In this document: positions 1 to 64,000 of the stretch, piece after piece
Layout: the number at the start of each line of letters is the position of its first letter
Position numbering within the stretch: position 1 is the first letter of the stretch
Assembly: GCA_038209995.1 (NCBI GenBank)
Contig: JBBQXD010000003.1
Coordinates: forward strand, 89,079 to 153,078
Direction of reading: 5' to 3'
Length of the DNA: 64,000 nt
From: Candidatus Limnocylindria bacterium
Lineage (GTDB): Bacteria > Chloroflexota > Limnocylindria > QHBO01
The notes under the pieces: model-generated
Told to the model about the DNA's origin: nothing
Databases searched by the model: none
What the model saw: only the letters and a program-made list of their open reading frames with translations
Program-made: the position numbers and the translations under genes

Positions 1-537
1 GTCGTCTGCGTCCTGCTCTCGCGCCTGACCGGCTTCCAGCCGGGCTACCTCTACGGGCTGCTCATCGGTCTCGCCTTCGCGCGCGAGCTCTCCGCCGTCG
101 AGGAGGGACGGGCGACGGCGGTCGCCGCGGGCCTCATGCTCGGCGTGGCCGTCGTGGCCTGGATTGCGCTCGCCGCGCTCCCGGCTGCCGGCACCTCGTT
201 CGGGCTGACCGCGATGCGCACCGCGCTGGCGGCGCTGATGGTCGCCGGCCTCGAGGGCGTCGTCTTCGGCCTTATGCCGTTCCGCTTCCTGCCCGGCGAG
301 ACGCTGTTCCGCTGGAGCCGCGTCGCGTGGGGCGTCCTGCTCGGGATCGGCGCCTTCGCGTTCCTCCACATCCTGGTCAACCCGGCGAGCGGCTACCTCT
401 CCGACACGAGCCGCACGCCACTGCTGACCGTGGTGGCGCTGTTCGTCGGCTTCAGCCTCGTCTCAGTCGCGTTCTGGGCTTGGTTCCGCTTCCGCCCCGC
501 GCGCTCGACCCCGAGCAGCGTCGAGGATCTCCGCTAG
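1..537 (+). CDS. integral membrane protein, 5' partial (frame open from nt 1, continues upstream of window)
   Basis: Frame 1 is open from position 1 to the stop at 535-537. The translation has several hydrophobic helices (VVAWIALAALPAAG, LLGIGAFAFLHIL, LLTVVALFVGFSLVSVAFWAWF). Confidence 0.45.
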   Translation, partial: VVCVLLSRLTGFQPGYLYGLLIGLAFARELSAVEEGRATAVAAGLMLGVAVVAWIALAALPAAGTSFGLTAMRTALAALMVAGLEGVVFGLMPFRFLPGETLFRWSRVAWGVLLGIGAFAFLHILVNPASGYLSDTSRTPLLTVVALFVGFSLVSVAFWAWFRFRPARSTPSSVEDLR

Positions 538-1139
538 CCGATCGGGACGCGGAGCTGCCCCCCGACGAGCGTCTCGCTCACCAGCCCCGCCAGGCGCTCC
601 CCGATCGCCCACCAGTCGAACTCCGCGGTCACCTGGCTGGCGGGAACCTCGATGAGCCGCTCCGCGGCGAGGTAGTCGGGCAGGATGCGGTCGAGGAGCG
701 CCTCGATCTCGTCACGGAACGCATCGTTCGTGCTCCGCACGCCGTCGGCGAGCAGCGCGACGTCAGGCAGCAGCCGCACCGAGAGGTCGTAGCTGGTCGC
801 CCAGCGTCGGATGAGCGGCTCGACGGCGAACGGGTCCTCGCCATCGGTCACCCGCAGGTAGTACGCGAAGTTGTCGACCACGGACCGATCGGTGACCAGC
901 ACCTCGGCGCGCTGCGCGAGCTCCAGCTCCTGCTGGACCTGGGTGAGCAGCACCCACAGCTGCGCCTCGGCCGTCGCCCCCTCGTTGAGGCCAAGCGGGT
1001 TGAAGCGGACCACCTCGCGGCCGACCTCGACGCTGCGCCCGGCGCGCCCGATGGTCGAGGCGAAGGCGTGCACCGCGTTCGACTTGCGCACCGAGTGTGA
1101 GCCGATGAACGCGATCTTGGCGTGACGCTGCCAGGGCAT
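534..1139 (-). CDS. P-loop NTPase (AAA_28/NadR-like ATPase family)
   Basis: 201-aa ORF. N-terminal Walker-A-like motif IAFIGSHSVRKS, followed by an acidic/hydrophobic Walker-B-like stretch (EVLVTDRSVVDNFAYY). Confidence 0.55.
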   Translation of the reverse strand: MPWQRHAKIAFIGSHSVRKSNAVHAFASTIGRAGRSVEVGREVVRFNPLGLNEGATAEAQLWVLLTQVQQELELAQRAEVLVTDRSVVDNFAYYLRVTDGEDPFAVEPLIRRWATSYDLSVRLLPDVALLADGVRSTNDAFRDEIEALLDRILPDYLAAERLIEVPASQVTAEFDWWAIGERLAGLVSETLVGGQLRVPIG

Positions 1140-1144
1140 ATGGC

Positions 1145-2521
1145 TCAGCCTGCCTCGACCGCCCGCAGGATCGAGGCGACGCTGGCGTCGGCGTCGGCCT
1201 CGGTCGTCGACCAGTTGCTCACGCTGATCCGCATCGCGGCGACGCCGTGCCAGGTCGTGCCGCCGATCCAGGCCACGCCCTCGGCCTGGACCCGCTCGAT
1301 CACCCGCCGCGTCCGCTCGTCGTCGTCACCGAAGCGGACGAGCACCTGGTTGAGGACCACGTCGTTCAGGACGGCGACGCCGTCGGCCGCGCGCAGCGCG
1401 TCGGCCATCCGCGTCGCGAGGTCGCAGCAGCGCTCGACCATGGCGCACACACCCTCGCGTCCCAGGGAGCGGATGGCGGCGTAGAGCGCGAAGCCGCGCG
1501 CCCGCCGCGAGCTGTCGAGCACGTACTCCCAGTTCTCGCGCAGCTCGCTGCGCATGAGGTATGCGGCCGTGGCGGCCATCGCCGCGCGATGCGCATCAGG
1601 GTCGCGAACGGCCACGAACCCGCAGTCGTAGCCGGCATTGAGCCACTTGTGCGCGTCGGTCGACCAGCTGTCCGCGCGGCTGACGCCCTCGACCAGGTGC
1701 CCGAGGCGCGGCGAGGTTGCCGCCCAGAGGCCGAAGGCGCCGTCGACATGGACCCAGGCGTTGCCGTGCGCCGCCGCTGCCTCGGCCACCGCGGCCGCCG
1801 GGTCGAAGGCGCCGGTGTTCACGTTGCCCGCCTGGAGGATGACGATCACCGGCCCGTCGGCCGCGTCAATCGCGGCCACCGCGGCATCGGCTTGCATGCG
1901 GCCCTGGTCGTCGGTCGGGATGCGCGCCACGCGCTCGCGACCGAGGCCGAGGTAGCCGAGCGCAGTGGCGACGGTGGCGTGGGCCTCGTCGCCGATGACG
2001 ACCGTGATCGGTGGCGCACCGGAGAGGCCCTTCGCTTCCACGTCCCAGCCCTCGCGGGCCAGGACCGCGCGGCGGCCGGCCGCCAGACCCACCGCGTTGC
2101 CGAGCCCCGCTCCGGTCGGCAGGCCGACGCTCGCGTCGCGCGGCAGGCCGAGCAGCTCGAGCATCCAGCCGCCGGCCACCTCCTCGGCCGCCGCGGCTGC
2201 GGGCGACAGCGCATGGAGGGCGCCGTTCTGCTGCCAAGCGCCGGTGAGCCAGTCGGCGGCCGCCGCGGCCGGCAGCGCGCCGCCGATCACGAAGCCGAAG
2301 TAGCGTGGCCCGGCGGACGCGACGAGCCCGGGGTCGACGGCCGCGGCGAGCTCCTCCACGACCGCGGTGGGATCCATGCCGGCGTCCGGCAGCGTCCCTT
2401 GCAGACGCTCGCGCACCGCCGCCGCGTCGGCCGTCGCCCCGACGTGGCGCTCGTCCAGGGAGTCGAGGAATGCGAGGCTGAGCTCCGCCGCACGGCGCAT
2501 GGCGTTAGCCCGTTCTTCCAT
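1145..2521 (-). CDS. pyridoxal-phosphate-dependent decarboxylase (group II, DDC/GAD/SPL-like)
   Basis: Fold-type I PLP motifs HVDGAFG and STDAHKWLNAGYDCG (PLP-lysine region). Start chosen at the internal Met (MEERANAMRR). The track ORF extends to 2554. Confidence 0.65.
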   Translation of the reverse strand: MEERANAMRRAAELSLAFLDSLDERHVGATADAAAVRERLQGTLPDAGMDPTAVVEELAAAVDPGLVASAGPRYFGFVIGGALPAAAAADWLTGAWQQNGALHALSPAAAAAEEVAGGWMLELLGLPRDASVGLPTGAGLGNAVGLAAGRRAVLAREGWDVEAKGLSGAPPITVVIGDEAHATVATALGYLGLGRERVARIPTDDQGRMQADAAVAAIDAADGPVIVILQAGNVNTGAFDPAAAVAEAAAAHGNAWVHVDGAFGLWAATSPRLGHLVEGVSRADSWSTDAHKWLNAGYDCGFVAVRDPDAHRAAMAATAAYLMRSELRENWEYVLDSSRRARGFALYAAIRSLGREGVCAMVERCCDLATRMADALRAADGVAVLNDVVLNQVLVRFGDDDERTRRVIERVQAEGVAWIGGTTWHGVAAMRISVSNWSTTEADADASVASILRAVEAG

Positions 2522-2841
2522 GGCGGCAGCGTAGCCGACGGGGCACGTCGGCAAACTGCCAGGCCACCGCCGATCGTCCGGATTGACGGCGGGACCCGCC
2601 CGCGCCTAGAGCCCCATTCCCTCAGACACTTGGCGCAGATCTACCTGAATGACAACAAGCGTTGGATCCGCCAACAGATGCGTGAACGAAAGATCATCGT
2701 TGACATCGGTCCAACAAAGTCTACCGACTCGATCGCCAGCATCTACTATTGGATGGAGTACTCGGTCACGATGGGCTACCTGGGGGTCATCCGCGCGTGG
2801 GGATGCACCAGGCGTCGCCTCGTGAGGAGGTCGCATCGACG

Positions 2842-3315
2842 ATGAGCCGGCCGGCGAACACTCCTTTGATTTTCTCCGATGTGTGCATTCAGGCGGCGCT
2901 CTTGGCCCGGGGAGACTGGATGGGCGTCGACGAACTCATGATCGACTACGAATACATCGCGCGGTCGACGCCATCGTTCGACAGTCTCAGCTTTGGAATC
3001 GCGCGGCTGGTCGCGAACGGCTTGGTGCAGGTCCGCGATGAGCCGAGTGAATCGTTCATGATGAGAGCCACGCAACGTACGTTTCGCACCGCTACGCCCG
3101 GTGTGGGCGTGATCGATTTCGCGATTCAATTGGCCCACGAGCTCGGAGTGACCCTCGACGAAAATCGGGAGGAAGATCGTTCTCATGGACGTGTCGACGG
3201 CCTAACCTACACGGAATACCAGAAGGCGGCGGGCGCCGGCGGCGAGTGGAAACATCTCGTTGACTCGCGCCTCCCGGGGGCACGCGGGCGCGACGGGCGC
3301 CCCCGCGAGGGCTGA
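2842..3315 (+). CDS. hypothetical protein (lower-GC islet)
   Basis: ATG preceded by GAGGAGG at the correct spacing. Local GC is visibly lower than in flanking genes. No recognisable motif. Confidence 0.4.
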   Translation: MSRPANTPLIFSDVCIQAALLARGDWMGVDELMIDYEYIARSTPSFDSLSFGIARLVANGLVQVRDEPSESFMMRATQRTFRTATPGVGVIDFAIQLAHELGVTLDENREEDRSHGRVDGLTYTEYQKAAGAGGEWKHLVDSRLPGARGRDGRPREG

Positions 3316-3463
3316 TCATGGTGGCACGGAAGGGCTCGCCGTGGCCGTGGCTTGTCGGCGGCGGTGGAGCGGGGGCTCTCTGGTGGCTCGCAAAGGGACT
3401 CGCGCCACTCTGCGGCCTGGGTGCCCCCGTCTGCGCGTGGGCGCTTTGAGCCCCGGAGCCCCA

Positions 3464-4153
3464 ATGAGCAGAAGTGTCCGCATCGTCGGGAGCCCGTCGA
3501 GTTGGCTCGTGATGCTGGAATTGCTCAGCCTCGATGGGGTCAGACCGTTCTGGTCACGGCTCAGCATCCGAGTGCGCCGCCAGCGTGAGCTTCAATCGAT
3601 GCTCCGCGACATGGTGCTCAAGCTTCGCGCGGCCCATGCCCGTCGCAATCGCGCCGCGATGTCTCGTGAGATCATTGCCGGACTGGAGCGCATCCGTCAG
3701 GAGATCTCAAGTCCAGCGGCCGAATCGATCGTGCGGCTTCGTGACCTCGAGGAACGATGGATGGTGCGCCCCGGTCGTGATTGGATCGGTGCTCTGTGGC
3801 TGTACGTCTACCAGCCCCGCAGCCAAGACACGTTGTCGTCCGGCATTCGGCCACAGATCCGGCGCTTGATCAAAGCTCGACTGGCCAGTGACCTGTGGCT
3901 CGATGAGACTGCTGCTGCGCTGTTCCCCGCGAAGAGCACGTGGGACGCTGAAATCGTCGAATCTAGATTCGTGGGCGGCGGACCGGATGCAATGGCTAAC
4001 GCCCTTCGAGAGTTACTCGAAGCGAGGGCGTATGCTTCCTTGCGCCGCGCCCTCAGACAGCACCTCAAAGGGACCGAGCGAGAGGCGTTGCGATCATGGG
4101 CGGTCACGTACGCGCGTGAGGACGGGGTGCGACCGGAGTTGCCACGTCTCTGA
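3464..4153 (+). CDS. hypothetical protein (lower-GC islet)
   Basis: 229-aa ORF starting MSRSVRIVGSP and rich in Arg/Leu. No recognisable motif. The track ORF 3260..4153 is trimmed to the internal ATG. Confidence 0.4.
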   Translation: MSRSVRIVGSPSSWLVMLELLSLDGVRPFWSRLSIRVRRQRELQSMLRDMVLKLRAAHARRNRAAMSREIIAGLERIRQEISSPAAESIVRLRDLEERWMVRPGRDWIGALWLYVYQPRSQDTLSSGIRPQIRRLIKARLASDLWLDETAAALFPAKSTWDAEIVESRFVGGGPDAMANALRELLEARAYASLRRALRQHLKGTEREALRSWAVTYAREDGVRPELPRL

Positions 4154-4169
4154 ATGGTCAAGGCCCCCG

Positions 4170-4745
4170 GCCGGCGCCGCCACCTGCGCCAGCCCAAACC
4201 TCACCCACGACTCCGCCGGCCGCACCGCGACCTGGAACGGCTGGACGTTCGGGTATGACGCCGACGGCCGGATGGTGAGCGCCTGCAAGAGTCCCACCGG
4301 CGCGCCGCGCTACGACACGGTGACCTTCGCCTATGACGGCGCCGGCCATAGGCACCCAGATCAGGGCGACCTCCGCCGCGGGTGCGGTCGCCACGACCGC
4401 TTTCGGCTACGCGGGCGCCGCGATCACCTCCGAGACGCTGACCGACGCATCCCACCGTCGGGCACTGTGGTGCGGCGCTACGCCGTCGACGGCGACGGGT
4501 CGATCGTGAAGGTCAGCATCCCGGGCGGCGAACCCGAGGCCGGTGACTGCCTCGTCACCTGGAACTGCCACGGCGACGCGCTCAACCTGCCGCGCCTCAA
4601 CGCCGACGGCACCACCACCCTCGCCAACAGCTACGCCTATTCATCAGGGGTGCGCCGACGACGTTCACCGACAACGGCATCGGCGACCTCGGCTTCCGCT
4701 TCCTGTACGTCGGCCGCCACGACGTGCAGTGGGACAATCCGTTAG
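4170..4745 (+). pseudogene. RHS/YD-repeat protein remnant (frameshifted, ends in an in-frame TAG)
   Basis: YD-repeat matches: TWNGWTFGYDADGRMVSA, YDTVTFAYDGAG, VRRYAVDGDGSIVKVSIPGGE, TLANSYAYSS. Alternate frames carry further YD-like text (AFGYAGAAITSETLTD; GFRFLYVGRHDVQWDNPLGL). The frame is broken by at least two shifts and a TAG at 4743-4745. Confidence 0.55.
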
Positions 4746-4763
4746 GGCTCGGCCTGGCCTTAC

Positions 4764-5324
4764 ATGCACGCCCGCCACTACGCGCCGGCGCTGGGACGGT
4801 TCCTGCAGCCTGACCCGGCTCGGCTGGAATCGAATAGTTACGGCTATGCCCGAGAAAATCCATTGACGAGGATGGATGCCAGCGGAACGGAGAGTTGGAC
4901 ACCGAACTCCTGGGAGTGGTCCGCTTGCTTCAAGTATCCGATCGCATGCGCCAGGTGGATGCGCGCCTCCTTCCTGGCACTGGTCGCAACCAGGACCATC
5001 TCGAGCGAGCGGCAACGCAATGCCATGAGACACTGCATCTGGAACTGCCTCATGACGGAGTCAATGAGGGCCTCGTGGGCGAATCTCTGGGCATACCTGC
5101 ACGAGGCTGGCGGTCCATTCCAACCGTTGGATACGCGTGTCGACCTCCACAATAACCGCGTAGGCGTGCTGTTCGGGCAGCAGGCCGGATTCTGGTTCTC
5201 GGGTCTTCCATGGGCGGCTGGCTTTTGCGAGGGCGTATGGAGGCGGGGACGGCTCTGGTATGTGGAATACAACAGAGTGGTCCGCACGTCCCTCGGAGTT
5301 AATGTGCCCAACGGTGCGCGCTAG
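4764..5324 (+). CDS. RHS C-terminal tip: core-end motif plus variable putative toxin domain (orphan)
   Basis: Same frame as the upstream remnant. Begins within the RHS core-end consensus (Y)MHARHYAPALGRFLQPDPARLESNSYGYARENPLTRMDASG. This is followed by about 140 aa of lower-GC sequence with conserved-looking His/Asp/Asn residues (AMRHCIWNCLM, AYLHEAGGP, DTRVDLHNNRVG). Confidence 0.6.
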   Translation: MHARHYAPALGRFLQPDPARLESNSYGYARENPLTRMDASGTESWTPNSWEWSACFKYPIACARWMRASFLALVATRTISSERQRNAMRHCIWNCLMTESMRASWANLWAYLHEAGGPFQPLDTRVDLHNNRVGVLFGQQAGFWFSGLPWAAGFCEGVWRRGRLWYVEYNRVVRTSLGVNVPNGAR

Positions 5325-5343
5325 GTAAATCGGCACAAAGACG

Positions 5344-5793
5344 ATGTTGAAGCAGATCGGGCTCGACCGGATCGTCCGGGCAGTTGTTCTCGTCGAAGTC
5401 ATCGGTATCATCGTGCTGGCTGGCTCGATCTTGTTCGATCCTCCTCCCCCGTACCGCACCGACATCGAGCGAGGGGTTTGGACCCTGATCAGCATTGACG
5501 GCCACGTTCAGCCGCCACCCGCACCACAGCTTGCTTTCCGAGGCGACGGCATGACTTGGACGAGCGACTGCCAAACGATCACCGGGGATGCGGTTCGCGA
5601 CAGTGACGGATCGATGATGCTCATTGGTGGCTTTCGGGTGCTGGCTGCTCGATGTTCACCTCAGCAAGACGCCGCCGAAAGGGCGCTCTTGGACGCGCTC
5701 GCGACTACCGAAACGTGGAGCGTCGAGACTGAGGACCTCATCGTGCTCCGCGGGGGTCGACACTCCATCACGCTGGCCCGGATCCCATCCTGA
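5344..5793 (+). CDS. membrane-anchored META/HslJ-like domain protein; candidate immunity protein for the upstream RHS tip
   Basis: Starts 20 nt after the tip stop. N-terminal TM helix (IVRAVVLVEVIGIIVLAGSILF), then a META-like pattern (WTLISIDG ... GSMMLIGGFRVLAARCSPQQ ... ETWSVETEDLIVLRGG). Lower GC. Confidence 0.5.
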   Translation: MLKQIGLDRIVRAVVLVEVIGIIVLAGSILFDPPPPYRTDIERGVWTLISIDGHVQPPPAPQLAFRGDGMTWTSDCQTITGDAVRDSDGSMMLIGGFRVLAARCSPQQDAAERALLDALATTETWSVETEDLIVLRGGRHSITLARIPS

Positions 5794-5802
5794 GCTGCCA
5801 GC

Positions 5803-6243
5803 GTGGGTCGCTCCTATCCCGGACAGCGCATAACGTTGCCGGATACGGTCGGCCGCCCGCCTCGTGACGCACGCCTCTCGGGCCGTGAGGCTTGGAAGGC
5901 TGCCGCTCTGCCAACTGAGCGGCGCGTCTCGCCTGATTTGGGGCGCATAACGATCATCCTCGCCAACCCGTCGAAGCCAGAAAGGCCCACCGCGGGCACC
6001 ACGATCCAAGAGCAGACGCGACAGTGCCTCGCGAACATCGCCGCCATCCTCAAGGCGGCCAGCAGCTCGATGGAGCAGGTCGTGAGCGCCACGTTCATCC
6101 TGCGCCGGCCTGAGGAACTCGCCGGCATGAACGAGGAGTTGGCGCGCTGGTTCCCGGTCGACCCGCCGGCCCGCCAGGGCGCGAAGGACCCGCTCGAGGT
6201 CGGCGACGCCCTCATCTCGATCGCGGCCATCGCGGTGACCTGA
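5803..6243 (+). CDS. ridA: RidA/YjgF/TdcF family (reactive enamine/imine deaminase)
   Basis: Aligns by eye to RidA over EQTRQCLANIAAILKAASSSMEQVVSATFIL ... ARWFP ... PARQGAKDPLEVGDALISIAAIAV. GTG start. Confidence 0.6.
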   Translation: MGRSYPGQRITLPDTVGRPPRDARLSGREAWKAAALPTERRVSPDLGRITIILANPSKPERPTAGTTIQEQTRQCLANIAAILKAASSSMEQVVSATFILRRPEELAGMNEELARWFPVDPPARQGAKDPLEVGDALISIAAIAVT

Positions 6244-6346
6244 GCCAGCGTCTCGCGTCACCCCGGCAGCGTCCCGGGGCCGGTGTATCGTATCGGCCTT
6301 CCCGTGGATGCCAGCCGTCCCGACCAGCTTCGGAGGACCGATCTTC

Positions 6347-7195
6347 ATGGCCCGAATCGTCCGCGCGGCGCTCCTCCAGGCGGAGTGGACCGGCGACAAG
6401 GAGTCGATGATCACCAAGCACGAGAGATACGCGCGCGAGGCGGCCGCCCAGGGCGCGAAGGTCATGTGCTTCCAGGAGCTCTTCTACGGCCCCTACTTCT
6501 GCCAGGTGCAGGACCCGCAGTACTTCAGCTACACCGAGCACATCCCCGACGGCCCGACCACGCAGCGCATGCAGGCGCTCGCCAAAGAGACCGGGATGGT
6601 CCTCATCGTGCCCATGTACGAGGAGGACGAGCAGACCACCGGCATCTACTACAACACCGCCGCGGTCATCGACGCCGACGGCTCGTACCTGGGCAAGTAC
6701 CGCAAGACCCACATCCCGCACGTGAAGGGCTTCTGGGAGAAGTACTACTTCCGCCCCGGGAACATGGGCTACCCGGTGTTCGACACTGCGGTCGGCAAGG
6801 TCGGCGTCTACATCTGCTACGACCGCCACTTCCCGGAGGGCGCCCGCGCGCTGGGGCTCAATGGGGCGGAGATCGTGTTCATCCCCTCCGCGACCTCGCG
6901 CGGCCTCTCCGAGTACCTGTGGCGCGTCGAGCAGGTGAGCCATGCGCTGGCCAACGGCTACTACGTGGGGACGATCAACCGGGTCGGCATCGAGCCGCTC
7001 GGCGATGACGACTTCTACGGGCAGTCGTACTTCGTGGATCCGCGCGGGCAGTTCATCGGCGACGTCGGCGACTCGCACGACGAGGAGCTCATCGTCCGCG
7101 ACCTCGACCTCGACAAGATCACCGAGGTGCGCCAGACGTGGCAGTTCTTCCGCGATCGGCGCCCGGACGCGTACGACGACCTCGTCCGACCGTAG
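6347..7195 (+). CDS. beta-ureidopropionase (beta-alanine synthase; carbon-nitrogen hydrolase family)
   Basis: Long collinear match to beta-ureidopropionases: KTHIPHVKGFWEKYYFRPGNMGYPVFDTAVGKVGVYICYDRHFPEGARALGLNGAEIVFIPSATSRGLSEYLWRVEQVSHALAN. Nitrilase-type E-K-C triad context. GGAGG RBS before the ATG at 6347. Confidence 0.75.
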   Translation: MARIVRAALLQAEWTGDKESMITKHERYAREAAAQGAKVMCFQELFYGPYFCQVQDPQYFSYTEHIPDGPTTQRMQALAKETGMVLIVPMYEEDEQTTGIYYNTAAVIDADGSYLGKYRKTHIPHVKGFWEKYYFRPGNMGYPVFDTAVGKVGVYICYDRHFPEGARALGLNGAEIVFIPSATSRGLSEYLWRVEQVSHALANGYYVGTINRVGIEPLGDDDFYGQSYFVDPRGQFIGDVGDSHDEELIVRDLDLDKITEVRQTWQFFRDRRPDAYDDLVRP

Positions 7196-7199
7196 ACCG

Positions 7200-8216
7200 A
7201 TGGACTTCGGGTTCACGCTGAAGCCGGATCATCGGTTCGAGCGCAGCGTCGATCTCGCACGCCGGGCGGAGGGCAACGGCTTCAGCTACGGGTGGATGTT
7301 CGATAGCCACGTGCTGTGGCGCGATCCGTACCCGCTGCTGACCCTCATCGGCGCGGCGACCGAGACGATGCGCCTCGGAACCTGCGTCACGAACCCAGCC
7401 ACCCGCGACGTCACCGTCACCGCCTCCGCGCTCGCGACCCTCAACGAGGTGACCGGCGGACGCATGGTGCTGGGCATCGGTCGCGGCGACAGCGCGCGGC
7501 GGGTGATGGGCAAGCCGCCGACCACGGTCGCCTACATGGAGGAGTGCTGCCGCATCGTGCGCGCGCTCACCGCGGGCGAGGCGGTGACCCTCGATGGCAC
7601 CGAGATCCGGCTGCCGTGGGCCACGCACGGGCCGGTGCCGATCTGGGTGGCCGGCTATGGACCGATGGCGCTGGCCGCAGCCGGCCGGGTGGCGGACGGC
7701 ATCATCCTCCAGCTCGCCGATCCGGACATCATCCGCTGGTGCATGGGCTTCGTCCGCGCGGCGGCCGAGGAGGCGGGGCGTGACCCGGACGCGATCGAGG
7801 TCATGGCTGCCGCCGCGGCCTACATCTCCGACGACGTCGAGGACGCCCGCGAGCGGGTGCGCTGGTTCCCGGCCCTCGTCAGCAACCACGTCATGAACCT
7901 CATCAACAAGTACCCGAAGGAGGAGCTGCCCGACGCCCTCTGGCGCTACGTCGAGAACCGCGAGGGCTACGACTACCACCACCACGCGGAGGTGGGGAGC
8001 GACAATGCCCGTTTTGTGACCGACGAGATCGTCGACCGCTTCACGATCGTCGGGCCGCCGGCCGCCCACCGTGAGCGGCTGGCCGAGCTCCGCGACGCCG
8101 GGGTCACGCAGCTCAACGTCTACCTCATGAACGGGAACGAGGAGGAGCAGCTCGACCTCTACGAGCCGATCATCCAGCGTGAATCGGCCTCGGAGGCGTC
8201 CGCTCCGACGAGCTGA
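7200..8216 (+). CDS. luciferase-like monooxygenase (LLM) family oxidoreductase, probable F420-dependent (Mer-like)
   Basis: LLM/Mer-like pattern: MVLGIGRGD, PIWVAGYGPMALAAAGRVADGIILQ, and conserved C-terminal TIM-barrel segments. Start MDFGF is 5 nt after the upstream stop. Confidence 0.7.
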   Translation: MDFGFTLKPDHRFERSVDLARRAEGNGFSYGWMFDSHVLWRDPYPLLTLIGAATETMRLGTCVTNPATRDVTVTASALATLNEVTGGRMVLGIGRGDSARRVMGKPPTTVAYMEECCRIVRALTAGEAVTLDGTEIRLPWATHGPVPIWVAGYGPMALAAAGRVADGIILQLADPDIIRWCMGFVRAAAEEAGRDPDAIEVMAAAAAYISDDVEDARERVRWFPALVSNHVMNLINKYPKEELPDALWRYVENREGYDYHHHAEVGSDNARFVTDEIVDRFTIVGPPAAHRERLAELRDAGVTQLNVYLMNGNEEEQLDLYEPIIQRESASEASAPTS

Positions 8217-8264
8217 GGGCGTGCCGTTTGCGCCGGAGCGGAACTAACGACGAAGGAAGGCCCG

Positions 8265-8289
8265 ATTCCGGCCCGAACGCGGCCGGAAT
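8265..8289. terminator. hairpin (ATTCCGGCC / GGCCGGAAT, 7-nt loop) between convergent genes
   Basis: Perfect 9-bp inverted repeat followed by TT. Lies between the + LLM gene (ends 8216) and the - HhH-GPD gene (ends 8402). Confidence 0.35.
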
Positions 8290-8401
8290 TTGGCGCCGAG
8301 CGCACATCGCGTCAAAGCAGTCGCGTCTCCTTCGTCGTTGATTGCGCCTGGAAGCAATCGCCGGTCCGGCCGGGGGCAGCCCGGCCGGCAAGGGCGGGGA
8401 C

Positions 8402-9007
8402 TCAGCGGCGGCGGTCGCTGTTCTTGTCGGCCCAGGGCTCGAATGAGCCTCCCTGCTCGCGCAGGGTCGCCTTGTAGGCTCGCTTCTTCGCCTGATAGTC
8501 GGCGAGCGCCGCCGGCGAGTCAACATCGCCGAGGGTCGGATAGTTCGGGAGCCGCTCGTCGGTTCCCGGCGGTCGGATGCCGAGCCGGAGGGCGAGGACG
8601 GCGAACAGGGCGCGGACCTTCATGTCGCCGAAGCCGGGCAGCGCGCCGATCCGCCGCTGGAGATCAGCGGCATCGGTCGCATCGGTCCAGACTCGCGATG
8701 CATCGCCCTCGTAGACGGTCGCCACGTGGGCAGCCAGCTCATGGACCCGCTTTGCCATCGCGCCGGGGAAGCGGTGGATCGCCGGTGGACCCTTGGCGGC
8801 TGCCAGCAGCGCCGCCTCGTCCACCGCCGCGAGCCGCCGAGCGTCGAGCGTGCCGAGGCGGGCAAGCAGCACCTTCGGGCCGGAGAAGGCCTTCTGCACC
8901 GGCACCTGCTGGTCGAGCGCGAAGCCGATGAGGAGCGCCATCGGGTCGCTGACGAGCAGCTGGTCGGCCTCGTCGTCGCCGGTGAAATGAAGCCGATCGG
9001 TGGTCAT
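8402..9007 (-). CDS. HhH-GPD superfamily base-excision-repair-like protein
   Basis: N-terminal pattern LHFTGDDEADQLLVSDPMALLIGFALDQQVPVQKAFSGP and a helix-hairpin-helix-like region, typical of uncharacterised HhH-GPD proteins. Start at the internal Met (MTTDR). Confidence 0.5.
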   Translation of the reverse strand: MTTDRLHFTGDDEADQLLVSDPMALLIGFALDQQVPVQKAFSGPKVLLARLGTLDARRLAAVDEAALLAAAKGPPAIHRFPGAMAKRVHELAAHVATVYEGDASRVWTDATDAADLQRRIGALPGFGDMKVRALFAVLALRLGIRPPGTDERLPNYPTLGDVDSPAALADYQAKKRAYKATLREQGGSFEPWADKNSDRRR

Positions 9008-9063
9008 GATCGGCCCATCGTACGCCCGCTCTGGCGCGGCGAGGGCGCTGCCCCGTGGCCCAT

Positions 9064-9507
9064 TCACGAGATGTCGCCGAGGTAGATGACCGACAGGTGG
9101 CGGCTGCCTCGCAGCGACCGATCATTCGTGACGAAGGCTGTCGCGCCTGCCGCGCGGGCGGTCGCCAGATGGATTGCGTCCGCCAGGCTGACCTTGCGCA
9201 GCCCTCGGATGATCGCCGCCTCCACTGCCAGATCCGCCGTCAGGGGGTGGATCCCTAGGCCCGCGATCGAACGAAGCTCGTCGGCATAGCGTTCGACCAG
9301 GGCAGCGTCACCGGATCGCGCCGGCCCGGTCGCCAGCTCAGCCAGCCCGATGCTCGCCATCACGCCCCCGACCTCGCCTGCCTCGATCGCATCGACCAGC
9401 GCCTGACCGATGGCAGCGAGCGGCTGCACACCCTCCAGGAGATAGATCAGGACATTCGCATCCAATGCGATGCGCCGATGGTGACGGCAGAGCTCGCCGA
9501 TGGTCAT
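9064..9507 (-). CDS. vapC: PIN-domain ribonuclease toxin VapC
   Basis: IALDANVLIYLLEG (N-terminal acidic PIN motif) and SLADAIHLATA ... FVTNDR. Overlaps the upstream antitoxin by 4 nt. Confidence 0.75.
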   Translation of the reverse strand: MTIGELCRHHRRIALDANVLIYLLEGVQPLAAIGQALVDAIEAGEVGGVMASIGLAELATGPARSGDAALVERYADELRSIAGLGIHPLTADLAVEAAIIRGLRKVSLADAIHLATARAAGATAFVTNDRSLRGSRHLSVIYLGDIS

Positions 9508-9758
9508 CGCCCGAGGCGATCCAGCCGCTCCTCCCATTCGTCACGGAGAGCCCGCACATACGAGACCGGGTCAGGGGGGTACATGCCGCGCCCCAGTCCG
9601 ATCAGCCGCTCGGAAGCACGACCGGCGCGCGGTGTCAGGACGACGCGCCCGTCCTGGATCTCAACCTCCAGGCGGTCGCCGGCCTTGATCCCGAGGGCGC
9701 GGCGCGCCTCCGACGGAACGACGATCTGGTGCTTAGCACTGACCTTGACGCTTAGCAT
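9504..9758 (-). CDS. vapB: AbrB/MazE-type (SpoVT/AbrB fold) antitoxin VapB
   Basis: 84 aa with a swapped-hairpin motif (KHQIVVPSEARRALGIKAGDRLEVEIQDGRVVLTP). Placed immediately upstream of vapC with an ATGA overlap. Confidence 0.7.
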   Translation of the reverse strand: MLSVKVSAKHQIVVPSEARRALGIKAGDRLEVEIQDGRVVLTPRAGRASERLIGLGRGMYPPDPVSYVRALRDEWEERLDRLGR

Positions 9759-9900
9759 GATGCTGAGGCTAAGCGCTGCGGCGCGCGGCCGTCAATCGGG
9801 TCTTTGGATCAGTGACTGGCACCAGCCCTTCGATTGGTGTACCGCACGGCGCTAGGATGTGACCCCATCCGCCACGAACCCTCCGAGGGAGGCACCAATT

Positions 9901-11280
9901 TTGCGCACCCTGATCACCGGTGGAACCATCGTCAACGCCGATGCCACGACGAGGGCGGACCTGCTCGTTGACGGGGAGCGCATCGCCCTCATCGGTACCG
10001 ATCTCGCCGTCACCGCCGACGTCACCATCGACGCGACCGGGAAATGGGTCATCCCCGGGGCGATCGATGTCCATACCCACATGCAGCTGCCCTTCGGCGG
10101 CACGTTCGCTAAGGACACCTTCGAGACCGGCACCCGTGCCGCTGCCTTCGGTGGCACCACCACGATCATCGACTTCGCGGTCCAGCCCCGCGGCGGCTCG
10201 CTGCGCCAGGGATTGGACGCCTGGCACGAGAAGGCCGATGGAAGGGCGTGCATCGACTACGCGTTCCACATGATCGTCAGCGACGTGCGCGACGACGTGC
10301 TCGCCGAGATGGACAGCCTCGTCGACGAGGGGGTGACCAGCTTCAAGCTGTTCACCGCCTACCCAGGCGTCTTCTACAGCGACGACGGCGCGATCCTCCG
10401 GGCCATGCAGCAGACCGCGAAGAACGGCGGCCTGATCATGATGCACGCCGAGAACGGGATGGCGATCGACGTCGTAGCCGGACAGAACGTGGCCGCGGGA
10501 CACACCGATCCGTACTACCACGGCACGTCGCGGTCGCCGGTCTTCGAGGGCGAGGCGACGAACCGCGTCATCCGCCTTGCGGAGGTCGCCGGGTCGCCGG
10601 TCTACATCGTCCATCTCTCGGCGCGCGAGGCGCTCAACGAGGTCCGACGGGCACGGGCCGAGGGGCTGCCGGCGTTCGCCGAGACGTGTCCGCAGTACCT
10701 GTTCCTGTCGCTCGAGGACATGGGCAACGGGTTCGAGGGCAGCAAGTTCGTGTGCTCGCCTCCACTGCGCCCCGCCGATCACCAGGAGGAGTTGTGGACG
10801 GGGCTCCGCCGAGACGACCTGCAGGTCGTCTCGACCGACCATTGCCCGTTCGACTTCCACGGTCAGAAGGAGATGGGACGCGGCGACTTCCGAAAGATCC
10901 CGAACGGCCTGCCGGGCGTCGAGAACCGCGTCGACCTGCTTCATTCCGGCGGCGTGCGCGAGGGACGGCTGACGCCGAACCGATGGGTGGAGGTCATCTC
11001 CGCCGCGCCGGCGCGGATGTTCGGCCTCGCGCAGAAGGGCGCCATCGCGGCCGGCCTCGATGCCGACATCGTGGTCTACGACCCGGGCCGCGCCCACACC
11101 ATCAGCGCCGCGAGCCACCACATGGACGTCGATTACTCGTGCTACGAGGGCTGGGAGGTCACCGGCGGCGCGGACATGGTCATGAGCCGCGGCAAGACGA
11201 TCGTGGATGGTGACGCGTGGAAGGGCGCCGCCGGCGATGGCCGCTTCGTGAAGCGCCAGCGATCCGTGCACCTCCGCTGA
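9901..11280 (+). CDS. dihydropyrimidinase / D-hydantoinase (cyclic amidohydrolase)
   Basis: Metal-binding HTH (IDVHTHMQLPFGG) and DFAVQ. The carbamylated-Lys region and later motifs (HLS, DHCPF, HxxAE) are collinear with hydantoinases. TTG start (LRTLITGGTIVN) with GGGAGG 8 nt upstream. The track ORF starts at 9859. Confidence 0.8.
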   Translation: MRTLITGGTIVNADATTRADLLVDGERIALIGTDLAVTADVTIDATGKWVIPGAIDVHTHMQLPFGGTFAKDTFETGTRAAAFGGTTTIIDFAVQPRGGSLRQGLDAWHEKADGRACIDYAFHMIVSDVRDDVLAEMDSLVDEGVTSFKLFTAYPGVFYSDDGAILRAMQQTAKNGGLIMMHAENGMAIDVVAGQNVAAGHTDPYYHGTSRSPVFEGEATNRVIRLAEVAGSPVYIVHLSAREALNEVRRARAEGLPAFAETCPQYLFLSLEDMGNGFEGSKFVCSPPLRPADHQEELWTGLRRDDLQVVSTDHCPFDFHGQKEMGRGDFRKIPNGLPGVENRVDLLHSGGVREGRLTPNRWVEVISAAPARMFGLAQKGAIAAGLDADIVVYDPGRAHTISAASHHMDVDYSCYEGWEVTGGADMVMSRGKTIVDGDAWKGAAGDGRFVKRQRSVHLR

Positions 11281-11367
11281 TCGGTTGCCCCGATTGCGTA
11301 TCCTTCGGGGGCCGACAACGGTCCGAGCACAGGCTGCGCTGATCGGCTGCTACGAGAACTGCCCAAC

Positions 11368-11985
11368 GTGACCACCAGACTTGCCTCGCGCGGCCTGATC
11401 GCCGCGCTGGCGCTCGCCCTCGCCGCCTGCTCCTCCGGCGGCACATCGTCGAGCGCCTCGAGCTCCGCATCGACCTCGGAGAGCACCGCCGCGTCAGCGA
11501 GCAGCGAGGCCTCCCAGAGCGCGGGGGAGTCGACCGGCGCCCGGTCGTCGTTCGGCATCAACGGCGACCCGGAGCTCAGCCAGCGGCTGCAGACCGCGCT
11601 CGGCTCGAATGGCAACGTCGTCAGCATGCGCGGCGACCAGTTCCTCGCCGCTGGCGCGGATCAGAGCATGAAGGACTTCCTCGCTGGCGTCGGCGCGCAG
11701 ACGTCCGACATGTCGATCGCGTTCGCGGCCACAGCGGATGGGCTCACCGTCTACGCCATGCGCATCCTCGGCACGAACGAGAGCCAGCTGCGCGACAAGT
11801 TCGGCGCGACCGTCGGCAGCGGGATGGGCGGCACGCAGGAGACGAACGTCGGCGGCAAGAAGGTCCTGAGCATCACGAATCCGACCACCCCATCGAACTT
11901 CTACCTGTATTTCAAGGACGACACCGTGTACTGGATGATGGGCCGCGAGGCTCAGGCGGCGACCATCCTCTCGAAACTCCCGTAA
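11368..11985 (+). CDS. lipoprotein, hypothetical (Ser-rich linker)
   Basis: Signal peptide and lipobox (LALALAACSSG), then a poly-Ser/Ala/Glu low-complexity linker and a globular C-terminal region. Confidence 0.55.
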   Translation: MTTRLASRGLIAALALALAACSSGGTSSSASSSASTSESTAASASSEASQSAGESTGARSSFGINGDPELSQRLQTALGSNGNVVSMRGDQFLAAGADQSMKDFLAGVGAQTSDMSIAFAATADGLTVYAMRILGTNESQLRDKFGATVGSGMGGTQETNVGGKKVLSITNPTTPSNFYLYFKDDTVYWMMGREAQAATILSKLP

Positions 11986-12047
11986 CGAACCGAAGCGCCT
12001 GGCGCAGCGGACGCGTCGCGCCGGGCGGACCGGCCCCACCGCCCCGC

Positions 12048-12950
12048 GTGACCGGCTCGCCACTCCCGCGCCCCGCGGCAGTCGTCCTCAACGCGGCCGC
12101 CGGGACCGCGACCACCGACCGCACCCGACGCATGGTGGAGCTCGTGCGCGCCGGCCTCGATGCCGACCTCGTGACGGTCGCCACCCGGGATGCGGACGAG
12201 CTGGCGGCCCTTCTCCAGGATCGGCTGGGCGGCTACCAGACGGTCATCGTCGCCGGCGGGGACGGCACCCTGAGCGTCACCTACAACGTGCTCGCCGGCT
12301 CGGCGGTCACGATCGGCTATCTGCCGGCCGGCTTCGGGAACGCCACCGCCCACCTCCTCCGCCTGCCGCGCGATCCCGAGGCGATCGCGGCCACGGTGCT
12401 CACCGGTGACGCCCGTTCTGTCGACCTGGTCCGGGTCGGCGGCCGCCTGGCACTCTTCGCCGGCACCGGCTGGGACGCCCACGTCGCCGGTCGCTACGCC
12501 GATGCCGGCGCGAAGGGGACCCGCGGCTGGCTGCGTGCCATCGGCGGCGCCGTGCCGAGCCTGTTCCGCCGCCCCATCGTGCGGCTCACCGTCGACGGCA
12601 CGGTCGCGCATGAAGGACCAATGGAGCTGCTCGTGGCATCCACGACGCCCTACTTCGGCCGCGGCCTGCTCGTGAACCCCGGGGCGCGTTCGCAGTCCGG
12701 CACGATGCGGCTGCGCGTCTACGGCGGTCCGGCCGCCATGCTTGCCCTCGAGGCCGTGCGGTGGGCAGCGCGCCGTCTTCCGGCGGCCGTCCCGGTCGAC
12801 GGTTCCGCGGCGGAGCTCGAGGTGATCGAGGCATCGGGCAGGGGCGTCCCGCTGCAGGTCGACGGTGATCGCATCGGCACCGAGCGTACCTGGCGCTTCG
12901 AGCTCGCGCCCGCCGCCGTACGTTTGATCGGGAATTGGCGGGGCGGATGA
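12048..12950 (+). CDS. diacylglycerol kinase catalytic-domain lipid kinase (YegS/DagK family)
   Basis: DAGK_cat motifs: VIVAGGDGTLSVTYNVL and IGYLPAGFGNATAH. Confidence 0.7.
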   Translation: MTGSPLPRPAAVVLNAAAGTATTDRTRRMVELVRAGLDADLVTVATRDADELAALLQDRLGGYQTVIVAGGDGTLSVTYNVLAGSAVTIGYLPAGFGNATAHLLRLPRDPEAIAATVLTGDARSVDLVRVGGRLALFAGTGWDAHVAGRYADAGAKGTRGWLRAIGGAVPSLFRRPIVRLTVDGTVAHEGPMELLVASTTPYFGRGLLVNPGARSQSGTMRLRVYGGPAAMLALEAVRWAARRLPAAVPVDGSAAELEVIEASGRGVPLQVDGDRIGTERTWRFELAPAAVRLIGNWRGG

Positions 12951-13106
12951 TTCGGTCGTGGTGCGTTGTGGCACCGCGACCCGCGGGACCCTTGCGCCGC
13001 GGATCACCGGGTCGTATGTTCACGGCACGGGCGGACCGGTCACCGCGCACGGGCATCTGCCGAATCTGAGTCGTTGACACGCGGGCATCTTTAGGAGGGC
13101 ACTAAT

Positions 13107-15035
13107 GTGCTGAGACGATTCGTGACGTTGCTTGCCGGGATGGCATTGCTGGCGGGGCTGGTCGTCCCAGCCAGTTCCATCGCGCTCGCCGCAGGTGGCG
13201 CCTCGCGCCAGGTCCCGGCAGCGGGCACGACCAGCATTCGGGGCGCTGCTCCGGGAGCCGCTGGCCCTGCCCAGCCGGAGCTCCGTCAAGGTGCCGGAGC
13301 GGAATCCGGAGTGGGCAAACCATCCGGTCGCGGCAAGTTCCCACCCAAGCCGCTGAACCCGCCGGTGGTCTCCTCGAGCGCGGTTGCGCGCTCGAATCCC
13401 GAGATCCTGCTCAGCTTCGCCGGTCTCAACCACTTCGACCAGCGGACCGCCAACGGCGGCAACCAGTTCTCGCTGGAGCCGCCCGACCAGGCCCTGTGCG
13501 TGGGCAACGGCTTCAGCGTCGAGTCCGTCAACAGCGTGCTGCGGGTCTACAGCAGCGCGAGCGGCGCTCCGCTGACCGGTGTCCAGGATCTGAACACGTT
13601 CTTCAAGTACCCCGCAGCATTCAACCGCACCACCGGGTCGGTCGGGCCCGATGTCATCGACCCGGTGTGCCACTACGACCCCGACCATCAGCGCTTCATC
13701 GTCGCGGTCACCACGCTGCTCGTGAACAGCAAGGGTGACTACAACGGGCGAAACACCATCGACCTTGCCGTGTCGAACACCGGCGATCCAACGGGCCTCT
13801 GGACGATCTATCACGTTCCGGCCCAGAACAATGGGAAGCAGGGAACACCGAACCACCACTGCGACCTGGGCTTCTGCTTCCAGGACTACCCGCATATCGG
13901 TGGTGACGCGAACGGCATCTACGTCACCACGAACGAATACTCGACGTTCGGTGCCGGGTTCAGTGGCGCCCAGATCTTCGCGTTCTCCAAGGCACAGCTC
14001 GCCGCCCATTCGGCGGCCCTCACCGTCACCACCGTCGAGAACCTGAGCGTCAAGGGCATCCCGGGCTTCACCGTCTGGCCAGCGACCTCGCCGGCCGGTC
14101 AGTACGCCACGGTGGCCAACGGCACCGAGTACTTCCTCAGCACCATCGCGGGGGACGGGTCCGAGACCGGGAATCCGACCGGCACGGCGAACCGCGTCGC
14201 GCTCTGGGCGCTCACCAACACCGCCTCGCTGAACACCGCGGCGCCGGCCGTCCACCTCACGTCAGCGCTGATCAACAGCGAGAAGTACGTCTTCCCGCCC
14301 ACGGCCGACCAGAAGCCCGGGAATACGCCACTCCGCGACTGCATCAACGACACCAAGACGCCCACGCCATTCGGTAAGGGTTGCTGGCAGCTGTTCTTCG
14401 ACGTCGAACCGGCCCACAACGAGGTGCTTTCGCACCTCGACGCTGGCGACACTCGGATGCAGCAGACCTGGTACACGAACGGAATGCTGTGGGGAGCCGC
14501 CTCTACGGCCGTGAAGGTGGGCGGCGAGGTCAAGGCAGGCATCGCCTGGTTCGCGGTGCAACCATCGATCAACAGCAGCGGCCAGGTCGCTGGAAAGGTG
14601 ACTCGACAGAGTTACATGGCGCTCGCCAACAACAACCTCACATATCCGGCCATCGCCATGGGGACCAATGGCCGGGGAGTCATCGCCTTCACCGTGGTGG
14701 GCGAGAGCTACTACCCCAGCGCCGGCTACGCGACGATCACCGCCAGTGGCGCGGTGGGACCAATCCACGTGGCTGCGGCGGGCAAGGGGCCGTCGGACGG
14801 CTTCACGAGCTACAAGGCGTTCGTCGGCGATCCGCCGCGCACCCGCTGGGGTGACTACGGCGCGGCGGTGACCGACGGCTCGAGCATCTGGATCGCATCC
14901 GAGTGGATCGGCCAGAAATGCACGTACGCGCAGTACTATCCCGCGCCGCCAAGCCTCGCCGGGTTCGGCACCTGTGGCGGCACGCGGACGAGCCTCGCGA
15001 ACTGGGGTACCTACGTGACGAAGCTCACTCCGTAG
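13107..15035 (+). CDS. secreted protein, hypothetical (642 aa)
   Basis: GTG start with TAGGAGGG 8 nt upstream. Cleavable signal peptide (MLRRFVTLLAGMALLAGLVVPASSIALAAG). No recognisable catalytic motif; several Cys pairs. Confidence 0.55.
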   Translation: MLRRFVTLLAGMALLAGLVVPASSIALAAGGASRQVPAAGTTSIRGAAPGAAGPAQPELRQGAGAESGVGKPSGRGKFPPKPLNPPVVSSSAVARSNPEILLSFAGLNHFDQRTANGGNQFSLEPPDQALCVGNGFSVESVNSVLRVYSSASGAPLTGVQDLNTFFKYPAAFNRTTGSVGPDVIDPVCHYDPDHQRFIVAVTTLLVNSKGDYNGRNTIDLAVSNTGDPTGLWTIYHVPAQNNGKQGTPNHHCDLGFCFQDYPHIGGDANGIYVTTNEYSTFGAGFSGAQIFAFSKAQLAAHSAALTVTTVENLSVKGIPGFTVWPATSPAGQYATVANGTEYFLSTIAGDGSETGNPTGTANRVALWALTNTASLNTAAPAVHLTSALINSEKYVFPPTADQKPGNTPLRDCINDTKTPTPFGKGCWQLFFDVEPAHNEVLSHLDAGDTRMQQTWYTNGMLWGAASTAVKVGGEVKAGIAWFAVQPSINSSGQVAGKVTRQSYMALANNNLTYPAIAMGTNGRGVIAFTVVGESYYPSAGYATITASGAVGPIHVAAAGKGPSDGFTSYKAFVGDPPRTRWGDYGAAVTDGSSIWIASEWIGQKCTYAQYYPAPPSLAGFGTCGGTRTSLANWGTYVTKLTP

Positions 15036-15051
15036 CCTCGTCCGACCATGC

Positions 15052-15083
15052 GAGAGAGGCCGGCCGGCGTGCCGGCCTCTCTC
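15052..15083. terminator. bidirectional intrinsic-terminator-like hairpin (GAGAGAGGCCGGC / GCCGGCCTCTCTC)
   Basis: Perfect 13-bp inverted repeat with a 6-nt loop, 17 nt after the + gene stop. It overlaps the stop codon of the convergent cinA gene. Confidence 0.55.
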
Positions 15084-16215
15084 ATGTGCGCGGGGCGGTG
15101 AGCGCTCTGCGGACCGCATCCAGCGCGGCGTAGGCAGCGCGGCGCTGGCGCTGCGGGCCGCTGCCGTGGATCGAGAGCTCGACCATCGGAACACTGATGA
15201 CGCCGCTCAGCGCGACGTGAACGCGGCTTCGACCATGGACGCCTGCCTCGAGCAGCGAGAGCTGCAGCACGGCGTCCGCGAGCGGCACGGCCGCCAGCCC
15301 GCCGACGTCGAGCATGCCGCCGACATAGGTCGCGGCGCGGTCGACCACGTCGGCGCCGGCCAGGATCGCGAGCAGGGCGCCCTCGGTATCCGCCTCCCAG
15401 GAGGCGGCTGAATCGGCACCGGCGGCGCCGAGCGCGGCCAGCGCCACGGCGCCGAGCTCGTCGGCATCGGTCCCCCAGGCGTCGTCGTCGAGCGCGGCGA
15501 GGCAGCGGTCGACGAGCGCGTCGAGCGGCGCGTCATCGTCGCGTGACGAGAAGCGGAGATGCACGCCGTCGTCGCGGGCGTAGATGCCGGCCTCGATCTC
15601 GGTCCCGGGGTGCTCGAGCATGTCGCCGAGCAGATCTGCCACCCGGGACTCGCCGAGGCCCCAGGTCTTCACGGTGCGTGTGCGGAGTGGCGCGAGCGCG
15701 AGGCGCCCCCGCAGCCGAGGCACCACCTCGTCGCCCCACATGCGGCGCATCTCGGACGGCACGCCCGGCAGGAGCACGCAGACCGATCCGTCGCGGTCGA
15801 CCCACCAGCCCGATGCCGACCCGATTGGGTTGGCGAGGAGCTCCGCGGACGCGATGCGCATCGCCTGGCGGAGGTTGCTGGCAGGGAAGGCGCCGAGCCC
15901 GCGCCACCGGGCGCGGAGCGCGCGGGCCAGCTCCGGGTCCTCGGCGAGCGGCTCGCCGAGGGCGTCGGCCAGCCCCTCGCGGGTCAGGTCATCGTGGGTG
16001 GGCCCGAGGCCGCCGGTGGCGACGACGAGCACCGTCTCGGAACGCGCCATTGTGAATGCGGCCGCGATGACGGCCCGGTCGTCGGGGAGTGCCCGGATCC
16101 CGCGCAGCTCGACGCCGAGCCGCGCGAGCTCGGCGCCCAGATGCGCCGCGTTCGTGTCGACCGTCTCGCCGCGCAGGATCTCGCTGCCGATGCTGAGGAT
16201 CTGGGCGGTGGCCAT
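15082..16215 (-). CDS. cinA: CinA family protein (MoCF-biosynthesis-like N domain plus nicotinamide-nucleotide amidohydrolase-like C domain)
   Basis: N-terminal AQILSIGSEILRGETVDTNAAHLG and C-terminal CinA domain (SGGLGPTHDDLT ...). 377 aa. Confidence 0.75.
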   Translation of the reverse strand: MATAQILSIGSEILRGETVDTNAAHLGAELARLGVELRGIRALPDDRAVIAAAFTMARSETVLVVATGGLGPTHDDLTREGLADALGEPLAEDPELARALRARWRGLGAFPASNLRQAMRIASAELLANPIGSASGWWVDRDGSVCVLLPGVPSEMRRMWGDEVVPRLRGRLALAPLRTRTVKTWGLGESRVADLLGDMLEHPGTEIEAGIYARDDGVHLRFSSRDDDAPLDALVDRCLAALDDDAWGTDADELGAVALAALGAAGADSAASWEADTEGALLAILAGADVVDRAATYVGGMLDVGGLAAVPLADAVLQLSLLEAGVHGRSRVHVALSGVISVPMVELSIHGSGPQRQRRAAYAALDAVRRALTAPRT

Positions 16216-16330
16216 TCAGGCGACGCGGTCGCGCAACGGGAGGACGACCTCGTCGACCAGCCGCCGCAGGCGATCCGGACTCGACGGGCCGGTCTCGAAG
16301 TCGATGCGCATCGCTGCAGTCTACGGCTGA

Positions 16331-16370
16331 GGCCGCGCCGGCCGCGCCGGCCGCGCCGGCCGCGCCGGCC
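16331..16370. repeat. tandem 9-nt microsatellite (GGCCGCGCC) x about 4.4
   Basis: Perfect copies in the divergent intergenic region between cinA (-) and the F420 operon (+). Confidence 0.8.
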
Positions 16371-16426
16371 ACATCGGGCTACGATGGTCGCTCCGAAAAA
16401 CAGAGCGCATCTTGTTGGAGACCCGA

Positions 16427-16840
16427 GTGGCAGAGACGATCACGACGAGCACGGTCCTCGGCCCCGCACTGCGGGAGTGGCTCATCGCCGAGCTCCGGTT
16501 CCCAGTGATGGCCACCATTCGCAGCGACGGCATGCCGAGCCAATCGGTCGTGTGGTTCGACCTCGACCCGCAGGACGACAACTCAATCCTCCTCAACACG
16601 AAGGCGGGGAGGGTCAAGCATCAGCACCTGCTGCGGGACCCGCGGATCAGCCTCTGCTTCGAGGACGGCTACGACTACGTCACCCTCGAGGGGCGGGTCG
16701 AGCTCGTCGACGAGCCGGTGCAGGGCCTGCGGGTCATCCAGGACCTCGCCCGTCGCTACGACGACGATCCATCGGTCTTCGACGGCCAGCAGCGCGTCAC
16801 GATCCACATGCGCATCGAGCGCGTGATTCGGCATGACTGA
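16427..16840 (+). CDS. PPOX-class (pyridoxamine-5'-phosphate-oxidase-like) probable F420-dependent enzyme
   Basis: Split-barrel pattern (PVMATIRSDGMPSQSVVWFDLD ... SILLNTKAGRVKHQHLLRDPRISLCFEDG ... YVTLEGRVELV). GTG start with GGAGA upstream. The track starts at 16412. Confidence 0.65.
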   Translation: MAETITTSTVLGPALREWLIAELRFPVMATIRSDGMPSQSVVWFDLDPQDDNSILLNTKAGRVKHQHLLRDPRISLCFEDGYDYVTLEGRVELVDEPVQGLRVIQDLARRYDDDPSVFDGQQRVTIHMRIERVIRHD

Positions 16841-17783
16841 GGCGGCCGATGGCAGCCTGAAGCTCGGCGCGCTGTTCTGGAACCAGTACACCGCGTGGCC
16901 TGCGTTCCGGTCCGCTGCGATGCGTGCCGACGAGCTCGGCTTCGACGACCTGTGGACCTGGGACCACCTGTACCCGATCGTGGGGAACCACGAGGGACCG
17001 ATGTTCGAGGCGTGGCTGACCCTCGCCGCGTGGGCGGAGGCGACCTCGCGGGCAAGGCTGGGGCTGATGGTCGGCGCGAACACGTTCCGCAACCCGGCGC
17101 TGGTGGCCAAGATGGCGACCACCCTCGACCACATCTCCGGCGGCCGCGCGATCCTCGGCATCGGCGGGGCGTGGTTCGAGACCGAGCATGCCGCCTTCGG
17201 GATCGAGTTCGGCGGCTCGCCCGGGGAGCGGCTGCGCTGGCTCGACGAGGCGGCGCGCATGATGCGCGGCATGCTCCACGGGGAGCGGCCGTCCGGCGAC
17301 CGCTACTATGCCGCTCGCGAGGTGCGCAACGACCCGCCACCTGTCCAGGCCCACCTGCCGCTGCTGATCGGCGGCGGCGGGGAGCGGCGCACGCTGCGGA
17401 CCGTCGCCCGCTACGCGGATGCCTGCAACTTCGGCGGCGGCTTCGAGAACGTCCGGCACAAGGACGAGGTGCTCCGCCGCCACTGCGACGAGATCGGCCG
17501 CGACGAGGCGGAGATCGAGCGCACGGTGGGCGTCGGCGTCTGCATCATCCGCGACGATCCGGCGGAGGCGCGCCGAGTTCTCGAGGCGACCTTCGCGCGC
17601 AATGGCGACGCCCGCCCGTGGCAGAGCCAGCTGGTGGGGACGCCGGAGCAGGTCGCCGAGCAGCTCCGCCCGTTCCTGGGGATCGGATTCCGGCACCTCA
17701 TCGTGGGCTTCCCGTCGCCGCACGACGCGGTGTCGCTCGAGCGATTGGCGACCGAGGTCCGCCCGCTGCTCGCCGGCTCATGA
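16833..17783 (+). CDS. LLM-class F420-dependent oxidoreductase
   Basis: LLM TIM-barrel pattern (DDLWTWDHL, RARLGLMVGANTFRNPALVAKMATTLDHISGGRAILGIGGAW). Overlaps the upstream gene by 8 nt and the downstream cofD by ATGA. Confidence 0.7.
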   Translation: MTEAADGSLKLGALFWNQYTAWPAFRSAAMRADELGFDDLWTWDHLYPIVGNHEGPMFEAWLTLAAWAEATSRARLGLMVGANTFRNPALVAKMATTLDHISGGRAILGIGGAWFETEHAAFGIEFGGSPGERLRWLDEAARMMRGMLHGERPSGDRYYAAREVRNDPPPVQAHLPLLIGGGGERRTLRTVARYADACNFGGGFENVRHKDEVLRRHCDEIGRDEAEIERTVGVGVCIIRDDPAEARRVLEATFARNGDARPWQSQLVGTPEQVAEQLRPFLGIGFRHLIVGFPSPHDAVSLERLATEVRPLLAGS

Positions 17784-18715
17784 AGGTCGCCCTGCTCGCC
17801 GGCGGCACGGGCGGGGCGAAGCTGGCACATGGCTTCGCGCAGGTCCTCGCACCCGGCGAGCTGTCGGTGATCGTCAACGTCGCCGATGACACCGAGCTCC
17901 ACGGCCTGCACGTCAGCCCTGACGTCGACAGCGTCCTCTACACGCTCGGGGAGCTCCTCGACCGGGAGACCGGATGGGGCGTCGCCGGCGACACGCGCAC
18001 GGCGCTCGGCATGCTCCGCCGGCTCGGGGCGGAGCGGACCTGGTTCCAGATCGGCGACGCCGACCTCGCCACCCACGTGCGCCGCACGCAGCTCCTCCGT
18101 GACGGCGCGTCACTGACCGATGCCACGGCCGCCATGGCCGCCGCGCTCGGCATCCGCGCCCGCATCCTGCCCGCCACTGACGATCGGCTGCGCACGATGA
18201 TCGAGACCGATGCCGGCGAGCTCGACTTCCAGGACTACTTCGTCGCGCGCCGCCAGGAGCCGGCCGTGACCGGGGTGCGCCTCGACGGCGAGGGATCAGC
18301 CCGCGCCACCGATGCCGCGATCGAGGCGGTGCGCACGGCGGACCTCGTGGTGATCGGTCCCTCCAACCCGGTCGTCAGCATCGGTCCGATCCTCGCCCTC
18401 GCGGAGCTGCGTGACGCCGTCGCCGCCGCGGGCGCGGTGGCCGTCAGCCCGATCATCGCCGGCCGCGCGCTCAAGGGCCCGGCCGACCGGATGCTCGCCT
18501 CGCTGGGGGAGGAGGTCACCGCCGTCGGCGTCGCGCGGCGCTACGCGGGGATCGTCTCGTCCGTCGTCCTCGACACCGCGGACGCGTCGCTCGGCCCGGA
18601 GATAGGCGGCCTGGGAATGACGCCGCGGGTGCTGCCGACGATCATGCGCACCGATGCCGACCGGGCTGCCCTCGCAGCGGCGCTCCTCGAGGGCGGCGGT
18701 ATGCTCGACGCGTGA
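17780..18715 (+). CDS. cofD: 2-phospho-L-lactate transferase (LPPG:Fo 2-phospho-L-lactate transferase) CofD/FbiA
   Basis: MKVALLAGGTGGAKLAHGF ... VIVNVADDTELHGLHVSPDVDSVLYTL is the diagnostic CofD N-terminus. The track ORF 16895..18715 is a longer fused frame and was rejected. Confidence 0.85.
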   Translation: MKVALLAGGTGGAKLAHGFAQVLAPGELSVIVNVADDTELHGLHVSPDVDSVLYTLGELLDRETGWGVAGDTRTALGMLRRLGAERTWFQIGDADLATHVRRTQLLRDGASLTDATAAMAAALGIRARILPATDDRLRTMIETDAGELDFQDYFVARRQEPAVTGVRLDGEGSARATDAAIEAVRTADLVVIGPSNPVVSIGPILALAELRDAVAAAGAVAVSPIIAGRALKGPADRMLASLGEEVTAVGVARRYAGIVSSVVLDTADASLGPEIGGLGMTPRVLPTIMRTDADRAALAAALLEGGGMLDA

Positions 18716-19314
18716 ACGAGCGCGTCCGGATCATCGTCCCGCATCGCGGCCTGGCCGCGGCGAAGACCCGCCTCGCCCCGGTGCTCGACCCCGGTGAGCG
18801 GGTTGCCCTGGCGCGCGAGCTGCTGGAGCGGGTGCTCCGCGTGGCGCGCGAGGCGGTCGACGATGTGGTGGTCATCACGCCCTCCGAGGCCCTGGCACGC
18901 GTCGTCGAGCCGCTCGGCGCGGTGGTCGTCGTGCAGCGCGGGATGGGGCTGAACACCGGGCTCGAGCAGGCGCGACGCGCCGCGGTCGAGGACGGGATCC
19001 GCCTCCTGGGCGTGCTCCACGGCGATCTCCCGAACCTCCGCGCCGATGACGTGGCGGCCCTCCTGGCGGCCGCTCCCCAGCCACGGGGCCTGGCCATCGC
19101 GCCCGATCGCACCGGGACGGGGACGAACGGCCTCGCCATGCGCCCCGTGGACGTCATCGGCTTCGCGTTCGGAGAGGGGAGCTTTGCCGCGCACCATGCC
19201 GCCGCCGACGCGGCAGGCATTCCCGTCGTCGTCGTGGACCGGTCGGGGCTCGCGTTCGATCTCGACACCCCGTCCGACCTCGCCCGCTGGCTCGAGCTCG
19301 GGGACGCGGCGTGA
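18712..19314 (+). CDS. cofC: 2-phospho-L-lactate guanylyltransferase CofC/FbiD
   Basis: RVRIIVPHRGLAAAKTRLAPVLDPGERVALARELLERVL and the later G-rich nucleotidyltransferase segments. ATGA overlap with cofD. Confidence 0.75.
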   Translation: MNERVRIIVPHRGLAAAKTRLAPVLDPGERVALARELLERVLRVAREAVDDVVVITPSEALARVVEPLGAVVVVQRGMGLNTGLEQARRAAVEDGIRLLGVLHGDLPNLRADDVAALLAAAPQPRGLAIAPDRTGTGTNGLAMRPVDVIGFAFGEGSFAAHHAAADAAGIPVVVVDRSGLAFDLDTPSDLARWLELGDAA

Positions 19315-20090
19315 CGTCGGGCTCGCTCGAGATCCTCGCGCTGGACGGGATCCCCGAGGTCCAGGCCGGCGACGACCTGCCAGCGCTCATCGCCGCGGCG
19401 GCCGGGGCCGCCGCCATCGGTCTGTCCGACGCCGACGTCCTGGTCGTCACCCAGAAGGTGGTGAGCAAGGCGGAGGGCCGGCTCGTCGATCTCGCCACCG
19501 TCGAGCCGCGGCCATGGGCGGTCGAGTTTGGCGCCCGGTGGGGCAGGGATGCGCGGCAGGTGGAGCTCGTCCTCCGCGAGTCGGCCGAGATCGTGCGGCT
19601 CGGTCCGCACGGGCTCATCATCTGCCGCACCCATCACGGCTTCGTGTGCGCGAACGCCGGCGTCGACCTCTCGAACGTTGGCACCGGTGACGCGGCAACC
19701 CTCCTGCCGGTCGACCCCGATGCATCCGCCGCCGGGATCCGCGACGGCCTGCGCGCCCGGCTGGGCGTCGCGCCGGCGATCATCGTCAGCGACTCGTTCG
19801 GGCGGCCATGGCGGAACGGGATCGTGAACGTGGCGATTGGTGCGGCGGGCATCGAGCCGCTCCTCGACCTGCGCGGGCGGCCGGACGCGGCGGGGCGCGT
19901 CATGCGCGCCACGATCACCGCGATCGCGGATCAGCTGGCGTCCGCAGCGGATCTCGTCGGCGGCAAGGTCGCGCAGCTGCCGGTCGTCATCGTCCGCGGC
20001 TACGCATACCGGCTGGGCGACAGGGGCGCCGCCGGCGCTGCGGGTGCTGCGGCGCTCGTGATGGATCGCGCCGCGGACCTCTTCCCGTAG
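19311..20090 (+). CDS. cofE: coenzyme F420-0:L-glutamate ligase CofE (FbiB N-domain homologue)
   Basis: LEILALDGIPEVQAGDDLPALI ... VLVVTQKVVSKAEGR ... IICRTHHGFVCANAGVDLSN matches CofE family motifs. 4-nt overlap with cofC. Confidence 0.8.
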   Translation: MTSGSLEILALDGIPEVQAGDDLPALIAAAAGAAAIGLSDADVLVVTQKVVSKAEGRLVDLATVEPRPWAVEFGARWGRDARQVELVLRESAEIVRLGPHGLIICRTHHGFVCANAGVDLSNVGTGDAATLLPVDPDASAAGIRDGLRARLGVAPAIIVSDSFGRPWRNGIVNVAIGAAGIEPLLDLRGRPDAAGRVMRATITAIADQLASAADLVGGKVAQLPVVIVRGYAYRLGDRGAAGAAGAAALVMDRAADLFP

Positions 20091-20170
20091 GTCGAGCACG
20101 CGTCTTCGAGGAGGGGCTCCACCGCGGACGGACGGTGGCCATCGGTCTACCAGGGACGCTCAGCATCCCT

Positions 20171-20259
20171 TCGTGACAGCGTGCCTCACATGCGCCATGT
20201 GCAGCTCGTGACAGCGTGCCTCACATGCGCCGGGTGCAGCATGTGCGTCACGAGCGACC
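20171..20259. repeat. tandem palindromic repeat element (2 x 35 nt unit plus partial), GTGAC-N7-(G/C)TCAC family
   Basis: tcgtgacagcgtgcctcacatgcgcc(a/g)(t/g)gtgcagc occurs twice in tandem, then atgtgcgtcacgagcgacc. Contains the internal palindrome CACATGCGCCATGTG. Related to the repeat at 53778-53889. Confidence 0.7.
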
Positions 20260-20293
20260 TACCCGCGGCGCGTGGACCCGCCCGGGAGGAGGG

Positions 20294-20629
20294 TCAGTTC
20301 GGCTGAAGGAAGAGGGCGACGATCTCGCCACCCTCCACGCGGAAGTTCGCCTCGACGTTCATCGGCGGCACGCCGGGCCGCATGACGGTCACCTCGGCGA
20401 TGTAGCTGCTGCCCATGTTGCGGCTGTCGTTGGTGAACATCCGGAAGCCGTCGCCGGCCCGGACGAACCAGCCGCCGACCTTGTCGCGACCGCGCAGGTT
20501 CGTCCGCTCGTCGGAGCCGGGCACGCTGATGCCGAGCACGGCATGCTCGGCGAAGAGCTCGACGGCCTTCTCGCGGCGGTCGTCGTTGATGAGCTCGAGG
20601 AACAGGTCGACGGTCTCGGTGGCTCCCAT
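20294..20629 (-). CDS. NTF2-like / SnoaL-like small protein
   Basis: 111 aa in a cone-shaped alpha+beta family pattern (VDLFLELINDDRREKAVELFAEHAVL ... EANFRVEGGEIVALF). Confidence 0.5.
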   Translation of the reverse strand: MGATETVDLFLELINDDRREKAVELFAEHAVLGISVPGSDERTNLRGRDKVGGWFVRAGDGFRMFTNDSRNMGSSYIAEVTVMRPGVPPMNVEANFRVEGGEIVALFLQPN

Positions 20630-20691
20630 GGCCGGGCCAGTCTAGCCGGAATGCGCCTCACGAGCCGGTCCGCGGCTAGACTGACCGTCCA

Positions 20692-21615
20692 ATGACACCG
20701 CTTCGCATCGGGCTGATCGGCTGGGGCACGGTCGGCGCCGCCCTCGGCGAGCTCGTGCTGCGCGGTCCGCTGCCGCTCGAGCTCGGCGTGGTGGCGGTGC
20801 GTGATTTGCGGCGACCCAGAGGTAACGCGCTCCCGGCCGACGTGCGAGTCGGCAGGCCGGATGACGCTCTGATCACCGACGTCGTGGTGGAGTTGGCCGG
20901 CGGGATCGAGGCTCCCCGGGAGTGGGCGCGGGCCACGCTGGAGGCGGGGAAGGCGTACGTGACCGCCAACAAGGCCCTCCTCGCCACCCACGGCGGCATG
21001 CTGGCGGCCCTCGCGCAGGCGCGCGGTGGGGCGCTGCTGGGCAGTGCCAGCGTCGGCGGCGGAACGCCGATGATCGAGACCGTCACCCACCTCGCCGCGA
21101 CCGGCGAGCTGTCGCGATTGCGCGGCATCGTCAATGCCACCACGACCTTCATCTGCACCGCGATGGGGGAGGGCCGCGCCTACGAGGATGCGCTGCGCGC
21201 GGCCCAGGCCGCGGGTTACGCGGAGGCCGATCCGACGTTCGACGTCACCGGTCGCGACGCCGCCCAGAAGCTCGCCATTCTGGCCTCGGTGGCCTGGGGC
21301 GAGTGGCGCGCGGAGTCCGAGGTGGCGACGTCGGGGATCGTCGGCCTCGCGGTGGCCCCCGGCGCAACGGTGCGCCTCGTTGCCGAGGCCACTCCGGAGC
21401 TGATGAGCGTGAGACCGATGGAGCTGGCGGGCGACGACCCACTGGCAACGGTGTCGGGGATCGGCAGTCTGCTGGCCGTCGAGGTGGCGGGGGCGGGCAC
21501 CTTCACGGTGAGCGGGCCCGGCGCCGGGGGGCGCGTGACGGCGGGTGCCGTCTATGCCGACCTCGCGCGGCTGGTCGCCGGGGAGCGGCCGATCCTCTTC
21601 GGGAGCGGGCGATGA
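20692..21615 (+). CDS. hom: homoserine dehydrogenase (short form)
   Basis: N-terminal Rossmann IGLIGWGTVG and catalytic-region signature AQAAGYAEADPTFDVTGRDAAQKLAILASV. Confidence 0.8.
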   Translation: MTPLRIGLIGWGTVGAALGELVLRGPLPLELGVVAVRDLRRPRGNALPADVRVGRPDDALITDVVVELAGGIEAPREWARATLEAGKAYVTANKALLATHGGMLAALAQARGGALLGSASVGGGTPMIETVTHLAATGELSRLRGIVNATTTFICTAMGEGRAYEDALRAAQAAGYAEADPTFDVTGRDAAQKLAILASVAWGEWRAESEVATSGIVGLAVAPGATVRLVAEATPELMSVRPMELAGDDPLATVSGIGSLLAVEVAGAGTFTVSGPGAGGRVTAGAVYADLARLVAGERPILFGSGR

Positions 21616-22643
21616 GCGACTGGCCGATCGTCGGCATTGCCGGCGCGCGGGGCGTGGTGGGGAGCGTCCTGTGCTCCATCCTCGCCGACGCGGGCCTGCC
21701 GGCTGCCTCGCTGCGCCTCTTCGGCCACCAGGAGGGGCACGCCGCGACCTACCGGGGCGAGGAGCTGCCGGTCCACGTCCTCGACGCGACGCGCGCGGCC
21801 GAGCTCGACGTGCTGTTCCTTGCCGTCGATGCCGCCCAGAGCCGCGAGATCATGGATGGCCCCGGCGCCGCCGTCCCGCTGGTGGTCGATAACTCGAGCG
21901 CCTTCCGCCTCGCCGAGGACGTGCCGCTCGTCGTGCCAGAGGCGAACGCGCGTGCCGCGCGCGAGCGGCGCGGCAACCTGATCGCGAATCCGAACTGCAC
22001 GACCGCCGCCGCGGTCGTGGTGCTGGCACCCCTCCGCGACGCGGCGGGACTCGCGGCGGTCGACCTCGCGTCGTACCAGGCGGTGAGCGGCGCCGGGCGA
22101 GCCGGGCTCGATGCCTTCGCGGCAGAGCGGGGGAGCGTGCACCGCGAACGAGCCGCCGACTCCCCGTTCCACGGCCGCATCGCGGATAGCGTCGTGCCGC
22201 AGATCGACGTCCTCGACGAGGCGGGCTGGACCGGCGAGGAGCGGAAGATCCATGCCGAGATCCGCAAGATCCTCGACATGCCGGACCTCGACGTGGCCGC
22301 CACGACGGTGCGGGTGGCGGTGCACACCGGCCACAGCGTGGCGCTCCACATTCGAACCGAGCGCGCCACGACGGTCGGGGAGCTCGAGGCCGCGCTGCGC
22401 GCCGCCCCGGGCGTGGAGTACCGGCCCGCGGATGGCAGCGAGCGCCATCCGATGCCGCTCGACGTCGAGGGTCGCGACCCGGTGCTGGTGGGGCGGCTGC
22501 GCGCGATCCCGGGACGTGTGGGTGGCTTCGCGCTCTGGCTGTCGAGCGACAACCTCCGTAAGGGCGCCGCGCTCAACGCGATCCAGGTCGCCGCGGCTGC
22601 CGATCCCGAGCGCTTCGGACGGCTCGTCCCACCGCCGCGCTGA
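21612..22643 (+). CDS. asd: aspartate-semialdehyde dehydrogenase
   Basis: IVGIAGARGVVGSVL (NAD(P) binding), NPNCTT (active-site Cys) and the C-terminal asd dimerisation domain. ATGA overlap with hom. Confidence 0.85.
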   Translation: MSDWPIVGIAGARGVVGSVLCSILADAGLPAASLRLFGHQEGHAATYRGEELPVHVLDATRAAELDVLFLAVDAAQSREIMDGPGAAVPLVVDNSSAFRLAEDVPLVVPEANARAARERRGNLIANPNCTTAAAVVVLAPLRDAAGLAAVDLASYQAVSGAGRAGLDAFAAERGSVHRERAADSPFHGRIADSVVPQIDVLDEAGWTGEERKIHAEIRKILDMPDLDVAATTVRVAVHTGHSVALHIRTERATTVGELEAALRAAPGVEYRPADGSERHPMPLDVEGRDPVLVGRLRAIPGRVGGFALWLSSDNLRKGAALNAIQVAAAADPERFGRLVPPPR

Positions 22644-22739
22644 CGTCGCGGCGGACTGCTCCGCGGCGCGTGATCCGAACCGTCAGCAGACGCGACCATC
22701 GGGCTATGCTGCGCGCGTTCCCGCCCGCTCAACGCAACC

Positions 22740-24395
22740 ATGCTCGGGGGTGCCCACCCAGTGCCGTCCTTCGGTGACCTTGCCGCCCAGTTCCTCGACG
22801 AGGAGCACGCCGCCAACCCGGTCCGTGCCTCGTACCTCGGCCTGAGCGACTACGACGATCAGCTCGACGACCTGTCCGCCGCAGCCATCGAGGCCGATGC
22901 TGCCCGGTCGGCGGCCTGGCTCGACCGGTTCGCCGCGCTCGGCGATGACGAGCTGACGTTCGACGAGGCGATCGACCGCGATCTCGCCGTCGCCCAGCTC
23001 CGGGAGCGCGCGATCTACCACGAGTGGGAGATCTGGCGCCGCCAGCCGGACCTCTACCTCAACCCCGGCATGCGGGGCGTCTTCGTCCTCTTCCTCCACC
23101 GGCTGCGGCCGGAGGGCGAGCTGGCAGCCGCGGCCGCCGCCCGCCTGCGGGCAGTGCCGGCAAACCTTGCCGCCGGCCGCGCGAACCTGCGACCCGCGAT
23201 GGTGTCGCTCGTCATCCTCGACCGGGCGATCAACCAGGCCCGCGCCGGCGCCCGCTACGTCCGCGACCTGCTGCCGGCCGACGTCGCCGAGGAGCATCGC
23301 GGCGACCTGGCCGCTGCCGGCGCGGAGGCGGCGCACGCATTCGAGGCCTATGCCGCCTTCCTCGAGGAGATGCGCCCGGCGGCGACCGGGGAGTGGGCGT
23401 TCGGCGAGGAGAACTACACCGCGGTCCTGCGCGACGCGGAGCACCTCGACCTCGACACGCGGGCGCTCCATCAGCGCGGCCTCGACCAGGTGGAGCTGCT
23501 GCTCGGCGAGATGCGCCGCCTCTCGAGCGATATCGCCGGCCACGACGACTGGAAGCGGCTCGTCAGCGAGCTCAACGCCGATCGCCCGGCCGACCCGGAG
23601 GCGATGCGCGTCGGGTACGAGGTATGGACCGAGCGCGCGCGCCAGTTCCTCCACGACCGCAACCTCGTCTCCTTTCCGGCCGGCGAGGAGTGCCTGGTGG
23701 TGCCATCGCCGCCCTTCCAGCGGCCCGTGATCGCGGTCGCCAGCTACGTCGCGCCGCCGCACTACGCGGCCACGTTCCGCGGCCACTTCTTCGTGCCGTT
23801 CCCACCGGATGGCGCGTCGGAGGAGGAGACCGGGAAGCGGCTCGAGTCGAACGCGTACCCGAGCATTCCCACCACCGCCGTGCACGAGGCCTACCCCGGA
23901 CATCACTGGCACCTCGCGATGGCGAAGACGAACCCCTCGCCGATGCGCGCCGAGTTCGGGACGAGCTACTTCGCGGAGGGCTGGGCCCTCTACGCGGAGG
24001 AGATGATGACGAACGCCGGCTTCTACGACGATCCGCGCCACGTCCTCTACCAGGTCGAGGCACGGCTCTTCCGCGCCGCCCGGATCGTCGTCGACACCGC
24101 CCTCCACATGGGTGAGATGAGCCACCCCGGCGCGGTCGCCTACATGCTGGCCCACAGCTCGCTCACCGAGCCGACGGCGATCGCGGAGGTCACCCGCTAC
24201 TGCTCGTGGCCGACGCAGGCCAGCTCGTATCTCACCGGCGCGCTCGAGATCGCGCGGATCCGCGACGCGTTCTTCGCCGCGCGCGGCGCCGAGGCCGGTG
24301 ATGTCGACACGCTGCGCGACTTCCATGACGCGATCGCCGGGGCAGGAACGCTGCCGATCGCGCTCGCGGAGCGGGCGGCGCTGGCCAGGGTCTGA
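22740..24395 (+). CDS. DUF885 family protein (putative metallopeptidase-like)
   Basis: DUF885 hallmark HEAYPGHHWH plus a YFAEGWALYAEEMM segment. 551 aa. Confidence 0.7.
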   Translation: MLGGAHPVPSFGDLAAQFLDEEHAANPVRASYLGLSDYDDQLDDLSAAAIEADAARSAAWLDRFAALGDDELTFDEAIDRDLAVAQLRERAIYHEWEIWRRQPDLYLNPGMRGVFVLFLHRLRPEGELAAAAAARLRAVPANLAAGRANLRPAMVSLVILDRAINQARAGARYVRDLLPADVAEEHRGDLAAAGAEAAHAFEAYAAFLEEMRPAATGEWAFGEENYTAVLRDAEHLDLDTRALHQRGLDQVELLLGEMRRLSSDIAGHDDWKRLVSELNADRPADPEAMRVGYEVWTERARQFLHDRNLVSFPAGEECLVVPSPPFQRPVIAVASYVAPPHYAATFRGHFFVPFPPDGASEEETGKRLESNAYPSIPTTAVHEAYPGHHWHLAMAKTNPSPMRAEFGTSYFAEGWALYAEEMMTNAGFYDDPRHVLYQVEARLFRAARIVVDTALHMGEMSHPGAVAYMLAHSSLTEPTAIAEVTRYCSWPTQASSYLTGALEIARIRDAFFAARGAEAGDVDTLRDFHDAIAGAGTLPIALAERAALARV

Positions 24396-24431
24396 TCCGC
24401 GCTCGGTGACCGATGCGGGTAGCATCGGTCC

Positions 24432-25235
24432 ATGGACGTGAACGGCGCGCGCCGGCGTGACAGCTGGCTGATGGACATGGACGGGGTGATCGTCCGCGAG
24501 GAGCACCTCGTCCCCGGCGCGGACCGCTTCATCGCGCGGCTCCGGGAGGCGCGCGTCCCGTTCCTCATCCTCACCAACAATTCGATGTTCACGCCACGCG
24601 ACCTCGTCGCGCGGCTCGGCCACATGGGGCTGGTCGTTGACCCCGAGGCGATCTGGACCTCGGCCCTCGCGACCGCCAAGTTCCTCGCCTCGCAGCGACC
24701 GAACGGGACGGCCTTCGTCATCGGCGAGGCGGGCCTGACGACGGCGCTCCACGAGGTTGGGTACACCCTCACCGAGACCGATCCGGACTATGTCGTCATC
24801 GGCGAGACACGCACCTACAGCTTCGAGCGCATCGCGCGCGGCATCCAGCTCATCAGCCGCGGAGCGCGCTTCATCGCCACCAACCCGGATCCGACCGGGC
24901 CGTCACCGGCGGGACCACTGCCTGCCACGGGCTCGGTGGCGGCGCTGATCTCGGCGTCGACCGGCGTGCAGCCGTACTTCATCGGCAAGCCGAATCCGCT
25001 CATGATCCGGTCCGCCCTGCGCCAGATCGGCGCGCACTCGGAGACGACGGTGATGATCGGTGACCGCATGGACACCGACATCGTCACCGGCATCGAGGCC
25101 GGACTCGAGACGATCCTCGTGCTGACCGGCATCCACGGCAGCGAGGAGGCGCAGCGCTTCAGCTACCTCCCGAGCCGCATCGTGGACTCGGTCGCCGATC
25201 TTATCGGCGAGATCGTCGACCGCAGCGACGACTGA
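24432..25235 (+). CDS. HAD-IIA family hydrolase (NagD-like sugar-phosphatase)
   Basis: DMDGVI (motif I), LTNNS (motif II) and GDRMDTDI (motif IV). A later Met (MDMDGV) is an alternative start. Confidence 0.7.
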   Translation: MDVNGARRRDSWLMDMDGVIVREEHLVPGADRFIARLREARVPFLILTNNSMFTPRDLVARLGHMGLVVDPEAIWTSALATAKFLASQRPNGTAFVIGEAGLTTALHEVGYTLTETDPDYVVIGETRTYSFERIARGIQLISRGARFIATNPDPTGPSPAGPLPATGSVAALISASTGVQPYFIGKPNPLMIRSALRQIGAHSETTVMIGDRMDTDIVTGIEAGLETILVLTGIHGSEEAQRFSYLPSRIVDSVADLIGEIVDRSDD

Positions 25236-25238
25236 CCG

Positions 25239-25697
25239 ATGCGCATCGGTACTTCGTTCCCGACCCGCCTCGCGCCGGACCGCGCGTACGCCTACCTGGC
25301 CGACTTCGCGACGATCGAGGAGTGGGATCCGTTCATCACGCACGCTGAGCGGCTCGATCCCGGACCACCACGCGTCGGCAGCCGTTACCACCTCGACGGC
25401 CGCGCCCCGATCGGCATGAGGGTCGCGCTCGACTACGTCATGGAGTCGCTCGAGCCGCCGAAGCGGATCCGGCTGCGCGGGTCGTCGGGCACTCGCTTCG
25501 ACGGCTGGGATGAGATCACGATCACCCCGGCCCCGGCCGGCGGCAGCACGATTCGCTACGATGCGGAGGTGAACCTCCACGGCGTCGGGCGCCTGGTCGG
25601 GCTCGCCATCCCGATCATGGCGCTCATCGGTCGCATCCGCGGCGGCGGCCCGCTCGACGGCATGCGGCGCCGCCTCGACGCGCTGGCGGACCGATGA
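25239..25697 (+). CDS. SRPBCC (START/Bet v1-like, polyketide-cyclase-like) family protein
   Basis: 152 aa. YAYLADFATIEEWDPFI ... helix-grip pattern. Starts 4 nt after the upstream stop. Confidence 0.6.
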   Translation: MRIGTSFPTRLAPDRAYAYLADFATIEEWDPFITHAERLDPGPPRVGSRYHLDGRAPIGMRVALDYVMESLEPPKRIRLRGSSGTRFDGWDEITITPAPAGGSTIRYDAEVNLHGVGRLVGLAIPIMALIGRIRGGGPLDGMRRRLDALADR

Positions 25698-27154
25698 CGA
25701 CCCACCACCTCCGCGCCTTCCTCGAGGTCGACCGCCCGATCGACGAGGTCTTCGCCTTCTTCGCGAAGCCCGAGAACCTTGGTCGGGTCACGCCCCCGTC
25801 CATGGGGTTCGAGCTCCGCTCGAAGGACTTCGCGATGCGGGAAGGGCTCGAGGTCGCCTACCGCGTCCGGCCGATTCTCGGCATTCCGACGCCGTGGCGG
25901 AGCCGCATCGTCGACTACGACCCCCCGCACGGCTTCGGGGACGTGCAGGTCCGTGGGCCGTACCACCGCTGGGAGCATCACCACGCGTTCATCGCCGAGG
26001 GGAGCGCGACCCACGTCATCGACGAGGTGACGTACGAGCTCCCCCTCGGCCGGCTCGGCGACCTCGCCCACGGGGTCGTCGTCCGCCGCCAGCTCGAGGA
26101 GGTCTTCCGTTACCGGGCGCACGCGATCCAGGCCATCTTCGCCACCGCCGAGCCGAATCCGAACCCGATGTCGGTCGCCATCGCGGGCGGGAGCGGCTTC
26201 GTCGGTGGGGGGATCGCCGCCGAGCTCCATCGGCGTGGGAACCGGGTCATCGTCCTCGGCCGCGGGGACCGCGGCAGCATCGGTCCATTGCCGGAAGCAG
26301 TCGAGCTGCGCCGGGTCGATGTCACCGCCGACGAGCTCGGACCGGCGCTCGAGGGGGTCGACGCGCTCGTCATCGCGCTCGCGTTCAAGAACTCGCCGAT
26401 CGAGGCCCCCCGGCGCCACCAGACCTTCATGGAGGTCGACGCGGCCGGGACCGAGCGCCTGGCGGCTGCCGCGGGCGCGGCCGGGATCCGTCATCTCGTC
26501 TACCTGTCCGGCGCCGGCGCCGCGCCAGACGCGAAGCGCCACTGGTTCCGCGCGAAGTGGCGCGCGGAGGAGGCGATCCGCGGCTCGGGTATCGGCTGGA
26601 CGATCATCCGCCCGACCTGGATCTTCGGCCCGCGCGACGTCTCCCTGAACCGCTTCGTCGGGTTCGCGCGCCAGCTCCAGATGGTGCCGATGGCGAACCT
26701 CGGGCGTCAGCCGATGGCGCCGGTCTTCGTCGACGACATCGCGCGCCTCGCCGCCGACAGCCTGACCGATCCGGCGGCAGCCGGCGCCGTCCTCGAGGTC
26801 GGCGGTCCCGCGACGTTCACGATGCGCGAGGTCATCGACCATGCGCTCCGCGTCGCCGAGCTGCGGCGGCCGATCCTCCCCGGGCCGACGCCGCTCATCA
26901 AGCTCGGCGCGCTCCCGCTCACCCTCCTTCCCAAGCCGCCGCTCACCCCCGACGCGGTGGACTTCATCAACCAGCCGGCGGTCGTCGATACGACGTCGCT
27001 CGAGGAGCGGATGCCGCGCCGCCTCACCCCGCTGGACGAAGGGCTGGCAGCCTACCTCAGCCCGGCATCGACACCGGGGCGGGTCGAGATCGACGGCGAG
27101 CGTCCCGGACGCGCCCGCGCGAAGGAAAGGGCGGCGGTCAGTCGAACGCGGTGA
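25694..27154 (+). CDS. fusion protein: N-terminal SRPBCC domain plus C-terminal NAD(P)-binding NmrA/epimerase-like domain
   Basis: First about 150 aa resemble the upstream SRPBCC gene (VDRPIDEVFAFFAKPENLGRVTPP). They are followed by a Rossmann motif VAIAGGSGFVGGGIAAEL and an extended SDR/NmrA pattern. ATGA overlap with the upstream gene. Confidence 0.6.
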   Translation: MTTHHLRAFLEVDRPIDEVFAFFAKPENLGRVTPPSMGFELRSKDFAMREGLEVAYRVRPILGIPTPWRSRIVDYDPPHGFGDVQVRGPYHRWEHHHAFIAEGSATHVIDEVTYELPLGRLGDLAHGVVVRRQLEEVFRYRAHAIQAIFATAEPNPNPMSVAIAGGSGFVGGGIAAELHRRGNRVIVLGRGDRGSIGPLPEAVELRRVDVTADELGPALEGVDALVIALAFKNSPIEAPRRHQTFMEVDAAGTERLAAAAGAAGIRHLVYLSGAGAAPDAKRHWFRAKWRAEEAIRGSGIGWTIIRPTWIFGPRDVSLNRFVGFARQLQMVPMANLGRQPMAPVFVDDIARLAADSLTDPAAAGAVLEVGGPATFTMREVIDHALRVAELRRPILPGPTPLIKLGALPLTLLPKPPLTPDAVDFINQPAVVDTTSLEERMPRRLTPLDEGLAAYLSPASTPGRVEIDGERPGRARAKERAAVSRTR

Positions 27155-27809
27155 CGTCCGCCACCTCGGCGCCCGTCGCGGCGACGAGGTCGGCCGGCGA
27201 AACCTCGGCGCGCCGCACGACGATCGTACCGACCGCGGCTCGCGGCGCCCTGGGGCGTGCGCGGCGACGGGAGCCGCCCACAATCAGGGCGGTGGCAACG
27301 ATTCCGGCCGCCACCAGAAGCAGGAGCACCCAAGGCATCGCGGGGATCACCGGCGGTGTCACGGGCTTCCCGGCTGGCGGCTTAGCCGGTGGCGACGCAA
27401 CCTGGATCGTCTGGATCGGCACCTGGCGGGCGGTCCCCGCACGATCGAGCACGTCGGCGACCACGGTCCAGCTGCCGCCGGTCGGCAGCCTGACCTCGGC
27501 GCGCCACAGGCCCGGCTGATCGGTCGTGGCCGCCGGTGCGCGGATCACGGTCGTGTCCCCGATGCGGGCGAAGGTGAGGATGACGCCGCTTGCGTCGAAC
27601 GGCTGCTCGCTCTTGGAGACCGAGATGTTCACCGATTCCACCCTGCCTGCGTGGAAGATGGTCCCGGGACCCGCGGCGTAAAGGCTGACCGCGACCTCCG
27701 AGCAGAATGCGGGCGGGTTGGGGCCCTCGCACTTGCCAAGGACGGTGCCGGCCCCCGCTGCGAGCAGCAATGCGCTGCCCACGAAGGGGATCAGGAGGCG
27801 GCGAAGCAT
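27138..27809 (-). CDS. secreted/membrane-anchored hypothetical protein
   Basis: N-terminal signal peptide (MLRRLLIPFVGSALLLAAGAG), Pro-rich linker (PPAKPPAGKPVTPPVIP) and C-terminal TM (WVLLLLVAAGIVATALIVGG) followed by an RRR anchor. Confidence 0.45.
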   Translation of the reverse strand: MLRRLLIPFVGSALLLAAGAGTVLGKCEGPNPPAFCSEVAVSLYAAGPGTIFHAGRVESVNISVSKSEQPFDASGVILTFARIGDTTVIRAPAATTDQPGLWRAEVRLPTGGSWTVVADVLDRAGTARQVPIQTIQVASPPAKPPAGKPVTPPVIPAMPWVLLLLVAAGIVATALIVGGSRRRARPRAPRAAVGTIVVRRAEVSPADLVAATGAEVADVTAFD

Positions 27810-27882
27810 GGCGGATCCTCGGTAACGGTCTGATGATCTTCATACCCCGGTCCGCCGGCCCCGGTTCCTGTCCGTCAGGTCG

Positions 27883-28608
27883 TCACGCGTCCTCGACCGC
27901 GATCCGGATGCGCTTGTTGATGCGGCCCTTGCTCTCGTAACCTGTGACGCGCACGTGGCCGATCTCGCCGGTGTGGGCGACGTGCGTGCCACCATCGGCC
28001 TGGAGGTCGAGGCCCACGATCTCGATCGTGCGCACCGTCTCGATCCCCGCTGGCAGAAGGTTGATCTTCGTGCGAATGAGGTAGGGGATCGCGAACGCCT
28101 TGTCGCGCGGCAGCATCGCGACCCGGATCTCGCGGTTTGCCGCGATCTCGTCGTTCACCCGCTCCTCGATCCCGCCGACCAGCTCACCCGACATCGTCTC
28201 GAACTCGAAGTCCATGCGCCCGCTGAGCGGCTCCATGTTGCCGCCGGTGACCTGCGCACCATGGTCGCGCCACACCACGCCGCACAGCACGTGGAGCGCC
28301 GAATGGGTTCGCATCAGTCGATGCCGTCGCTCCCAGTCGAGCTCGATGTCGACCTCGTCGCCGACCGCCGGCAGGCCCGCCTCGGCGTGCTCGAGCTCGT
28401 GCCACAGGTTCGGACCCTCCTTGTGGACCGATGTCACCGTCCAGCGGTCGCCGTCGGGGGCCATGAGCCAGGCATGGTCTCCCGGCTGCCCGCCGCCGCC
28501 GGGATAGACGACGGTGCGATCGACGAGGACCGCCGAACCATCGGTCTCGAGGATGCGCGCTCGACAGGCGCGCGCGTAGGCATCCGTGGCAGCGAGGTTC
28601 TCGGTCAT
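27883..28608 (-). CDS. AlaX-like tRNA editing protein (alanyl/threonyl-tRNA synthetase second additional domain family)
   Basis: Zinc-binding motifs HSALHVL and GGTHV(AH)TGEIG, characteristic of AlaX/ThrRS editing domains. Start at the internal Met (MTENL). Confidence 0.65.
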   Translation of the reverse strand: MTENLAATDAYARACRARILETDGSAVLVDRTVVYPGGGGQPGDHAWLMAPDGDRWTVTSVHKEGPNLWHELEHAEAGLPAVGDEVDIELDWERRHRLMRTHSALHVLCGVVWRDHGAQVTGGNMEPLSGRMDFEFETMSGELVGGIEERVNDEIAANREIRVAMLPRDKAFAIPYLIRTKINLLPAGIETVRTIEIVGLDLQADGGTHVAHTGEIGHVRVTGYESKGRINKRIRIAVEDA

Positions 28609-28724
28609 CGGCCGATGATAGGCGCGCACCGTGCCGGGTTTTGAAGTTCCGGGCCGCGGATTGCCCCATATCGTATGGATGCATCGGTCTGAACCGATGC
28701 CGATGTGCATTCGGCGGCGCTGGA

Positions 28725-29315
28725 CTACGCGTCGGTGACCGCGCCATCCCAGAACAGGTCGACGTTCGTGCGCAGCTCGGCGCGCAGCTGGGCGAGTGGG
28801 AAATCCCCGCCGGCGCGCAGCAGCGTCCCGCTCGTCAGATCGACGAGCTGGCGGACGTGGCTGGCCACCCGACGCGGGTGGCGCAGGCGGCCGTTGGCCG
28901 TCAGCTCGCTCAGCACCGCGCGGATGAGCGTGGCGTAGCGCATCCGCATGAGCGCGTGACGCCGGCGCGCCGGCTCGGGATGGAGCATCTCCCGCGCAAC
29001 GGCCGCGATGAGCTCCGGCTGGCGCGTGGCGGTCAGCGCGATCGCATCGGCCAGGTCATAGAGCGCCTGGCGCGGGGTTCGGCGCTGATGCTGCGCGCGG
29101 AGCGCCGCGATGTCGGTGACGACGTCGGCCCCGATCTCGACGAGGATCGCCTCCTTGTAGGCGAAGTGGTTGAACACGCTCGTCCGGCTCACGCCGGCGC
29201 CGCGCGCGATCTCGTCCATCGTCGTGGTGTCGAGCCCCTGATCGCCGAACAGCCGCGTCGCGACGGCGACGATCCGCTGCCGCGTCTCCGCCCGCTTCCG
29301 CTCCCGCGCACCCAT
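28725..29315 (-). CDS. TetR family transcriptional regulator
   Basis: N-terminal HTH (RKRAETRQRIVAVATRLFGDQGLDTTTMDEIARGAGVSRTSVFNHF). Start at the internal Met (MGARER). Confidence 0.75.
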   Translation of the reverse strand: MGARERKRAETRQRIVAVATRLFGDQGLDTTTMDEIARGAGVSRTSVFNHFAYKEAILVEIGADVVTDIAALRAQHQRRTPRQALYDLADAIALTATRQPELIAAVAREMLHPEPARRRHALMRMRYATLIRAVLSELTANGRLRHPRRVASHVRQLVDLTSGTLLRAGGDFPLAQLRAELRTNVDLFWDGAVTDA

Positions 29316-29622
29316 CGCACGGACCGTACACCGCGGCGGCCACGCGTACTGCGCGGCACGTGCGCGCGGCCGCACGACCCTCGGCGAGCGTGCGCGGCGG
29401 TGCACCCAACTGAGAAGTTGAGGCCGAAATGACGGTGCCGTTCGTCCTTTCGTGCACCTTGGCGCACGAATGCACGCTCCCTATCCGCTTGCCTTGCAGA
29501 TGCGTGCGCCCCGCCGCACACCACACCGATCCCGTGCGCCCGACCGCACCCTTCGCACGGACGGCACACGCCGCCACCGCGGCGAAGGACCGCCGCCCGT
29601 CGGCTCGGCTACCATCGGCCGC

Positions 29623-31305
29623 ATGTTGTTGCAGCCTCTCGTCGATGATCTTCTCGCCGGCTGGTTCCGGCACGACCCTGTCCTGGCCACCGAGCTCGGG
29701 AACCACGATCACGACGGATCGTGGCCGGACCTGACGCCGGCGGGGCACGAGGCGCGGGTCGGGTTCCTGCGCGACGCCGAAGCGCGGTTCGCGGCCCTCG
29801 ATGCCGCGGACCTCACCCGCGATGAGCAGATCGACCGCAGGATCGTGCTCGACAGCATCGCCTCCGCCCGCTTCTCCGACGAGGTGCTGCGAGAGCCGAC
29901 CTGGAGCCCGATCAGCTACGTCTACCTCTTCGGCGGCGGCCTGTTCAGCCTCCTGTCACGCGAGTTCGCGCCGCTCGAGACCCGGCTCGCGAGCGCCGCC
30001 TCGCGGCTCCGAGCGCTCCCGGCGGCCCTCGATGCCGCCCGGGCGACGCTGGCGGCTGGGGGCCCGCGGCCAGTGAGCGCCTTCCACACCGAGAAGGCGA
30101 TCGCGACGATCGGTGGGGTCGCGGACCTGGCGCGCGCCGCCGCCGCTGAGGGGGAGCGTGTGAACGACGATGGGCTGCGGACGGAGCTGCACGAGACGGC
30201 CGAGGCCGCGGCCCGCGCCGTGGAGGCGTTCCGCGACTGGCTGCGCGACGAGCTCGCGCCCCGGGCCACCGGCGACTTCCGGCTCGGCGCAGACCTGTAT
30301 CGGCAGAAGTTCCGGCACGCGCTGAAGACCGAGGTCAGCGTCGAGGATCTCGAACAGCGCGCCACCGCGGCGTTCGCGCATGTTCGCGGCGAGATGGTGC
30401 GCCTCGCCCGTCAGCTCTGGCCGGACTGGATGCATGACGCACCGATGCCGGCCGACGAGACCGAGCTCGTGCGCCGCGTGCTCGACGCGATCAGCGCCGA
30501 CCACCCGCTCGCCGGCGAGCTGCTCGACTTCTGCCGCGCCGAGCACGCGCGGATCGAGGCCTTCATCCGCGAGCGCGACCTCATCGGCCTGCCAGACGAG
30601 CCGATGCAGATCATCTGGACCCCGCCGTTCCTGCGCGCCTTCGGCGGCGCGATGCTCATCCCGCCGGGGCCGCTCGACTTCGGGCTCGACAGCTTCTTCG
30701 CCATCACGCCGCCGCCGGACGACTGGACCGATGCGCAGGTCGAGTCGATGCTCCGCGAGGACAACGCGCGCCAGCTGCGGCTGCTGACGATCCACGAGGC
30801 GATGCCGGGGCATTACCTGCAGCTGGCCTATTCGAACCGCAGCGCATCCCTGGTCCGCGCGATCTTCCAGTCCGGTGTGTTTGCGGAGGGCTGGGCGGTC
30901 TACGTCACGCAGGTGATGATGGACGTCGGCTACGGGGCCGACGACCCGGCGCTCATGCTCGTCCATTGGAAGTTCTACCTGCGCGCGATCACGAACACGA
31001 TGATGGACATCGGCCTCCACGCCGGCGCCATGGACGAGGCCAACGCGATGCGGCTCATGGTCGACGGTGGCTGGCAGGAGGCGTCCGAGGCGAGCGAGAA
31101 GTGGTCACGGGCGCGCCTGTCGAGCACGCAGCTCTGCGAGTACTTCCTCGGCAGCGTCGAGATGCACGACCTGGAGGCCGAGGCGCGGCGTCGTGCCGAG
31201 GCCGACGGTCGCGAGTTCGTCTACCGCCCCTTCCTCGAGACGGTCATCGGCCACGGCACGCCGTCAATGCCGGTCATCCGCGAGATCCTCTTCGGCGCCG
31301 GCTAG
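29623..31305 (+). CDS. DUF885 family protein (second paralogue)
   Basis: HEAMPGHYLQLAY and FAEGWAVYVTQVMM are collinear with the 22740 paralogue. Start at Met58 of the track ORF (MLLQPLVDD). Confidence 0.65.
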   Translation: MLLQPLVDDLLAGWFRHDPVLATELGNHDHDGSWPDLTPAGHEARVGFLRDAEARFAALDAADLTRDEQIDRRIVLDSIASARFSDEVLREPTWSPISYVYLFGGGLFSLLSREFAPLETRLASAASRLRALPAALDAARATLAAGGPRPVSAFHTEKAIATIGGVADLARAAAAEGERVNDDGLRTELHETAEAAARAVEAFRDWLRDELAPRATGDFRLGADLYRQKFRHALKTEVSVEDLEQRATAAFAHVRGEMVRLARQLWPDWMHDAPMPADETELVRRVLDAISADHPLAGELLDFCRAEHARIEAFIRERDLIGLPDEPMQIIWTPPFLRAFGGAMLIPPGPLDFGLDSFFAITPPPDDWTDAQVESMLREDNARQLRLLTIHEAMPGHYLQLAYSNRSASLVRAIFQSGVFAEGWAVYVTQVMMDVGYGADDPALMLVHWKFYLRAITNTMMDIGLHAGAMDEANAMRLMVDGGWQEASEASEKWSRARLSSTQLCEYFLGSVEMHDLEAEARRRAEADGREFVYRPFLETVIGHGTPSMPVIREILFGAG

Positions 31306-31410
31306 GGCCGACTGAGCGCCGCTGGTCGCCGGTCACGCTCCGCATGTATCGACAGATCGTCAATTCATCGACCGAGCCCGGGCTGCGGCGCCGAATGGTC
31401 GATCAATCGG

Positions 31411-32616
31411 TCAGTTGGCAGGAGCCCGGGTCATGCTGGGGAGCGGCGCCGCAAGCCTCGCGCCCGGCCCCAGCGCGAGCTCCAGCAACGACGGCTGACC
31501 GCCGACGCGCGCCACGAGGATGCTCGCCAGGTCGACCTGTGAGCGGTTGGCGATGATCGCGACGCTCGTTCGCTGCCGCGGGAAGTAGAGGAGTAGCGTC
31601 GTCGTCGTCTTGAGCAGGCCGGAATGCCCGACCGCGGTTTCGGCGCCGAACACGAAGCGGCGCGTCCCCAGGCCGTAGTCGTCGCTGTTGAACGTCGTCA
31701 TCGCGCGGCGGTCGGCGGGGGTGACGACCTGCCCACCATAGAGGGCCGATCCCCAGCGGGCGAGGTCGGAGGCGGTCGACTGCATGGCACCGGCGGTCCA
31801 GAACGCGGTCGCCCAGGACGGGTCGAGCATCGCCGGGTCGGCCCGCATGCCGGCGAGCAGCCACGTCTGTGCCAGGTGGAGCGGACCCGTGATGCGCCGT
31901 GCCAGTGCCGTCTCGGCCGGCTCACCGGTCACCTTCTCCAGGAGCATGCCGGCGATGACGAAGTTCGTGTTCGAGTAGCCCCAGTCCGTGCCGGGCGCGA
32001 ACCACGCCCCGCCCAGCCGCCCGAGCACCTCGGTGCGCGTGAAGACGTGCTGCGGCTCGTCGAGCAGCTGCTGGTGCAGCGGCGGGTAGAGATCGGCGAT
32101 GCCGCTGGTGTGGGCGAGCAGCTCGCGGATCGTGACGCCGGTGGCCACCTTCAGATCCGGCAGCCAGGCCGTCACCTCGTCGTCGAGCGACAGCCTGCGC
32201 GCATCAGCGAGCTGGAGGATGGCGGCGGTGATGAATGTCTTCGACACGCTGCCGATCACGAAGGGCGCGTCCGCACGCAGGCGCGTCCTCCCGTCCCGGG
32301 CGACGCCGCTGGCGCCGTTCCAGCCGGCACCATCGTGCTGGACCGAGAAGGTCAGCCCGTACGAGCCGGCAACGCTTCGTGCGCGATCGAGTGCCGCCCG
32401 CAGGGACTGCTGGTCGGCCGTCGAGAGAAGGATCGGAACGGGTGTGGGGGCGGCACGGTGCGGGAGGCGCCAGTGCGGCGGCATGGGATCGGCGCCGTCC
32501 CAGCGCGGCGGGGCCGACCCGGGATCGACGCCCGGCGCAGCGCCTACCAGCAGGGAGATCGCAACGAACCCCCCGAGTGGCAGCCGGAACCAGCGTGAGC
32601 GCGCGGCACGGGACAT
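31411..32616 (-). CDS. serine hydrolase, beta-lactamase/transpeptidase-like (class C / DD-peptidase family), secreted
   Basis: SxxK motif SVSK, YSN-like YSNTNF and HSG (AVGHSGLL). N-terminal signal/TM (FRLPLGGFVAISLLVGAAPG). Confidence 0.7.
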   Translation of the reverse strand: MSRAARSRWFRLPLGGFVAISLLVGAAPGVDPGSAPPRWDGADPMPPHWRLPHRAAPTPVPILLSTADQQSLRAALDRARSVAGSYGLTFSVQHDGAGWNGASGVARDGRTRLRADAPFVIGSVSKTFITAAILQLADARRLSLDDEVTAWLPDLKVATGVTIRELLAHTSGIADLYPPLHQQLLDEPQHVFTRTEVLGRLGGAWFAPGTDWGYSNTNFVIAGMLLEKVTGEPAETALARRITGPLHLAQTWLLAGMRADPAMLDPSWATAFWTAGAMQSTASDLARWGSALYGGQVVTPADRRAMTTFNSDDYGLGTRRFVFGAETAVGHSGLLKTTTTLLLYFPRQRTSVAIIANRSQVDLASILVARVGGQPSLLELALGPGARLAAPLPSMTRAPAN

Positions 32617-32838
32617 CGGGACGAGGCTGATTCTCGCCGACGGCGGTCCGGGTCGGCAAGCCCGAGGGCTTGGCAAAGCTAGTCAGAGTTGTTAGCATTG
32701 CTAAGGATGACCCTCGCCACCCTGCCCCGCCGCCTGTTTGCCGCTGTCCGCCCGCCCCTGCGCGTCATGGGGCACCAGGACGAGAGTGCCCCGCTGCGGG
32801 CCGCGCCGGGTGGGGGATTCCGTCGTGGCTTCGCCGCG

Positions 32839-34110
32839 ATGGAGCATCGCAACTTCCGGCTCTACTTCATCGGGCAGGTGGTGAGCCTGGTCGGCACCTG
32901 GATGCAGTCGGTCAGCCTGCCGTGGCTCGTCCTGCTGCTCGGTGGCTCACCGCTCGCGCTCGGGACGGTGCTCGCGCTTCAGTTCGCGCCGGCCACGGTG
33001 CTCGCTCCGCTCGGCGGCGTGCTGGCCGACCGCATCGACAAGCGCAAGGTGCTCATCGCGACCCAGATCGGGGCGATGATCGAGGCGGGGATCCTCTTCA
33101 CGCTCACCTTCAACCATACGATCACGATCCCGCTCATCATGGCCCTCGCGGTGTTCCGCGGCCTGATCAGCGCGGTCGACATGCCGGTTCGCCAGGCCTT
33201 CGCGGCGGAGCTCGTGCCCGCGAAGGACCTCGTCAATGCCATCGCCCTCAACTCCGCGTCGTTCAACGCCGCGCGCGTCGTGGGCCCGGCGGTCGCCGGC
33301 GTGACGCTCGCGCTCTGGGGGCCGGCTTTCAACTTCGGGCTCAACGCGGTGAGCTTTCTGGCCGTCCTCGTCGGGCTGTGGATGATCGTGCCGTCGGCGC
33401 TCCATCGCGTGGTCCGCCCGGAGCAGTTCGCATCGGTCCGATCGAGCCTCGGGGAAGGGGTGCGCTACGCCGTCCGGACGCCGACCGTGCTGTGGCCGCT
33501 CGTCCTGCTCGGCGGGACGGCGACGTTCGCCATGAACTTCCAGACGCTGCTGCCCCTGTATGCCAGGAACACGCTCGGCCTGGGTGCCGATGGTTACGGC
33601 GCGCTCTTCGCCGCCATGGGCGTCGGCTCGCTCGCCGGCTCGCTCACGCTGGCCTTCATGGGCTCGCGGCGTCCGATGCTGCGGCTCATCCTGCTGGGCG
33701 GCGGCGCGTTTCTCCTGCTCGAGGTCGCGTTCGGCCTCATTCGCACGCCGGCCGGAGCCTTCGCGGTGATCCTGCTGCTCGGCTTCGCCTCGATGCTCAT
33801 GGTGAACACGATCAACGTCACCATCCAGAACACGGTGAGCAACGAGCTGCGCGGCCGCGTGATGAGCCTCTACGTCATGGTGTTCGCGGGCAGCGCACCG
33901 ATCGGCGGCTTCTTCGCGGGCGCGGTGGCCGAGCTGTGGGGGGCACCCGCCGGCTTCGTGCTAGGCGCCGTCCTGTCGAGCGCCTTCCTCGTGCTCGTGG
34001 CGTGGCAGCTCGGCGTCCGCGCGCCGTCGATCGGCCACCGGGCCGGCCCGCGCCCCGTGACGGCGCGTGCCGAGGACGACGAGCCACCGGCTGCCGCCGC
34101 GGGCGCGTGA
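32839..34110 (+). CDS. MFS transporter
   Basis: 12 predicted TM helices. MFS signature GGVLADRIDKRKVL between TM2 and TM3. Start at Met51 of the track ORF (MEHRNFRLY). Confidence 0.7.
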   Translation: MEHRNFRLYFIGQVVSLVGTWMQSVSLPWLVLLLGGSPLALGTVLALQFAPATVLAPLGGVLADRIDKRKVLIATQIGAMIEAGILFTLTFNHTITIPLIMALAVFRGLISAVDMPVRQAFAAELVPAKDLVNAIALNSASFNAARVVGPAVAGVTLALWGPAFNFGLNAVSFLAVLVGLWMIVPSALHRVVRPEQFASVRSSLGEGVRYAVRTPTVLWPLVLLGGTATFAMNFQTLLPLYARNTLGLGADGYGALFAAMGVGSLAGSLTLAFMGSRRPMLRLILLGGGAFLLLEVAFGLIRTPAGAFAVILLLGFASMLMVNTINVTIQNTVSNELRGRVMSLYVMVFAGSAPIGGFFAGAVAELWGAPAGFVLGAVLSSAFLVLVAWQLGVRAPSIGHRAGPRPVTARAEDDEPPAAAAGA

Positions 34111-34126
34111 GACGCCCGCCGGATCG

Positions 34127-34609
34127 CTAACGCCGGGGGGGGCGGACCGCCGCGGCGCGGCTCGGGAGCAGCACCTGCAGCTCGTTGAGCGCGATGTCGA
34201 GCGCCGCCCGTCGCTCGTCGGGAAGGGGGGCGAGCAGGTCCGACGCGGCCGCCAGCAGGTCGCGACGCATGGCGCCGACCTTCCGGCGGCCCTTCAGGGT
34301 GAGCGACAGACGGACCGTGCGCCTGTCGTCCGGGTCGGTGCCGCGCATGACGTACCCGGTGTCGACCAGCGCGGCCGCGAGGCGGGTCACCACCGGCGCC
34401 GAGACGAGCAGGCGACGCGCGATCTCGGCCTGCGGCATCGGCTCCTCGCCGTCGATGATGCGCAGCACGTTGTACTGCTGGTACGTGAGCGACTTCCAGG
34501 CCGGGCGCCGACGGGCGTGCGACAGGAGGTGACGGAAGACAGGGGCGATCGTGGCCACGAGGCGCGCCTCGAGGTCGTCCGCGCGCGTGCCCGGGTGAGT
34601 GGCCGACAT
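34127..34609 (-). CDS. MarR family transcriptional regulator
   Basis: Winged-helix region (LTYQQYNVLRIIDGEEPMPQAEIARRLLVSAPVVTRLAAALVDTGYVMRGTDPDDRRTVRLSLT). Divergent from the MFS gene. Confidence 0.7.
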   Translation of the reverse strand: MSATHPGTRADDLEARLVATIAPVFRHLLSHARRRPAWKSLTYQQYNVLRIIDGEEPMPQAEIARRLLVSAPVVTRLAAALVDTGYVMRGTDPDDRRTVRLSLTLKGRRKVGAMRRDLLAAASDLLAPLPDERRAALDIALNELQVLLPSRAAAVRPPRR

Positions 34610-35855
34610 CGTGGCTGATCGTACTCCGCACCGCAGCGTGCCGCGCCCGCTCCTCGCGCTCGTCCTGCTCGCCTCCGGGCATGCCGTCATCCACGCGCTG
34701 TCGGCGCTCATGCCGCTCGTCTACCCGATCGTGGTGGCGGAGTTCCACCTCAACGCCGCGGACATCGGGACGTTCATCGCGATCACCACCGCGGTCGGCG
34801 GGCTGATGCAGGTGGCCTATGGCTTCATGACCCGCTACGTGGCGCGTCCGCTGCTCCTCGCCGGCGGGCAGCTGCTCTTCGGCCTGAGCCTCCTCTTCGC
34901 GGGCGGCTCCACCTCGATCGGGCAGCTGCTGGCCGGGATCAGCGCCTCGCGCATCGGCGCCAGCCCGCAGCACCCGGTCGGCAACGCGTTCCTCTCCGAC
35001 GCCTTCCCGCCGCAACGACGCGGGTTCGCGATCAGCGCCCACATCGCCGGCGGCAACCTCGGCACCATCCTCGTGCCCCTGCTGGCGGGAAGCGGCCTGC
35101 TCGGCGCCGGGCTGCTCGCCACGATCGGCTGGCAGCGCACGATCGGCCTCGTCGGGGTGCCGGCGCTCGTCATCGGCATCCTCATCGGCCTCCTGGTTCA
35201 CGAGGATCACCGGTCGTATCGCGAGGCGGCGCGCTCGAGCGGATCGGTCCGCGACCAGCTGCGGACCGTGCTCGGACGCCGCGACCTGCGCTTCATCCTG
35301 CTCGCCTCGCTCGTGGCGGCCGGAGGGCGCGGGCTCGACATCGTGGCGCCCTTCATGCTCCTCTACCTGACCGGCCCGCTCCACATCGCGAGCGGGACGA
35401 CGAGCCTCCTCTACCTCATCCTGCTCATCGGCTCGGTCGTCGGCCCCCTGCTCGCCGGCTGGCTCTCCGACCGATTCGGGCGCCAGCGCGTCCTGGTCGC
35501 CTACTACCTCGTGAGCGCAGCGGGGATCCTCGCCCTCCTTGCCGCCGGCACGAACCTCGTGCTGCTCATCCCCCTGCTCGTCCCGTTCGGGACCGCGGTC
35601 TTCAGCGAATCGCCGGTCCTGCAGGCCTATCTCGCCGACCGGGCGGATGGACCGATCCGCGACGTCGCCTTCAGCGTCTACTTCACCGCCGCATTCGGCA
35701 TCGGCGCCGCGTGGGCATTCGTCATCGGCCAGATCGTCGCGCGCTGGGGCTACCCGCCGGCGTTCATGGTCATGGCCGCCTCGTATGTCGTCGCCGCGCT
35801 CCTCGTGCGGGCGGTGCCACGCATGGTGGTCGCCGGGGCGGGCAGGAGCGGCTAG
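34599..35855 (+). CDS. MFS transporter
   Basis: 12 TM helices. Divergently paired with the MarR gene. The predicted start overlaps the MarR start by 11 nt, so the true start may be slightly downstream. Confidence 0.6.
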
Positions 35856-38146
35856 CCGGCCTCGATCAGCGCACCTAGGGCCGTGCCGTCGGGTGCCAGC
35901 AGATCGCGAACCATCGGTCCGTTGACGTCGGCCACGATGATGTCGCCGACCTCGTCGTGGACCGCCCCGAAGAGGCCGATCGCGGCCATCCGCTCGGTCT
36001 GGAGCCGGTTGTCATCGGTGGGGGTCAGGTAATGGACCGCTGCGGCACCGTAGCGATGGACGAGATAGAGGTGCATGAGCGTCATGAGCCGCTTGCGGCG
36101 CAGCGCGGGATCGAACGTGTTCTGGTCGCGAATCGACAGGATCGCGCGGCCCCGCCGATCGGCGATGGTGGCGAAGATGATGTTGGCGAGGCGTCCCCCG
36201 TCGGCATCGTTCACCCCGAGCTCGAGGACCTCGGAGCCGGCGGTATGCGGCCGCAGGCTCACCTCCAGCGTGCGCTGCAGGCCGTGATGCTCCGCCCAGC
36301 GCGCGAGCCAGCCGGCGAGGAGCCGCGTCGGCACCTCGGTCTGGACGAGGTGCTGCTTCTGCGTGGAGCCGACGCCCATCGCCTTCGTGGTCGCCGTCTG
36401 GCCGGACGCGGCCATGAGCGCGGCGTCGGCCCGCGGGCCGCCCACCAGCGTCTGGGGCGTGCGGTACGGCGACTCGAGGAGGCGGAGCGTGCGCTGCAGC
36501 CGGGCGAGGGCGAGCATCCCGTCGTCGCGCAGCGCGGTGGCGAACTCTTCGGCGGCGAGGCCGTCGATCTGGTGGCCGCCGTAGGTGATGAAGTTGAACA
36601 CGAAGCCGAGCCTGCCGAGCTCGACGGGGAACGCCCGCATCTCCTCGTCGCTCATGCCGGTGGTGTCCCAGTTGAACGAGGGGGAGAGGTTGTAGGCGAG
36701 CATCTTTCCAGGGTGGACGGCGTGGATCGCCTCGGCGAACCGCCGCGCGTCGGCGAGGTCGGCGGTCTTGGTCTCCATCCACAGCAGGTCGGCAAACGGC
36801 GCGACGGCGAGCGACTTGGCGATCGCGTAGTCGATCCCGCCGGCGACCTGGTAGTAGCCCTCCGGCGTCTTGGCGAGATCGGGGTCCCACGCGACGTTGA
36901 GGCCCATCTCCCGCGCGCGGGAACGCGCGTCGCCCCACGACGCGCCGGCGGCGAAGCTCGCCCACTCGGCGCTCGTCATCTCAAGCTCGATGCCCTCGTC
37001 GGCGCGGAATGCCATCGCCTCGGCCACCGCCTGGCCGTAGGTCTTCAGCCCGGCGCGCGTCTCCCAGGTCTCGAGGAATCGGTCGGCGACGCGGTCGAGG
37101 GCGTCCTCCGGCGTTGAGCCCAGGGTGGCGGCGTGGGCGCGTCCCGCCCCGTCGATGAGCGGTGCGAGCCCGACCCGCTCGAGCCAGGCGTCGGCGGCGG
37201 CGGTCTCAGCTTGCGAGAGGGCGTAGATGCGGTGGCCGTTGAGATCCTCGACGCCCGCGCGCTGGAGACGCTGCATGAGCGCCAGGTACGCCGACTTGTA
37301 CGACGGGACGTCGGGCCGGGTGACGCCCAGGATGAACGGCTGGTCACGCTCGTCGCCGCCACCGTCGAGCAGGCTCGCCGCCTCGGCATCGGTGCGGGCC
37401 ACGATGATGCCGGCGACGTTCATGATGTCGAGCTGGAGGCGTGCCGCGTTGAGGCGCTTGATCTGCTCGTCGCACGGAACGAGCACCTTGCCGCCCTGGT
37501 GGCCGCACTTCTTGGCGCCGGGCTTCTGGTCCTCGATGTGGTAGCCGGGGACGCCGGCCTCCACGAAGCGGCGGATGAGGTTACGGACGTGGGCATCCCC
37601 GCCGTGCCCTGTGTCGGCGTCGGCGATGATGAGCGGGCTGAAATCGATCTCCGTGATGGTCGCCCGTTCGGCTTCGGTCATCCGTGACCGCGCGAAGCGC
37701 TGGTTGCGATCGGCGGCGAGGAGCGCGCGCACCAGGCCGGCCGCCTCGTCCGGCACCTGGCTCAGCGGGTAGCTGGCGAGATCGGGTCCGGGGTCCTCGG
37801 TGGCCGACCCCTTGGCGGAGGTGGCCCAGCCGCCGAGGTAGATCGCCTCGATGCCGGCGCGCTTCATGGCCACCGCCTGTCCGGGGCTGTAGGGACCGAA
37901 GGTGGTGATCGAGGTCCCGGCAGCGAACAGCTCGCGCAGGCGAGCGTACAGGCGGTCGGCGGCGTTGCGCGCGAGCGGGTAGTCGGTCGCGATCGTGCCT
38001 CGCTGCTCCACCACGTTGCGCGGCGAGAAGAGACGCACGATCTCGGCGAACCGGTCGCCGCGCATCCAGCCTGCGGTCGTCTCGATCTCGGTGTCGAAGG
38101 GGCCGGGCGCGAGCTCAGGCGCAGCGGGCCGCGCGGCGACGGTCAT
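35852..38146 (-). CDS. aceA: isocitrate lyase, long form (ICL2/AceAb-like, 764 aa)
   Basis: ICL signature [13 protein letters not shown] plus the extra about 300-aa C-terminal extension typical of the long actinobacterial isoform. Confidence 0.85.
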
Positions 38147-38405
38147 CCGCTACTCGTTGGGGTGGTCGCGATTGCAGAGGTCCGGGCAGTGGCACTCGGA
38201 GAGCTCCGCCACGCTCAGCGGACGGGCCTCCGCAGGCGCGTCGGCTCGCCATGCGAGCCACGCGTCGCTCGTGGGGAGCGGGAGTGGCGCCGGGAGCGGC
38301 GCCTGGGTGGGTGTCTGGATCATGCGTCGCATCCTGACCGACCTCGTTCCATCGGTCAAGGCGATTCTGTGGATGGGTACCATCAGTCTCATCTATAATC
38401 CGCGG

Positions 38406-39335
38406 ATGCGTGACCAGCCACAGCTCAGCCAGCTCGAGGCCTTCATCGCTGTGTCCCGCGCCGGGACCATCAGCCGCGCGGCGACGGAGCTACTCGTCTC
38501 GCAGCCGGCTGTCACCGCCCGCATCCAGGGCCTGGAGCGCGTCGTCGGCACGCGACTCTTCGTGCGCGGACGCGCGGGCAGCCGCCTGACCGACGCGGGC
38601 CGCGCGCTGCTGCCGCACGCGGAGCGCGCGCTCGCGGCGGTGGACGGTGGCCGCCGCGCCGTGGCCGAGCTCGCCGCCGGGACGGCCGGTCGCCTCACGA
38701 TCGGTGCCGCGCCGGCGGTCTCGACCTACGTGCTGCCGGCGATTCTGCAGCGATTCCGAGACGAGCATCCCGGCGTGCAGCTGTCCGTGCGCAGTGGCCA
38801 CTCGGAGGAGGTGCTCGAGATGGTGCGCCGCGAGGAGGTGGCGGTGGGCCTCATGCGCCCCATCCCGGACGCGGAGGTGATCCAGACGCCCCTCTACGAG
38901 GACGAGCTGGTGCTCGTGGTGCACCGCGGCCACCGGTTCGCGTCCCAGGGGCAGATCCGTCTCGCGGACCTGCGCAGCGAGCACCTCATCCTGTTCGACC
39001 GGACGAGCAGCTACCACGAGCTCACCTCGAGTATTTTCCGGCAGGCGGGGATCGACCCGCTCGGCTACCTCGAGGTGGACAACATCGACGCCGCCAAGCG
39101 GATGGTCGAGCAGCGCCTCGGCATCGCGCTCCTGCCCGCGACCTCGGTCACCGCCGAGATCGGTGCCGGCCGCCTCTTCCCCGTGGTCGTCGCCGACATG
39201 GCGCCGGTGCGCCGTCAGATCGTCGTCGCCCGGCGTCGCGACGCCGGTCCGCCGTCACCGATCGTCACCGGGTTCCTCCGCACCCTCGCGGCGCTGCGAC
39301 CCGATCCGCACCGCGCGCACAGCATCATCGCCTAG
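38406..39335 (+). CDS. LysR family transcriptional regulator (divergent from isocitrate lyase)
   Basis: N-terminal HTH (LSQLEAFIAVSRAGTISRAATELLVSQPAVTARIQGLE) plus a LysR substrate-binding domain. Confidence 0.75.
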   Translation: MRDQPQLSQLEAFIAVSRAGTISRAATELLVSQPAVTARIQGLERVVGTRLFVRGRAGSRLTDAGRALLPHAERALAAVDGGRRAVAELAAGTAGRLTIGAAPAVSTYVLPAILQRFRDEHPGVQLSVRSGHSEEVLEMVRREEVAVGLMRPIPDAEVIQTPLYEDELVLVVHRGHRFASQGQIRLADLRSEHLILFDRTSSYHELTSSIFRQAGIDPLGYLEVDNIDAAKRMVEQRLGIALLPATSVTAEIGAGRLFPVVVADMAPVRRQIVVARRRDAGPPSPIVTGFLRTLAALRPDPHRAHSIIA

Positions 39336-39401
39336 GGCAAGCATCCTCGCCTGATCGGCACCCTGGCACTGCGCCGGGGGCGCGCGGTGGCCGAACGTTA
39401 G

Positions 39402-39752
39402 TCAACAGAGCGGGACGGGCGCGTTGCGGCAGATGTCCTCGACACGTCCCGCGAGGGATGCCACCTGGTCGCGGATCTCGGTGATGCGCTGAAGGATGAG
39501 CTGCGAGGAGTCGGTCGGAACCACGCCGTTCCGCGGGAGGGCCGCGATCTCGGAGTTGAGGTGGTCAACCGCGTCGCGCACCTCGCTGACCACCCTTGCG
39601 GCGCTGTCTGCGGCAGCAGCCGCAGCGTCCGCCTGCGCGCGCGCCTGCTCGACGTCGCCGCGCAGTCCGATGAGCTGGACGCCGAGAACGATGAGCAGCA
39701 CCGCCACCACCGTGCCGACAAGGGGCATGGGAAACGATCGCATGACGTTCAT
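39402..39752 (-). CDS. hypothetical membrane-anchored protein
   Basis: N-terminal TM (LVGTVVAVLLIVLGVQLI) followed by an Ala/Asp-rich coiled region. No identifiable motif. Confidence 0.35.
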   Translation of the reverse strand: MNVMRSFPMPLVGTVVAVLLIVLGVQLIGLRGDVEQARAQADAAAAAADSAARVVSEVRDAVDHLNSEIAALPRNGVVPTDSSQLILQRITEIRDQVASLAGRVEDICRNAPVPLC

Positions 39753-39796
39753 CCTGCCATGGGCTCGAGGTACGCGGAGAGCTCGCCGAGGCCCCG

Positions 39797-41710
39797 TCAT
39801 CCCTCTCCACGCGAGGCGCGCAGCTCGGCCATCGCAGCCCTCGCATCGTCGACCGAGCCCTCGTCCTCGATGGTCGTGATGTCGCCCGGGTCACGTCCGA
39901 GCACCACCGCCTTCAGGACCCGCCGCATGATCTTGCCGCTGCGGGTCTTCGGCAGGCTGTCGACGAAGCTGAGCTCGCCGACCACCGCGATGGGCCCCAG
40001 CTCGTCGCGGAGCGTGCGGAGCAGCTCGGCGCGCAGCTCGGTCGATGCCGCTGCACCGGCCTTGAGCACGATGAACGCGGCGATGACCTCGCCGCGCAGC
40101 TCGTTGGGACGCCCCGTGACGCCCGCCTCGGCCACCGCCGGATGGCGCAGGAACGCGGTCTCGACCTCGATCGTGCCGAGGCGATGTGCCGCGACCTTGA
40201 TGATCTCGTCCGCGCGGCCCGCGAACCACGCGTAGCCGTCGTCGTCGATGTGCGCCGCATCGCCGACGTAGTAGACCGACTGCCCGGGGATGCGCTCCCA
40301 GTAGTCCGCGACGTAGCGCTCCGGCTCGCCCCAGAGGGTCGTGATCAGCCCGGGAAACGGGCGGCGGATGATCATGATCCCCTTCTCCCCATTGGGAACC
40401 GGGTCGCCCTCCGGCGTCACCACCGCCGCATCGATCCCCGGCAGCGGGACGCCGGCCGACCCCGGCTTGATGGGCAGCAGCTCGACGCCGTACGGGTTAC
40501 CGAAGATCGGGCCGCCGGTCTCCGTCTGCCACATGTGGTCGATGACCGGGACGCGGCCGCCGAAGACGTGCTCGGCGAGCCACTCCAGCGCCGGCGGGTT
40601 GAGCACCTCGCCGGCGCTGAAGAAGCGCTCGACGCGCGACAGGTCGTGGCGTGCCGGCGGCTCGTCCCCGTGGCGCATGAGCGCGCGGATGGCGGTCGGG
40701 GAGCTGAAGACACCGGTGACGCGCTCCTCGGCCATGATCCGCCACGCGACATCCGTCTCCGGATGGTCGAGCGCGCCCTCGTAGGCGATGGTCGTGCAGC
40801 CGGCGATCAGGGGCGCGTGGACCATGTAGGCGTGGCCGACGATCCAGCCGATGTCCGAGGTGCACCACCAGACATCGTCGGGCACGAGACCGAAGACCCA
40901 GCGCGCCATGCTCGCGATATGGACCTGGTAGCCGCCGTGGCCATGGACCGCGAGCTTGGGACGTGCCGTCGTCCCGGAGGTGGCGAGGATGAATGCCGGA
41001 TCCTCGGCGCGCATGACCTCGTACGCGCCGTCGCTCCCCGGCGCCCCGGCCAGGAGCTGATCCCAGGTTCGGTGCCGCCCGTCGAGCCGTGCCGTCCCGG
41101 GGCGGCGCTCGAGGATGACCACGTGCTCCACCGCCCTGTTGTCCGCCAGCGCGGCATCCATGATCGACGCCAGCTCGACAACCTTCCCCTTGCGATAGGT
41201 CACATCGGCGGTCAGCACGACATGGGAACCCGATGCCCTGATGCGGTCGCCGAGGGCACCGGCGCCGAAGCCGGCGAAGACGACGAGGTGGATCGCGCCG
41301 ATGCGGGTTGTGGCCAGCATCGCGACGATCGACTCGACGCAGGTCGGCATGTAGATCGTCACCCGGTCGCCGCGCTGTACCCCAAGGCTCCGCAGTGCCG
41401 CCGCCACGCGCTGGACGTCGGCCAGGAGCTCGGCATACGTCCGCGTCTCGCGCCCACCGCGCTCGTTGCGGGCGACGAGTGCCAGGCGATCTCCCTGACC
41501 GGCGGCCACGTGGACATCGAGCGCGTTGTAGGCGAGGTTGGTCGTGCCGCCACCGAACCACCGGAACGTCGGTGGGTCCGGCCGCTCCAGCACGTGATCG
41601 GGCGGGTTGAACCAGGCGATCCCCCGCGCGGCGTCCGACCAGAACGTGTCCGGGTCGTCGAGTGCCCCCTGGAGCCAGGCGGCGATGCGCGGTGTCACTG
41701 CTCCGGTCAT
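39797..41710 (-). CDS. AMP-forming acyl-CoA synthetase, acetate/propionate-CoA ligase family (PrpE/AcsA-like)
   Basis: Collinear with Acs-type ligases: FWSDAARGIAWF ... TYAELLADV, the AMP-binding core and the conserved C-terminal Lys region (KTRSGKIMRR). Start at Met100 of the track ORF, with GGAGG upstream. Confidence 0.75.
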   Translation of the reverse strand: MTGAVTPRIAAWLQGALDDPDTFWSDAARGIAWFNPPDHVLERPDPPTFRWFGGGTTNLAYNALDVHVAAGQGDRLALVARNERGGRETRTYAELLADVQRVAAALRSLGVQRGDRVTIYMPTCVESIVAMLATTRIGAIHLVVFAGFGAGALGDRIRASGSHVVLTADVTYRKGKVVELASIMDAALADNRAVEHVVILERRPGTARLDGRHRTWDQLLAGAPGSDGAYEVMRAEDPAFILATSGTTARPKLAVHGHGGYQVHIASMARWVFGLVPDDVWWCTSDIGWIVGHAYMVHAPLIAGCTTIAYEGALDHPETDVAWRIMAEERVTGVFSSPTAIRALMRHGDEPPARHDLSRVERFFSAGEVLNPPALEWLAEHVFGGRVPVIDHMWQTETGGPIFGNPYGVELLPIKPGSAGVPLPGIDAAVVTPEGDPVPNGEKGIMIIRRPFPGLITTLWGEPERYVADYWERIPGQSVYYVGDAAHIDDDGYAWFAGRADEIIKVAAHRLGTIEVETAFLRHPAVAEAGVTGRPNELRGEVIAAFIVLKAGAAASTELRAELLRTLRDELGPIAVVGELSFVDSLPKTRSGKIMRRVLKAVVLGRDPGDITTIEDEGSVDDARAAMAELRASRGEG

Positions 41711-41799
41711 CGGCGAACGCGTGCCTCCGCTCGGGAACGGATGAGCCCCGGGCACGCACCGCGCGCAGCCCGGGGCTCCAGTGGACGTGGGGCGACGGA

Positions 41800-43284
41800 T
41801 CAGCCCGCGAGCGCGCCGCCCGTGGCAGCCTTGTCCTTGGCCGCCGCATCGAGGTCGTCCTGGTGTCCGCCAACTTCGTCCCAGATGCGAACGTCCTTCG
41901 TTTCGTGGATCGCGATGCCGCCCACGATCACGGTCATGACCGCGATCACGATCGGGTACCACAGGCCGGCGAAGATGTGGCCGCCCGGGGTGATGTTGCC
42001 GAGCCATGCCAACCCGCCGCCGACGACCGCTGCGGCAGTGACGGCCGTCGCGATGAACGGGAGCCAGCCGCCGAACTCGCCATTGCCGATGTGATAGGGG
42101 AGTGAGAGCGACGTATAGCGGATCCTGGCGGGGAAGTATTCAACCAGGAACGCGGCGATCGGCCCGTACACCATCGTCACGAACAGGATCATGATGAACA
42201 CCATCGCCGTCAGGCCCAGGATGTTCGGGTTCTGGGCGACCATGATCGCCTTGCCGGTGGCGTCGGTGCCCGGGATCGGGTTCGTGAACCCGTGCATCGC
42301 GTTGAAGATCGGGAAGTAGCTGACCGCCGCGATCAGGCAGCCGCCGAGGATGATCGGCTTGCGGCCGATCTGGTCGGAGAGCCACCCGAAGAAGACGAAG
42401 AACGGCGTCGCCAGCGCGATCGCGACGAGCATCACCGTGTAGGCATCGGTGAATTTGACTCCGAGCGAGGTCTGCATGAAGGACAGGGCGTAGAACTGGC
42501 CGGTGTACCAGACGACCGCCTGCCCGGCGGTCATGCCGAACAGCGCGAGCAGGATGAGGCGCCAGTTGCGGCGGTTGCCCAGGCTGTCACGCAGGGGGGC
42601 GGACGACGTCTTGCCCTGCTCCTTCGCTCGCGTGTACAGCGGTGTTTCCTGCAGCTTGAAGCGGATATACAGGGCGCCCACGACGAGGATCGCGGACAGG
42701 AGGAAGGGAATTCGCCACCCGATCGATGCGAACGTCTCGGGGCCGAGGGTCAGCCGGAAGATCAGGATGACCGCGAGCGCCAGGAAGAGCCCGATGGTGG
42801 CGGTCGTCTGGATCCATGACGTGTAGAGGCCGCGCTTGCGGTCCGGCGCATGCTCGGCGACGTAGATGGCCGCGCCCCCGTACTCACCGCCAAGGGCGAG
42901 GCCCTGCAGCATGCGGAGGGAGACGAGGATGATCGGGGCCAAGATGCCGATCTGCGCGTACCCGGGGAGCAGGCCAACCAGCACGGTCGCGCCGCCCATG
43001 ATCGACACAGTGAGCAGGAAGGCGACCTTGCGCCCGGTCTTGTCGCCGATGCGGCCGAAGACGAGGGCACCGAACGGGCGAACCGCGAACCCGGCGCCGA
43101 ACGTGGCCAGGGCGCTCAGGATCTGGGCCGTGGGATCACCGGGGAAGAAGACGGGCGCGAGAAAGGTGGCCAGGACGGCGTACAGGTAGAAGTCGTACCA
43201 CTCGATCACCGTACCGATCGCTGAGGCACCGATGACGAACGGGATCGAGGTGTTGTACGTCCGGGCGGGGGTCGTGGCTGCCAT
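41800..43284 (-). CDS. MFS metabolite:H+ symporter (MHS family, ProP/KgtP-like)
   Basis: MHS N-terminal signature (IGTVIEWYDFYLYAVLATFLAPVFFP) and GRIGDKTGRK. Start at MAATTP with GAGG 8 nt upstream. Confidence 0.7.
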   Translation of the reverse strand: MAATTPARTYNTSIPFVIGASAIGTVIEWYDFYLYAVLATFLAPVFFPGDPTAQILSALATFGAGFAVRPFGALVFGRIGDKTGRKVAFLLTVSIMGGATVLVGLLPGYAQIGILAPIILVSLRMLQGLALGGEYGGAAIYVAEHAPDRKRGLYTSWIQTTATIGLFLALAVILIFRLTLGPETFASIGWRIPFLLSAILVVGALYIRFKLQETPLYTRAKEQGKTSSAPLRDSLGNRRNWRLILLALFGMTAGQAVVWYTGQFYALSFMQTSLGVKFTDAYTVMLVAIALATPFFVFFGWLSDQIGRKPIILGGCLIAAVSYFPIFNAMHGFTNPIPGTDATGKAIMVAQNPNILGLTAMVFIMILFVTMVYGPIAAFLVEYFPARIRYTSLSLPYHIGNGEFGGWLPFIATAVTAAAVVGGGLAWLGNITPGGHIFAGLWYPIVIAVMTVIVGGIAIHETKDVRIWDEVGGHQDDLDAAAKDKAATGGALAG

Positions 43285-43297
43285 GTTCGCAAACCTC

Positions 43298-43311
43298 AAC
43301 GTGTTGAGAAC
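43298..43311. promoter_or_regulatory. perfect 14-bp palindrome CTCAACGTGTTGAG in the divergent promoter/RBS region
   Basis: Lies between the MHS transporter (-) and acs (+), 14 nt upstream of the transporter start codon and overlapping its RBS. Confidence 0.35.
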
Positions 43312-43556
43312 GAAGGTGACGGTTCCGAAGCTCGGATTCGGTCGTCGCGCGGCCGGGGTCGGCCGGGCATTCATCTCATGCTTTCGGGCCTGCCTCTCTC
43401 CCCTCGGCAGCGGAGCCTTCATGGTGGCTACGACCGGCACGATACACCCGGCGTGCAAGTTCACCGCCCGATGGGCACGCGAACGCCACGCGGCCCGCGG
43501 GTAGAATCTTCCCCGGAGATCCCCCGGAAGATCACGAAACGCAGGAGACGTCCCGC

Positions 43557-45530
43557 ATGAGCGACGAGCAGACCGCGACCCCGGACGCGATCGAGAACCT
43601 CCTCCGCGAGGAGCGCACGTTCGCTCCGTCGGCCGACTTCGTGGCGGAGGCGATCGCCGGCGACGCCGGCATCTACGAACGCACGGCAAGCGAGGAGGGC
43701 TTTCGCGCCTTCTGGACCGAGGAGGGGAACCGGCTCGACTGGATCGAGCCGTGGAGCGAGCTCTACACGTGGGACGCGCCGTATGCACAGTGGTTCATCG
43801 GCGGCAAGCTCAACGTCAGCGCGAACTGCCTGGACCGCCATGTGGCCAACGGGCTGGGCGACCGCGTCGCCTACTTCTGGGAGGGCGAGCCAGGCGACAG
43901 CCGCACGATCACCTACCGCGAGCTCCTCGACGAGGTGTGCCGCTTCACGAACGCCCTGCGGGCGCTGGGGGTGAGGAAGGGCGACCGGGTCGCGATCTAC
44001 ATGCCGATGATCCCCGAGCTGCCGGTCGCTATGCTCGCCTGCAGCCGCATCGGGGCGCCGCACAGCGTGGTGTTCGGCGGCTTTTCCGCAGATGCGCTGG
44101 CGGACCGCATCGAGGATGCGTCGTGCACCGTGGTCATCACCGCCGACGGCGGCTACCGCAAGGGTGCGGCAGTCGCGCTCAAGCACGCCGCCGACGAGGC
44201 GATCGGCCGGACGTCATCGGTCCAGCACTGTGTCGTCGTGCGCCGAACCGGGGCTGACGTCGCCTGGGACGAGGGACGCGACCACTGGTACCACGAGCTC
44301 ATCGCCGAGCAGCCGGCGACCGCGGAGCCGGAGCCGATGGACGCCGAGGACCTCCTCTATCTGCTCTACACCTCCGGGACCACGGCCAAGCCGAAGGGGA
44401 TCATGCACACCACCGGCGGCTACCTGGCCGGCGTGAGCGCCACCCATCGGCTCATCTTCGACCTGCACCCGGAGACCGATGTCTACTGGTGCATGGCCGA
44501 CATCGGCTGGGTGACCGGGCACAGCTACATCGTCTACGGCCCGCTCGCGAACGCCACCACGAGCGTCATCTACGAGGGCGCCATCGACTTCCCGCAGAAG
44601 GACCGATGGGCGCAGATCGTGGCGAAGTACGACGCCACCATCCTCTACACCGCCCCGACCGCCATCCGCGCGCTCATGAAGTACGGCGCCGATGCCTTCG
44701 CCGCCGATGACCTGTCCTCGCTGCGCCTGCTCGGCTCCGTCGGCGAGCCGATCAACCCCGAGGCCTGGGCCTGGTACTGGACTGAGATCGGCGGCGGCCG
44801 CTGTCCGGTCGTCGACACGTGGTGGCAGACCGAGACGGGGATGATCATGATCACGCCGCTCCCCGGGATCACGACCCTCAAGCCGGGGTCGGCGACCTTC
44901 CCGTTTCCCGGCGTGAAGGCCGACGTCGTGGACGAGGCGGGCACATCGGTCCCGCTCGGGCGCGGGGGCTACCTCGTCATTGAGCGCCCCTGGCCCGCGA
45001 TGCTGCGCGGCATCTACGGCGACCCGGAGCGCTACGAGCAGACGTACTGGTCGCGTTACCCCGGTCGCTACTTCCCCGGCGACGGGTGCAAGCGCGACGA
45101 GGAGGGCTACTACTGGCTGCTCGGCCGCGTCGACGACGTCATGAACGTCTCCGGGCACCGCATCTCCACCACCGAGATCGAGTCTGCGCTCGTCTCGCAT
45201 CCGGCGGTCGCGGAGGCAGCCGTCGTGGGGCGCAGCGATCCGATCACCGGCCAGGCCATCTTCTGCTACGTCATCCTGCGCTTCGGCCACGAGCCGTCGG
45301 ATGAGCTCGCCGCAGGCCTGCGCGAGCACGTGGCGGACGTGATCGGCAAGTTCGCGCGCCCCAAGCAGCTCATGTTCACGCCCGATCTGCCGAAGACGCG
45401 CTCCGGCAAGATCATGCGCCGCCTGCTGCGCGACATTGCCGAGCAGCGCAACCTCGGGGACGTCACCACGCTCGCCGACGCGAACGTCGTGCATACGATC
45501 CGCGAGCAGTCCGGGACGGGCGAGGAGTAG
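43557..45530 (+). CDS. acs: acetyl-CoA synthetase (AMP-forming)
   Basis: Canonical Acs N-terminus (NLLREERTFAPSADFVAEA ... WFIGGKLNVSANCLDRH), the YTSGTTAKPKG box, the WWQTETG box and the C-terminal PKTRSGKIMRR. Confidence 0.85.
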   Translation: MSDEQTATPDAIENLLREERTFAPSADFVAEAIAGDAGIYERTASEEGFRAFWTEEGNRLDWIEPWSELYTWDAPYAQWFIGGKLNVSANCLDRHVANGLGDRVAYFWEGEPGDSRTITYRELLDEVCRFTNALRALGVRKGDRVAIYMPMIPELPVAMLACSRIGAPHSVVFGGFSADALADRIEDASCTVVITADGGYRKGAAVALKHAADEAIGRTSSVQHCVVVRRTGADVAWDEGRDHWYHELIAEQPATAEPEPMDAEDLLYLLYTSGTTAKPKGIMHTTGGYLAGVSATHRLIFDLHPETDVYWCMADIGWVTGHSYIVYGPLANATTSVIYEGAIDFPQKDRWAQIVAKYDATILYTAPTAIRALMKYGADAFAADDLSSLRLLGSVGEPINPEAWAWYWTEIGGGRCPVVDTWWQTETGMIMITPLPGITTLKPGSATFPFPGVKADVVDEAGTSVPLGRGGYLVIERPWPAMLRGIYGDPERYEQTYWSRYPGRYFPGDGCKRDEEGYYWLLGRVDDVMNVSGHRISTTEIESALVSHPAVAEAAVVGRSDPITGQAIFCYVILRFGHEPSDELAAGLREHVADVIGKFARPKQLMFTPDLPKTRSGKIMRRLLRDIAEQRNLGDVTTLADANVVHTIREQSGTGEE

Positions 45531-45550
45531 GCCCCGGGGAGCCTGCCGGG

Positions 45551-46291
45551 ATGGCTGCCCCGCCGCTCCCGATCCGCGCGGCGCCGGAGATCGGCGCCGG
45601 CCGCGTCTGCCTGGTGGGTGCCGGCGAGTATCTGGCCGCGATGGAGCCGGTCGACCGCGAGCTGCTCGCCCTCACGCCCGCAGCAGGCGAGGGACGAGTC
45701 CCGCTCGTCGTGTGCCTCCCGACCGCAGCCGGGACCGAGGGCGAGCAGGTGGTGGCACGCTGGATGAGCGCCGGCATCGAGCATTTCCGGCACCTGGGCG
45801 CGGACGCGATGGCGCTTCGCGTCATCGACCGCGAGACGGCCAAGGAGCCGGAGCTCGCCGATGTCATCGGTGCCGCCGACCTCGTCTACCTGTCGGGCGG
45901 CAAGCCGCCGCACCTCATGGCGACCCTTCGCGACACGCCGGCGCGGGACGGCATCCTGCGCGTCCTCGAGCGTGGCGGGGTGGTCGCCGGCTGCAGCGCG
46001 GGCGCGATGATCATGGGCGCGCACGTCCCCTCGTTTCCGAACATGGCAAGCCGCCAGCCCGGCTTCGCGCTCGTCCCCGATGCCATCGTGCTGCCCCATT
46101 TCGATGAGTTCTTCGGCCGCTTCGGCCGCCTCGCCCAGCTCGGCGCGCCATCGAAGAGCTATCTCCTCGGCATCGACGGCATGACCGGCATGCTGGTCGG
46201 GACTGATGGGTGGCGCGTGCTCGGCGAGCGGCGCGTGGTGGTCGACGACGGCCGGCGGCGGGTCGAGCTGCGGACAGGATCGCGCGGCTAG
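45551..46291 (+). CDS. peptidase S51 / cyanophycinase-dipeptidase E-like (type 1 glutamine amidotransferase-like fold)
   Basis: VYLSGGKPPHLMATL and GCSAGAMIMG (nucleophile-elbow-like Ser) are typical of the S51 family. Confidence 0.55.
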   Translation: MAAPPLPIRAAPEIGAGRVCLVGAGEYLAAMEPVDRELLALTPAAGEGRVPLVVCLPTAAGTEGEQVVARWMSAGIEHFRHLGADAMALRVIDRETAKEPELADVIGAADLVYLSGGKPPHLMATLRDTPARDGILRVLERGGVVAGCSAGAMIMGAHVPSFPNMASRQPGFALVPDAIVLPHFDEFFGRFGRLAQLGAPSKSYLLGIDGMTGMLVGTDGWRVLGERRVVVDDGRRRVELRTGSRG

Positions 46292-46300
46292 AATCGGACC

Positions 46301-47062
46301 ATGGCCATCCATCCCCGCCAGACGACCGAGGCCGCGGCGGAGTACCTCATGACGATCCGCTACATGCACGGCGAGGGGCAGCCGGTCATCGCGGCGCGCC
46401 TCGCCGAACGGCTCGGCGTCAGCGCGGCCACCGTGAGCGAGATGGTCACGCGACTGGTGCGGGAGGGCCTGCTCACCGTCGACGAGCCGACGCGTCAGCT
46501 GCGCCTGACCGATGATGGCCGCACCGCGGCCGAGCGCACGTTCCGGCGCCATGCGCTCGCGGAGTGGCTCCTCACCGAGGTCGTGGGGCTGGGCTGGGCG
46601 GAGGCGGACGAAGAGGCGCACCACCTCCAGCACGCCCTCTCGGAGCGGGTGACCGACAAGCTCGACGACCTGCTCGGCCGCCCGCCCACCTGCCCGCACG
46701 GCAACCCGATCCCGCGCGGCGGCGTGACCCCCGAGCGACCTGCCGGGATGCGGATGAGCGACGCTGTGGCAGGAAGCGAGGTCACGGTCCTGCGCGTCAC
46801 CGAGGAGGCGGAGGAGGACGCGCGGCTGCTCACCTTCCTCCAGGAAAACGACCTGCGGCCGGGCATGGTGTTCGCGGTCACCGAGGTTGCCGACCACGTC
46901 GGCACCATGACCCTGCGCCCGGTCAGCGCAAGGGGCACGGACGTCACCATCGGGCTCACCGCCGCGGCCAAGCTGCGCGTGCTGGACGGCCGCGCCGAGG
47001 CGGCTCTCTTCCATCGCGTGCCGGAGCGGGCGCGGCTCGCCGCCGCACTCACGGGTGCCTGA
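46301..47062 (+). CDS. ideR: DtxR/IdeR family metal-dependent transcriptional regulator with C-terminal SH3-like (FeoA-type) domain
   Basis: N-terminal HTH (EYLMTIRYMHGEGQPVIAARLAERLGVSAATVSEMVTRL), metal-site TCPHGNPIP and a C-terminal SH3-like domain. Confidence 0.75.
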   Translation: MAIHPRQTTEAAAEYLMTIRYMHGEGQPVIAARLAERLGVSAATVSEMVTRLVREGLLTVDEPTRQLRLTDDGRTAAERTFRRHALAEWLLTEVVGLGWAEADEEAHHLQHALSERVTDKLDDLLGRPPTCPHGNPIPRGGVTPERPAGMRMSDAVAGSEVTVLRVTEEAEEDARLLTFLQENDLRPGMVFAVTEVADHVGTMTLRPVSARGTDVTIGLTAAAKLRVLDGRAEAALFHRVPERARLAAALTGA

Positions 47063-47120
47063 GGCGATTTGCTACGATGCGCATCGCCCACCGGCCCATG
47101 AGCACAGCGGAGGATTTCCG

Positions 47121-47324
47121 ATGACGCGTGATCGCGGCAAGCGCGGTCTCATCGCGGCGATCGCGACCGTGCTGTGGCTCGGCTTCATGTCGGTCGGGCT
47201 GGCGGTCATCAACATCGTGGCCCCCACGGTGCGCGGCTCGGGGCCCGATGGGGCGGCCGCCTTCGTCGGCCTCGTCGGCGGCGTCATCACCGTCGGCCTG
47301 ATCATGTGGGCCGCCTCCGAATAG
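47121..47324 (+). CDS. small membrane protein (67 aa), hypothetical
   Basis: Two TM helices (LIAAIATVLWLGFMSVGLAVINIV; FVGLVGGVITVGLIMWAA). Confidence 0.35.
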   Translation: MTRDRGKRGLIAAIATVLWLGFMSVGLAVINIVAPTVRGSGPDGAAAFVGLVGGVITVGLIMWAASE

Positions 47325-47354
47325 CCGGCGGAGCTCGGCGGGGGAGCCATCGTC

Positions 47355-47610
47355 ATGACCGATCCATTTTCAGCGTCTCCCGGCCTGCGCCTGTGCCCGC
47401 CGACGATGGCCGACGTGGAGGCGGTCACCGCGCTCGTCAACTTCACCGACGAGCACGACTTCGGCGCTGCCGATCTCGAGGTCACCGGTCGATGCCGGCT
47501 CGACGCGGCTCTACGAATCGGTGGGGATGCATGTCGCCGAGTCGTACGACCAGGTCGAGCGTGAGCTCCGTCCCGGGCGCGACATCGCGGTGAGCGCGCT
47601 CGACGGCTGA
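47355..47610 (+). pseudogene. possible GNAT acetyltransferase remnant (frameshifted, truncated)
   Basis: The first frame reads MTDPF ... VEAVTALVNFTD. The downstream +1 frame reads RLYESVGMHVAESYDQVERELRPG, a typical GNAT C-terminal motif. Too short for an intact GNAT. Confidence 0.25.
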
Positions 47611-47622
47611 CTCGGTGAGCGC

Positions 47623-48504
47623 TCAGTCCTCGAGGTCGGTCATCACCCCTGGCACCGGCGGATGGAGGCGGTCAACGCCCGGGGCAGCGAGGCGGGCATA
47701 GAGGCCGGGCCGCCGGTCGGCGATCGTGTCCCACTCGTGCTCGCCTGGGCGGCGACGGACATGCGTCTGGCGCGCGCGGTCCACGTCCACCTCGCCGACG
47801 AGGAGCTCCTCGTCGGTGTCCGACGCGACCGCGAGCGGCTCGCCGTCGGGGTCGACGAGGACCGAGCGGCCCATGAACGTCGTCCCGCGCTCTGTCCCGA
47901 CCCGATCCGCGGCCAGGACGTAACAGTGGTTCTCGGCGGCCCGCGCCGGCGCGAAGAGGTTCGGGTGGAACGCCACCCCGATCGGCCAGTTCGTCGGCAG
48001 GCAGATGAGATCGGCCCCGTCGAGGGCGCAGATGCGCGCCGCCTCCGGGAAGCGGAGGTCGTAGCAGATGAGGATGCCGATACGCAGCCCCTCGACCTCC
48101 ACCACCATGGGCGGCTCCGGGCCGGGCGTCGTGAAGCGGTCGACGCCGAGGAAGGGGAGGTGCATCTTCCGGTACGTGAGATGCCGGCCATCCGGCGTGG
48201 CGAGGATGGCCGCGTTGAAGACGGCATCGCCCTCCGCCTCGAGCGTGCCGACGATGATGGTCAGCCGATGCGCGGCCGCCAGGCGGCGCACGTGGGCGCC
48301 CGCGATGGCGGTGGCGCGACGGGCGACGGGTCGCGCCTCGTCGAGCGAGGAGAAGGCGTAGCCGGTGACGGCGGCCTCGGGGAGGACCGCCAGGCGCGCT
48401 CCGGCGGCGGCCGCATCGCTCGCCGCGCGTTCGATGCGCTCGAGATTGCCCTCCACCTCGCCGATCTGCGGATCGATCTGGCAGGCCGCCACCCGGATCG
48501 TCAT
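47623..48504 (-). CDS. carbon-nitrogen hydrolase family protein (nitrilase superfamily)
   Basis: IRVAACQIDPQIGEVEGNLERI (E of the triad), a K region and ILICYDLRFPE (catalytic Cys). Start at Met64 of the track ORF. Confidence 0.7.
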   Translation of the reverse strand: MTIRVAACQIDPQIGEVEGNLERIERAASDAAAAGARLAVLPEAAVTGYAFSSLDEARPVARRATAIAGAHVRRLAAAHRLTIIVGTLEAEGDAVFNAAILATPDGRHLTYRKMHLPFLGVDRFTTPGPEPPMVVEVEGLRIGILICYDLRFPEAARICALDGADLICLPTNWPIGVAFHPNLFAPARAAENHCYVLAADRVGTERGTTFMGRSVLVDPDGEPLAVASDTDEELLVGEVDVDRARQTHVRRRPGEHEWDTIADRRPGLYARLAAPGVDRLHPPVPGVMTDLED

Positions 48505-48610
48505 GGCGGCGATGGTACTCGCGTCGCCGGTGGGCGAGGCGAGGCCGCTGCGCCGTGCGCCGGATCGGCCGGCCCGGGGCTTGCCGGGTCGTGCTTGGTA
48601 GACTCGGGCG

Positions 48611-49534
48611 GTGGCAGCGCGCGCGGGTTGGCTGACGCCGGCCGTCTTCCTCACCCTGGGCCTCATCTGGGGCTCGTCGTTCCTGTGGATCAAGATCGCG
48701 CTGCGCGAGATCGGGCCGGCGACTCTCGTCGCGGAGCGGATGACGCTCGGTGCGATCGGGATGGTCGGCTACCTTGCGCTCATCCGACAGCGCCTGCCGC
48801 GAACGGCGCGTGAGCTGGCGCCGCTCGCCGTCGTCGGCCTCATCAACGCCGGCCTGCCGATCTTCCTCATCAGCTGGGGCGAGGTCCACGTGGACTCCGG
48901 CACCGCCGCGGTCCTGAACTCGCTCGTCCCGCTGTTCAGCCTGCTCATCGCCGGAGTCTGGCTGCGCACCGAGCCGGTGACGGCGCTCCGCGTCACCGGC
49001 CTGATCCTCGGCTTCGGTGGCGCCGCGATCCTCGCCAGCCGCGAGCTGTCACTCACCGGGGATCCGCTGGGCCTCGTCGGCGCGGTCGCGGTCGTGCTGG
49101 CGGCAGGCTCCTACGCGCTGGGCGCGAGCTACGCGCGGCATCGGATCACGACCACCCATCGGTATGTCGTCGCCGGCGGGACGCTGGTCTTCGCCGCGAT
49201 CTACCTGTGGGTGCTCGCCCTCATCAGCGAGTGGCCGATCGGCGTGCCGGTGCGCGTGGATGGGATCGTCGCCGTGCTGTGGCTCGGCCTCCTCGGCAGC
49301 TTCGTGGCCTACCTGTGCTACTTCTTCCTCATCGAGCACCTTGGCGCGACTCTGGCGAGCATGGTCACCTATCTCTTCCCGGTCGTGGGCGTGGCCCTGG
49401 GGACGACCTTCCTGAACGAGGCATTCGACATTCGGATGGCGATCGGCACCGTGCTCGTGCTGCTCGGGATCGGGGTGGTCAGCCTTCGCTATGATCCGCG
49501 CGTGAGCCGCGAACCTCGTGGGGCCGGCGAGTGA
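48611..49534 (+). CDS. DMT superfamily transporter (EamA-like, 10 TM)
   Basis: Two EamA repeats ([15 protein letters not shown] ...; [23 protein letters not shown]). Confidence 0.7.
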
Positions 49535-51639
49535 GTGACGCCGGCGACCGCGAACCGCGGCCGGATGACGAGCAGCCGGCCGAAACCGATTGGCCGGCGG
49601 CCGATATGACTCCCCGCTCGCCCGACCCCGACCCACCGTCCGCCGATGACGACTGGGCATGGCCACGTCGCGACCTGCCTCGGGAAGAGGAGGCGGAAGA
49701 CTGGCGCCCCGCGGAGCCGTGGCGCGACAACCCCTCCTGGAACGACACCCCCAGCGACGCCCCGTTGAACCGCGATCCCGAGCCATTCTGGGTACGCGAG
49801 CCGGAGCTGCCGGAACCGCATTCGGCACCGTCCTGGGAGCGCGAGCCGGAGCCGCCGAAACCGGTAGCGGCGCCGTTGTGGGAACCCGAGCCGGAACCAG
49901 ACCCTGAGCCAGAGCCCGAACCTGAGCCCGAACCAGAACCTGAGCCCGAACCAGAACCGGAGCATGCGCCTGCGCCTGCGCCCGAGCCGGAACCGGAACC
50001 ACCGCCGGAGCCCGAGCCGGAACCGGAACCCGAACCCGAACCGGAACCAGAACCCGAGCCCAAACTGGAACCAGCGCCCGAACCGGAAGCCGAGCCAGAG
50101 CCGGAGGGCGCGCCGGAGCCGGTTGCGGAACCAGCGCCCGAGGCTCCGGTAGAGCCTGAGTCCGCGGCACCACCGACACTGGCGGTAGCTGGCGAGCCCG
50201 CGCCCGAAACTGCCGCTGAACCCGAGCCCACGCCACATGAGCCGGTGGCCCCGGAAGAGGCACCGCCCAAGCGGCCCACGTGGGAGGCGGACGTCGAATC
50301 GAAGCCGGGCTTCGCTGAACCAGCACCGGAAGCAGCAGCCGCCCATCCGACAGCGGCGCCCGCCCCGTCTCCGGTGGTCGTGCCGCCCGTCCCCGTGGAG
50401 GTAGAGGCCGCCACCCAGGCTCCCTGGTCAGCGCCGGTGGAGGACATGCCGGCAATCGAGGGTGGCCACCCGCGGATGACCTGGGATCGGCGCCGGATGG
50501 GAGAGCGCCGCAGGCCGACGACCTCGGAGCAGGCCGTGCCGTGGCTCATCGGGATCGTCCTGGCGATGGCCGGCATCGTGCTCGTCCTCCTTGCCCTCAT
50601 CTACACCTCCGAGAACGGGCACCTTACGACGGTAAGCGGGTCGCCGTCGGCGGGGTCGTCGATCGTCGTCGTGCCGAGTGAAGGCAGTGGCGCGGCGGCG
50701 GCATCCGCCTCGCCGACCGACGGCGCGAGCACGACGGCCAGTCCATCGGCCCTCGGGCCGACGTACGGCGCCCTGGAGATGATCTACCTCAGCCGCACCA
50801 TCGCCTCGGCGCCGATCTACGTGTTCCGCCGTGACTTCAGCGTCACCCAGGAGGCAGAGACCCTCGCCCGGGCCGACCAGGGCGTCGAGCAATTTGCCTG
50901 GGCGCCCGACGGCCGCATCGGCGCGGGGCTCATCTCCGGCCGCGTCCTGGCGCTCCAGCCCGGACACGCTGCCCGCGCGCTCGGAGACGGCATGGTCGAC
51001 ATCTCGTTCAGCACCGACTCGCGGACCGTGTACGCGGTCCGTGTCACCCGCAATGGCGCGAACGACAAGGCCGACGTCGTCGCGGTCGAGTGGGCAACCG
51101 GAGCCCAGCGCACCGTCGGGTCGGTGACCTATCCACATCCCCAGGTAGTGGCCGACCCGGCCCTGAAGGAGGCGCAGTTCATCGACGATGGCGGGCTGGT
51201 GCGGCTCTACCCGACGGTCGACAACCGCCTCGTGCTCTGGATCCTCGGCGCGCCGTCGACCTACCTGGTAAGCGCCGCTGGCGGCTCGCTGGCGCCGATC
51301 GCCGGCCTGCCGAAGCTGGTCTCGCCGGACGACCAGTGGACGGTGCAGGTCAAGGAGTCCAAGGGCACGACGACGCTGACGCTCGCCGACCGCGCCGGAA
51401 GCGCGCGTGCCGCGACGAGCATCACCGGCCTCGTCAGCCACATTCGTTGGGCGCCGAACGGCTCGGAGGTCGCGTTCACGCTCGGGCATACCGGCCAGAA
51501 CGGTGGCGTTGTCCAGAATCTCTACGTCTGGGACCTCGTCGACGCCAAGGCGCCGATCGAGATCACGAGCAACGGCGCCTCCTTCGGCGCCGAATGGCGT
51601 GGTGCCGCGGTAAGGTGGGTCAGTGAGCCCGCGTCCTGA
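49531..51639 (+). CDS. single-pass membrane protein with an N-terminal acidic (Glu-Pro)n low-complexity region and a C-terminal beta-propeller-like (TolB/PD40-like) domain
   Basis: About 35 EP dipeptide repeats with Trp-containing W-x-x-P-E-P motifs (aa 1-330). Basic stretch plus TM ([24 protein letters not shown]). Then about 340 aa with repeated beta-strand-rich blocks. ATGA overlap with the upstream EamA gene. Confidence 0.6.
49890..50100. repeat. hexanucleotide tandem repeat tract (GARCCN)n inside the CDS, encoding (EP)n
   Basis: gagcccgaaccagaacctgagcccgaacc ... . Near-perfect 6-nt periodicity over about 210 nt. Confidence 0.7.
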
Positions 51640-51961
51640 GATCGTCAATCCCATCGGCGTCGAGCTCGATGAGACCGCGCGCCGCATGCGGATCCGATGG
51701 GATGACGGCCACCTCGGCGAGTGGGGCTGGACCGAGCTCCGACGCGCGTGTCCGTGCGCCCTGTGCGCCGGCGAGGGCAGCATGCCCGGCCTCGTATCGC
51801 TCGAGACGGCATTCACCGCACCCCAGGTGACGCTCGAGCGGGTGAAATGGATCGGGCGCTATGCCCTCGCCCCGATCTGGGCCGATGGCCACGACACCGG
51901 GCTCTTCACGTACCTGCGGCTGCGCGAGCTCTGCGCCTGCCCGGAGCACGGCGCCGCATGA
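51623..51961 (+). CDS. DUF971 domain protein (gamma-butyrobetaine hydroxylase N-domain-like)
   Basis: 112 aa with a conserved CxC ... C pattern ([13 protein letters not shown] ... CACPEHG) and a W/H-rich core typical of DUF971. Overlaps the upstream stop. Confidence 0.55.
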
Positions 51962-52785
51962 CGACGCGGTTCCGCGAGCCGTTCACGCTCGCGCTCGGCG
52001 GGGGCGGGGCGCGCGGCTGGGCGCACATCGGCGTGGCGCGCGCCCTCGAATCGGCCGCGCTGCGCCCGGCATCGATCGTGGGCACCAGCATGGGCGCCGT
52101 CGTCGGGGCCGGCCTCGCCGCCGGGTACCCGACCTCCCGCATCGAGGAGGTCGCGCGCCGCGTGCCGGTCTATCGGCTCATCGGCCGCCGGGGGCGCTAC
52201 GCGCTCTTCGACAGCCGGCCGGTGCTCGAGGTGATGGGCCGCGAGCTCGGCAATCCGCGGATCGAGGAGCTCGGGCTGCCGTTCGCGATCACGACCTTCG
52301 ACCTCGTGACCGGCTCGACGATCGCGATTCGCGAGGGCGATCTCGTCGACGCGCTGGCGCGCAGCATCGCGGTGCCGCTCTTCTTCCCGCCGACGCACGA
52401 CGACGACGGCGTGTGGTGCGACGCCGGACCGTGGGAGGCGGTGCCGATCAGCGTGGCCCGCGATCTGTGGCCCGGGCGGCCGGTGATGGGCGTGCGGGTG
52501 GACGCCCCGAAGCCATCGCTGCTGGGCAGTCCACTCGGCTCGCGCGTGCTGCGCGCCGTGGCGGGGCGCCTCGGCGAGGCGGGCGAGGCGCTCACCGCGC
52601 GGCGGTACGTCGCGCTCCTCGCGGCGCGCTGGGCGGACCCGGTCCACGAGGAGCCGGCCGACCTCCTCATCGAGCCGAAGCTCGGCATGACGAGCGCGTG
52701 GCAGTTCAGCCGCGTCGGACCGATGGTGGAGCGCGGCGAGCGCGACGCCCGGGCCGCGCTGCGGGAGGCATCGGTCCATGGCTGA
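51958..52785 (+). CDS. patatin-like phospholipase
   Basis: Oxyanion hole GGGGARG and nucleophile elbow GTSMG, with a later DGG/DAG catalytic Asp (WCDAG). ATGA overlap with DUF971. Confidence 0.75.
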   Translation: MTTRFREPFTLALGGGGARGWAHIGVARALESAALRPASIVGTSMGAVVGAGLAAGYPTSRIEEVARRVPVYRLIGRRGRYALFDSRPVLEVMGRELGNPRIEELGLPFAITTFDLVTGSTIAIREGDLVDALARSIAVPLFFPPTHDDDGVWCDAGPWEAVPISVARDLWPGRPVMGVRVDAPKPSLLGSPLGSRVLRAVAGRLGEAGEALTARRYVALLAARWADPVHEEPADLLIEPKLGMTSAWQFSRVGPMVERGERDARAALREASVHG

Positions 52786-53734
52786 TGGTGGTGGGCTCCT
52801 CCTCGTCCATGCCCATCCCGACGACGAGGCGATGGGCACCGGCGGCCTGATCGCCACGACCGTCGATGCCGGGCGACGGGTCGATCTCGTCACCTGCACC
52901 GATGGCGCCGAGGGCGAGATCCACGACCCGACCCTCGACCACGACGAGGCCCGCCCCCGGCTGGCGGCGATCCGGCGCGAGGAGCTCGCCTGCTCGCTCG
53001 ACGCCCTCGGCGCGGGGCGCGTGAACCTGCACCTGCTCGGCTACCGCGACTCCGGGATGATGGGCACCGAGGCCAACGAGCACCCCGACTCGTTCTGGAA
53101 GTCCGACCTCGACGAGGCGATCGGGCGCGTGGTGCGCATCGTTCGTGAGGTGCGGCCGGCGGTGATGGTCGGCTACGACAGCAAAGGCGGGTACGGGCAC
53201 CCCGATCACATCAATGCACACCGCGTGGCGGTGGGGGCGTTCGAGGCGGCCGCTGACGGGTCGCGCTACCCGGAGGCCGGGTCCCCCCACGAGGTCGCGA
53301 AGCTCTACGAGACCGCGTTCGCCCGCGAGGCCCGGTTCCGCCTCATGACGGCCATGAAGGAGCGTGGCATCACGCTGCCATGGGACTTCGACGAGGCCAT
53401 CGAGCAGTACGCCGCCGACGAGCTCAACCCGTCCAATGCCGCCCCGGTTCAGCAGGCTGGGGAGCAGCTCGCGGCGGGGGAGGAGGTTACGGGGTTCGGC
53501 ACCTCGGAGGCGGACATCTCGACGACCGTCGACGTCTCGGCGGTCGCCGGTCGGAAACGCGCCTGCATGGCCTGCCACCGCACCCAGGCCCAGGATCTGG
53601 GCTGGCTGCTGGCCCTGCCCGACGATCTCGCTGCCGGCGCGCTCAGCCCCGAGACGTTCGTGCTCCGTCGCTGGCCCGGCCACGAGCCGATCGACCCTGG
53701 CTTGCGCGAGACGCGCGTCTTCGCGGGGCTGTAG
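52778..53734 (+). CDS. PIG-L/LmbE family N-acetylglucosaminyl deacetylase (MshB/Mca-like)
   Basis: Hallmark LLVHAHPDDE, then HPDH (GYGHPDHINAH) zinc ligands. 8-nt overlap with the patatin gene. Confidence 0.75.
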   Translation: MADGGGLLLVHAHPDDEAMGTGGLIATTVDAGRRVDLVTCTDGAEGEIHDPTLDHDEARPRLAAIRREELACSLDALGAGRVNLHLLGYRDSGMMGTEANEHPDSFWKSDLDEAIGRVVRIVREVRPAVMVGYDSKGGYGHPDHINAHRVAVGAFEAAADGSRYPEAGSPHEVAKLYETAFAREARFRLMTAMKERGITLPWDFDEAIEQYAADELNPSNAAPVQQAGEQLAAGEEVTGFGTSEADISTTVDVSAVAGRKRACMACHRTQAQDLGWLLALPDDLAAGALSPETFVLRRWPGHEPIDPGLRETRVFAGL

Positions 53735-53777
53735 CGTGCGTGGGGGAGTTCCTAGCGCCGGTAGGCCGGCGGGCCCT

Positions 53778-53889
53778 GTCAGCCGTATGTCGTGACAGTG
53801 TGCGTCACATGCTGCGCGTGACAGCGTGCGTCAGCCGTATGTCGTGACAGTGTGCGTCACATGCTGCACGTGACAGCGTGCGTCACGAG
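53778..53889. repeat. tandem palindromic repeat element (2 x 52 nt unit plus partial), GTGAC-N7-GTCAC family
   Basis: gtcagccgtatgtcgtgacagtgtgcgtcacatgctgc(g/a)cgtgacagcgtgc occurs twice, then gtcacgag. Shares the core cgtgacagcgtgc(g/c)tcac ... gtgcgtcacgag with the repeat at 20171-20259. Confidence 0.7.
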
Positions 53890-53981
53890 GGAAGCCCGAC
53901 AGCAGGAAGAGGCCGCCTGGACGCTCGCATCCCGAGTCCACCGGCGTATGCTCGGAGACCCATGGAGGAGATGACTGACTG

Positions 53982-54638
53982 ATGTCCGGCCGCTCCATCG
54001 GGCTGTCGCCCGAGCTCCACGATTACCTCATGCGCGTCGGGGTGCGCGAGCCGGCCGTCCTCGAGGGCCTGCGGACCGATACCGCCTCGCATCCCCAGGC
54101 GCAGATGCAGATCGCGCCCGAGGAAGGTGCCCTGCTCGCGCTCCTCGCGCGTCTCACCGGCGCGCGGCGCATCCTGGAGATCGGCACCTTCACCGGTTAC
54201 AGCAGCACGGCGATGGCGCTGGCGCTGCCGCCGGGTGGCGCGGTGGTGTGCTGCGACATCAGCGAAGAGTTCACCGCTCGGGCGCGGCAGGCGTGGCGCG
54301 ACGCCGGGGTCGACGAGCGCGTCGAGCTGCGCATCGGTCCGGCCGTGGAGACCCTCGAGGGGCTGCTCGCCGAAGGCGTGCCGTTCGACATGGCCTTCAT
54401 CGACGCCGACAAGCCGAACTACGGCGCCTACTACGAGGCCTGCGTGGCCCTCGTGCGGCCTGGCGGCCTGATCTGCATCGACAACGTCCTGTGGTCGGGA
54501 CGGGTGGCCGACGCGGCCGACACCGATGCCTCGACCAAGGCGATCCGGGCCATTAACGCGCGGATCGCGTCCGACGAGCGGGTCGATGTCGCGATGGTGC
54601 CGATCGCCGACGGCCTGACCCTGGCCCGCGTCCGCTGA
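53982..54638 (+). CDS. class I SAM-dependent O-methyltransferase (caffeoyl-CoA OMT-like)
   Basis: SAM motif ILEIGTFTGYSS, then DFAFIDADK-type (DMAFIDADKPNY) and DNVLW segments. Confidence 0.75.
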   Translation: MSGRSIGLSPELHDYLMRVGVREPAVLEGLRTDTASHPQAQMQIAPEEGALLALLARLTGARRILEIGTFTGYSSTAMALALPPGGAVVCCDISEEFTARARQAWRDAGVDERVELRIGPAVETLEGLLAEGVPFDMAFIDADKPNYGAYYEACVALVRPGGLICIDNVLWSGRVADAADTDASTKAIRAINARIASDERVDVAMVPIADGLTLARVR

Positions 54639-54765
54639 CCGACCGCGCCGTCTGGCCCCCTCGCGGTGCGGCCGCTCGTGGTGTGGCCCATCCTCGCCGA
54701 CGCTGCGGATCGATGGGGGCACGCCGCTCTACGTCACCGACCTCGATGGCCCGCGACGCCTGAGT

Positions 54766-55377
54766 TCAGTCCTGGGCGTCGCGCTCGCGGAAGCCGTGGC
54801 CACCCATCACCCGCCAACCGATCCCGTCGTGCTGGAGGTGGTAGACCGCCGGCGTCGGCATCGCGAGGTGGAAGTCGAGGTCGACGCCGTCCTCGAGCGT
54901 GGCGAGCAGCAGGCTGATGAGGTTGCCGTGGCTGCCGACGAGTACCGTGCCACCCGCGGCGTGGCGGCTGCGCAGGAGGTCGAGCTGCGCACGGACGCGC
55001 TGCTGTGCCTCGCGGCTCGACTCCGCCCCCGGCAGTCGGTAGTCCGGGTCGCTCCACGAGCGCGAGAGCTGGTCGTGCCAGTCGTCGCGCGGCTCGTGGC
55101 TCTGGCGACGCTCCCGCAGGTCGGGGAGCAGCTGGACCTGCATCATCCGACGCCGCGCGGTGGGCTCGACGGTCGCCACTGCCCGCGCGTACGGGGAGGA
55201 GTAGACCGCGTGGAGCTGGAACGCCTCGAGCTCATGTGCGAGCTCCTCGGCGGCCCGCTGCCCGTCCTCGGTGAGCGGCCGATCATCGTCACGCTCCTCC
55301 CAGCCGGCGCTGCCCGGTGGCACCGGCTCGGCGTGGCGGACGAGGATCACGTTGAGATGCGGGAGGCGCTGCTGCAT
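54766..55377 (-). CDS. histidine phosphatase family protein (phosphoglycerate-mutase-like)
   Basis: RHG motif (ILVRHAEP) near the N-terminus and a later His (GSHGN). Confidence 0.65.
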   Translation of the reverse strand: MQQRLPHLNVILVRHAEPVPPGSAGWEERDDDRPLTEDGQRAAEELAHELEAFQLHAVYSSPYARAVATVEPTARRRMMQVQLLPDLRERRQSHEPRDDWHDQLSRSWSDPDYRLPGAESSREAQQRVRAQLDLLRSRHAAGGTVLVGSHGNLISLLLATLEDGVDLDFHLAMPTPAVYHLQHDGIGWRVMGGHGFRERDAQD

Positions 55378-55403
55378 CGGTCGCTGAGTCTAGCGGGGCG
55401 CGC

Positions 55404-57116
55404 TCAGGCCGGGGTCACCTCGCCGGATTTCTCGCCGACCGACGGTCCCGTGCCGCGTCCCTCGAACCGCATCCGCAGGTCGCGCTTCGTGACCTTGCCG
55501 AGCGGGTTGCGCGGCAGCGCGTCGAGCACGAGCAGCTCCTTGGGCATCTTGTAGGCTGCGATCTGCTGCTCACCGAGCCAGCGCCGGAGCTCGCCGATGG
55601 TGAGTGCCGCATCCGGTTTGAGGACGCATGCCACGCAGATCCGCTGCTCACCCTCCATGCGCCGATCCTCGACGCCCACGACCGCCACCTCGGCGACCGC
55701 GGGGTGGCGCGAGATGAGCGCCTCGAGCTCCTCGGGGGCCACCTTCATGCCGCCGCGGATGATGAGGTCGCGCGCGCGACCGATGAACCGCAGCCGGTCT
55801 TCGCGCTCGCCGGCGATCTCGAACAGGTCGCCCGTTTGATAGAAGCCGTCGGCGTCGATGGCGCGGGCCGTCATCTCGGGGCGCCGCCAGTAGCCGGGGA
55901 AGCGGGTCGGGCCGCGAAAGACGAGCTCGGCGGCGACATCGGGCTCCGTCACCTCGTCGCCTGAGAGCGGGTCGATGAGCCTGGTCTCCGTGCCGCGCGC
56001 CGCGCGGTTGCCCCACGCCTCGCCATCGGTCCCCGGCGCGCCGAAGCGCGGGAAGTAGCGGGCGCGCTCCGCCGGATCGGGCACGGTCGCCGGATCCCCC
56101 ACCAGCGCGGTGCCCTCGTTCGAGCCGAAGAAGTTCGTGACATCGATCCCGAAGCGCTCCTTCCAGCCGACGACCATCGCCGCCGACAGCGGCGCCGACC
56201 CGGAGCCGATCACGCGCATCGAGGAGAAGTCGCCCGCGGCGAGGAGCTGCTCGTTGGCCAGCAGCATCGTCAGCAGGATCGGCGGGGCGACGGTGTAGCT
56301 GGCGCGTTCGCGGCCGATCTGCCCGAGGAAGACCGGAAGCGCCATCGGGTGATGCATGACGAGCGTGCCGGCGACCTGCAGCCAGGGGACGAACATGCCA
56401 CCGATGCCCGACATGTTGACCATCGGGAACGGGTTGAGCAGGATGTCGCCGTCCCGCAGCCGCGCGCCGTCGGTCGTCCCGTAGCCGATGCTGATCCAGT
56501 GGTTGTGGCTGCGCGGCACGCCCTTTGGCTCGGCCTCGGTGCCGCTGGTCCAGCAGATGGTGAAGATGTCGTTCGCGGTCCAGCTCGGCTCAGGCAACGA
56601 GCCACCCGTTCCGGCGAGGATCGCGTCGAGCTCGGAGCCGATCGTGATGATCGGCACGTCGGGCGCCGTCTCGCGGACCATCACGGTGTGATCGAAGCCG
56701 TGGACGCTGGTGGTCGTGATGAACGCCTTCGGCTCGGTGAGGCCCATCGTGTGCCGCAGCTCGTGTTGGCGGTACTGGACTGGCAACGGTGAGACGATGG
56801 CCCCGATGCGGCCCGCGGCCAGGTAGCTGAGCGCGAGCTCGACCACGTTCGGGAGCTGGACCATGACGACGTCGCCGGGACCGATGCCGCGGCGCAGGAG
56901 CTCGGCGCCCAGCGCATCGGCGGCCGCGGCCGCCTCCGCGTAGGTGAGGCGCTTCGGCTCGCCGACCGTCAGCTCGGCGCGGTTGGGCGGATCGACGAGC
57001 GCCAGCCGCGTCGGGTGGGTGGCCGCGTTGCCCCGGAACAGGTCGTCGAGCGTGTCGGTGCCCCACCAGCCGGCATCGGTGTAGGCGCGGATCGTCTCGG
57101 GAGCGTCGAGGATCAT
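55404..57116 (-). CDS. AMP-binding acyl-CoA synthetase / fatty-acid-CoA ligase
   Basis: AMP-binding signature (ICWTSGTEAEPKGV), GYGTTD-like and C-terminal GRARDLIIRGGMKVAPEELE motifs. 570 aa. Confidence 0.75.
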   Translation of the reverse strand: MILDAPETIRAYTDAGWWGTDTLDDLFRGNAATHPTRLALVDPPNRAELTVGEPKRLTYAEAAAAADALGAELLRRGIGPGDVVMVQLPNVVELALSYLAAGRIGAIVSPLPVQYRQHELRHTMGLTEPKAFITTTSVHGFDHTVMVRETAPDVPIITIGSELDAILAGTGGSLPEPSWTANDIFTICWTSGTEAEPKGVPRSHNHWISIGYGTTDGARLRDGDILLNPFPMVNMSGIGGMFVPWLQVAGTLVMHHPMALPVFLGQIGRERASYTVAPPILLTMLLANEQLLAAGDFSSMRVIGSGSAPLSAAMVVGWKERFGIDVTNFFGSNEGTALVGDPATVPDPAERARYFPRFGAPGTDGEAWGNRAARGTETRLIDPLSGDEVTEPDVAAELVFRGPTRFPGYWRRPEMTARAIDADGFYQTGDLFEIAGEREDRLRFIGRARDLIIRGGMKVAPEELEALISRHPAVAEVAVVGVEDRRMEGEQRICVACVLKPDAALTIGELRRWLGEQQIAAYKMPKELLVLDALPRNPLGKVTKRDLRMRFEGRGTGPSVGEKSGEVTPA

Positions 57117-57134
57117 CGTGCTGCTCTGAGTCTC

Positions 57135-57920
57135 CTATCGGTCCCTGGGGAACCAGGGGATGAAGGCCGACGTGCGGCGCATGTATGCCTCGTACCCGGT
57201 GCGCCGCTGCGCGATCGTGCGTTCGAGCATGCCCACTCCTGATACGCGGACGATGAGGAAGCTCATCACCAGCGGTGAGAAGATCGACCACCAGCCGCCC
57301 GCCGCGAGGGCGAGCAGCCAGTACGCCCACCACTGGGTGGCGTCGCCGAAGTAGTTGGGGTGCCGAGTCAGCGACCAGAGCCCCGACTGCATGGTGTGGC
57401 CCTTGTTCGCGGGGTTGCGGATGAAGGCGCTGAGCTGGGTGTCGCCAACCGCCTCGAAGGTGAAGCCGATGCCCCACACGACGATGGCGACCGCGTCGAG
57501 CCAGCTCCACCCCTGCGGCCCGCCGCTCATCACCGCGTACAGCGGCACCCCGATCACCCAGGCCAGGAGCGCCTGGAGGACGAAGACGCGCGGCAGGCTC
57601 TGCCACCACCACGCGGCGCCGACCTTGCGGCGCATGACGGTGTACCGATGGTCCTCGAGCGCGCCGGCATTCCGCCCCGCGATGTGGGTCGCCAGGCGCG
57701 TGGACCACACCGCGACCAGCACGAGCAGCACGATCTCGCGACCGATGAAGCCGCGGTCCGGCGTCAGCGCGTAGACGATCGCCTGGAGGAGGAAGAAGGG
57801 ACCCCAGAAGATGTCGACCACGCTCGTGTCGTTGGCGCGGATGCTGACCAGCCAGACGAGTATGGCCGCCACGAGGAGTGCGCCGAGCCCCGCGGCGAGC
57901 GGCTCGAGATGCTCGGTCAC
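57135..57920 (-). CDS. DUF1295 family membrane protein (steroid-5-alpha-reductase / ICMT-like fold)
   Basis: Multiple TM helices and the C-terminal pattern GLWSLTRHPNYFGD typical of DUF1295/methyltransferase-reductase-like membrane enzymes. GTG start assumed at Val32 of the track ORF. Confidence 0.5.
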   Translation of the reverse strand: MTEHLEPLAAGLGALLVAAILVWLVSIRANDTSVVDIFWGPFFLLQAIVYALTPDRGFIGREIVLLVLVAVWSTRLATHIAGRNAGALEDHRYTVMRRKVGAAWWWQSLPRVFVLQALLAWVIGVPLYAVMSGGPQGWSWLDAVAIVVWGIGFTFEAVGDTQLSAFIRNPANKGHTMQSGLWSLTRHPNYFGDATQWWAYWLLALAAGGWWSIFSPLVMSFLIVRVSGVGMLERTIAQRRTGYEAYMRRTSAFIPWFPRDR

Positions 57921-58156
57921 GGACGGGGTACGGGCTGGGCGGCGCCGTGCATCACGCGGGCAGTATGCCCGAGCCGGTCGTGACGCCTCTTGACACGCGC
58001 GCTGGACGCGCACGAGGATGATGGTCCCGCTTCGATCACGCTAGCTCCGATTCGTACCCGCGCACCATCGTCCTCATCGGCGCGCGTTCGAGGCAGGTGA
58101 CTCCACGTCCCGCATGAAGCGGAGCGCGCAGCTCGGTCTCTCGCTCGATTTGCCAG

Positions 58157-59158
58157 TCAGGTGAGGCTGGTCGGGATCTCATCGACGGCGACGGTTCGCC
58201 GCTCGACGTGGGACCGGGTGGCGGCGACGGCGATCCGCATCGCCTCCACGCCGTCGCGGGCATTCGACGCCGGCGCGCGCTCGCCACGCGCGGCGGCCAG
58301 GAACGCGGTGAGCTCCGCCCGGTAGGCCACGGTGAAACGCTCGAGGTAGCCCGACCAGGCGGCGGCGCGGCCCGCGGCATCCGGCCAGTCGAGATGCGTG
58401 GCCGGGGTCCGCGGCGAGAGCCCCGCCGTCGCGGCCACGCCATCGGCGAGGACCTCGGCTCGGATGTCGTAGCCGCCGGGGTGCAGCCAGCTCGCCGAGA
58501 GGACCGCGAGTGCGCCGCCGGAGAGGCGCATGGTGACGATCGCGCTCTCGATGCCGCGCGGGTCAGCGGGCCGCGCCTGGTCGCGGCGGCTCGCCTCCAC
58601 CGCCACGGTCGCGACCTCCTGGCCGGTGACCCAGCGCACCACGTCGAAATCGTGGATCGACGAGTCGCGGAAGATCGGCGCCACCTCGGAGCGCGGCCAC
58701 CCATCGAGGGCCGGCGGCTCGAAGCGCGGATCGAAGGCGGTGAGGCGCACGAGATGGATGCGGTGTCCGGCGACCGCCTCGCGCAGGGCGACGAAGCCGG
58801 GGTCGTGGCGCCGCTGGAAGCCGAGCTCGACGTGCGTGCCCGCCGTCGCGCGCTCGGCGAGTGCGATCGAGGAGGCGAGCGCATCGGTCAGCGGCTTCTC
58901 GCACAGGACGTGGATGCCGCGTGCGAGCGCCTCCTCGACCGCGGCGGCGTGGTATTCGGGCGGCGTGGCGACGATGACCGCCTCGGCCCGCTCCATCGCC
59001 TTCTCGAGACCGATGGCGCTGCCGCCCACCCGCTCCGCGACCATCGCCGCCCGGGCCGTGTCCACGTCGACGACGAGCAGCTCGACGTCGGGCATGGCGC
59101 CCAGCAGCTCGGCGTGCAGCGCCCCCATGCTGCCCGCACCGATGACCGCGACCCTCAT
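58157..59158 (-). CDS. Gfo/Idh/MocA family oxidoreductase (inositol 2-dehydrogenase-like)
   Basis: Rossmann MRVAVIGAGSMGALHA and the conserved EKP motif (VLCEKPL). Confidence 0.7.
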   Translation of the reverse strand: MRVAVIGAGSMGALHAELLGAMPDVELLVVDVDTARAAMVAERVGGSAIGLEKAMERAEAVIVATPPEYHAAAVEEALARGIHVLCEKPLTDALASSIALAERATAGTHVELGFQRRHDPGFVALREAVAGHRIHLVRLTAFDPRFEPPALDGWPRSEVAPIFRDSSIHDFDVVRWVTGQEVATVAVEASRRDQARPADPRGIESAIVTMRLSGGALAVLSASWLHPGGYDIRAEVLADGVAATAGLSPRTPATHLDWPDAAGRAAAWSGYLERFTVAYRAELTAFLAAARGERAPASNARDGVEAMRIAVAATRSHVERRTVAVDEIPTSLT

Positions 59159-60051
59159 CGGTCCAGCCGTGCGATGCCCGTCCGCAGCGCCTCCATCCCG
59201 ATGCGCGCCGCGTCGACCGGTGGCAGCCACGAGGAGTCCTGCTCGACCATCAGCCAGCCCGGGTAGTCGCGGGCGCCCAGCGCGACCAGCACGCCGCCGA
59301 GGTCGAGCATCCCGTTGCCGGGCTCGGTGAAGATCCGCTCGCGTACCGCGCCCATGAAGCCGTCGATCTCGCCGGCCCGCAGCCGTGCCAGGACGGCCGG
59401 GTCAACGTCCTTGACGTGGACGTGGGTGACGAGCTCGCCGTAGTCGCGAAGCGCCGTCACCGGGTCGCCACCGCCGACGATGAAGTGCCCGACGTCGAGG
59501 CAGATCCCGGCACCCGTGCCGGCGAGGCGGCCCGCCAGCGCGTCGACCTCGTCGGGCGCCTCGATGAAGGTGGCGGTGTGCGGGTGGAACGTGACCTTCA
59601 CCCCGTCCGGGGCGGTCGTGGCCAGCTCGCCGAGGAGCGCCGCGAGATCGTCGAAGGCGGTGGCCGGCCAGCGTGGCGCGCCCTCCGCCACGCGGCCGCT
59701 CCAGCGATCCCGCTCGCCGCCGCCGTCGAGGGCCACGTTGAGCACCTCGCCGTGCGCGGCGATCAGGCGCCCGAGGTCCCGCCGCGCGATGTCGCCGGCG
59801 CCGGGCGCGAGGCCGTCGGCATCGGAGTCGATCGCCGAGTAGAGCTCCGCGAAGCGCAGGCCGCGGCGGCGCAACTCGCCGCGGAGCGGCTCGCCCTCCG
59901 GGAAGCCGCGGCCGTGCTGCGTGCCCTGGTAGCCGAGCGCCACGTACGCGTCGAGGATCTCCGCGTACGGCACCGCGGGGCCGAGGTCGGGCAGGTCGAC
60001 GTTGTTCCAGACGATCGGGACGCAGCCGATCGGCGCGCCGGCGAGGCTCAT
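59155..60051 (-). CDS. sugar phosphate isomerase/epimerase (xylose-isomerase-like TIM barrel; IolE/IolI-like)
   Basis: TIM-barrel metal-site pattern (HPHTATF ... DVGHF ... E). ATGA overlap with the downstream Gfo/Idh/MocA gene. Confidence 0.6.
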   Translation of the reverse strand: MSLAGAPIGCVPIVWNNVDLPDLGPAVPYAEILDAYVALGYQGTQHGRGFPEGEPLRGELRRRGLRFAELYSAIDSDADGLAPGAGDIARRDLGRLIAAHGEVLNVALDGGGERDRWSGRVAEGAPRWPATAFDDLAALLGELATTAPDGVKVTFHPHTATFIEAPDEVDALAGRLAGTGAGICLDVGHFIVGGGDPVTALRDYGELVTHVHVKDVDPAVLARLRAGEIDGFMGAVRERIFTEPGNGMLDLGGVLVALGARDYPGWLMVEQDSSWLPPVDAARIGMEALRTGIARLDR

Positions 60052-61826
60052 CGCACCTGCTCCTCCAACCGGCCGCGCAGCTGCTCCTCGTGCGCCGGGC
60101 GGCCCTCAGGGACCGGCACGTCCCACCAACCGGTCTTGTCAGGTCCGGCCACGGCCAGCTCGCGATCCACGCGCACGTGGACGAGCGACGGCCCGCCGGA
60201 TGCCAGGCCGCGTTCGACGGCGGGCCGCACGTCGGCAGCCACATCGGCGAACTCAGCGTGGATGCCAAAGGCGCGACCGATGGCCGCGAAGTCCGGCGAG
60301 TACGGACTGCCATCGCGGAGGAAGTCGGTCGCCGCGGTGCGTCCGAAGTGCGCCTGCTGGCCGCCCTTGATGCTGATCCACCCCGAGTTGTCGAGCACCA
60401 CCGTGCAGACCGGCGTGCCGAGCATCGCCGCGCTGGCGAGCTCCTGCATGGTCTGCAGAAAATCGCCATCGCCGCAGATCGCCAGCACCTGCGCATCGGG
60501 CCGCGCGAGCTGAGCGCCGATCGCGGCGGGGAGCGTGAAGCCCATGGTCGAGAAGCCGCCCGAGGTGATGTGCGTTCGCGGCTGCCGCGTCACCCAGCGC
60601 TGCTTCACCATCCCCTGCGGCAGCCCGGCGCCGGTCACGACGATCGCGTCGTCCCGGGTCGCCGCCTGCACCTCGCGCACGGCGCGCGCCATGGTCATCG
60701 GTGCGGCCTCGGAGCCCGATTTGACCTCCACCTGCTCCTCCCACGCCGTCCGCAGCTTCGCGATCTCCTCCCCGTGGACCGATGCGGGCGCGCCGCGCCC
60801 GAGCGCGGCAACGAGGTCCGCGAGCCCGCTGCGTGCGTCGCCGACGAGCGGCACCGTGGCCGGGTACGTCTTCCCGATCTCGCGCGGGTCGATCTCGAGC
60901 TGGATGAGCTGCGTCGGCGGAATCGCGAACGTCACGCCGGCCCGCCACGACGAGGCGGACCAGTCGACGAAGCGGCAGCCGACCGAGAGGATCACGTCCG
61001 CGGACGCGGCCAGCGCGTTGCCGATCGTCGAGCCGGTGTCGCCGATCGTCTGCCCGGCCAGCGGATGGGTCTCGTCGATCGCCCCCTTGCCGTTCCAGGT
61101 CGTGACCACCGGCGCGCCGAGCCGCTCGGCGAGGGCGCGCAGCTCCGGCGTGGCATCAGCCGAGATCACCCCGCCGCCGGCGATGATGACCGGCCGCTTC
61201 GCGGTGGTCAGCAGCCGCGCGGCGCGCTCGACGAGGTCGGCGTCGGGTCGCGGGCGGCCCCCTGGCGGCACCTCGCGGAGCGTGACCTCGGCCGCATCGG
61301 CCTGCACGTCCATCGGCACGTCCAGCAGCACCGGTCCCGGTCGGCCGCTGCGCATGGCGTGCCAGGCGCGGTCGAGGACGAACGGCAGCTCGTCGACCCG
61401 CGACGGCTGCCACCACTCCTTGACGACCGGCTCGAAGATGCGCGGGTTGTCGGCCACGTGGCGGCGCTCGAGCTCCTGGAGCAGGCCGCGGCCGCGCAGG
61501 TAGGTGTGCGGCGAGCCGGTGAACAGCGCCACCGCGGTCGAGTCGACGTACGCCGTCGCCATCCCGATCACCGTGTTCGTCGCGCCCGGACCGATGCTCG
61601 TGAACGCCACCATCGGCTCACCGCTGGCGCGGTAGTACCCGTCGGCGAGGTGCACGGCCGATTGCTCGTGCATGACCTGCACGGTGCGGATCGCGTCGGC
61701 GCGGTCGAGGAGCGCGTCGGTGAGCGTCCAGCAGCCGTGGCCCGGGATGCCGGCGGCGAAGCGGACGCCCTGGCGAACCAGGTGCTCCACGACGACCTGG
61801 GCGCCCGTCAGGCGCTGGGGTGGCAT
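60048..61826 (-). CDS. thiamine-pyrophosphate-dependent enzyme (IolD / acetolactate-synthase-like)
   Basis: N-terminal Pyr domain (GIPGHG ... ), central domain and C-terminal TPP-binding GDGDF motif (ICGDGDFLQTMQELASAA ... N). Overlaps the IolE-like gene. Confidence 0.7.
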   Translation of the reverse strand: MPPQRLTGAQVVVEHLVRQGVRFAAGIPGHGCWTLTDALLDRADAIRTVQVMHEQSAVHLADGYYRASGEPMVAFTSIGPGATNTVIGMATAYVDSTAVALFTGSPHTYLRGRGLLQELERRHVADNPRIFEPVVKEWWQPSRVDELPFVLDRAWHAMRSGRPGPVLLDVPMDVQADAAEVTLREVPPGGRPRPDADLVERAARLLTTAKRPVIIAGGGVISADATPELRALAERLGAPVVTTWNGKGAIDETHPLAGQTIGDTGSTIGNALAASADVILSVGCRFVDWSASSWRAGVTFAIPPTQLIQLEIDPREIGKTYPATVPLVGDARSGLADLVAALGRGAPASVHGEEIAKLRTAWEEQVEVKSGSEAAPMTMARAVREVQAATRDDAIVVTGAGLPQGMVKQRWVTRQPRTHITSGGFSTMGFTLPAAIGAQLARPDAQVLAICGDGDFLQTMQELASAAMLGTPVCTVVLDNSGWISIKGGQQAHFGRTAATDFLRDGSPYSPDFAAIGRAFGIHAEFADVAADVRPAVERGLASGGPSLVHVRVDRELAVAGPDKTGWWDVPVPEGRPAHEEQLRGRLEEQVR

Positions 61827-61868
61827 GGCTCGATTCTATCGGCCGCCACCTGGTGCGATCATTGGTCC

Positions 61869-62942
61869 ATGCCGCCGCTCCTTGCCGACACCCCGCTCGG
61901 CCGCACCGTCGCCGGGTTCGCCACCGACATCTGGAACGACAGCTGCAACGTCGACGAGCTCGCGTACGCCGTCTCGTTCGGCGCCGTGGGTGCCACCGCG
62001 AACCCGACCATCGTGGTCGACAACTGGCGCAAGGATCCGGCGCGGCAGGCGGATCGCGTCCGAGCCCTCGTCGCCGACCACGCAACCTGGTCCGAGCGCG
62101 AGCTGGCGTGGGAGATCGTGGCCGAGATGAGCGTGGCCGCGGCGCCGCTCCTGCTCCCGGCCTTCGAGGCCTCGGGCGGCCGCGCCGGTCGGCTCTCGAT
62201 GCAGACCGATCCCACCCTCTACCGCGACGCGGCCGCCATGGTCGCCCAGGCCGAGGGCTTCATGGCCCTCGCACCGAACATCATCGTGAAGTTTCCCACC
62301 ACCACCGCCGGCGTGGCCGCGATGGAGGAGGCGACCGCGCGCGGGATCAGCGTCAACGCCACGGTGAGCTTCTCCGTCCCGCAGGCGATAGCGGCGGCCG
62401 AGGCGGTGGAGCGCGGCCTGGCCCGGCGCACCGCCGCCGGCGCATCGGTCGACGAGATGGGGCCGGTGATCACGATCATGATGGGCCGCCTCGAGGACTG
62501 GCTGCGCGAGGTGGGGGAGCGCGACGGCGTGATCTACGACCCCGACGCGCTGCCGTGGGCCGGCGTGGCGGTCTTCAAGCGCGCCGTGGCCGAGTGGCAG
62601 TCGCGTGGTCTCCAGGCGCGCCTCCTCGGCGCTGCGATCCGGCACCACTACCACTGGTCGGAGCTCATAGGCGGGGACGTGGTCATCACCCTGCCCGCCG
62701 CGTGGCAGCGACGCTTCAACGCCTCGTCGGTCGCGGTCCGGTCGCGGATCGACGTCCCGGTGGATCCGCGCCACGTCCGCGCGCTATGCGACGCGTTTCC
62801 GGATTTCCGGCGCGCGTACAGCCCGGATGGCCTGGCGATCGACGAGTTCGCGGCCTGGGGACCCAGCGTAAAGACGCTGCGCGCGTTCATCGCCTCCTAC
62901 CACGAGCTGCTCCACCTCGTCGCTGAGGCGCTCCTGGCGTGA
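61869..62942 (+). CDS. transaldolase family protein
   Basis: Transaldolase/FSA-like motifs (GATANPT; NIIVKFPTT with the Schiff-base Lys). The track ORF 60090..62942 is trimmed to the ATG at 61869. Confidence 0.55.
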   Translation: MPPLLADTPLGRTVAGFATDIWNDSCNVDELAYAVSFGAVGATANPTIVVDNWRKDPARQADRVRALVADHATWSERELAWEIVAEMSVAAAPLLLPAFEASGGRAGRLSMQTDPTLYRDAAAMVAQAEGFMALAPNIIVKFPTTTAGVAAMEEATARGISVNATVSFSVPQAIAAAEAVERGLARRTAAGASVDEMGPVITIMMGRLEDWLREVGERDGVIYDPDALPWAGVAVFKRAVAEWQSRGLQARLLGAAIRHHYHWSELIGGDVVITLPAAWQRRFNASSVAVRSRIDVPVDPRHVRALCDAFPDFRRAYSPDGLAIDEFAAWGPSVKTLRAFIASYHELLHLVAEALLA

Positions 62943-63745
62943 CCATTCCGGAAGTGCGCCTCGCACCCGGCATGCCGGTCACGCCCGAGCGTGCCGGCTG
63001 GCGCTACCTCTCGTTCCGGGTCGAGACGCTCGCCGGCCCCGCGATCCTTGGGGCCGCGGAGCGCGAGACGGCGCTCGTGATCCTCTCCGGAGGCGGGTTG
63101 CGGATCGGCGAGCGGGAGGTGCCCGGTCGGACATCGGTCTGGGAGCGGCGCGCGTCGGCCGCCTACCTGCCGGCAGGGTGTCGGGTCGAGGTCGCGCCGC
63201 TCGGCCCATCGGTCGAGCTCGCGATCGCGGAGGCCACGGCGGAGCCGATCGGCAACGAGCCCGTGCTCATCGGTCCGAAGGAAGTGACGGTCGAGGTCCG
63301 TGGTGCCGGCAACGCCACGCGCGAGGTGCATCACATCATCACCCCGCATTTCCCCGCCCACCGGCTCGAGGTGGTCGAGGTCTACACGCCCTCGGGCAAC
63401 TGGTCGTCGTGGCCGCCGCACAAGCACGACACCGATGACATGCCCCGCGAGGCGATCCTCGAGGAGATCTACGCGTACCGATTCCGGCGCCCGCAGGCCT
63501 GGGGCATCCAGCGCCTCTACGGCGGGTCGGTCGACGGGCTGTGGGCGGTGCGCGACGGGGAGACGGTGATCGTCCGCGACGGCTATCACCCTTTCGCCGC
63601 CACCCACGGCGATGACGCCTACTACCTCAACGCCCTCGCCGGGGATCGGCGGACCATGGCGTGCTCGTACGACCCCTTGCTGGATGGCGTGCGCGAGGCG
63701 TGGGAGGGGATGGCGCGAGATCCGCGGGTGCCGCTGGTCCCGTAG
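62939..63745 (+). CDS. iolB: 5-deoxy-glucuronate isomerase (IolB/KduI-like cupin)
   Basis: 268-aa bicupin with a pattern typical of IolB (HHIITPHFPAHRLEVVEVYTPSGNWSSWPPHKHD). GTGA overlap with the upstream gene. Confidence 0.65.
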   Translation: MTIPEVRLAPGMPVTPERAGWRYLSFRVETLAGPAILGAAERETALVILSGGGLRIGEREVPGRTSVWERRASAAYLPAGCRVEVAPLGPSVELAIAEATAEPIGNEPVLIGPKEVTVEVRGAGNATREVHHIITPHFPAHRLEVVEVYTPSGNWSSWPPHKHDTDDMPREAILEEIYAYRFRRPQAWGIQRLYGGSVDGLWAVRDGETVIVRDGYHPFAATHGDDAYYLNALAGDRRTMACSYDPLLDGVREAWEGMARDPRVPLVP

Positions 63746-64000
63746 CGGGTCGATCCCGCGTGGCCGGGAGCGCGGTCGCCCGCCCGCGCGTGCCGGTCAG
63801 GTATGCACCGGGTGGGTCAAATCGTCACGGCAGTTGCCGAATATGCACCGCGTGGGTGGAATCACAACGCAGGGCCCCCGTGCGTGGCCATCCCAGCCGT
63901 CAGATGCATATCCGACCACCCCGTTAGCCGTTTGACCCACACGGTGGATAAGCGGTCGCCTAGCCCCGCCGCACCGGGACCAACCCGCTACGCCACTTCC

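What the first reader, a model, noticed from the sequence alone, without database searches (positions are those of the whole stretch)
20171..20259. Palindromic tandem repeat element between convergent genes (family member 1)
A 35-nt unit is duplicated in tandem and followed by a partial copy. Each unit contains GTGACAGCGTGCCTCAC and CACATGCGCCATGTG inverted repeats. It lies between cofE (+) and an NTF2-like gene (-). A second locus with the same core (cgtgacagcgtgc(g/c)tcac ... gtgcgtcacgag) occurs 33 kb away. This suggests a genome-wide REP/MITE-like element family, or reiterated operator sites for one DNA-binding protein.
Basis: seen in the sequence. Interest (0 to 1): 0.55.

Follow-up and report, generated by a model that had tools for sequence, protein, structure and literature searches.

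The report
Small palindromic intergenic repeat family
The flagged sequence is a real short hairpin-forming DNA repeat that occurs at a handful of gene-end spacers in one narrow group of uncultured soil Chloroflexota (Limnocylindria), behaves like a small inserted and locally amplified REP-like element, and is a new but ordinary example of a well-known kind of bacterial repeat.

Summary
Window 20171-20253 carries two 35-nt tandem units plus a truncated terminal unit. A second array of four 26-nt units lies at 53778-53888. Both share the core GTGACAGYGTGCSTCAC, whose full form is the 21-nt palindrome TCGTGAC-AGCGTGC-GTCACGA.

The window comes from a 'Candidatus Limnocylindria' (Chloroflexota) genome. 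The same element, with conserved tails outside the hairpin, occurs at four loci of one related MAG (CAWGUL01). One of those loci is orthologous to locus 1.

More distant relatives have empty sites. Their convergent or operon-linked genes sit 0-40 nt apart. No copy was found in about 190 kb of their DNA. A scan of 185,579 species genomes found no other multi-copy genome.

Copy number differs between relatives (1, 2, 2.4 and 4 units), and the variants are explained by slippage at microhomologies. All five independent loci lie downstream of at least one gene; none lies between divergent genes.

My best reading is a low-copy, lineage-restricted REP/MITE-like palindromic element that forms hairpins at gene 3' ends. 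It has no GTAG or CGTC tag, no transposase was seen, and there is no covariation. High genome-wide abundance is not supported. Reiterated operator sites are unlikely.

The parts
20158..20170 (+). Left tail of locus 1 (GCTCAGCATCCCT). It resembles the left tail of the unlinked MAG locus L055 (GCGTCAGCATCGGT).
20171..20205 (+). Locus 1, unit 1 (35 nt): TCGTGACAGCGTGCCTCAC followed by ATGCGCCATGTGCAGC. It contains the local hairpin CACATG-CGC-CATGTG.
20206..20240 (+). Locus 1, unit 2 (35 nt), 94% identical to unit 1. The second palindrome is degenerate here (CCGGGTG).
20241..20253 (+). Truncated terminal unit ATGTGCGTCACGA. Relative to the family consensus GCATGTGACAGCGTGCGTCACGA it lacks 8 nt (ACAGCGTG), between GTG microhomologies. 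GTCACGA (20247-20253) is complementary to each TCGTGAC upstream.
20254..20270 (+). Right tail, subfamily A (GCGACCTACCCGCGGCG). It is conserved at the same offset in L096 and L052 (orthologous locus) and in the unlinked loci L055 and L058.
53776..53789 (+). Left tail of locus 2, subfamily B (CTGTCAGCCGTATG). CTGTCA lies 8 nt before TCGTGAC (7 nt in L041).
53790..53888 (+). Locus 2 array. Four cores lie at 53792-53808, 53818-53834, 53844-53860 and 53870-53886 (26-nt period), ending in GTCACGA. It is a dimer that was duplicated as a 52-nt block. The GTCAG variant at 53830-53834 is the duplication junction.
53889..53906 (+). Right tail, subfamily B (GGGAAGCCCGACAGCAGG). It matches L041 (AGGTTGCTGACAGCACG), and its GACAG is complementary to the left-tail CTGTC.
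53735..53942 (+). A segment of about 208 nt that is absent from relatives, whose PIG-L and O-methyltransferase genes are 1-40 nt apart. The array sits inside it. The boundaries are approximate.
20091..20293 (.). Convergent spacer between cofE and the NTF2-like gene that holds locus 1. The spacer between the NTF2-like gene and the gene facing it is 141 nt with the element in L052. Relatives without the element have 14-29 nt (L107-L109, L112-L116, facing a kinase gene) or about 0 nt (L110, L111, L122, facing cofE).

Best explanation
This is a low-copy, lineage-restricted family of REP/MITE-like palindromic intergenic elements in a subclade of 'Ca. Limnocylindria' (Chloroflexota).

Anatomy (shown). 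The basic element is the 21-nt hairpin TCGTGAC-AGCGTGC-GTCACGA. It usually occurs as a head-to-tail dimer with a 9-nt ATGCWGCAY linker. Asymmetric tails of about 15-20 nt are copied with it.

Behaviour (shown). It has been inserted into spacers at gene 3' ends at different times. Locus 1 is older and shared by the clade. Locus 2 appears younger and private to the window.

Mechanism (inferred). Arrays then grow and shrink locally by replication slippage and hairpin-templated events at GTG, TGC and GTCA microhomologies, producing the 26-, 35- and 52-nt periods. How the element reaches new sites is unknown. It could be mobilised in trans by an unseen single-strand (HUH/Y1-type) or other transposase, or spread by recombination.

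Effect (inferred). When transcribed, each locus can fold into one long hairpin (predicted -14 to -51 kcal/mol). Such a hairpin would sit at the 3' end of an mRNA or between operon genes. There it could act as a barrier to read-through or to 3' exonucleases.
For: Family membership. The same core and tails occur at two unlinked window loci and at four loci on three contigs of MAG CAWGUL01. The 10-nt tail ACCCGCGCCG sits at an identical offset in unlinked L055 and L058, and 9 of 10 positions match in locus 1.

Insertion polymorphism, locus 1. The element is present in the window, L095, L096, L052 and L121. It is absent in L107-L116 and L122, whose flanking genes abut. The carriers are the window's closest relatives by hom/NTF2 nucleotide identity: 86.6% for L096 and 81% for L052 and L121, against 70-78% for the non-carriers.

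Insertion polymorphism, locus 2. The element is absent in L117-L120, where the PIG-L and O-methyltransferase genes are 1-40 nt apart.

Conservation. The core stays nearly identical while the surrounding spacer is scrambled between the window, L096 and L052.

Copy number varies: 1, 2, 2.4 and 4 units.

Placement. Of five independent loci, three are between convergent genes, two between co-directional genes (one sense, one antisense) and none between divergent genes.

Folding and assembly. Every locus folds into one long hairpin. Short-read contigs of close relatives end beside the arrays (L096, L097).
Against: Copy number is far below that of classical REPs. There are only 4 loci with exact cores in the related MAG, and no extra copy in the rest of the window.

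No transposase or RAYT was seen in the window ORFs or in the 8-kb MAG loci. This rests on inspection of translations only.

No target-site duplication or terminal inverted repeat could be defined. The insertions at both loci (about 110-208 nt) are larger than the shared element.

Hairpin stability is not significantly better than shuffled sequence (z -0.1 to -2.2). There is no covariation (105 of 500 shuffles reach the observed score).

The locus 1 units carry a stem-breaking G-to-C change.

Mobility is inferred only from presence and absence among relatives.
Confidence: 0.6

Rival explanations
1. The units are reiterated recognition sites for a sequence-specific DNA-binding protein. This could be a transcription factor operator array, or a chromosome-organisation site in the style of matS or parS. 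Dimers would bind the GTGAC/GTCAC half-sites.
For: The arms (TCGTGAC/GTCACGA) are nearly invariant, while most substitutions fall in the 7-nt centre: AGC becomes ATC, AAC or AGT. There are few sites per genome, 4 loci in the MAG. The core is conserved at the orthologous locus although the flanking spacer has diverged. From memory, the arm sequence equals that of E. coli matS (GTGACRNYGTCAC).
Against: Three of five independent loci lie between convergent genes and none lies in a divergent or promoter spacer. Unit spacings of 26, 35 and 52 nt give no constant helical phase. The neighbouring genes share no function: F420 ligase, a PIG-L deacetylase, an O-methyltransferase, glycerol-3-phosphate dehydrogenase-like subunits, an ABC-2 permease and a PLP enzyme. 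Tails of 15-20 nt outside the palindrome are copied along with it, which points to duplication of DNA rather than convergent evolution of sites. Sister lineages keep the same genes without the sites. The arm spacing is 7 nt, against 3 nt in matS.
Confidence: 0.12
2. The hairpin is above all a functional RNA element: a U-tract-independent terminator or 3'-end stabiliser. On this view it is kept by selection at particular genes, and its spread is incidental.
For: The element lies 38-81 nt downstream of a stop codon on the same strand in 5 of the 6 loci examined. It is retained downstream of the NTF2-like gene across the clade, at about 81-87% nucleotide identity in hom/NTF2. Dimer folds use G.U pairs (GCGUGC with GCGUGC) that exist only on the given strand.
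Against: No U-tract is present, and the consensus terminator scan finds nothing at either locus. In L041 the element is antisense to both flanking genes. There is no covariation and no Rfam match. Close relatives manage with spacers of 0-40 nt and no element. At locus 2 it splits a formerly tight PIG-L/O-methyltransferase junction, which looks disruptive rather than designed.
Confidence: 0.2
3. The repeat is a chance resemblance, or a local tandem duplication with no family behind it, or an assembly artefact.
For: Only two loci occur in 64 kb. The metagenome and viral scans returned only isolated matches that look like chance.
Against: The window holds 7 matches against 0.99 expected, and 0 of 100 shuffles reach that number. 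The array is identical in an independent assembly. The same extended sequence occurs in another genome at four loci, and in a further assembly, L121.
Confidence: 0.02

Closest known systems
REP / BIME / REPIN elements of Proteobacteria, including the GTAG- and CGTC-tagged REP superfamilies (Di Nocera et al. 2013, PMC3733652)
   Same: Both are short (about 21 nt) imperfect palindromes outside genes. Both concentrate at gene 3' ends and between convergent genes. Both cluster, are specific to a lineage, vary between relatives and can fold into larger hairpins. That paper notes that families range from thousands of units down to 20-100 or fewer, and that untagged REP-like families exist.
   Different: There is no unpaired GTAG or CGTC tetranucleotide next to the stem; the TC before GTGAC pairs with the GA after GTCAC. 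Units are arranged head-to-tail, an arrangement the paper reports as absent or rare for REPs. The tails are 15-20 nt rather than 3 nt. Only a handful of loci were seen per genome. No RAYT was found.
MIRU / VNTR-type dispersed minisatellites of mycobacteria (from memory)
   Same: Both are tandemly repeated intergenic units found at a limited number of dispersed loci, including operon junctions. Copy number differs between close relatives.
   Different: The units here are shorter (26-35 nt, against about 40-100 nt) and strongly palindromic. There is no evidence of small ORFs or of translational coupling through the repeat.
MITEs such as Correia, ERIC and RUP (from memory)
   Same: Both are non-coding insertions of about 60-200 nt that are present or absent at orthologous intergenic sites. 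Both carry shared sequence beyond a simple hairpin. Subfamily B has an outer inverted repeat, CTGTCA...TGACAG.
   Different: No defined terminal inverted repeats matching a known IS, no target-site duplication, and the conserved palindrome is central rather than terminal.
matS sites bound by MatP in the E. coli Ter macrodomain (GTGACRNYGTCAC, from memory)
   Same: The 5-bp arms GTGAC/GTCAC are identical, and both occur at few sites per genome.
   Different: The arm spacing is 7 nt, not 3. The units form tandem arrays and carry copied tails. MatP is confined to some Gammaproteobacteria. No MatP-like gene was looked for beyond the window.

Membership tests
REP (repetitive extragenic palindrome) family in the broad sense | A short (20-40 nt) imperfect palindrome located outside coding regions | tested here: met
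   The element is TCGTGAC-N7-GTCACGA. All seven loci lie in intergenic spacers.
REP (repetitive extragenic palindrome) family in the broad sense | Many dispersed copies per genome (tens to thousands) | tested here: not met
   The exact-core scan found 4 loci (5 units) in MAG CAWGUL01. The window has 2 loci in 64 kb, and the profile search found no more. The source genome itself could not be scanned.
GTAG- or CGTC-tagged REP superfamilies (PMC3733652) | An unpaired GTAG or CGTC tetranucleotide at one end of the stem. For CGTC families: an 8-9 bp stem, a 4-5 nt loop and a CCA tail. | tested here: not met
   The nucleotides 5' of GTGAC are TGTC, CCTC, GCTC, CTTC or GTTC, and their TC pairs with the 3' GA. 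The loop is 7 nt and there is no CCA tail.
REP/RAYT system (REPtron) | A cognate IS200/IS605-like tyrosine transposase gene flanked by the repeats | not testable with these tools
   None is evident among the window ORFs or the 8-kb MAG loci, judged by inspecting translations.
MITE | Terminal inverted repeats plus a target-site duplication, with filled and empty sites | tested here: inconclusive
   Filled and empty sites are shown at two loci. No TIR or TSD could be delimited, because the nearest empty-site relatives are too diverged.
Structured RNA family (Rfam) | A match to a curated covariance model, or covariation supporting a structure | tested here: not met
   No match at gathering score, and only chance-level hits at E of 1 or below. 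Pairing is 92%, but covariation is no better than shuffles.
Transcription-factor operator array | Sites upstream of the regulated genes, with shared regulon logic | tested here: not met
   None of the five independent loci lies in a divergent spacer and three lie in convergent spacers. The neighbouring genes are functionally unrelated.
Intrinsic terminator | A GC-rich hairpin followed by a U-tract | tested here: not met
   The consensus scan finds no terminator at either array, and no T-run follows the stem.
CRISPR array | Repeats of 23 nt or more, separated by unique spacers of similar length | tested here: not met
   The cores are 17 nt and the linkers are 9 nt and themselves repeated.

The most novel reading that the evidence does not exclude
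The 21-bp palindromes could be the recognition sites of a lineage-specific protein system rather than passive selfish DNA. One possibility is a chromosome-organising or single-strand-DNA-processing protein that uses few GTGAC-N7-GTCAC sites per genome, with the tandem arrays tuning occupancy. That would explain why the core stays essentially invariant at the orthologous locus while the surrounding spacer decays.
Probability: 0.07. Interest if true: 0.6.

Novelty: new member of a known kind. Interest (0 to 1): 0.3.

Why it matters
Small palindromic repeats have been catalogued mostly in Proteobacteria and Cyanobacteria. This family is undescribed: it has no Rfam match and no match in the held literature. 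It comes from an uncultured, soil-abundant class of Chloroflexota. Filled and empty sites are available among metagenome-assembled relatives, so its history can be traced. The practical uses are modest:
- It marks a subclade.
- It is a likely cause of contig breaks in short-read assemblies.
- At locus 2 it pushes apart two formerly adjacent operon genes, which may change their co-expression.

It does not open a new biological question.

Tried and rejected
- Exact 17-mer scan of 185,579 species genomes. It returned 94 stretches. Apart from four loci of one MAG, all are single matches, nearly all without shared context.
- Metagenome scan with the 19-mer terminal unit (4 hits) and viral scan (5 hits). 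All are isolated matches in contigs of unrelated composition, taken as chance.
- Rfam searches at gathering score and at E of 1 or below found nothing credible.
- Promoter and terminator consensus scans found nothing at the arrays.
- RNA folding gave z-scores too weak to argue for selected structure. Pair counting found no covariation.
- An nhmmer profile of the terminal unit plus tail found no diverged copies in the window or in the loci of relatives.
- I looked for shared flanks that would define a longer MITE with TIRs and a TSD. Only tails of 15-20 nt are shared, in two subfamilies.
- I considered a link between the repeat and the presence or absence of the neighbouring Ser/Thr kinase gene (a cassette-like arrangement). 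I rejected it because all four combinations of kinase and repeat exist.
- CRP/FNR, Rex, HAIR and CIRCE operators and parS/matS were compared from memory. Their spacing or sequence does not fit.
- The window's own cofE protein was not on record, and the source contig could not be fetched, so no whole-genome census was possible.

Full report
**1. The observation**

Window 20171-20240 is a 35-nt unit repeated twice: TRF period 35, 2.0 copies, 94% matches, score 126. A truncated unit, ATGTGCGTCACGA, follows and ends at 20253.

The core GTGACAGYGTGCSTCAC, with up to 3 mismatches allowed, gives 7 matches in the 64-kb window. Shuffles give 0.99 on average, and none of 100 reaches 7. Six of the seven lie in two loci, all on the + strand: five exact and one with 1 mismatch.

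The second locus, 53778-53888, has four cores at a 26-nt period. They are organised as two 52-nt copies that are 98% identical.

- cofC and cofE end at 20090 on the + strand.
- A 111-aa gene lies at 20294-20629 on the - strand. Its homologues carry the SnoaL_2/NTF2-like domain.
- Locus 2 lies between a PIG-L deacetylase gene (ends 53734, +) and an O-methyltransferase gene (starts 53982, +).

An independent assembly, L095 from GCA_020063945.1, has the identical locus 1 array. The repeat is therefore not an assembly artefact.

Two details need correcting. In locus 1 the 17-mer reads GTGCCTCAC, so its arms pair over only 4 bp. The second palindrome, CACATG-CGC-CATGTG, is intact only in unit 1.

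**2. What the unit really is**

Comparing all copies gives a conserved 21-nt perfect palindrome, TCGTGAC-AGCGTGC-GTCACGA. It usually occurs as a head-to-tail dimer joined by ATGCWGCAY.

The variants are explained by small slippage events at microhomologies:
- The terminal unit of locus 1 lacks ACAGCGTG, between GTG repeats.
- The first unit of L058 lacks GTCACATGC, between TGC repeats.
- The 35-nt unit of locus 1 has a 9-nt inverted insertion that creates its private CACATG/CATGTG hairpin.
- The odd GTCAG unit of locus 2 is simply the junction of a 52-nt tandem duplication of an ancestral dimer.

Sequence outside the palindrome is also shared between unlinked loci, in two forms:
- Subfamily A (locus 1, L096, L052, L055, L058) continues GTCACGA-RCGRNNN-ACCCGCGCCG. 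The 10-mer sits at an identical offset in L055 and L058.
- Subfamily B (locus 2, L041) is CTGTCA, then 7-8 nt, then the dimer, then GARGGNNGC, then 1-2 nt, then GACAGCA.

What gets copied is thus an oriented element of about 60-80 nt, not just a hairpin.

**3. Where else it occurs**

The window is from 'Candidatus Limnocylindria' (Chloroflexota), judging by the names attached to near-identical homologues.

An exact scan of one genome for each of 185,579 species returned 94 stretches. Nearly all are single matches with no shared context. The exception is MAG CAWGUL01 ('uncultured Chloroflexia bacterium MFD08669.bin.2.74'), which carries the element with the same context at four loci on three contigs: L041, L052, L055 and L058.

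L052 is syntenic with window 19000-25600 at about 85-93% amino-acid identity. Its dimer sits at the same place downstream of the NTF2-like gene. A further assembly, L121, has the same locus, and L096 has a single unit there.

Metagenome and viral scans gave only isolated matches that look like chance. A profile of the terminal unit plus tail found no additional copy in the window or in about 190 kb from other Limnocylindria.

**4. Filled and empty sites**

Locus 1. Relatives L107-L109 and L112-L116 have the NTF2-like gene and a convergent kinase gene only 14-29 nt apart, with no element. L110, L111 and L122 have the NTF2-like gene abutting cofE. By nucleotide identity of the adjacent hom/NTF2 region, the carriers are the window's closest relatives: L096 at 86.6% and L052 and L121 at about 81%. 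The non-carriers are at 70-78%. This fits one insertion in the ancestor of a subclade. Within that subclade the core stayed essentially identical while the rest of the spacer diverged in sequence and length.

The neighbouring Ser/Thr kinase gene is present or absent independently of the repeat, and all four combinations exist. The two are therefore unrelated.

Locus 2. All four relatives examined, L117-L120, have PIG-L and the O-methyltransferase 1-40 nt apart with no element. Alignment with L117 shows that about 208 nt (53735 to about 53942) are extra in the window. L120 comes from the same sample as L096. If both belong to one organism, the locus 2 insertion is younger than locus 1. The 98% identity of its 52-nt duplicates is consistent with that.

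**5. Placement and structure**

Of five independent loci:
- Three lie between convergent genes (locus 1, L055, L058).
- Two lie between co-directional genes (locus 2 in sense, L041 in antisense).
- None lies between divergent genes.

The neighbouring genes have no common theme.

Every locus folds into one long imperfect hairpin, from -14 kcal/mol for the L055 monomer to -51 kcal/mol for locus 2. In this 71% G+C background the z-scores are only -0.1 to -2.2.

On a seven-locus alignment, 92% of cells pair in the dimer hairpin. Covariation is no better than shuffled controls, with 105 of 500 shuffles reaching the observed score. Stem-breaking changes exist, such as G to C in both locus 1 units.

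No U-tract terminator or sigma-70-like promoter is predicted at either array. There is no Rfam match.

**6. Interpretation**

The evidence has four parts:
- An oriented element of about 60-80 nt is shared by unlinked sites in two genomes.
- Insertions of apparently different ages are seen against empty sites in relatives.
- The element is confined to spacers at gene ends.
- Unit number varies locally, and the variants are explained by microhomology.

Together these fit a small non-autonomous palindromic repeat of the REP/MITE kind that inserts rarely and then expands or contracts by slippage. The element's reality, its family status and its insertion polymorphism are shown. Its mobility mechanism and any terminator or stabiliser effect are inferred.

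It is not a member of the tagged REP superfamilies as defined by Di Nocera et al. (PMC3733652). It has no unpaired GTAG or CGTC tag, its loop is 7 nt, and its tails are long. Its units are arranged head-to-tail, which that paper reports as absent or under-represented. High copy number is not met either, with four loci in the related MAG. A cognate transposase could not be sought genome-wide.

The operator-array reading is disfavoured by placement, by irregular phasing and by the co-copied tails. It still keeps some weight (about 0.12) because the arms are more conserved than the centre and the number of sites is small. A selected RNA role (about 0.2) is not exclusive of the main reading, but nothing positive supports it.

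**7. Verdict**

It is a new member of a known kind of element, in a poorly studied phylum. Interest is modest.

Noticed in passing
window 16331-16370: A perfect 9-nt tandem repeat, GGCCGCGCC x 4.4 (100% matches). It lies in the divergent spacer between a cinA-like gene (15082-16215, -) and a PNPOx-like gene (16412-16840, +).
   Followed up: no
window 15052-15083: A perfect 13-bp hairpin, GAGAGAGGCCGGC-N6-GCCGGCCTCTCTC, between convergent genes ending at 15035 (+) and 15082 (-). It is a unique terminator-like hairpin. It shows that other convergent spacers in this genome use unrelated stems.
   Followed up: no
window 20635-20686: A 14-nt inverted repeat, GGCCAGTCTAGCCG-N24-CGGCTAGACTGACC, in the 62-nt divergent spacer between the NTF2-like gene and homoserine dehydrogenase. 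This is a candidate operator or promoter element.
   Followed up: no
window 49845-50177: A long run of 6-, 12- and 18-nt periodic repeats (GAACCC/GAGCCC). On the + strand they would encode an (Glu-Pro)n low-complexity stretch.
   Followed up: no
window 20091-20170, compared with L052 5591-6900: The window lacks a Ser/Thr protein kinase gene of about 1.3 kb that sits between cofE and the NTF2-like gene in L052, L112-L116 and L121. L107-L109 have a convergent ORF at that position that runs off the contig and was not annotated. Only the kinase's upstream leader seems to remain in the window. L110, L111 and L122 lack the kinase too.
   Followed up: partly
window 54639-54765, compared with L117 2451-3605 and L119 10720-11787: Relatives carry an Orn/DAP/Arg decarboxylase gene directly after the O-methyltransferase. 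The window goes straight to the convergent histidine-phosphatase gene.
   Followed up: no
L097 position 1 (= window 53928); L096, end of the contig lying upstream of the element (33 nt before the unit): Short-read contigs of the same or closely related strains end 33-40 nt from the arrays. This suggests the repeats break assemblies.
   Followed up: partly

Follow-up and report, generated by a model that had tools for sequence, protein, structure and literature searches.

The locus analysed here lies in a 64,000-nucleotide stretch of DNA from a Candidatus Limnocylindria bacterium (GCA_038209995.1, JBBQXD010000003.1:89079-153078), called the window below. A single complete open reading frame (ORF) on the plus strand, at 49531-51639, encodes a 702-aa product, as the initial annotation had claimed. 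The product is predicted to be a bitopic membrane protein of type II (N-terminus inside, C-terminus outside) and belongs to a Limnocylindria-specific family. Its features, like both adjoining genes, are on the plus strand. The GTG start codon shares 4 nt (GTGA) with the stop codon of an upstream EamA-family transporter gene (48611-49534), and this start is backed by an N-terminus, VSD.RDR.PRP, that is kept in the related loci L001, L010 and L088. Downstream, the start of a DUF971 gene (GBBH-like_N, PF06155; 51623-51961) overlaps the target's stop by 17 nt.

The neighbourhood analysis of homologues that the initial annotation had suggested revealed a conserved gene context. DUF971 is the conserved partner gene, being present at 79 of 81 related loci and usually overlapping the target's stop, and the EamA gene is found at only 30 of the 81. 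The other kept neighbours encode PIG-L, O-methyltransferase, CN_hydrolase and patatin proteins and an Fe-dependent repressor. A promoter and terminator scan was uninformative (no promoters, one terminator at chance level), and Rfam identified no RNA family in the whole window. Several long ORFs run antisense to the repeat described below or in alternative frames over it, including a Gly-Ser-rich ORF of 373 aa on the minus strand (49479-50600) and Arg/Ala-rich ORFs. These were rejected as frame shadows of a GC-rich repeat, because the pattern of wobble variation suits the plus frame only.

The same 702-aa product is found, identical, on a Logan contig (SRR19962013), the one other assembly of the exact sequence, which matches over 3,484 nt without a difference. 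In L001 the gene is split, which was at first read as a possible true two-gene arrangement. That reading was dropped because the short-read assemblies L010 and L089 have one intact ORF. Each of the three ENA assemblies whose contigs are named contig_N, namely L001, L087 and L088, carries at least one frameshift. Long-read MAG assemblies thus break this gene by frameshifts, making its annotations unreliable. L001 comes from an MFD MAG.

The family is narrow and specific to Candidatus Limnocylindria (Chloroflexota). More than 285 homologues share 48-77% identity, and those with a source name are mostly from Limnocylindria; the 154 genome loci are nearly all from Limnocylindria/Chloroflexota MAGs. 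Among 1.84 billion proteins, only 142 cluster representatives reach E <= 1e-3. When the whole protein, its C-terminal domain and 60 family members were compared with Pfam and NCBIfam, no match reached or approached a curated threshold; the hits, to DPPIV_N, PD40, TolB and Atxe2, were all weak. The window protein itself matches no Pfam family at E <= 0.01, and a profile search of PDB sequences returned nothing at E <= 1. A literature search on Limnocylindria turned up no account of their cell envelope or of this protein.

The invariant core of the family consists of an Arg-rich juxtamembrane motif, one transmembrane (TM) helix, a Ser/Thr/Ala-rich stalk and a PD40/TolB-like propeller. The juxtamembrane motif (aa 316-337; 50476-50541) has the consensus W(D/N)P(R/K)xxGxRRRPTTAEQAVPW; W318, R326, R327, T330, T331, E333, A335, V336, P337 and W338 are invariant. 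It leads directly into the single TM helix (aa 338-358; 50542-50604), which the initial annotation had correctly placed after the Glu-Pro (EP) tract. Two AF2 models extend the helix over aa 331-362 or 336-362, and its sequence contains no His and no SHLS motif. There are seven Lys and Arg residues in the 25 positions before the helix and none in the 25 after it. By the positive-inside rule, this charge bias puts the N-terminus inside and the C-terminus outside, so that the EP tract, which precedes the helix and is in this respect unlike the spacer of TonB, would be cytoplasmic, much as the initial annotation had read it. Minimal members of the family resemble plain signal anchors; in P0144, for example, the sequence MSGPWDVKVHGDRRRPTTAEQAVPW is followed directly by the TM helix. 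The stalk beyond the helix (aa 363-415; 50617-50775), rich in Ser, Thr, Ala, Gly and Pro, is predicted to be extracytoplasmic. It is 21% Ser, 18% Ala, 12% Gly and 11% Thr, has no Lys or Arg, and is modelled with pLDDT below 50.

The C-terminal domain (aa 416-697; 50776-51621) is a divergent PD40/TolB-like beta-propeller. AF2 models these approximately 285 residues as a beta-propeller fold with about 25 strands and an inserted helix at aa 544-552, and the best structural matches are TolB. The strand list, rather than the coordinates, suggests about six blades of four strands each. Residues invariant in the propeller include D435, F436, W457, D460, G461, E547, D552, R558, D564, S636, H637, R639, W640, Q662 and W667. 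The model is superposable on TolB or PD40 propellers, in agreement with the domain assignment of the initial annotation. At the sequence level, the PD40 repeat model (PF07676) has no match above its gathering threshold and weakly matches 5 of 60 members (best E = 0.13); the family profile reaches bona fide PD40 proteins with E = 1e-7 to 1e-3.

The N-terminal tail is intrinsically disordered, strongly acidic and rich in Pro, Glu and Trp. Its first 315 residues hold 86 Asp and Glu against 17 Lys and Arg, bearing out the extreme acidity that had been claimed for the N-terminal 330 aa or so. Tail composition is upheld across the family (23% Pro, 17% Glu, 8% Asp and 3.5% Trp), and the motif at its far N-terminus and its Trp-acidic motifs are conserved. 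The cap region (aa 1-49; 49531-49677) carries the family motif W-P-x-x-D-[LM] twice, as WPAADM (aa 21-26) and as WPRRDL (aa 44-49). The family consensus of the cap is MSDPRxPDDGPxWPERDL; in the alignment W44 is invariant and D13, P45 and D48 are nearly so. A match to W[PS]x1-3[DE] lies within the first 60 aa of 96 of the 129 homologues whose tails are at least 45 aa long.

A region of Trp-acidic linear motifs follows the cap (aa 50-119; 49678-49887). It includes a 15-aa unit, W-x-R-E-P-E-x-P-x-P, which Tandem Repeats Finder (TRF) reports as approximately 2.4 copies of a 45-nt period at 49788-49895. The initial annotation had described W-x-x-P-E-P motifs here; acidic motifs containing Trp do exist, but the 15-aa repeat W-x-R-E-P-E is the better description. 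The tail of the window protein contains 12 Trp, and across the window, L001, L010 and L088 the block RDP.PFW.REPE.PEP and eight of nine Trp are invariant. The rest of the tail (aa 192-315; 50104-50475), between the repeat and the juxtamembrane motif, is rich in Ala, Pro and Glu and appears disordered from its composition and from AF2, with pLDDT mostly below 55 and no secondary structure.

The EP repeat itself occupies aa 118-191 (49882-50103). It is made of 37 in-register units of the hexamer GAR-CCN, of which 28 are exact EP; the earlier count of about 35 copies holds if AP, DP and PP near-units are included, but not for exact EP. The runs are (EP)3-DP-(EP)9 at aa 118-143, (EP)3 at aa 152-157 and (EP)9 at aa 160-177, and the other parts of the tract are (AP)3, PP and scattered EP. 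Of 44 EP dipeptides in the whole protein, 43 fall in the 330-aa tail; shuffled tails contain 19.3 +/- 3.3 and at most 31 (10,000 shuffles). The longest run is 9, and shuffles reach 5 at most. AF2 gives the tract no secondary structure and a pLDDT of 64-75.

At the DNA level the tract is far less regular than the near-perfect 6-nt repeat that the initial annotation had described. TRF finds a period of 6 with 69-70% matches, and adjacent hexamer units are identical in 2 of 36 cases. Variation is restricted to hexamer positions 3 and 6, the codon wobble positions. The longest perfect period-6 stretch is 18 nt and belongs to the GCGCCT Ala-Pro part rather than to EP, and the longest perfect direct repeat in the tract is a 41-nt match with a period of 18. 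Rare codons are strongly enriched in the tract. GAA accounts for 60% of its Glu codons versus 8% in the neighbouring genes (Fisher p = 1.6e-9); across 25 further loci the shares are 31% versus 9% (p = 2.6e-13). The rest of the window tail uses 32% GAA, and the codon diversification could partly reflect a generally relaxed codon bias of the disordered region. Uninterrupted tracts of (EP)44 in L078, (EP)34 in L001 and (EP)31 in L032 are all scrambled at wobble positions, and L078 has no non-synonymous change over its 44 units. A contingency locus is marked by a long tract of identical DNA units, and this locus has none.

The length of the tail varies greatly. Across the family it ranges from 12 to approximately 620 aa, and EP runs range from 0 to 44 units, so the variable spacer length anticipated by the initial annotation is real at this scale. 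The middle of the tail, including (EP)n, grows and shrinks freely between species and between near-identical strains. The window protein had no entry in the clustered protein collection, and within-cluster variation was assessed on other family members. Between sequences at least 90% identical, the internal indels (1-47 aa) are all in the tail, with none in the TM helix or propeller, and they are mostly blocks of 12-141 nt (4-47 aa) rather than single hexamers. Such tail indels are seen in clusters drawn from different samples, and every member of the P0117 cluster is 607 aa long. No within-sample length variant was seen, and the only other assembly of the window sequence is identical. A scan of metagenome contigs for close relatives yielded four distant or partial loci, none close enough for comparing the tract within a species.

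Homologues without the repeat, which the initial annotation had named as a sign of a non-conserved insertion, do exist. EP is absent from P0022, P0026, P0039 and P0041, which are full-length and bear the cap. Some other family members have tails of only 12-30 aa, which show that the tail is dispensable for core function. Given these EP-free capped homologues and short-tailed members, the EP tract does not define the protein but is a recurrent expansion that is not conserved.

Two accounts of this variation give the tail a quite different significance from the one we propose below. The initial annotation regarded the hexanucleotide microsatellite as a rapidly tunable spacer of the contingency type, in which slipped-strand mispairing alters EP copy number within populations. 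The hexamer periodicity found by TRF is real, copy number differs widely between relatives, and the indels among near-identical sequences adjoin EP runs and are all in frame. However, the low match percentage, the scarcity of identical adjacent units and the 18-nt limit on perfect hexamer tracts all argue against slippage, and rare synonymous codons that break the repeat are enriched, both here and at 25 further loci. Synonymous scrambling affects every relative examined, the indels are mostly multi-unit blocks, the second assembly of the window sequence is unchanged over 3,484 nt, and the P0117 cluster is uniform. We consider a contingency spacer improbable, and the tract should not enter catalogues as a phase-variable microsatellite. 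A second account is neutral growth of low-complexity sequence. Under it, function would lie with the juxtamembrane motif, TM helix, stalk and propeller alone; the EP tract, like most of the tail, would be inert sequence that the cytoplasmic N-terminus of a signal-anchored protein tolerates and that drifts in length by replication slippage. The roughly 50-fold range of tail lengths, the complete loss of EP from some full-length homologues, the indels segregating among sequences at least 90% identical and the lack of predicted structure in the tail all fit this account. It does not readily explain why synonymous sites alone vary within EP tracts, as in L078, why the cap persists at the tip of tails whose lengths differ so much, why the close clade keeps eight of nine Trp and entire motifs unchanged, or why tail composition is maintained family-wide. 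We regard neutral growth as fairly unlikely.

Other accounts concern the protein as a whole. Many anti-sigma factors and one-component membrane sensors combine a cytoplasmic N-terminus, one TM helix and an extracytoplasmic sensor domain, and the tail could in the same way sequester a regulator and free it when the propeller senses a ligand. The shared layout and the invariant juxtamembrane motif would suit such signalling. Against it, the tail forms no folded binding domain but is disordered, and neither the window protein nor the 60 members match any anti-sigma domain in Pfam. The zinc-binding motif of RsdA/RskA-like anti-sigma factors, HxxxCxxC, is absent because there is no Cys in the 702 aa, as the initial annotation had noted of the motif. 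Moreover, the adjacent, co-transcribed ECF sigma gene that marks such factors is lacking: no sigma factor is found among the annotated genes at the locus in the window or L001, or among the conserved neighbours recovered from the 81 loci. Signalling of this type seems to us very improbable. Even less credible is a TonB/TolA-like force transducer or a TolB orthologue of the Tol-Pal system, even though the EP-rich segment resembles TonB domain II and the propeller is closest to TolB. Domain II of TonB is polyproline-II (PPII)-like, and the spacer, which includes EP and KP segments, is periplasmic and follows a TM helix bearing SHLS in a protein that ends in the TonB C-terminal domain (PMC12204202). 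The protein described here likewise alternates Glu and Pro, is expected to form an extended PPII-like rod, and carries this spacer beside a single TM helix. Here, however, the spacer comes before the helix, and the charge distribution predicts it to be cytoplasmic; a KP segment and a TonB_C domain are missing, and the helix lacks both SHLS and His. Unlike TolB, it has no N-terminal alpha/beta domain (TolB_N) and no signal peptide, but instead a 330-aa acidic tail and a TM helix that anchors it to the membrane N-terminal of the propeller. It falls below the threshold of every PD40/TolB model, with TIGR02800 giving 13.6-15.6 bits against a cut-off of 343. There is no tol-pal context, the neighbours being EamA, DUF971, patatin, PIG-L and O-methyltransferase genes, and exbBD, tolQRA and pal are missing both from the locus's annotated genes and from the neighbours recovered at related loci. 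As identities, TonB, TolB and anti-sigma factor were rejected after tests of their defining features.

On balance we favour, with some reserve, a model in which a wall-side propeller is tethered to a cytoplasmic, polyanionic tail that serves as spacer and docking platform. The propeller would be displayed outside the membrane on its flexible stalk, the EP tail would lie in the cytoplasm, and the protein would couple an extracellular binding module to cytoplasmic partners. The EP tract may behave as an extended, PPII-like polyanionic spacer. At approximately 0.3 nm per residue, each (EP)9 would span approximately 5-6 nm and aa 118-201 up to approximately 25 nm, which could keep the cap and the Trp-acidic docking motifs off the anionic membrane. 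Tract length would shift when blocks of several units, the 18-nt unit for instance, are duplicated or deleted in frame, at the pace of evolution or strain divergence and not as a high-frequency switch. Selection would act on the alternation of amino acids, and the DNA would have been kept, or have become, non-repetitive.

The closest match in working mode is probably HubP/FimV, polar hub proteins that localise to the cell pole and recruit clients. The resemblance is of design and not of ancestry, and the model above amounts to a mirrored version of the HubP/FimV logic. HubP/FimV proteins carry a LysM-like domain in the periplasm and a FimV/TPR domain at the C-terminus; their unstructured acidic repeat region varies in size and repeat number even between close species, and a conserved client-binding element sits at the far end of the cytoplasmic region (PMC12918733). 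HubP/FimV (of Vibrio, Shewanella and Pseudomonas) have a wall-side domain that one TM helix joins to a large cytoplasmic region, which is acidic, unstructured, bears repeats and varies in size; the Limnocylindria protein, with its predicted topology, shares this plan. There is no homology between them; by Pfam, the protein studied here lacks LysM, FimV/TPR and a signal peptide. The arrangement is also reversed, with the tail at the N-terminus and a C-terminal PD40 propeller as the outside domain. The repeat unit is a dipeptide here versus approximately 46 aa in HubP/FimV, and the terminal element is a short linear motif rather than a folded domain.

A bolder form of this spacer-and-docking model, which is speculative and as a whole unlikely, is that the protein is an undescribed hub found throughout Limnocylindria. 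Its extracellular PD40 propeller would anchor it to the cell wall or to a surface ligand. In the cytoplasm, a polyanionic PPII "ruler" of evolvable length, tethered to the membrane, would hold out the cap and several Trp-acidic motifs at a fixed reach from the membrane and so recruit cytoplasmic clients. The Fe-S-associated DUF971 protein, whose gene sits next to the target's, might be one such client. In Terrabacteria, such a hub would mirror HubP/FimV without sharing their ancestry, and selection would actively hold its repeat-coding DNA non-repetitive.

What has been found is an unusual, uncharacterised membrane protein and not a new kind of genetic switch. Limnocylindria are abundant, uncultured Chloroflexota of soil and freshwater, and this protein occurs class-wide in a conserved gene context without an entry in the family databases. 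It offers a clean natural case in which the folded core is frozen (48-77% identity) as the disordered tail tethered to it ranges approximately 50-fold in length, and in which purifying selection is visible on a dipeptide repeat whose codon usage disrupts the repeat in the DNA. If the tail is a spacer and docking platform, the HubP/FimV design principle would extend to an unrelated lineage, and the family would provide a natural length series for studying how the length of disordered spacers is tuned.

Two more distant likenesses each concern part of the protein. One is to membrane sensors that carry a beta-propeller outside the cell, such as PknD of Mycobacterium tuberculosis. In both proteins a cytoplasmic part would come first, followed by a single TM helix and a six-bladed propeller on the outer side, but PknD pairs a folded cytoplasmic kinase domain with an NHL-type propeller, whereas the acidic tail here is disordered and has no enzymatic domain. 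Finally, the repeat by itself gave two family members weak matches to the Pfam family Trypan_PARP. The EP procyclin (PARP) of Trypanosoma brucei is a eukaryotic, GPI-anchored protein of the extracellular surface coat and is unrelated outside the repeat.

The gene at 49531-51639 (+) is a single ORF encoding a 702-aa membrane protein, whose five-part architecture was read from family alignments and homologue sequences. A conserved cap (consensus MSDPRxPDDGPxWPERDL; two copies in the window protein, WPAADM and WPRRDL) is followed by a hypervariable acidic tail, the invariant juxtamembrane motif W(D/N)PRxxGxRRRPTTAEQAVPW, one transmembrane (TM) helix, and a Ser/Thr/Ala/Pro stalk with a PD40/TolB-like beta-propeller. 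In a full-length AF2 model, residues 1-335 have no secondary structure and pLDDT is mostly below 50. Over the Glu-Pro (EP) tract pLDDT is 64-75, again with no helix or strand assigned, a pattern we read as a predicted extended conformation. The architecture, the disorder of the tail and the propeller fold are established, and the structural reading of the initial annotation, which had proposed an acidic EP tail, one TM helix and a propeller, was largely right. Seven Lys and Arg residues lie within the 25 residues preceding the TM helix and none within the following 25, and the shortest family members, such as the homologue P0144, have a positively charged 12-aa N-terminus leading directly into the TM helix, an arrangement typical of classical signal anchors. 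This asymmetry and the signal-anchor-like members point to an N-in/C-out topology, which would put the EP tail in the cytoplasm and leave the stalk and propeller outside.

The EP repeat is real at the protein level. The protein contains 44 EP dipeptides, 43 of them in the 330-aa tail, where 10,000 composition-preserving shuffles gave 19.3 +/- 3.3 and at most 31; the longest EP run is 9, and shuffled tails reach at most 5. The repeat occupies 49882-50103 (+) and consists of 37 in-register hexamer units, 28 encoding exactly EP and the others AP, DP, PP and similar. No second (E/D-P) tract of at least four units occurs in any frame of the 64-kb window, in which G+C is about 71% throughout. The description of the underlying DNA as a near-perfect 6-nt repeat fails, as TRF reports period 6 with matches of only 69-70%. 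The unit is GAR-CCN, with positions 1, 2, 4 and 5 almost invariant and positions 3 and 6 varying freely. Adjacent units match each other exactly in only 2 of 36 cases, and no perfect period-6 tract exceeds 18 nt. At period 18, duplication of a three-unit block accounts for a 41-nt match, the longest perfect direct repeat. Three antisense ORFs overlie the repeat (49479-50600, 49049-50455 and 49489-50346, all on the minus strand), with products of 285-468 aa that are Gly-Ser-rich, Arg/Ala/Pro-rich and Arg/Phe/Gly/Leu-rich. Being frame shadows cast by the GC-rich GAR-CCN repeat, they were rejected as genes and are left unannotated. No Rfam family reached its gathering score anywhere in window 1-64000.

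Wobble scrambling is found in every EP tract examined across the family, including a 204-nt tract in the related locus L001 and a 264-nt tract in L078, the latter on a 978-kb contig. Perfect hexamer stretches reach 11-23 nt at most, except in L041 (47 nt). Each of the two long EP runs of the window is 54 nt, within the span of ordinary short reads, so assembly bias would not explain the scrambling. The exact locus is present in just one other assembly (Logan, SRR19962013), which matches at 100% over 3,484 nt and confirms the window sequence, a result that bears on the sequence itself and not on heterogeneity within the population. Codon choice in the tract is also distinctive: GAA makes up 60% of Glu codons in the window tract but 8% of those in eight coding regions nearby (Fisher p = 1.6e-9), while CCA and CCT together make up 37% and 10% of Pro codons, respectively. 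Across 25 other loci, GAA accounts for 31% of Glu codons in EP tracts versus 9% where the same gene encodes the propeller (p = 2.6e-13). In the window tract and in these loci alike, Pro is spread across all four codons. The remainder of the window tail is intermediate at 32% GAA, so the enrichment is partly a general property of the disordered region. This use of rare codons could reflect selection that disfavours repetitive DNA, a distribution of demand over several tRNAs, or a mutational cause.

Tail length is labile across the family, ranging from 12 aa to about 620 aa, so that the 330-aa tail of the window protein is long, though others exceed it. Uninterrupted EP runs recur in scattered members, the longest being 44 in L078, 34 in L001, 31 in L032, 17 in L069, 13 in L022 and L058, and 12 in L041, and EP is entirely absent from many full-length, cap-bearing members (P0022, P0026, P0039, P0041). 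Even within the clade of the window protein (73-78% identity in the propeller) the organisation varies, with runs of 9, 9, 3 and 3 in the window, 34 in L001, 3 or fewer in L010 and 4 or fewer in L089. The tail has conserved linear motifs at its distal end: its first 103 aa align well across this clade, eight of nine Trp residues are invariant, and the invariant blocks include RDP.PFW.REPE.PEP. Tails longer than 100 aa average 23% Pro, 17% Glu, 8% Asp and 3.5% Trp, the last being high for a disordered region. The distal tails of L010, L089 and L001 share a further conserved segment, e.g. KPTTAADRVAAFLAELRAASRP, that might form a helix. The window protein does not have this segment, and tails thus differ by whole modules even within the clade.

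Full-length members of clusters with at least 90% identity differ in length (652/656/662, 491/497/500, 484/487/491, 474/504/521 and 513/515 aa). Their internal indels, of 1 to 47 aa (e.g. 4, 6, 7, 15, 20, 47), all fall in the tail, and within these clusters none was found in the TM helix or propeller, with the sole exception of P0268. This member of the P0034 cluster runs into C-terminal sequence unrelated to the propeller at about residue 550 and is probably a frameshifted or chimeric contig. We conclude that EP length changes by indels of multi-unit blocks on a strain-to-species time scale, and that ongoing slippage does not homogenise the DNA of the tract. The proposal of a near-perfect, slippage-prone microsatellite is unsupported.

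The main alternative to a functional tail is that it represents low-complexity growth that is tolerated without serving any purpose, a view favoured by members whose tails are only 12-30 aa. Against it stand the confinement of EP-tract variation to wobble positions and the conservation of both the cap and the Trp motifs. Selection acts on the EP repeat at the protein level, and we conclude that the alternation of Glu and Pro is kept by purifying selection. A functional tail could work as a polyanionic spacer, pushing the cap and the Trp-acidic motifs away from the membrane toward cytoplasmic partners, while the propeller may bind something outside or in the wall. The EP tract would adopt an extended, PPII-like conformation by analogy with procyclin, whose (DP)2(EP)22-29 has been modelled as a 14-18 nm rod (PMC2115453), and with the PPII-like TonB domain II (PMC12204202). 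If so, each (EP)9 would extend about 5-6 nm, and residues 118-201 up to about 25 nm. Among known designs HubP/FimV comes nearest: it combines a wall-binding domain with a TM helix, an acidic, unstructured repeat region that differs in size between close species, and a terminal module for client binding (PMC12918733). The protein described here is non-homologous to HubP/FimV and its orientation is mirrored. The protein is best filed with known kinds, as an undescribed variant in which a membrane protein joins a PD40 propeller to an acidic, disordered repeat tail. The feature is real, and somewhat unusual.

The family is limited to one lineage. More than 285 homologues match the C-terminal half (aa 330-702) at 48-77% identity. 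No precomputed Pfam domain is assigned to any of them, and those with a named source are mostly Candidatus Limnocylindria. A scan of one genome per species yielded 154 loci, almost all in Limnocylindria/Chloroflexota MAGs with a few in otherwise-named bins. When 1.84 billion cluster representatives were searched exhaustively with an HMM, only 142 reached E <= 1e-3, with a sharp gap where the family ends; the weak matches beyond this gap are all bona fide PD40-repeat proteins. Searches of Pfam, NCBIfam and PDB sequences found no match near threshold. Three metagenome assemblies from ENA that have 'contig_N' names (L001:4805-7323, from an MFD MAG; L087:1159-3598; L088:1327-3748) carry an orthologue that is broken by at least one frameshift or stop within the Pro-rich tail and split into two or three gene calls. 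In close relatives assembled from short reads (L010:1142-3610; L089:3-2405) the ORF is single, intact and at least 800 aa long. The breaks most likely reflect indel errors of long-read assembly, assuming a long-read origin, and would explain why public annotations of the family (364-440 aa) are often truncated.

Finally, the gene is closely linked to DUF971/GBBH-like_N, which lies directly downstream in 79 of 81 related loci, the other two ending at a contig edge. Other neighbours are PIG-L deacetylase (71/81), O-methyltransferase (48/81), CN_hydrolase (45/81), patatin (41/81), an Fe-dependent repressor (31/81) and EamA (30/81). Sigma factor, exbBD, tolQRA and pal genes are absent among those annotated at the locus. 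By a first-start heuristic, DUF971 starts at -100 to +43 nt relative to the upstream stop, and overlap is usual. The adjacency is retained in members with minimal tails (L063, L068, L070, L072); therefore the link, if functional, involves the core rather than the EP tail. The window DUF971 gene (51623-51961, +) encodes a CxCxxC motif, and DUF971 has been proposed as an Fe-S cluster maintenance factor from mutant fitness data (bioRxiv 10.1101/072470). At 48611-53734 (+), genes for an EamA transporter, the propeller protein (GTG start), DUF971, a patatin-like lipase and PIG-L are chained by stop/start overlaps of 4, 17, 4 and 8 nt, which suggests one translationally coupled operon, with EamA and patatin as optional members in relatives. 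On the mycothiol MshB equivalog model (cut-off 224), the PIG-L/LmbE-family gene (52778-53734, +) reaches 216 bits; it reaches 193 bits on Mca and far lower scores on the bacillithiol BshB models, hinting at a mycothiol-like low-molecular-weight thiol pathway in this Chloroflexota lineage.

Follow-up and report, generated by a model that had tools for sequence, protein, structure and literature searches.

The membrane protein X, a small DUF971 protein and a PIG-L family deacetylase form the invariant core of an operon in Ca. Limnocylindria, with a patatin-like acyl hydrolase, an O-methyltransferase and an EamA exporter as facultative members. The operon is specific to this lineage, vertically inherited and translationally coupled, and we have little doubt that it is real and conserved.

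Gene order and junctions

The window is a stretch of 64,000 nucleotides from Ca. Limnocylindria, an uncultured class of the Chloroflexota; its host is not an actinomycete. The features of the locus are as follows.

47623-48505, minus strand: divergent carbon-nitrogen (CN) hydrolase (Pfam CN_hydrolase, 170.6 bits; start estimated from 293-aa orthologues); conserved context outside the operon
48611-49534, plus strand: EamA-family (DMT) 10-TM exporter (Pfam EamA, 127.8 bits); facultative upstream member
49531-51639, plus strand: ORF of X, membrane propeller protein, 702 aa
49531-50544, plus strand: X residues 1-338, acidic Pro/Glu-rich tail, predicted disordered and cytoplasmic (composition)
~49881-50122, plus strand: (EP)n repeats within the tail (tandem repeats)
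50545-50613, plus strand: X residues 339-361, sole predicted transmembrane helix (hydropathy, AF2)
50776-51639, plus strand: X residues ~416-702, TolB-like beta-propeller, predicted extracytoplasmic
51623-51961, plus strand: DUF971 / GBBH-like_N small protein, 112 aa (Pfam PF06155, 69.3 bits)
51958-52785, plus strand: patatin-like acyl hydrolase, 275 aa, predicted cytoplasmic (Pfam Patatin, 90.2 bits)
52778-53734, plus strand: PIG-L family Zn-dependent deacetylase/amidase, 318 aa, predicted cytoplasmic (Pfam PIG-L, 97.1 bits)
53778-53907, no strand assigned: four copies of the palindromic GTGACAGYGTGCGTCAC with a 26-bp period, within the 247-nt spacer between PIG-L and the O-methyltransferase
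53982-54638, plus strand: class I cation-dependent O-methyltransferase (Methyltransf_3), 218 aa (PF01596, 214.8 bits); facultative

The sequence-only reading had described four tightly coupled genes downstream of an exporter. Its four protein-family assignments all held, and X, DUF971, patatin and PIG-L overlap as proposed, on the plus strand together with EamA and at the coordinates first given. Read directly from the sequence, X and DUF971, whose start codon is GTG, overlap by 17 nt (51623-51639), DUF971 and patatin share an ATGA (51958-51961) in which the patatin ORF opens at ATG 51958, and patatin and PIG-L overlap by 8 nt (52778-52785). Three of the four claimed overlaps were therefore exact. 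The remaining one, an ATGA between EamA and X, was wrong; the sequence there reads GTGA, with GTG at 49531-49533 lying over TGA at 49532-49534. The composition of the locus agrees with the remainder of the window.

Conservation of the operon across related loci

A check of gene neighbourhoods, with chance adjacency as the alternative, found the arrangement conserved in ~80 related loci. In this survey DUF971 has X on its 5' side in 57/57 loci and PIG-L on its 3' side in 42/43. The X to DUF971 gap has a median of -4 nt (≤30 nt in 80 of 82), as has the DUF971 to patatin gap (49/49), and the patatin to PIG-L gap has a median of -11 nt, with overlap in 40 of 42. Junction medians of -4, -4 and -11 nt over ~80 related loci indicate coupling beyond chance, and the start/stop overlaps are kept at all internal junctions. 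The X-DUF971-PIG-L triad is unbroken in ~80 loci although flanking genes rearrange, and the core stays intact despite mean pairwise divergences of 37% for PIG-L and 49% for X. The proposed unit thus stands as conserved and translationally coupled, while its size does not: the core is the triad, and patatin is found in 47/83 loci.

The arrangement is limited to Ca. Limnocylindria and a few MAGs carrying other labels. It is missing from 79 more distant MshB/Mca-like loci, actinomycete or other, and from the surroundings of DUF971 relatives at 44-49% identity, whose neighbourhoods are unrelated. In the Limnocylindria long-contig loci examined, gene order is kept far beyond the operon (AcsA, DtxR, CN hydrolase, LysA-like, HisPhos), so that synteny alone is weak evidence for a common function.

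The flanking genes are more loosely attached. EamA, with ~10 hydrophobic segments by hydropathy, is found 5' of X in 8 of the 16 related loci with enough upstream sequence, and in one of the loci (L178) it likewise overlaps the X N-terminal ORF by 4 nt. The CN hydrolase lies 5' of X in 14/16 loci (orthologues of 291-303 aa). Downstream, the O-methyltransferase is within 1.1 kb of PIG-L in 16/29 loci, and its gap to PIG-L (median 26 nt in relatives) is looser than the other junctions. Here the GTGACAGYGTGCGTCAC array parts it from the operon. Two further copies of GTGACAGYGTGCGTCAC are present at 20173-20224, and 176 fetched loci contained no copy; the array is genome-specific.

X is predicted to be an anchored, outward-facing propeller

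X is the sole membrane protein of the core. Pro makes up 28% and Glu 20% of residues 1-335, whose net charge is -66, and ~39 copies of a GAGCCG-type hexamer underlie the EP repeats (TRF). Among homologues tail length varies widely, with a similar EP-rich composition and a common N-terminal M[ST]D...DWP start, and the tail closes with a conserved basic juxtamembrane motif. The transmembrane helix that follows reaches a Kyte-Doolittle value of 3.15, no other 19-residue window exceeding 1.6, and was modelled as helical (residues 2-22 of the AF2 construct). A Ser/Ala/Thr/Pro-rich linker (residues 362-415) joins it to the propeller. Given the arginine cluster on the N-terminal side of the helix, the positive-inside rule predicts a single-pass protein with the N-terminus inside and the C-terminus outside. 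The outward-facing propeller of the sequence-only reading is thus upheld as a predicted topology. X differs from TolB of the Tol-Pal system in having no TolB HMM match and no TolB N-terminal domain, and in being anchored by an N-terminal helix with a large acidic cytoplasmic tail. Chloroflexota are generally taken to be single-membrane bacteria that lack Tol-Pal.

PIG-L resembles MshB and Mca but forms a distinct subfamily

The closest systems to PIG-L are MshB (Rv1170; GlcNAc-Ins deacetylase) and Mca (Rv1082; mycothiol S-conjugate amidase) of the Actinomycetota. MshB of M. tuberculosis is the top sequence match (E 2.4e-32) and MshB is the top structural match to an AF2 model of pLDDT 88 (TM 0.70-0.79). 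The metal and catalytic motifs HPDD and GHPDH are invariant, as are the residues equivalent to R68, D95, M98 and Y142 of MshB; the residue roles are those of the published MshB structures 1Q74 and 4EWL. Placement in the MshB/Mca family, as originally suggested, is supported by these motifs and by the best HMM, sequence and structure matches, but PIG-L scores below both curated cut-offs (216.0 bits against 224.35 for TIGR03445 MshB; 192.8 against 277.15 for TIGR03446 Mca). Like MshB and Mca it appears soluble and cytoplasmic, with no hydrophobic segment or membrane anchor by hydropathy. It is set apart by an insertion of ~30-60 aa around residues 185-245 that is conserved and carries RGIxLPWDF and LNPxN motifs, by its Chloroflexota host, and by its constant coupling to DUF971 and to the membrane propeller X, which is seen in 0/79 other MshB/Mca-like loci. 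On its sequence features, we regard PIG-L as a distinct MshB/Mca-like subfamily.

DUF971 and patatin

The DUF971 protein, a small zinc-finger protein with no TM segment by hydropathy, matches PDB 3LUU at E 1.2e-11. It belongs to the same family as stand-alone DUF971 proteins (3LUU; Shewanella/Pseudomonas, e.g. PP_5002) and the N-terminal Zn domain of gamma-butyrobetaine hydroxylase, with which it shares the CxCxxC...H metal motif, invariant here (C43, C45, C48, H90). Most relatives likewise stand alone at 100-130 aa, but a second invariant motif, the C-terminal CxCxEH (C104, C106, H109), distinguishes the operon protein from them. Its subfamily forms its own 50%-identity cluster, with only 2 representatives at E≤1e-30, and its mean pairwise divergence is 17%, compared with 37% for PIG-L. 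Work in proteobacteria has tied the family to Fe-S cluster maintenance, and sensitivity to cobalt and paraquat is seen in DUF971 mutants of other bacteria (10.1101/072470; PMC12041740); the cofitness link of stand-alone proteins is to Fe-S maintenance and not to a PIG-L enzyme (10.1101/072470). Together with the unrelated neighbourhoods of DUF971 relatives, the Fe-S link suggests a general role.

The patatin GGGxRG (G14-R19), GTSMG (S44) and DxG (D155) motifs are invariant in 17 orthologues, and on these kept motifs the enzyme is predicted to be catalytically intact. Its nearest relatives are in the RssA/PlpD group, with RssA the best NCBIfam match and the PlpD patatin domain the closest solved structure (E 5e-23), and it keeps the Ser-Asp dyad and oxyanion motif of these phospholipases. 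However, it scores far below the RssA equivalog cut-off (64.6 vs 272 bits), has neither the POTRA nor the beta-barrel secretion domain of PlpD, shows no hydrophobic segment by hydropathy and, unlike that group, overlaps DUF971 on one side and PIG-L on the other, in the slot it occupies whenever present. Co-divergence with PIG-L (r=0.81) and a patchy distribution on the tree suggest that patatin is ancestral and repeatedly lost; a remnant persists in one locus (L132). Where it is missing, the DUF971 to PIG-L gap again has a median of -4 nt, and this re-formed overlap argues for selection for coupled expression.

Alternative explanations

The genes could serve low-molecular-weight thiol metabolism, with PIG-L as the Mca-like conjugate amidase, or an additional MshB-like paralogue, in a mycothiol-like system, EamA exporting a mercapturate or cysteine-derived product, DUF971 linking thiol and Fe-S homeostasis, and X and patatin as bystanders. 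The two NCBIfam models that fit best, MshB and Mca, score nearly equally (216 and 193 bits here, 205 and 204 in L004), and a Limnocylindrales paralogue passes the MshB cut-off (240.8 vs 224.35) beside a cystathionine beta-synthase and a cystathionine gamma-synthase/lyase family enzyme, and the presence of two paralogues resembles the actinomycete MshB and Mca pair. A full-length MshD-like double-GNAT gene (84-104 bits to TIGR03448) lies 2-7 genes 5' of X in L001, L003, L177 and L178, with another copy in L131; the EamA family includes cysteine/O-acetylserine exporters (a weak match), and the cobalt and paraquat phenotypes would also fit. We nevertheless consider this explanation unlikely: the MshD-like gene adjoins in only 2/16 sampled loci and is a deletion remnant in this window, neither MshA nor MshC turned up among those ORFs of the window and the fetched flanks that were scanned, the literature searched contains no report of mycothiol in Limnocylindria or link to Chloroflexota genomes, and the invariant coupling to X, and patatin, is left unexplained. 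With the host and the sub-cut-off scores, this also tells against the earlier pointer to mycothiol. Another explanation, to which we give a similarly low probability, is a functionally mixed operon held by phylogenetic inertia, in which co-transcribed genes share no single pathway: DUF971 would be a general Fe-S/metal factor, the O-methyltransferase a housekeeping enzyme, and PIG-L, patatin and X would have unrelated roles. The far-reaching synteny, the missing DUF971-PIG-L link in distant loci, the gain and loss of patatin, O-methyltransferase and EamA, and the low divergence of DUF971 relative to its neighbours (37-49%), as expected for a general-purpose protein, are consistent with this; the unbroken triad amid rearranging flanks and the overlaps at every internal junction argue against it.

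Salvage of amino-sugar or cell-wall fragments, the propeller binding wall glycan and PIG-L de-N-acetylating imported GlcNAc fragments, is improbable. PD40/TolB-type propellers often bind envelope components, and archaeal diacetylchitobiose deacetylases serve as the model; these enzymes and BC1534 rank next after MshB among the structural and sequence matches of PIG-L, but are far weaker (E 1e-5 vs 1e-32; TM 0.55 vs 0.70-0.72), and in the loci examined the cluster lacks genes for a sugar transporter, a kinase or a NagB-type enzyme. Highly improbable is an anti-phage or stress-effector system with patatin as its membrane-degrading effector. At 22-28 bits, the matches of patatin to phospholipase models of CBASS and other defence systems are weak and generic, and they are set against a lack of PADLOC matches for X, DUF971 and PIG-L, the absence of a sensor or cyclase partner from the operon, a chromosomal site that is stable, inherited vertically and flanked by housekeeping genes, with window-typical composition, and the dispensability of the presumed effector.

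A possible role at the envelope

We find envelope or glycolipid remodelling plausible, and hold it tentatively. The analogy is with GlcNAc-phosphatidylinositol de-N-acetylase (PIG-L proper, step 2 of GPI anchor synthesis; eukaryotic/archaeal), which shares Pfam PF02585 with the operon enzyme: cytoplasmic-face de-N-acetylation of a lipid-linked GlcNAc-inositol, followed by acyl-chain editing, would parallel an acyl hydrolase and a membrane protein in one operon. The operon PIG-L differs in lacking a membrane anchor and in being far closer to MshB in sequence, and the neighbourhood has no PIG-A-like transferase or PI synthase, unlike the GPI pathway. In all loci examined, the ~10 kb around the operon are free of lipid-synthesis genes, those for glycosyltransferases and PI synthase included, and MshB and Mca act on soluble substrates, which counts against a lipid. 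The many losses of patatin imply that any lipid step is dispensable.

The analysis establishes how the genes are ordered, coupled and conserved, the folds of their products, the integrity of the catalytic motifs and a predicted topology; the substrate, any physical complex and the envelope role are inferences. In the remodelling that we favour, the module would act at the cytoplasmic membrane face on a GlcNAc-alpha-linked, inositol-type glycoconjugate bound for the surface. PIG-L would strip an N-acetyl or N-acyl group and patatin, where present, an ester-linked acyl chain. DUF971 may assist the amidase or the X tail as a metal-dependent partner or adaptor, and X would connect these steps with the outer membrane face.

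A conserved operon of the Limnocylindria lineage

We annotated the genes of the window by HMM scans, and the ORF positions claimed in the sequence-only reading were borne out throughout.

48611-49534, + strand: EamA-family protein (EamA)
49531-51639, + strand: X, a 702-aa membrane protein with an acidic EP-rich tail, a single TM helix and a TolB-like beta-propeller
51623-51961, + strand: DUF971 protein
51958-52785, + strand: patatin-like protein
52778-53734, + strand: PIG-L deacetylase
53982-54638, downstream: class I O-methyltransferase (OMT)

Direct reading of the sequence gives an overlap of 17 nt between X (stop codon at 51637-51639) and the DUF971 gene (GTG start at 51623), an ATGA at 51958-51961 common to the end of DUF971 and the start of patatin, and an 8-nt patatin/PIG-L overlap at 52778-52785, all as had been claimed. 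The EamA/X junction, described earlier as ATGA, reads GTGA (49531-49534), the sole factual error of that reading. Its family calls agree with Pfam matches to EamA, DUF971/GBBH-like_N (PF06155, 69.3 bits versus a threshold of 22.8), Patatin (PF01734, 90.2 versus 27.7) and PIG-L (PF02585, 97.1 versus a gathering threshold of 28.2). Pfam also identified the OMT downstream of PIG-L as a Methyltransf_3 protein, and X had no Pfam domain match. The window has a GC content of 71%, in which a promoter and terminator scan gave nothing usable, and a search of the whole window against Rfam returned no riboswitch or other RNA match. Long antisense or alternative-frame ORFs, such as a 373-aa GS-rich ORF, cross the EP-repeat region at 49479-50600 (- strand) and 49659-49907; we regard these as by-products of the GAGCCG-type repeat, not genes.

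We examined conservation in two samples, namely long-contig neighbourhoods, annotated with Pfam, of the PIG-L, patatin and DUF971 orthologues, and 80 metagenome loci from a DUF971 alignment search, analysed by tblastn. The co-occurrence of X, DUF971 and PIG-L is kept across related loci: X lies upstream of DUF971 in 57 of 57, and PIG-L downstream of it in 42 of 43. The median junction is -4 nt for both X to DUF971 and DUF971 to patatin, -11 nt for patatin to PIG-L, and again -4 nt for DUF971 to PIG-L where patatin is absent. The spacing from PIG-L to OMT is looser (median +26 nt, maximum ~1 kb). Flanking genes vary, with OMT present in 16/29 loci, EamA in 8/16 and an MshD-like double-GNAT gene in 2/16, while a divergent CN hydrolase gene is found in 14/16. 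In one related locus (L167, 11140-12452) the gene calls for PIG-L and OMT are fragments, 196 and 111 aa long, which may reflect pseudogenes or frameshifts in the assembly.

For all four proteins, the named relatives in databases come nearly all from 'Candidatus Limnocylindria' or 'Chloroflexota' MAGs, with a few under other phylum labels (for example L007, 'Methylomirabilota'). A scan of GTDB genomes with the PIG-L alignment gave, among the matches listed, one close relative (L007) plus 79 more remote MshB/Mca-like loci. The latter span Actinomycetota, other Chloroflexota, Dormibacterota and others, and we used them as negative controls rather than for close synteny. None of these 79 has DUF971, patatin, X or OMT nearby. 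Gene order is also kept far beyond the operon in the same genomes, including AcsA, DtxR, CN hydrolase, LysA-like and HisPhos genes. The operon is genuine, conserved and specific to the Ca. Limnocylindria lineage. None of its components is of a new kind; the novelty lies in a separate PIG-L subfamily whose coupling to DUF971 and to a propeller membrane protein is obligatory. Our literature search turned up no described system of this composition, in agreement with the sequence-only reading.

The proteins encoded by the operon

Residues 1-335 of X are 28% Pro and 20% Glu with a net charge of -66, and are followed by an arginine cluster (RRRMGERRR), the sole TM-like segment (~339-361) and a Ser/Ala/Thr/Pro linker. 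Since the arginine cluster is N-terminal to the TM segment, the positive-inside rule predicts that the propeller lies outside the cell. Tail lengths vary widely among homologues, which have in common the acidic EP-rich character and an M[ST]D...DWP start, and in a close relative (L178) the N-terminal ORF of X likewise overlaps the EamA stop; together these make the long X ORF from 49531 credible. Only 235 members of the family are detectable. X resembles TolB in its propeller only, with a disordered tail and TM helix at its N-terminus in place of the two-domain TolB architecture; against the TolB model (NCBIfam TIGR02800) the window protein gave no match, and the orthologue in related locus L004 scored 21.2 bits versus a cut-off of 343. 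DUF971, patatin, PIG-L and OMT have no hydrophobic segments.

The PIG-L protein scores 216.0 bits against MshB (NCBIfam TIGR03445, cut-off 224.35), as compared with 208.8 and 205.4 for its orthologues in L003 and L004, and 192.8 bits against Mca (TIGR03446, cut-off 277.15). It aligns to M. tuberculosis MshB (4EWL, 1Q74) with an E-value of 2.4e-32, and the metal, catalytic and sugar-contact residues are all conserved. H13, D15, Y139, H141, D143, H144 and D91 are invariant in 53 subfamily members, D16 and R66 are nearly so (at least 90%), and all nine are invariant in a 14-sequence alignment. The MshB residues compared, in M. tuberculosis numbering and with roles from published structures, were the Zn ligands His13, Asp16 and His147, the catalytic Asp15 and His144, Tyr142, and the substrate contacts Arg68 and Asp95. 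The AF2 model (pLDDT 88) found only MshB among its top Foldseek matches (E 5e-19 to 2e-16, TMq 0.65-0.72), and the subfamily has a conserved insertion. A maximum KD19 of 0.96 indicates no membrane anchor, unlike the membrane-anchored GlcNAc-PI de-N-acetylase of the GPI pathway. On sequence and model, the deacetylase is predicted to work like MshB/Mca. We label it as neither, because both curated cut-offs are missed and its pathway context is only putative.

A Limnocylindrales MAG (L011) encodes two further PIG-L paralogues (7989-8834, and 1786-2547 on the - strand). One of these passes the MshB equivalog cut-off (240.8 versus 224.35) and lies within 5 kb of genes for cystathionine beta-synthase and a cystathionine gamma-synthase/lyase family enzyme, which may point to a mycothiol-like pathway within this class.

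DUF971 and patatin are typical representatives of their Pfam families. The DUF971 protein resembles PDB 3LUU and has an invariant Cys3-His motif (C43, C45, C48, H90). By motif comparison, these residues presumably equate with the GBBH zinc site, and the protein is a putative metal binder. At residues 104-109 there is an additional invariant C-terminal motif, C104-x-C106-x-E-H109, which may form a second metal site; 3LUU lacks it, and the next-closest relatives (proteins P0395 and P0397) show CxCxxC at this position. DUF971 proteins at 44-49% identity occur in unrelated contexts (GT87/PurS; DUF2382/GFO_IDH; signal peptidase) in which the operon arrangement is absent. We also considered DUF971 fusions as a Rosetta-stone link, and dismissed the two long matches (P0392, P0393) as frameshift or chimeric artefacts.

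The patatin is nearest to the PlpD/RssA group, although it scores only 64.6 bits against RssA (NCBIfam NF007623, cut-off 272). Its G14-G17/R19 (GGGxRG), G42-T-S44-M-G46 (GTSMG) and D155-x-G157 (DxG) motifs are invariant in 17 orthologues. The gene was found in 47 of 83 loci, in the same slot each time, and its presence is scattered across the PIG-L neighbour-joining tree; patatin pairwise distances follow those of PIG-L (r=0.81), and a remnant of ~55 aa persists between DUF971 and PIG-L in one locus (L132, 4330-4494). These patterns argue that patatin is an ancestral member of the operon that has been lost many times, as opposed to a recent insertion.

The surrounding region

Several features flank the operon.

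20173-20224: two copies of a palindromic repeat core, 35-bp spacing, in an intergenic region
35852-45530: acetate/C2 assimilation cluster upstream of the operon (isocitrate lyase, LysR regulator, two acetyl-CoA synthetase paralogues, MFS metabolite/H+ symporter)
47355-47604: deletion remnant of an MshD-like double-GNAT gene, with residues ~3-41 and ~290-325 of a 325-aa orthologue left in different frames
53778-53907: four copies of the same dispersed repeat, 26-bp period, in the 247-nt PIG-L/OMT spacer
58157-63745: myo-inositol catabolism genes (iolG/E/D/B), 4.5 kb downstream of the GlcNAc-inositol-type deacetylase

The two acetyl-CoA synthetase paralogues score 693 and 999 bits to PRK00174, and AcsA is also within the extended synteny of relatives. 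The repeat core, GTGACAGYGTGC[GC]TCAC, has ~0.02 chance matches expected and no occurrence in 176 related loci; possible identities are an operator array and a REP-like element. The IolG-like, iolE-like and iolD-like genes, all on the - strand, fall short of their cut-offs, and IolB is on the + strand and above its cut-off (221 versus 205 bits). The adjacency is not kept in most relatives, and we did not count this cluster as evidence. In L167, a GFO_IDH_MocA/LacI-type gene and an AP_endonuc_2 gene, candidate iol-type genes, lie ~7-9 kb downstream.

In the window, the CN hydrolase and EamA genes are only ~100 bp apart (48506-48610). Two close relatives carry an HTH regulator (174 aa, - strand) between them (L177, 5071-7617; L178, 5097-6674), and L178 an FrsA-like hydrolase gene as well; both are missing here, so the window genome carries a trimmed version of this region. 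In related loci the operon is usually followed by a protein of ~1,100-1,200 aa (L004, 9759-13349; L168, 12563-16108; L169, 13570-17127; several metagenome loci), directly 3' of PIG-L where OMT is absent. It combines a double zinc ribbon, an adenylate/guanylate cyclase domain and AAA_16 (STAND), and its best NCBIfam match is a TOMM kinase/cyclase fusion (222 bits, below the cut-off).

Possible functions of the operon

We tentatively favor a role in processing an envelope or membrane-proximal glycoconjugate, a possibility we hold to be somewhat short of probable. PIG-L would de-N-acetylate a GlcNAc-alpha-linked, possibly inositol-lipid-linked, precursor at the inner membrane face, and patatin, where present, would optionally deacylate the same precursor. 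Consistent with this, 4-nt overlaps tie together the genes of the invariant triad, which encode a membrane protein whose propeller is external and two proteins that are soluble and cytoplasmic, the DUF971/PIG-L overlap was re-formed each time patatin was lost, the commonest accessory gene encodes an intact lipid acyl hydrolase, and the residues with which MshB handles GlcNAc-inositol are retained in the amidase. However, the neighbourhood holds no glycosyltransferase or lipid-synthesis gene, and the closest relatives of PIG-L act on soluble substrates. The role stays close to the envelope lipid or glycolipid remodelling suggested by the sequence-only reading, whose operon proved real and conserved, but the substrate is one we infer and patatin is dispensable. 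A function in thiol metabolism, which we consider rather unlikely, would account for MshB and Mca being the best models for PIG-L and for the separate Limnocylindrales paralogue beside cysteine-forming enzymes; EamA could export a product, and DUF971 has Fe-S and cobalt-stress phenotypes in other bacteria (10.1101/072470; PMC12041740). The closest relatives (L001, L177, L178) also have an intact MshD-like gene upstream of X, a few genes away, scoring 84-104 bits to TIGR03448 (cut-off 163). This adjacency is real, but we rejected it as support for a thiol pathway given its rarity in the sampled loci and its deletion in the window. Neither MshA nor MshC was found among the 28 of ~60 candidate ORFs of the window that were scanned, and a thiol role leaves X and patatin unaccounted for. 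That the host belongs to Chloroflexota and is not an actinomycete bears on any mycothiol argument; our literature search returned no paper linking mycothiol with Limnocylindria genomes and no relevant link of patatin with MshB, and thiols, inositol, phospholipase and deacetylase all go unmentioned in a Limnocylindria genomics paper from 2026.

The genes may instead form a mixed operon held together by inertia. Wide synteny and lineage restriction fit this, as does the far stronger conservation of DUF971 (17% divergence versus 37-49% for its operon neighbours), typical of a general-purpose protein; we rate this reading, like the thiol role, as rather unlikely. Salvage of wall amino sugars is a minor alternative that we judge very improbable, and an anti-phage defence system is scarcely credible: in PADLOC-DB 2.0 patatin has only generic phospholipase-effector matches (~22-29 bits) and OMT a methyltransferase-domain match, with none for X, DUF971 or PIG-L.

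More specifically, Limnocylindria could make a GlcN-inositol compound (a mycothiol-like thiol or a GlcN-PI-type surface glycolipid), with DUF971 as a dedicated partner subunit of PIG-L tethered to the membrane via the propeller protein, although we regard this combination as distinctly unlikely. To our knowledge, GlcN-inositol chemistry has so far been linked to Actinomycetota, or to eukaryotes and archaea. A partnership with PIG-L would, if true, be the first biochemical role for DUF971; if the genes are functionally unrelated, the locus is merely a well-conserved operon of ordinary enzymes. Overall, it is a lineage-specific operon of familiar enzyme families and a reasonable experimental target, not a striking anomaly. 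Limnocylindria are Chloroflexota of soil and freshwater, abundant and uncultured, in which hardly any genes have been characterised experimentally, and the operon offers a testable entry to whether GlcNAc-inositol chemistry, as thiol or glycolipid, exists outside Actinomycetota, as well as to DUF971 biochemistry and cell-surface construction in this lineage.
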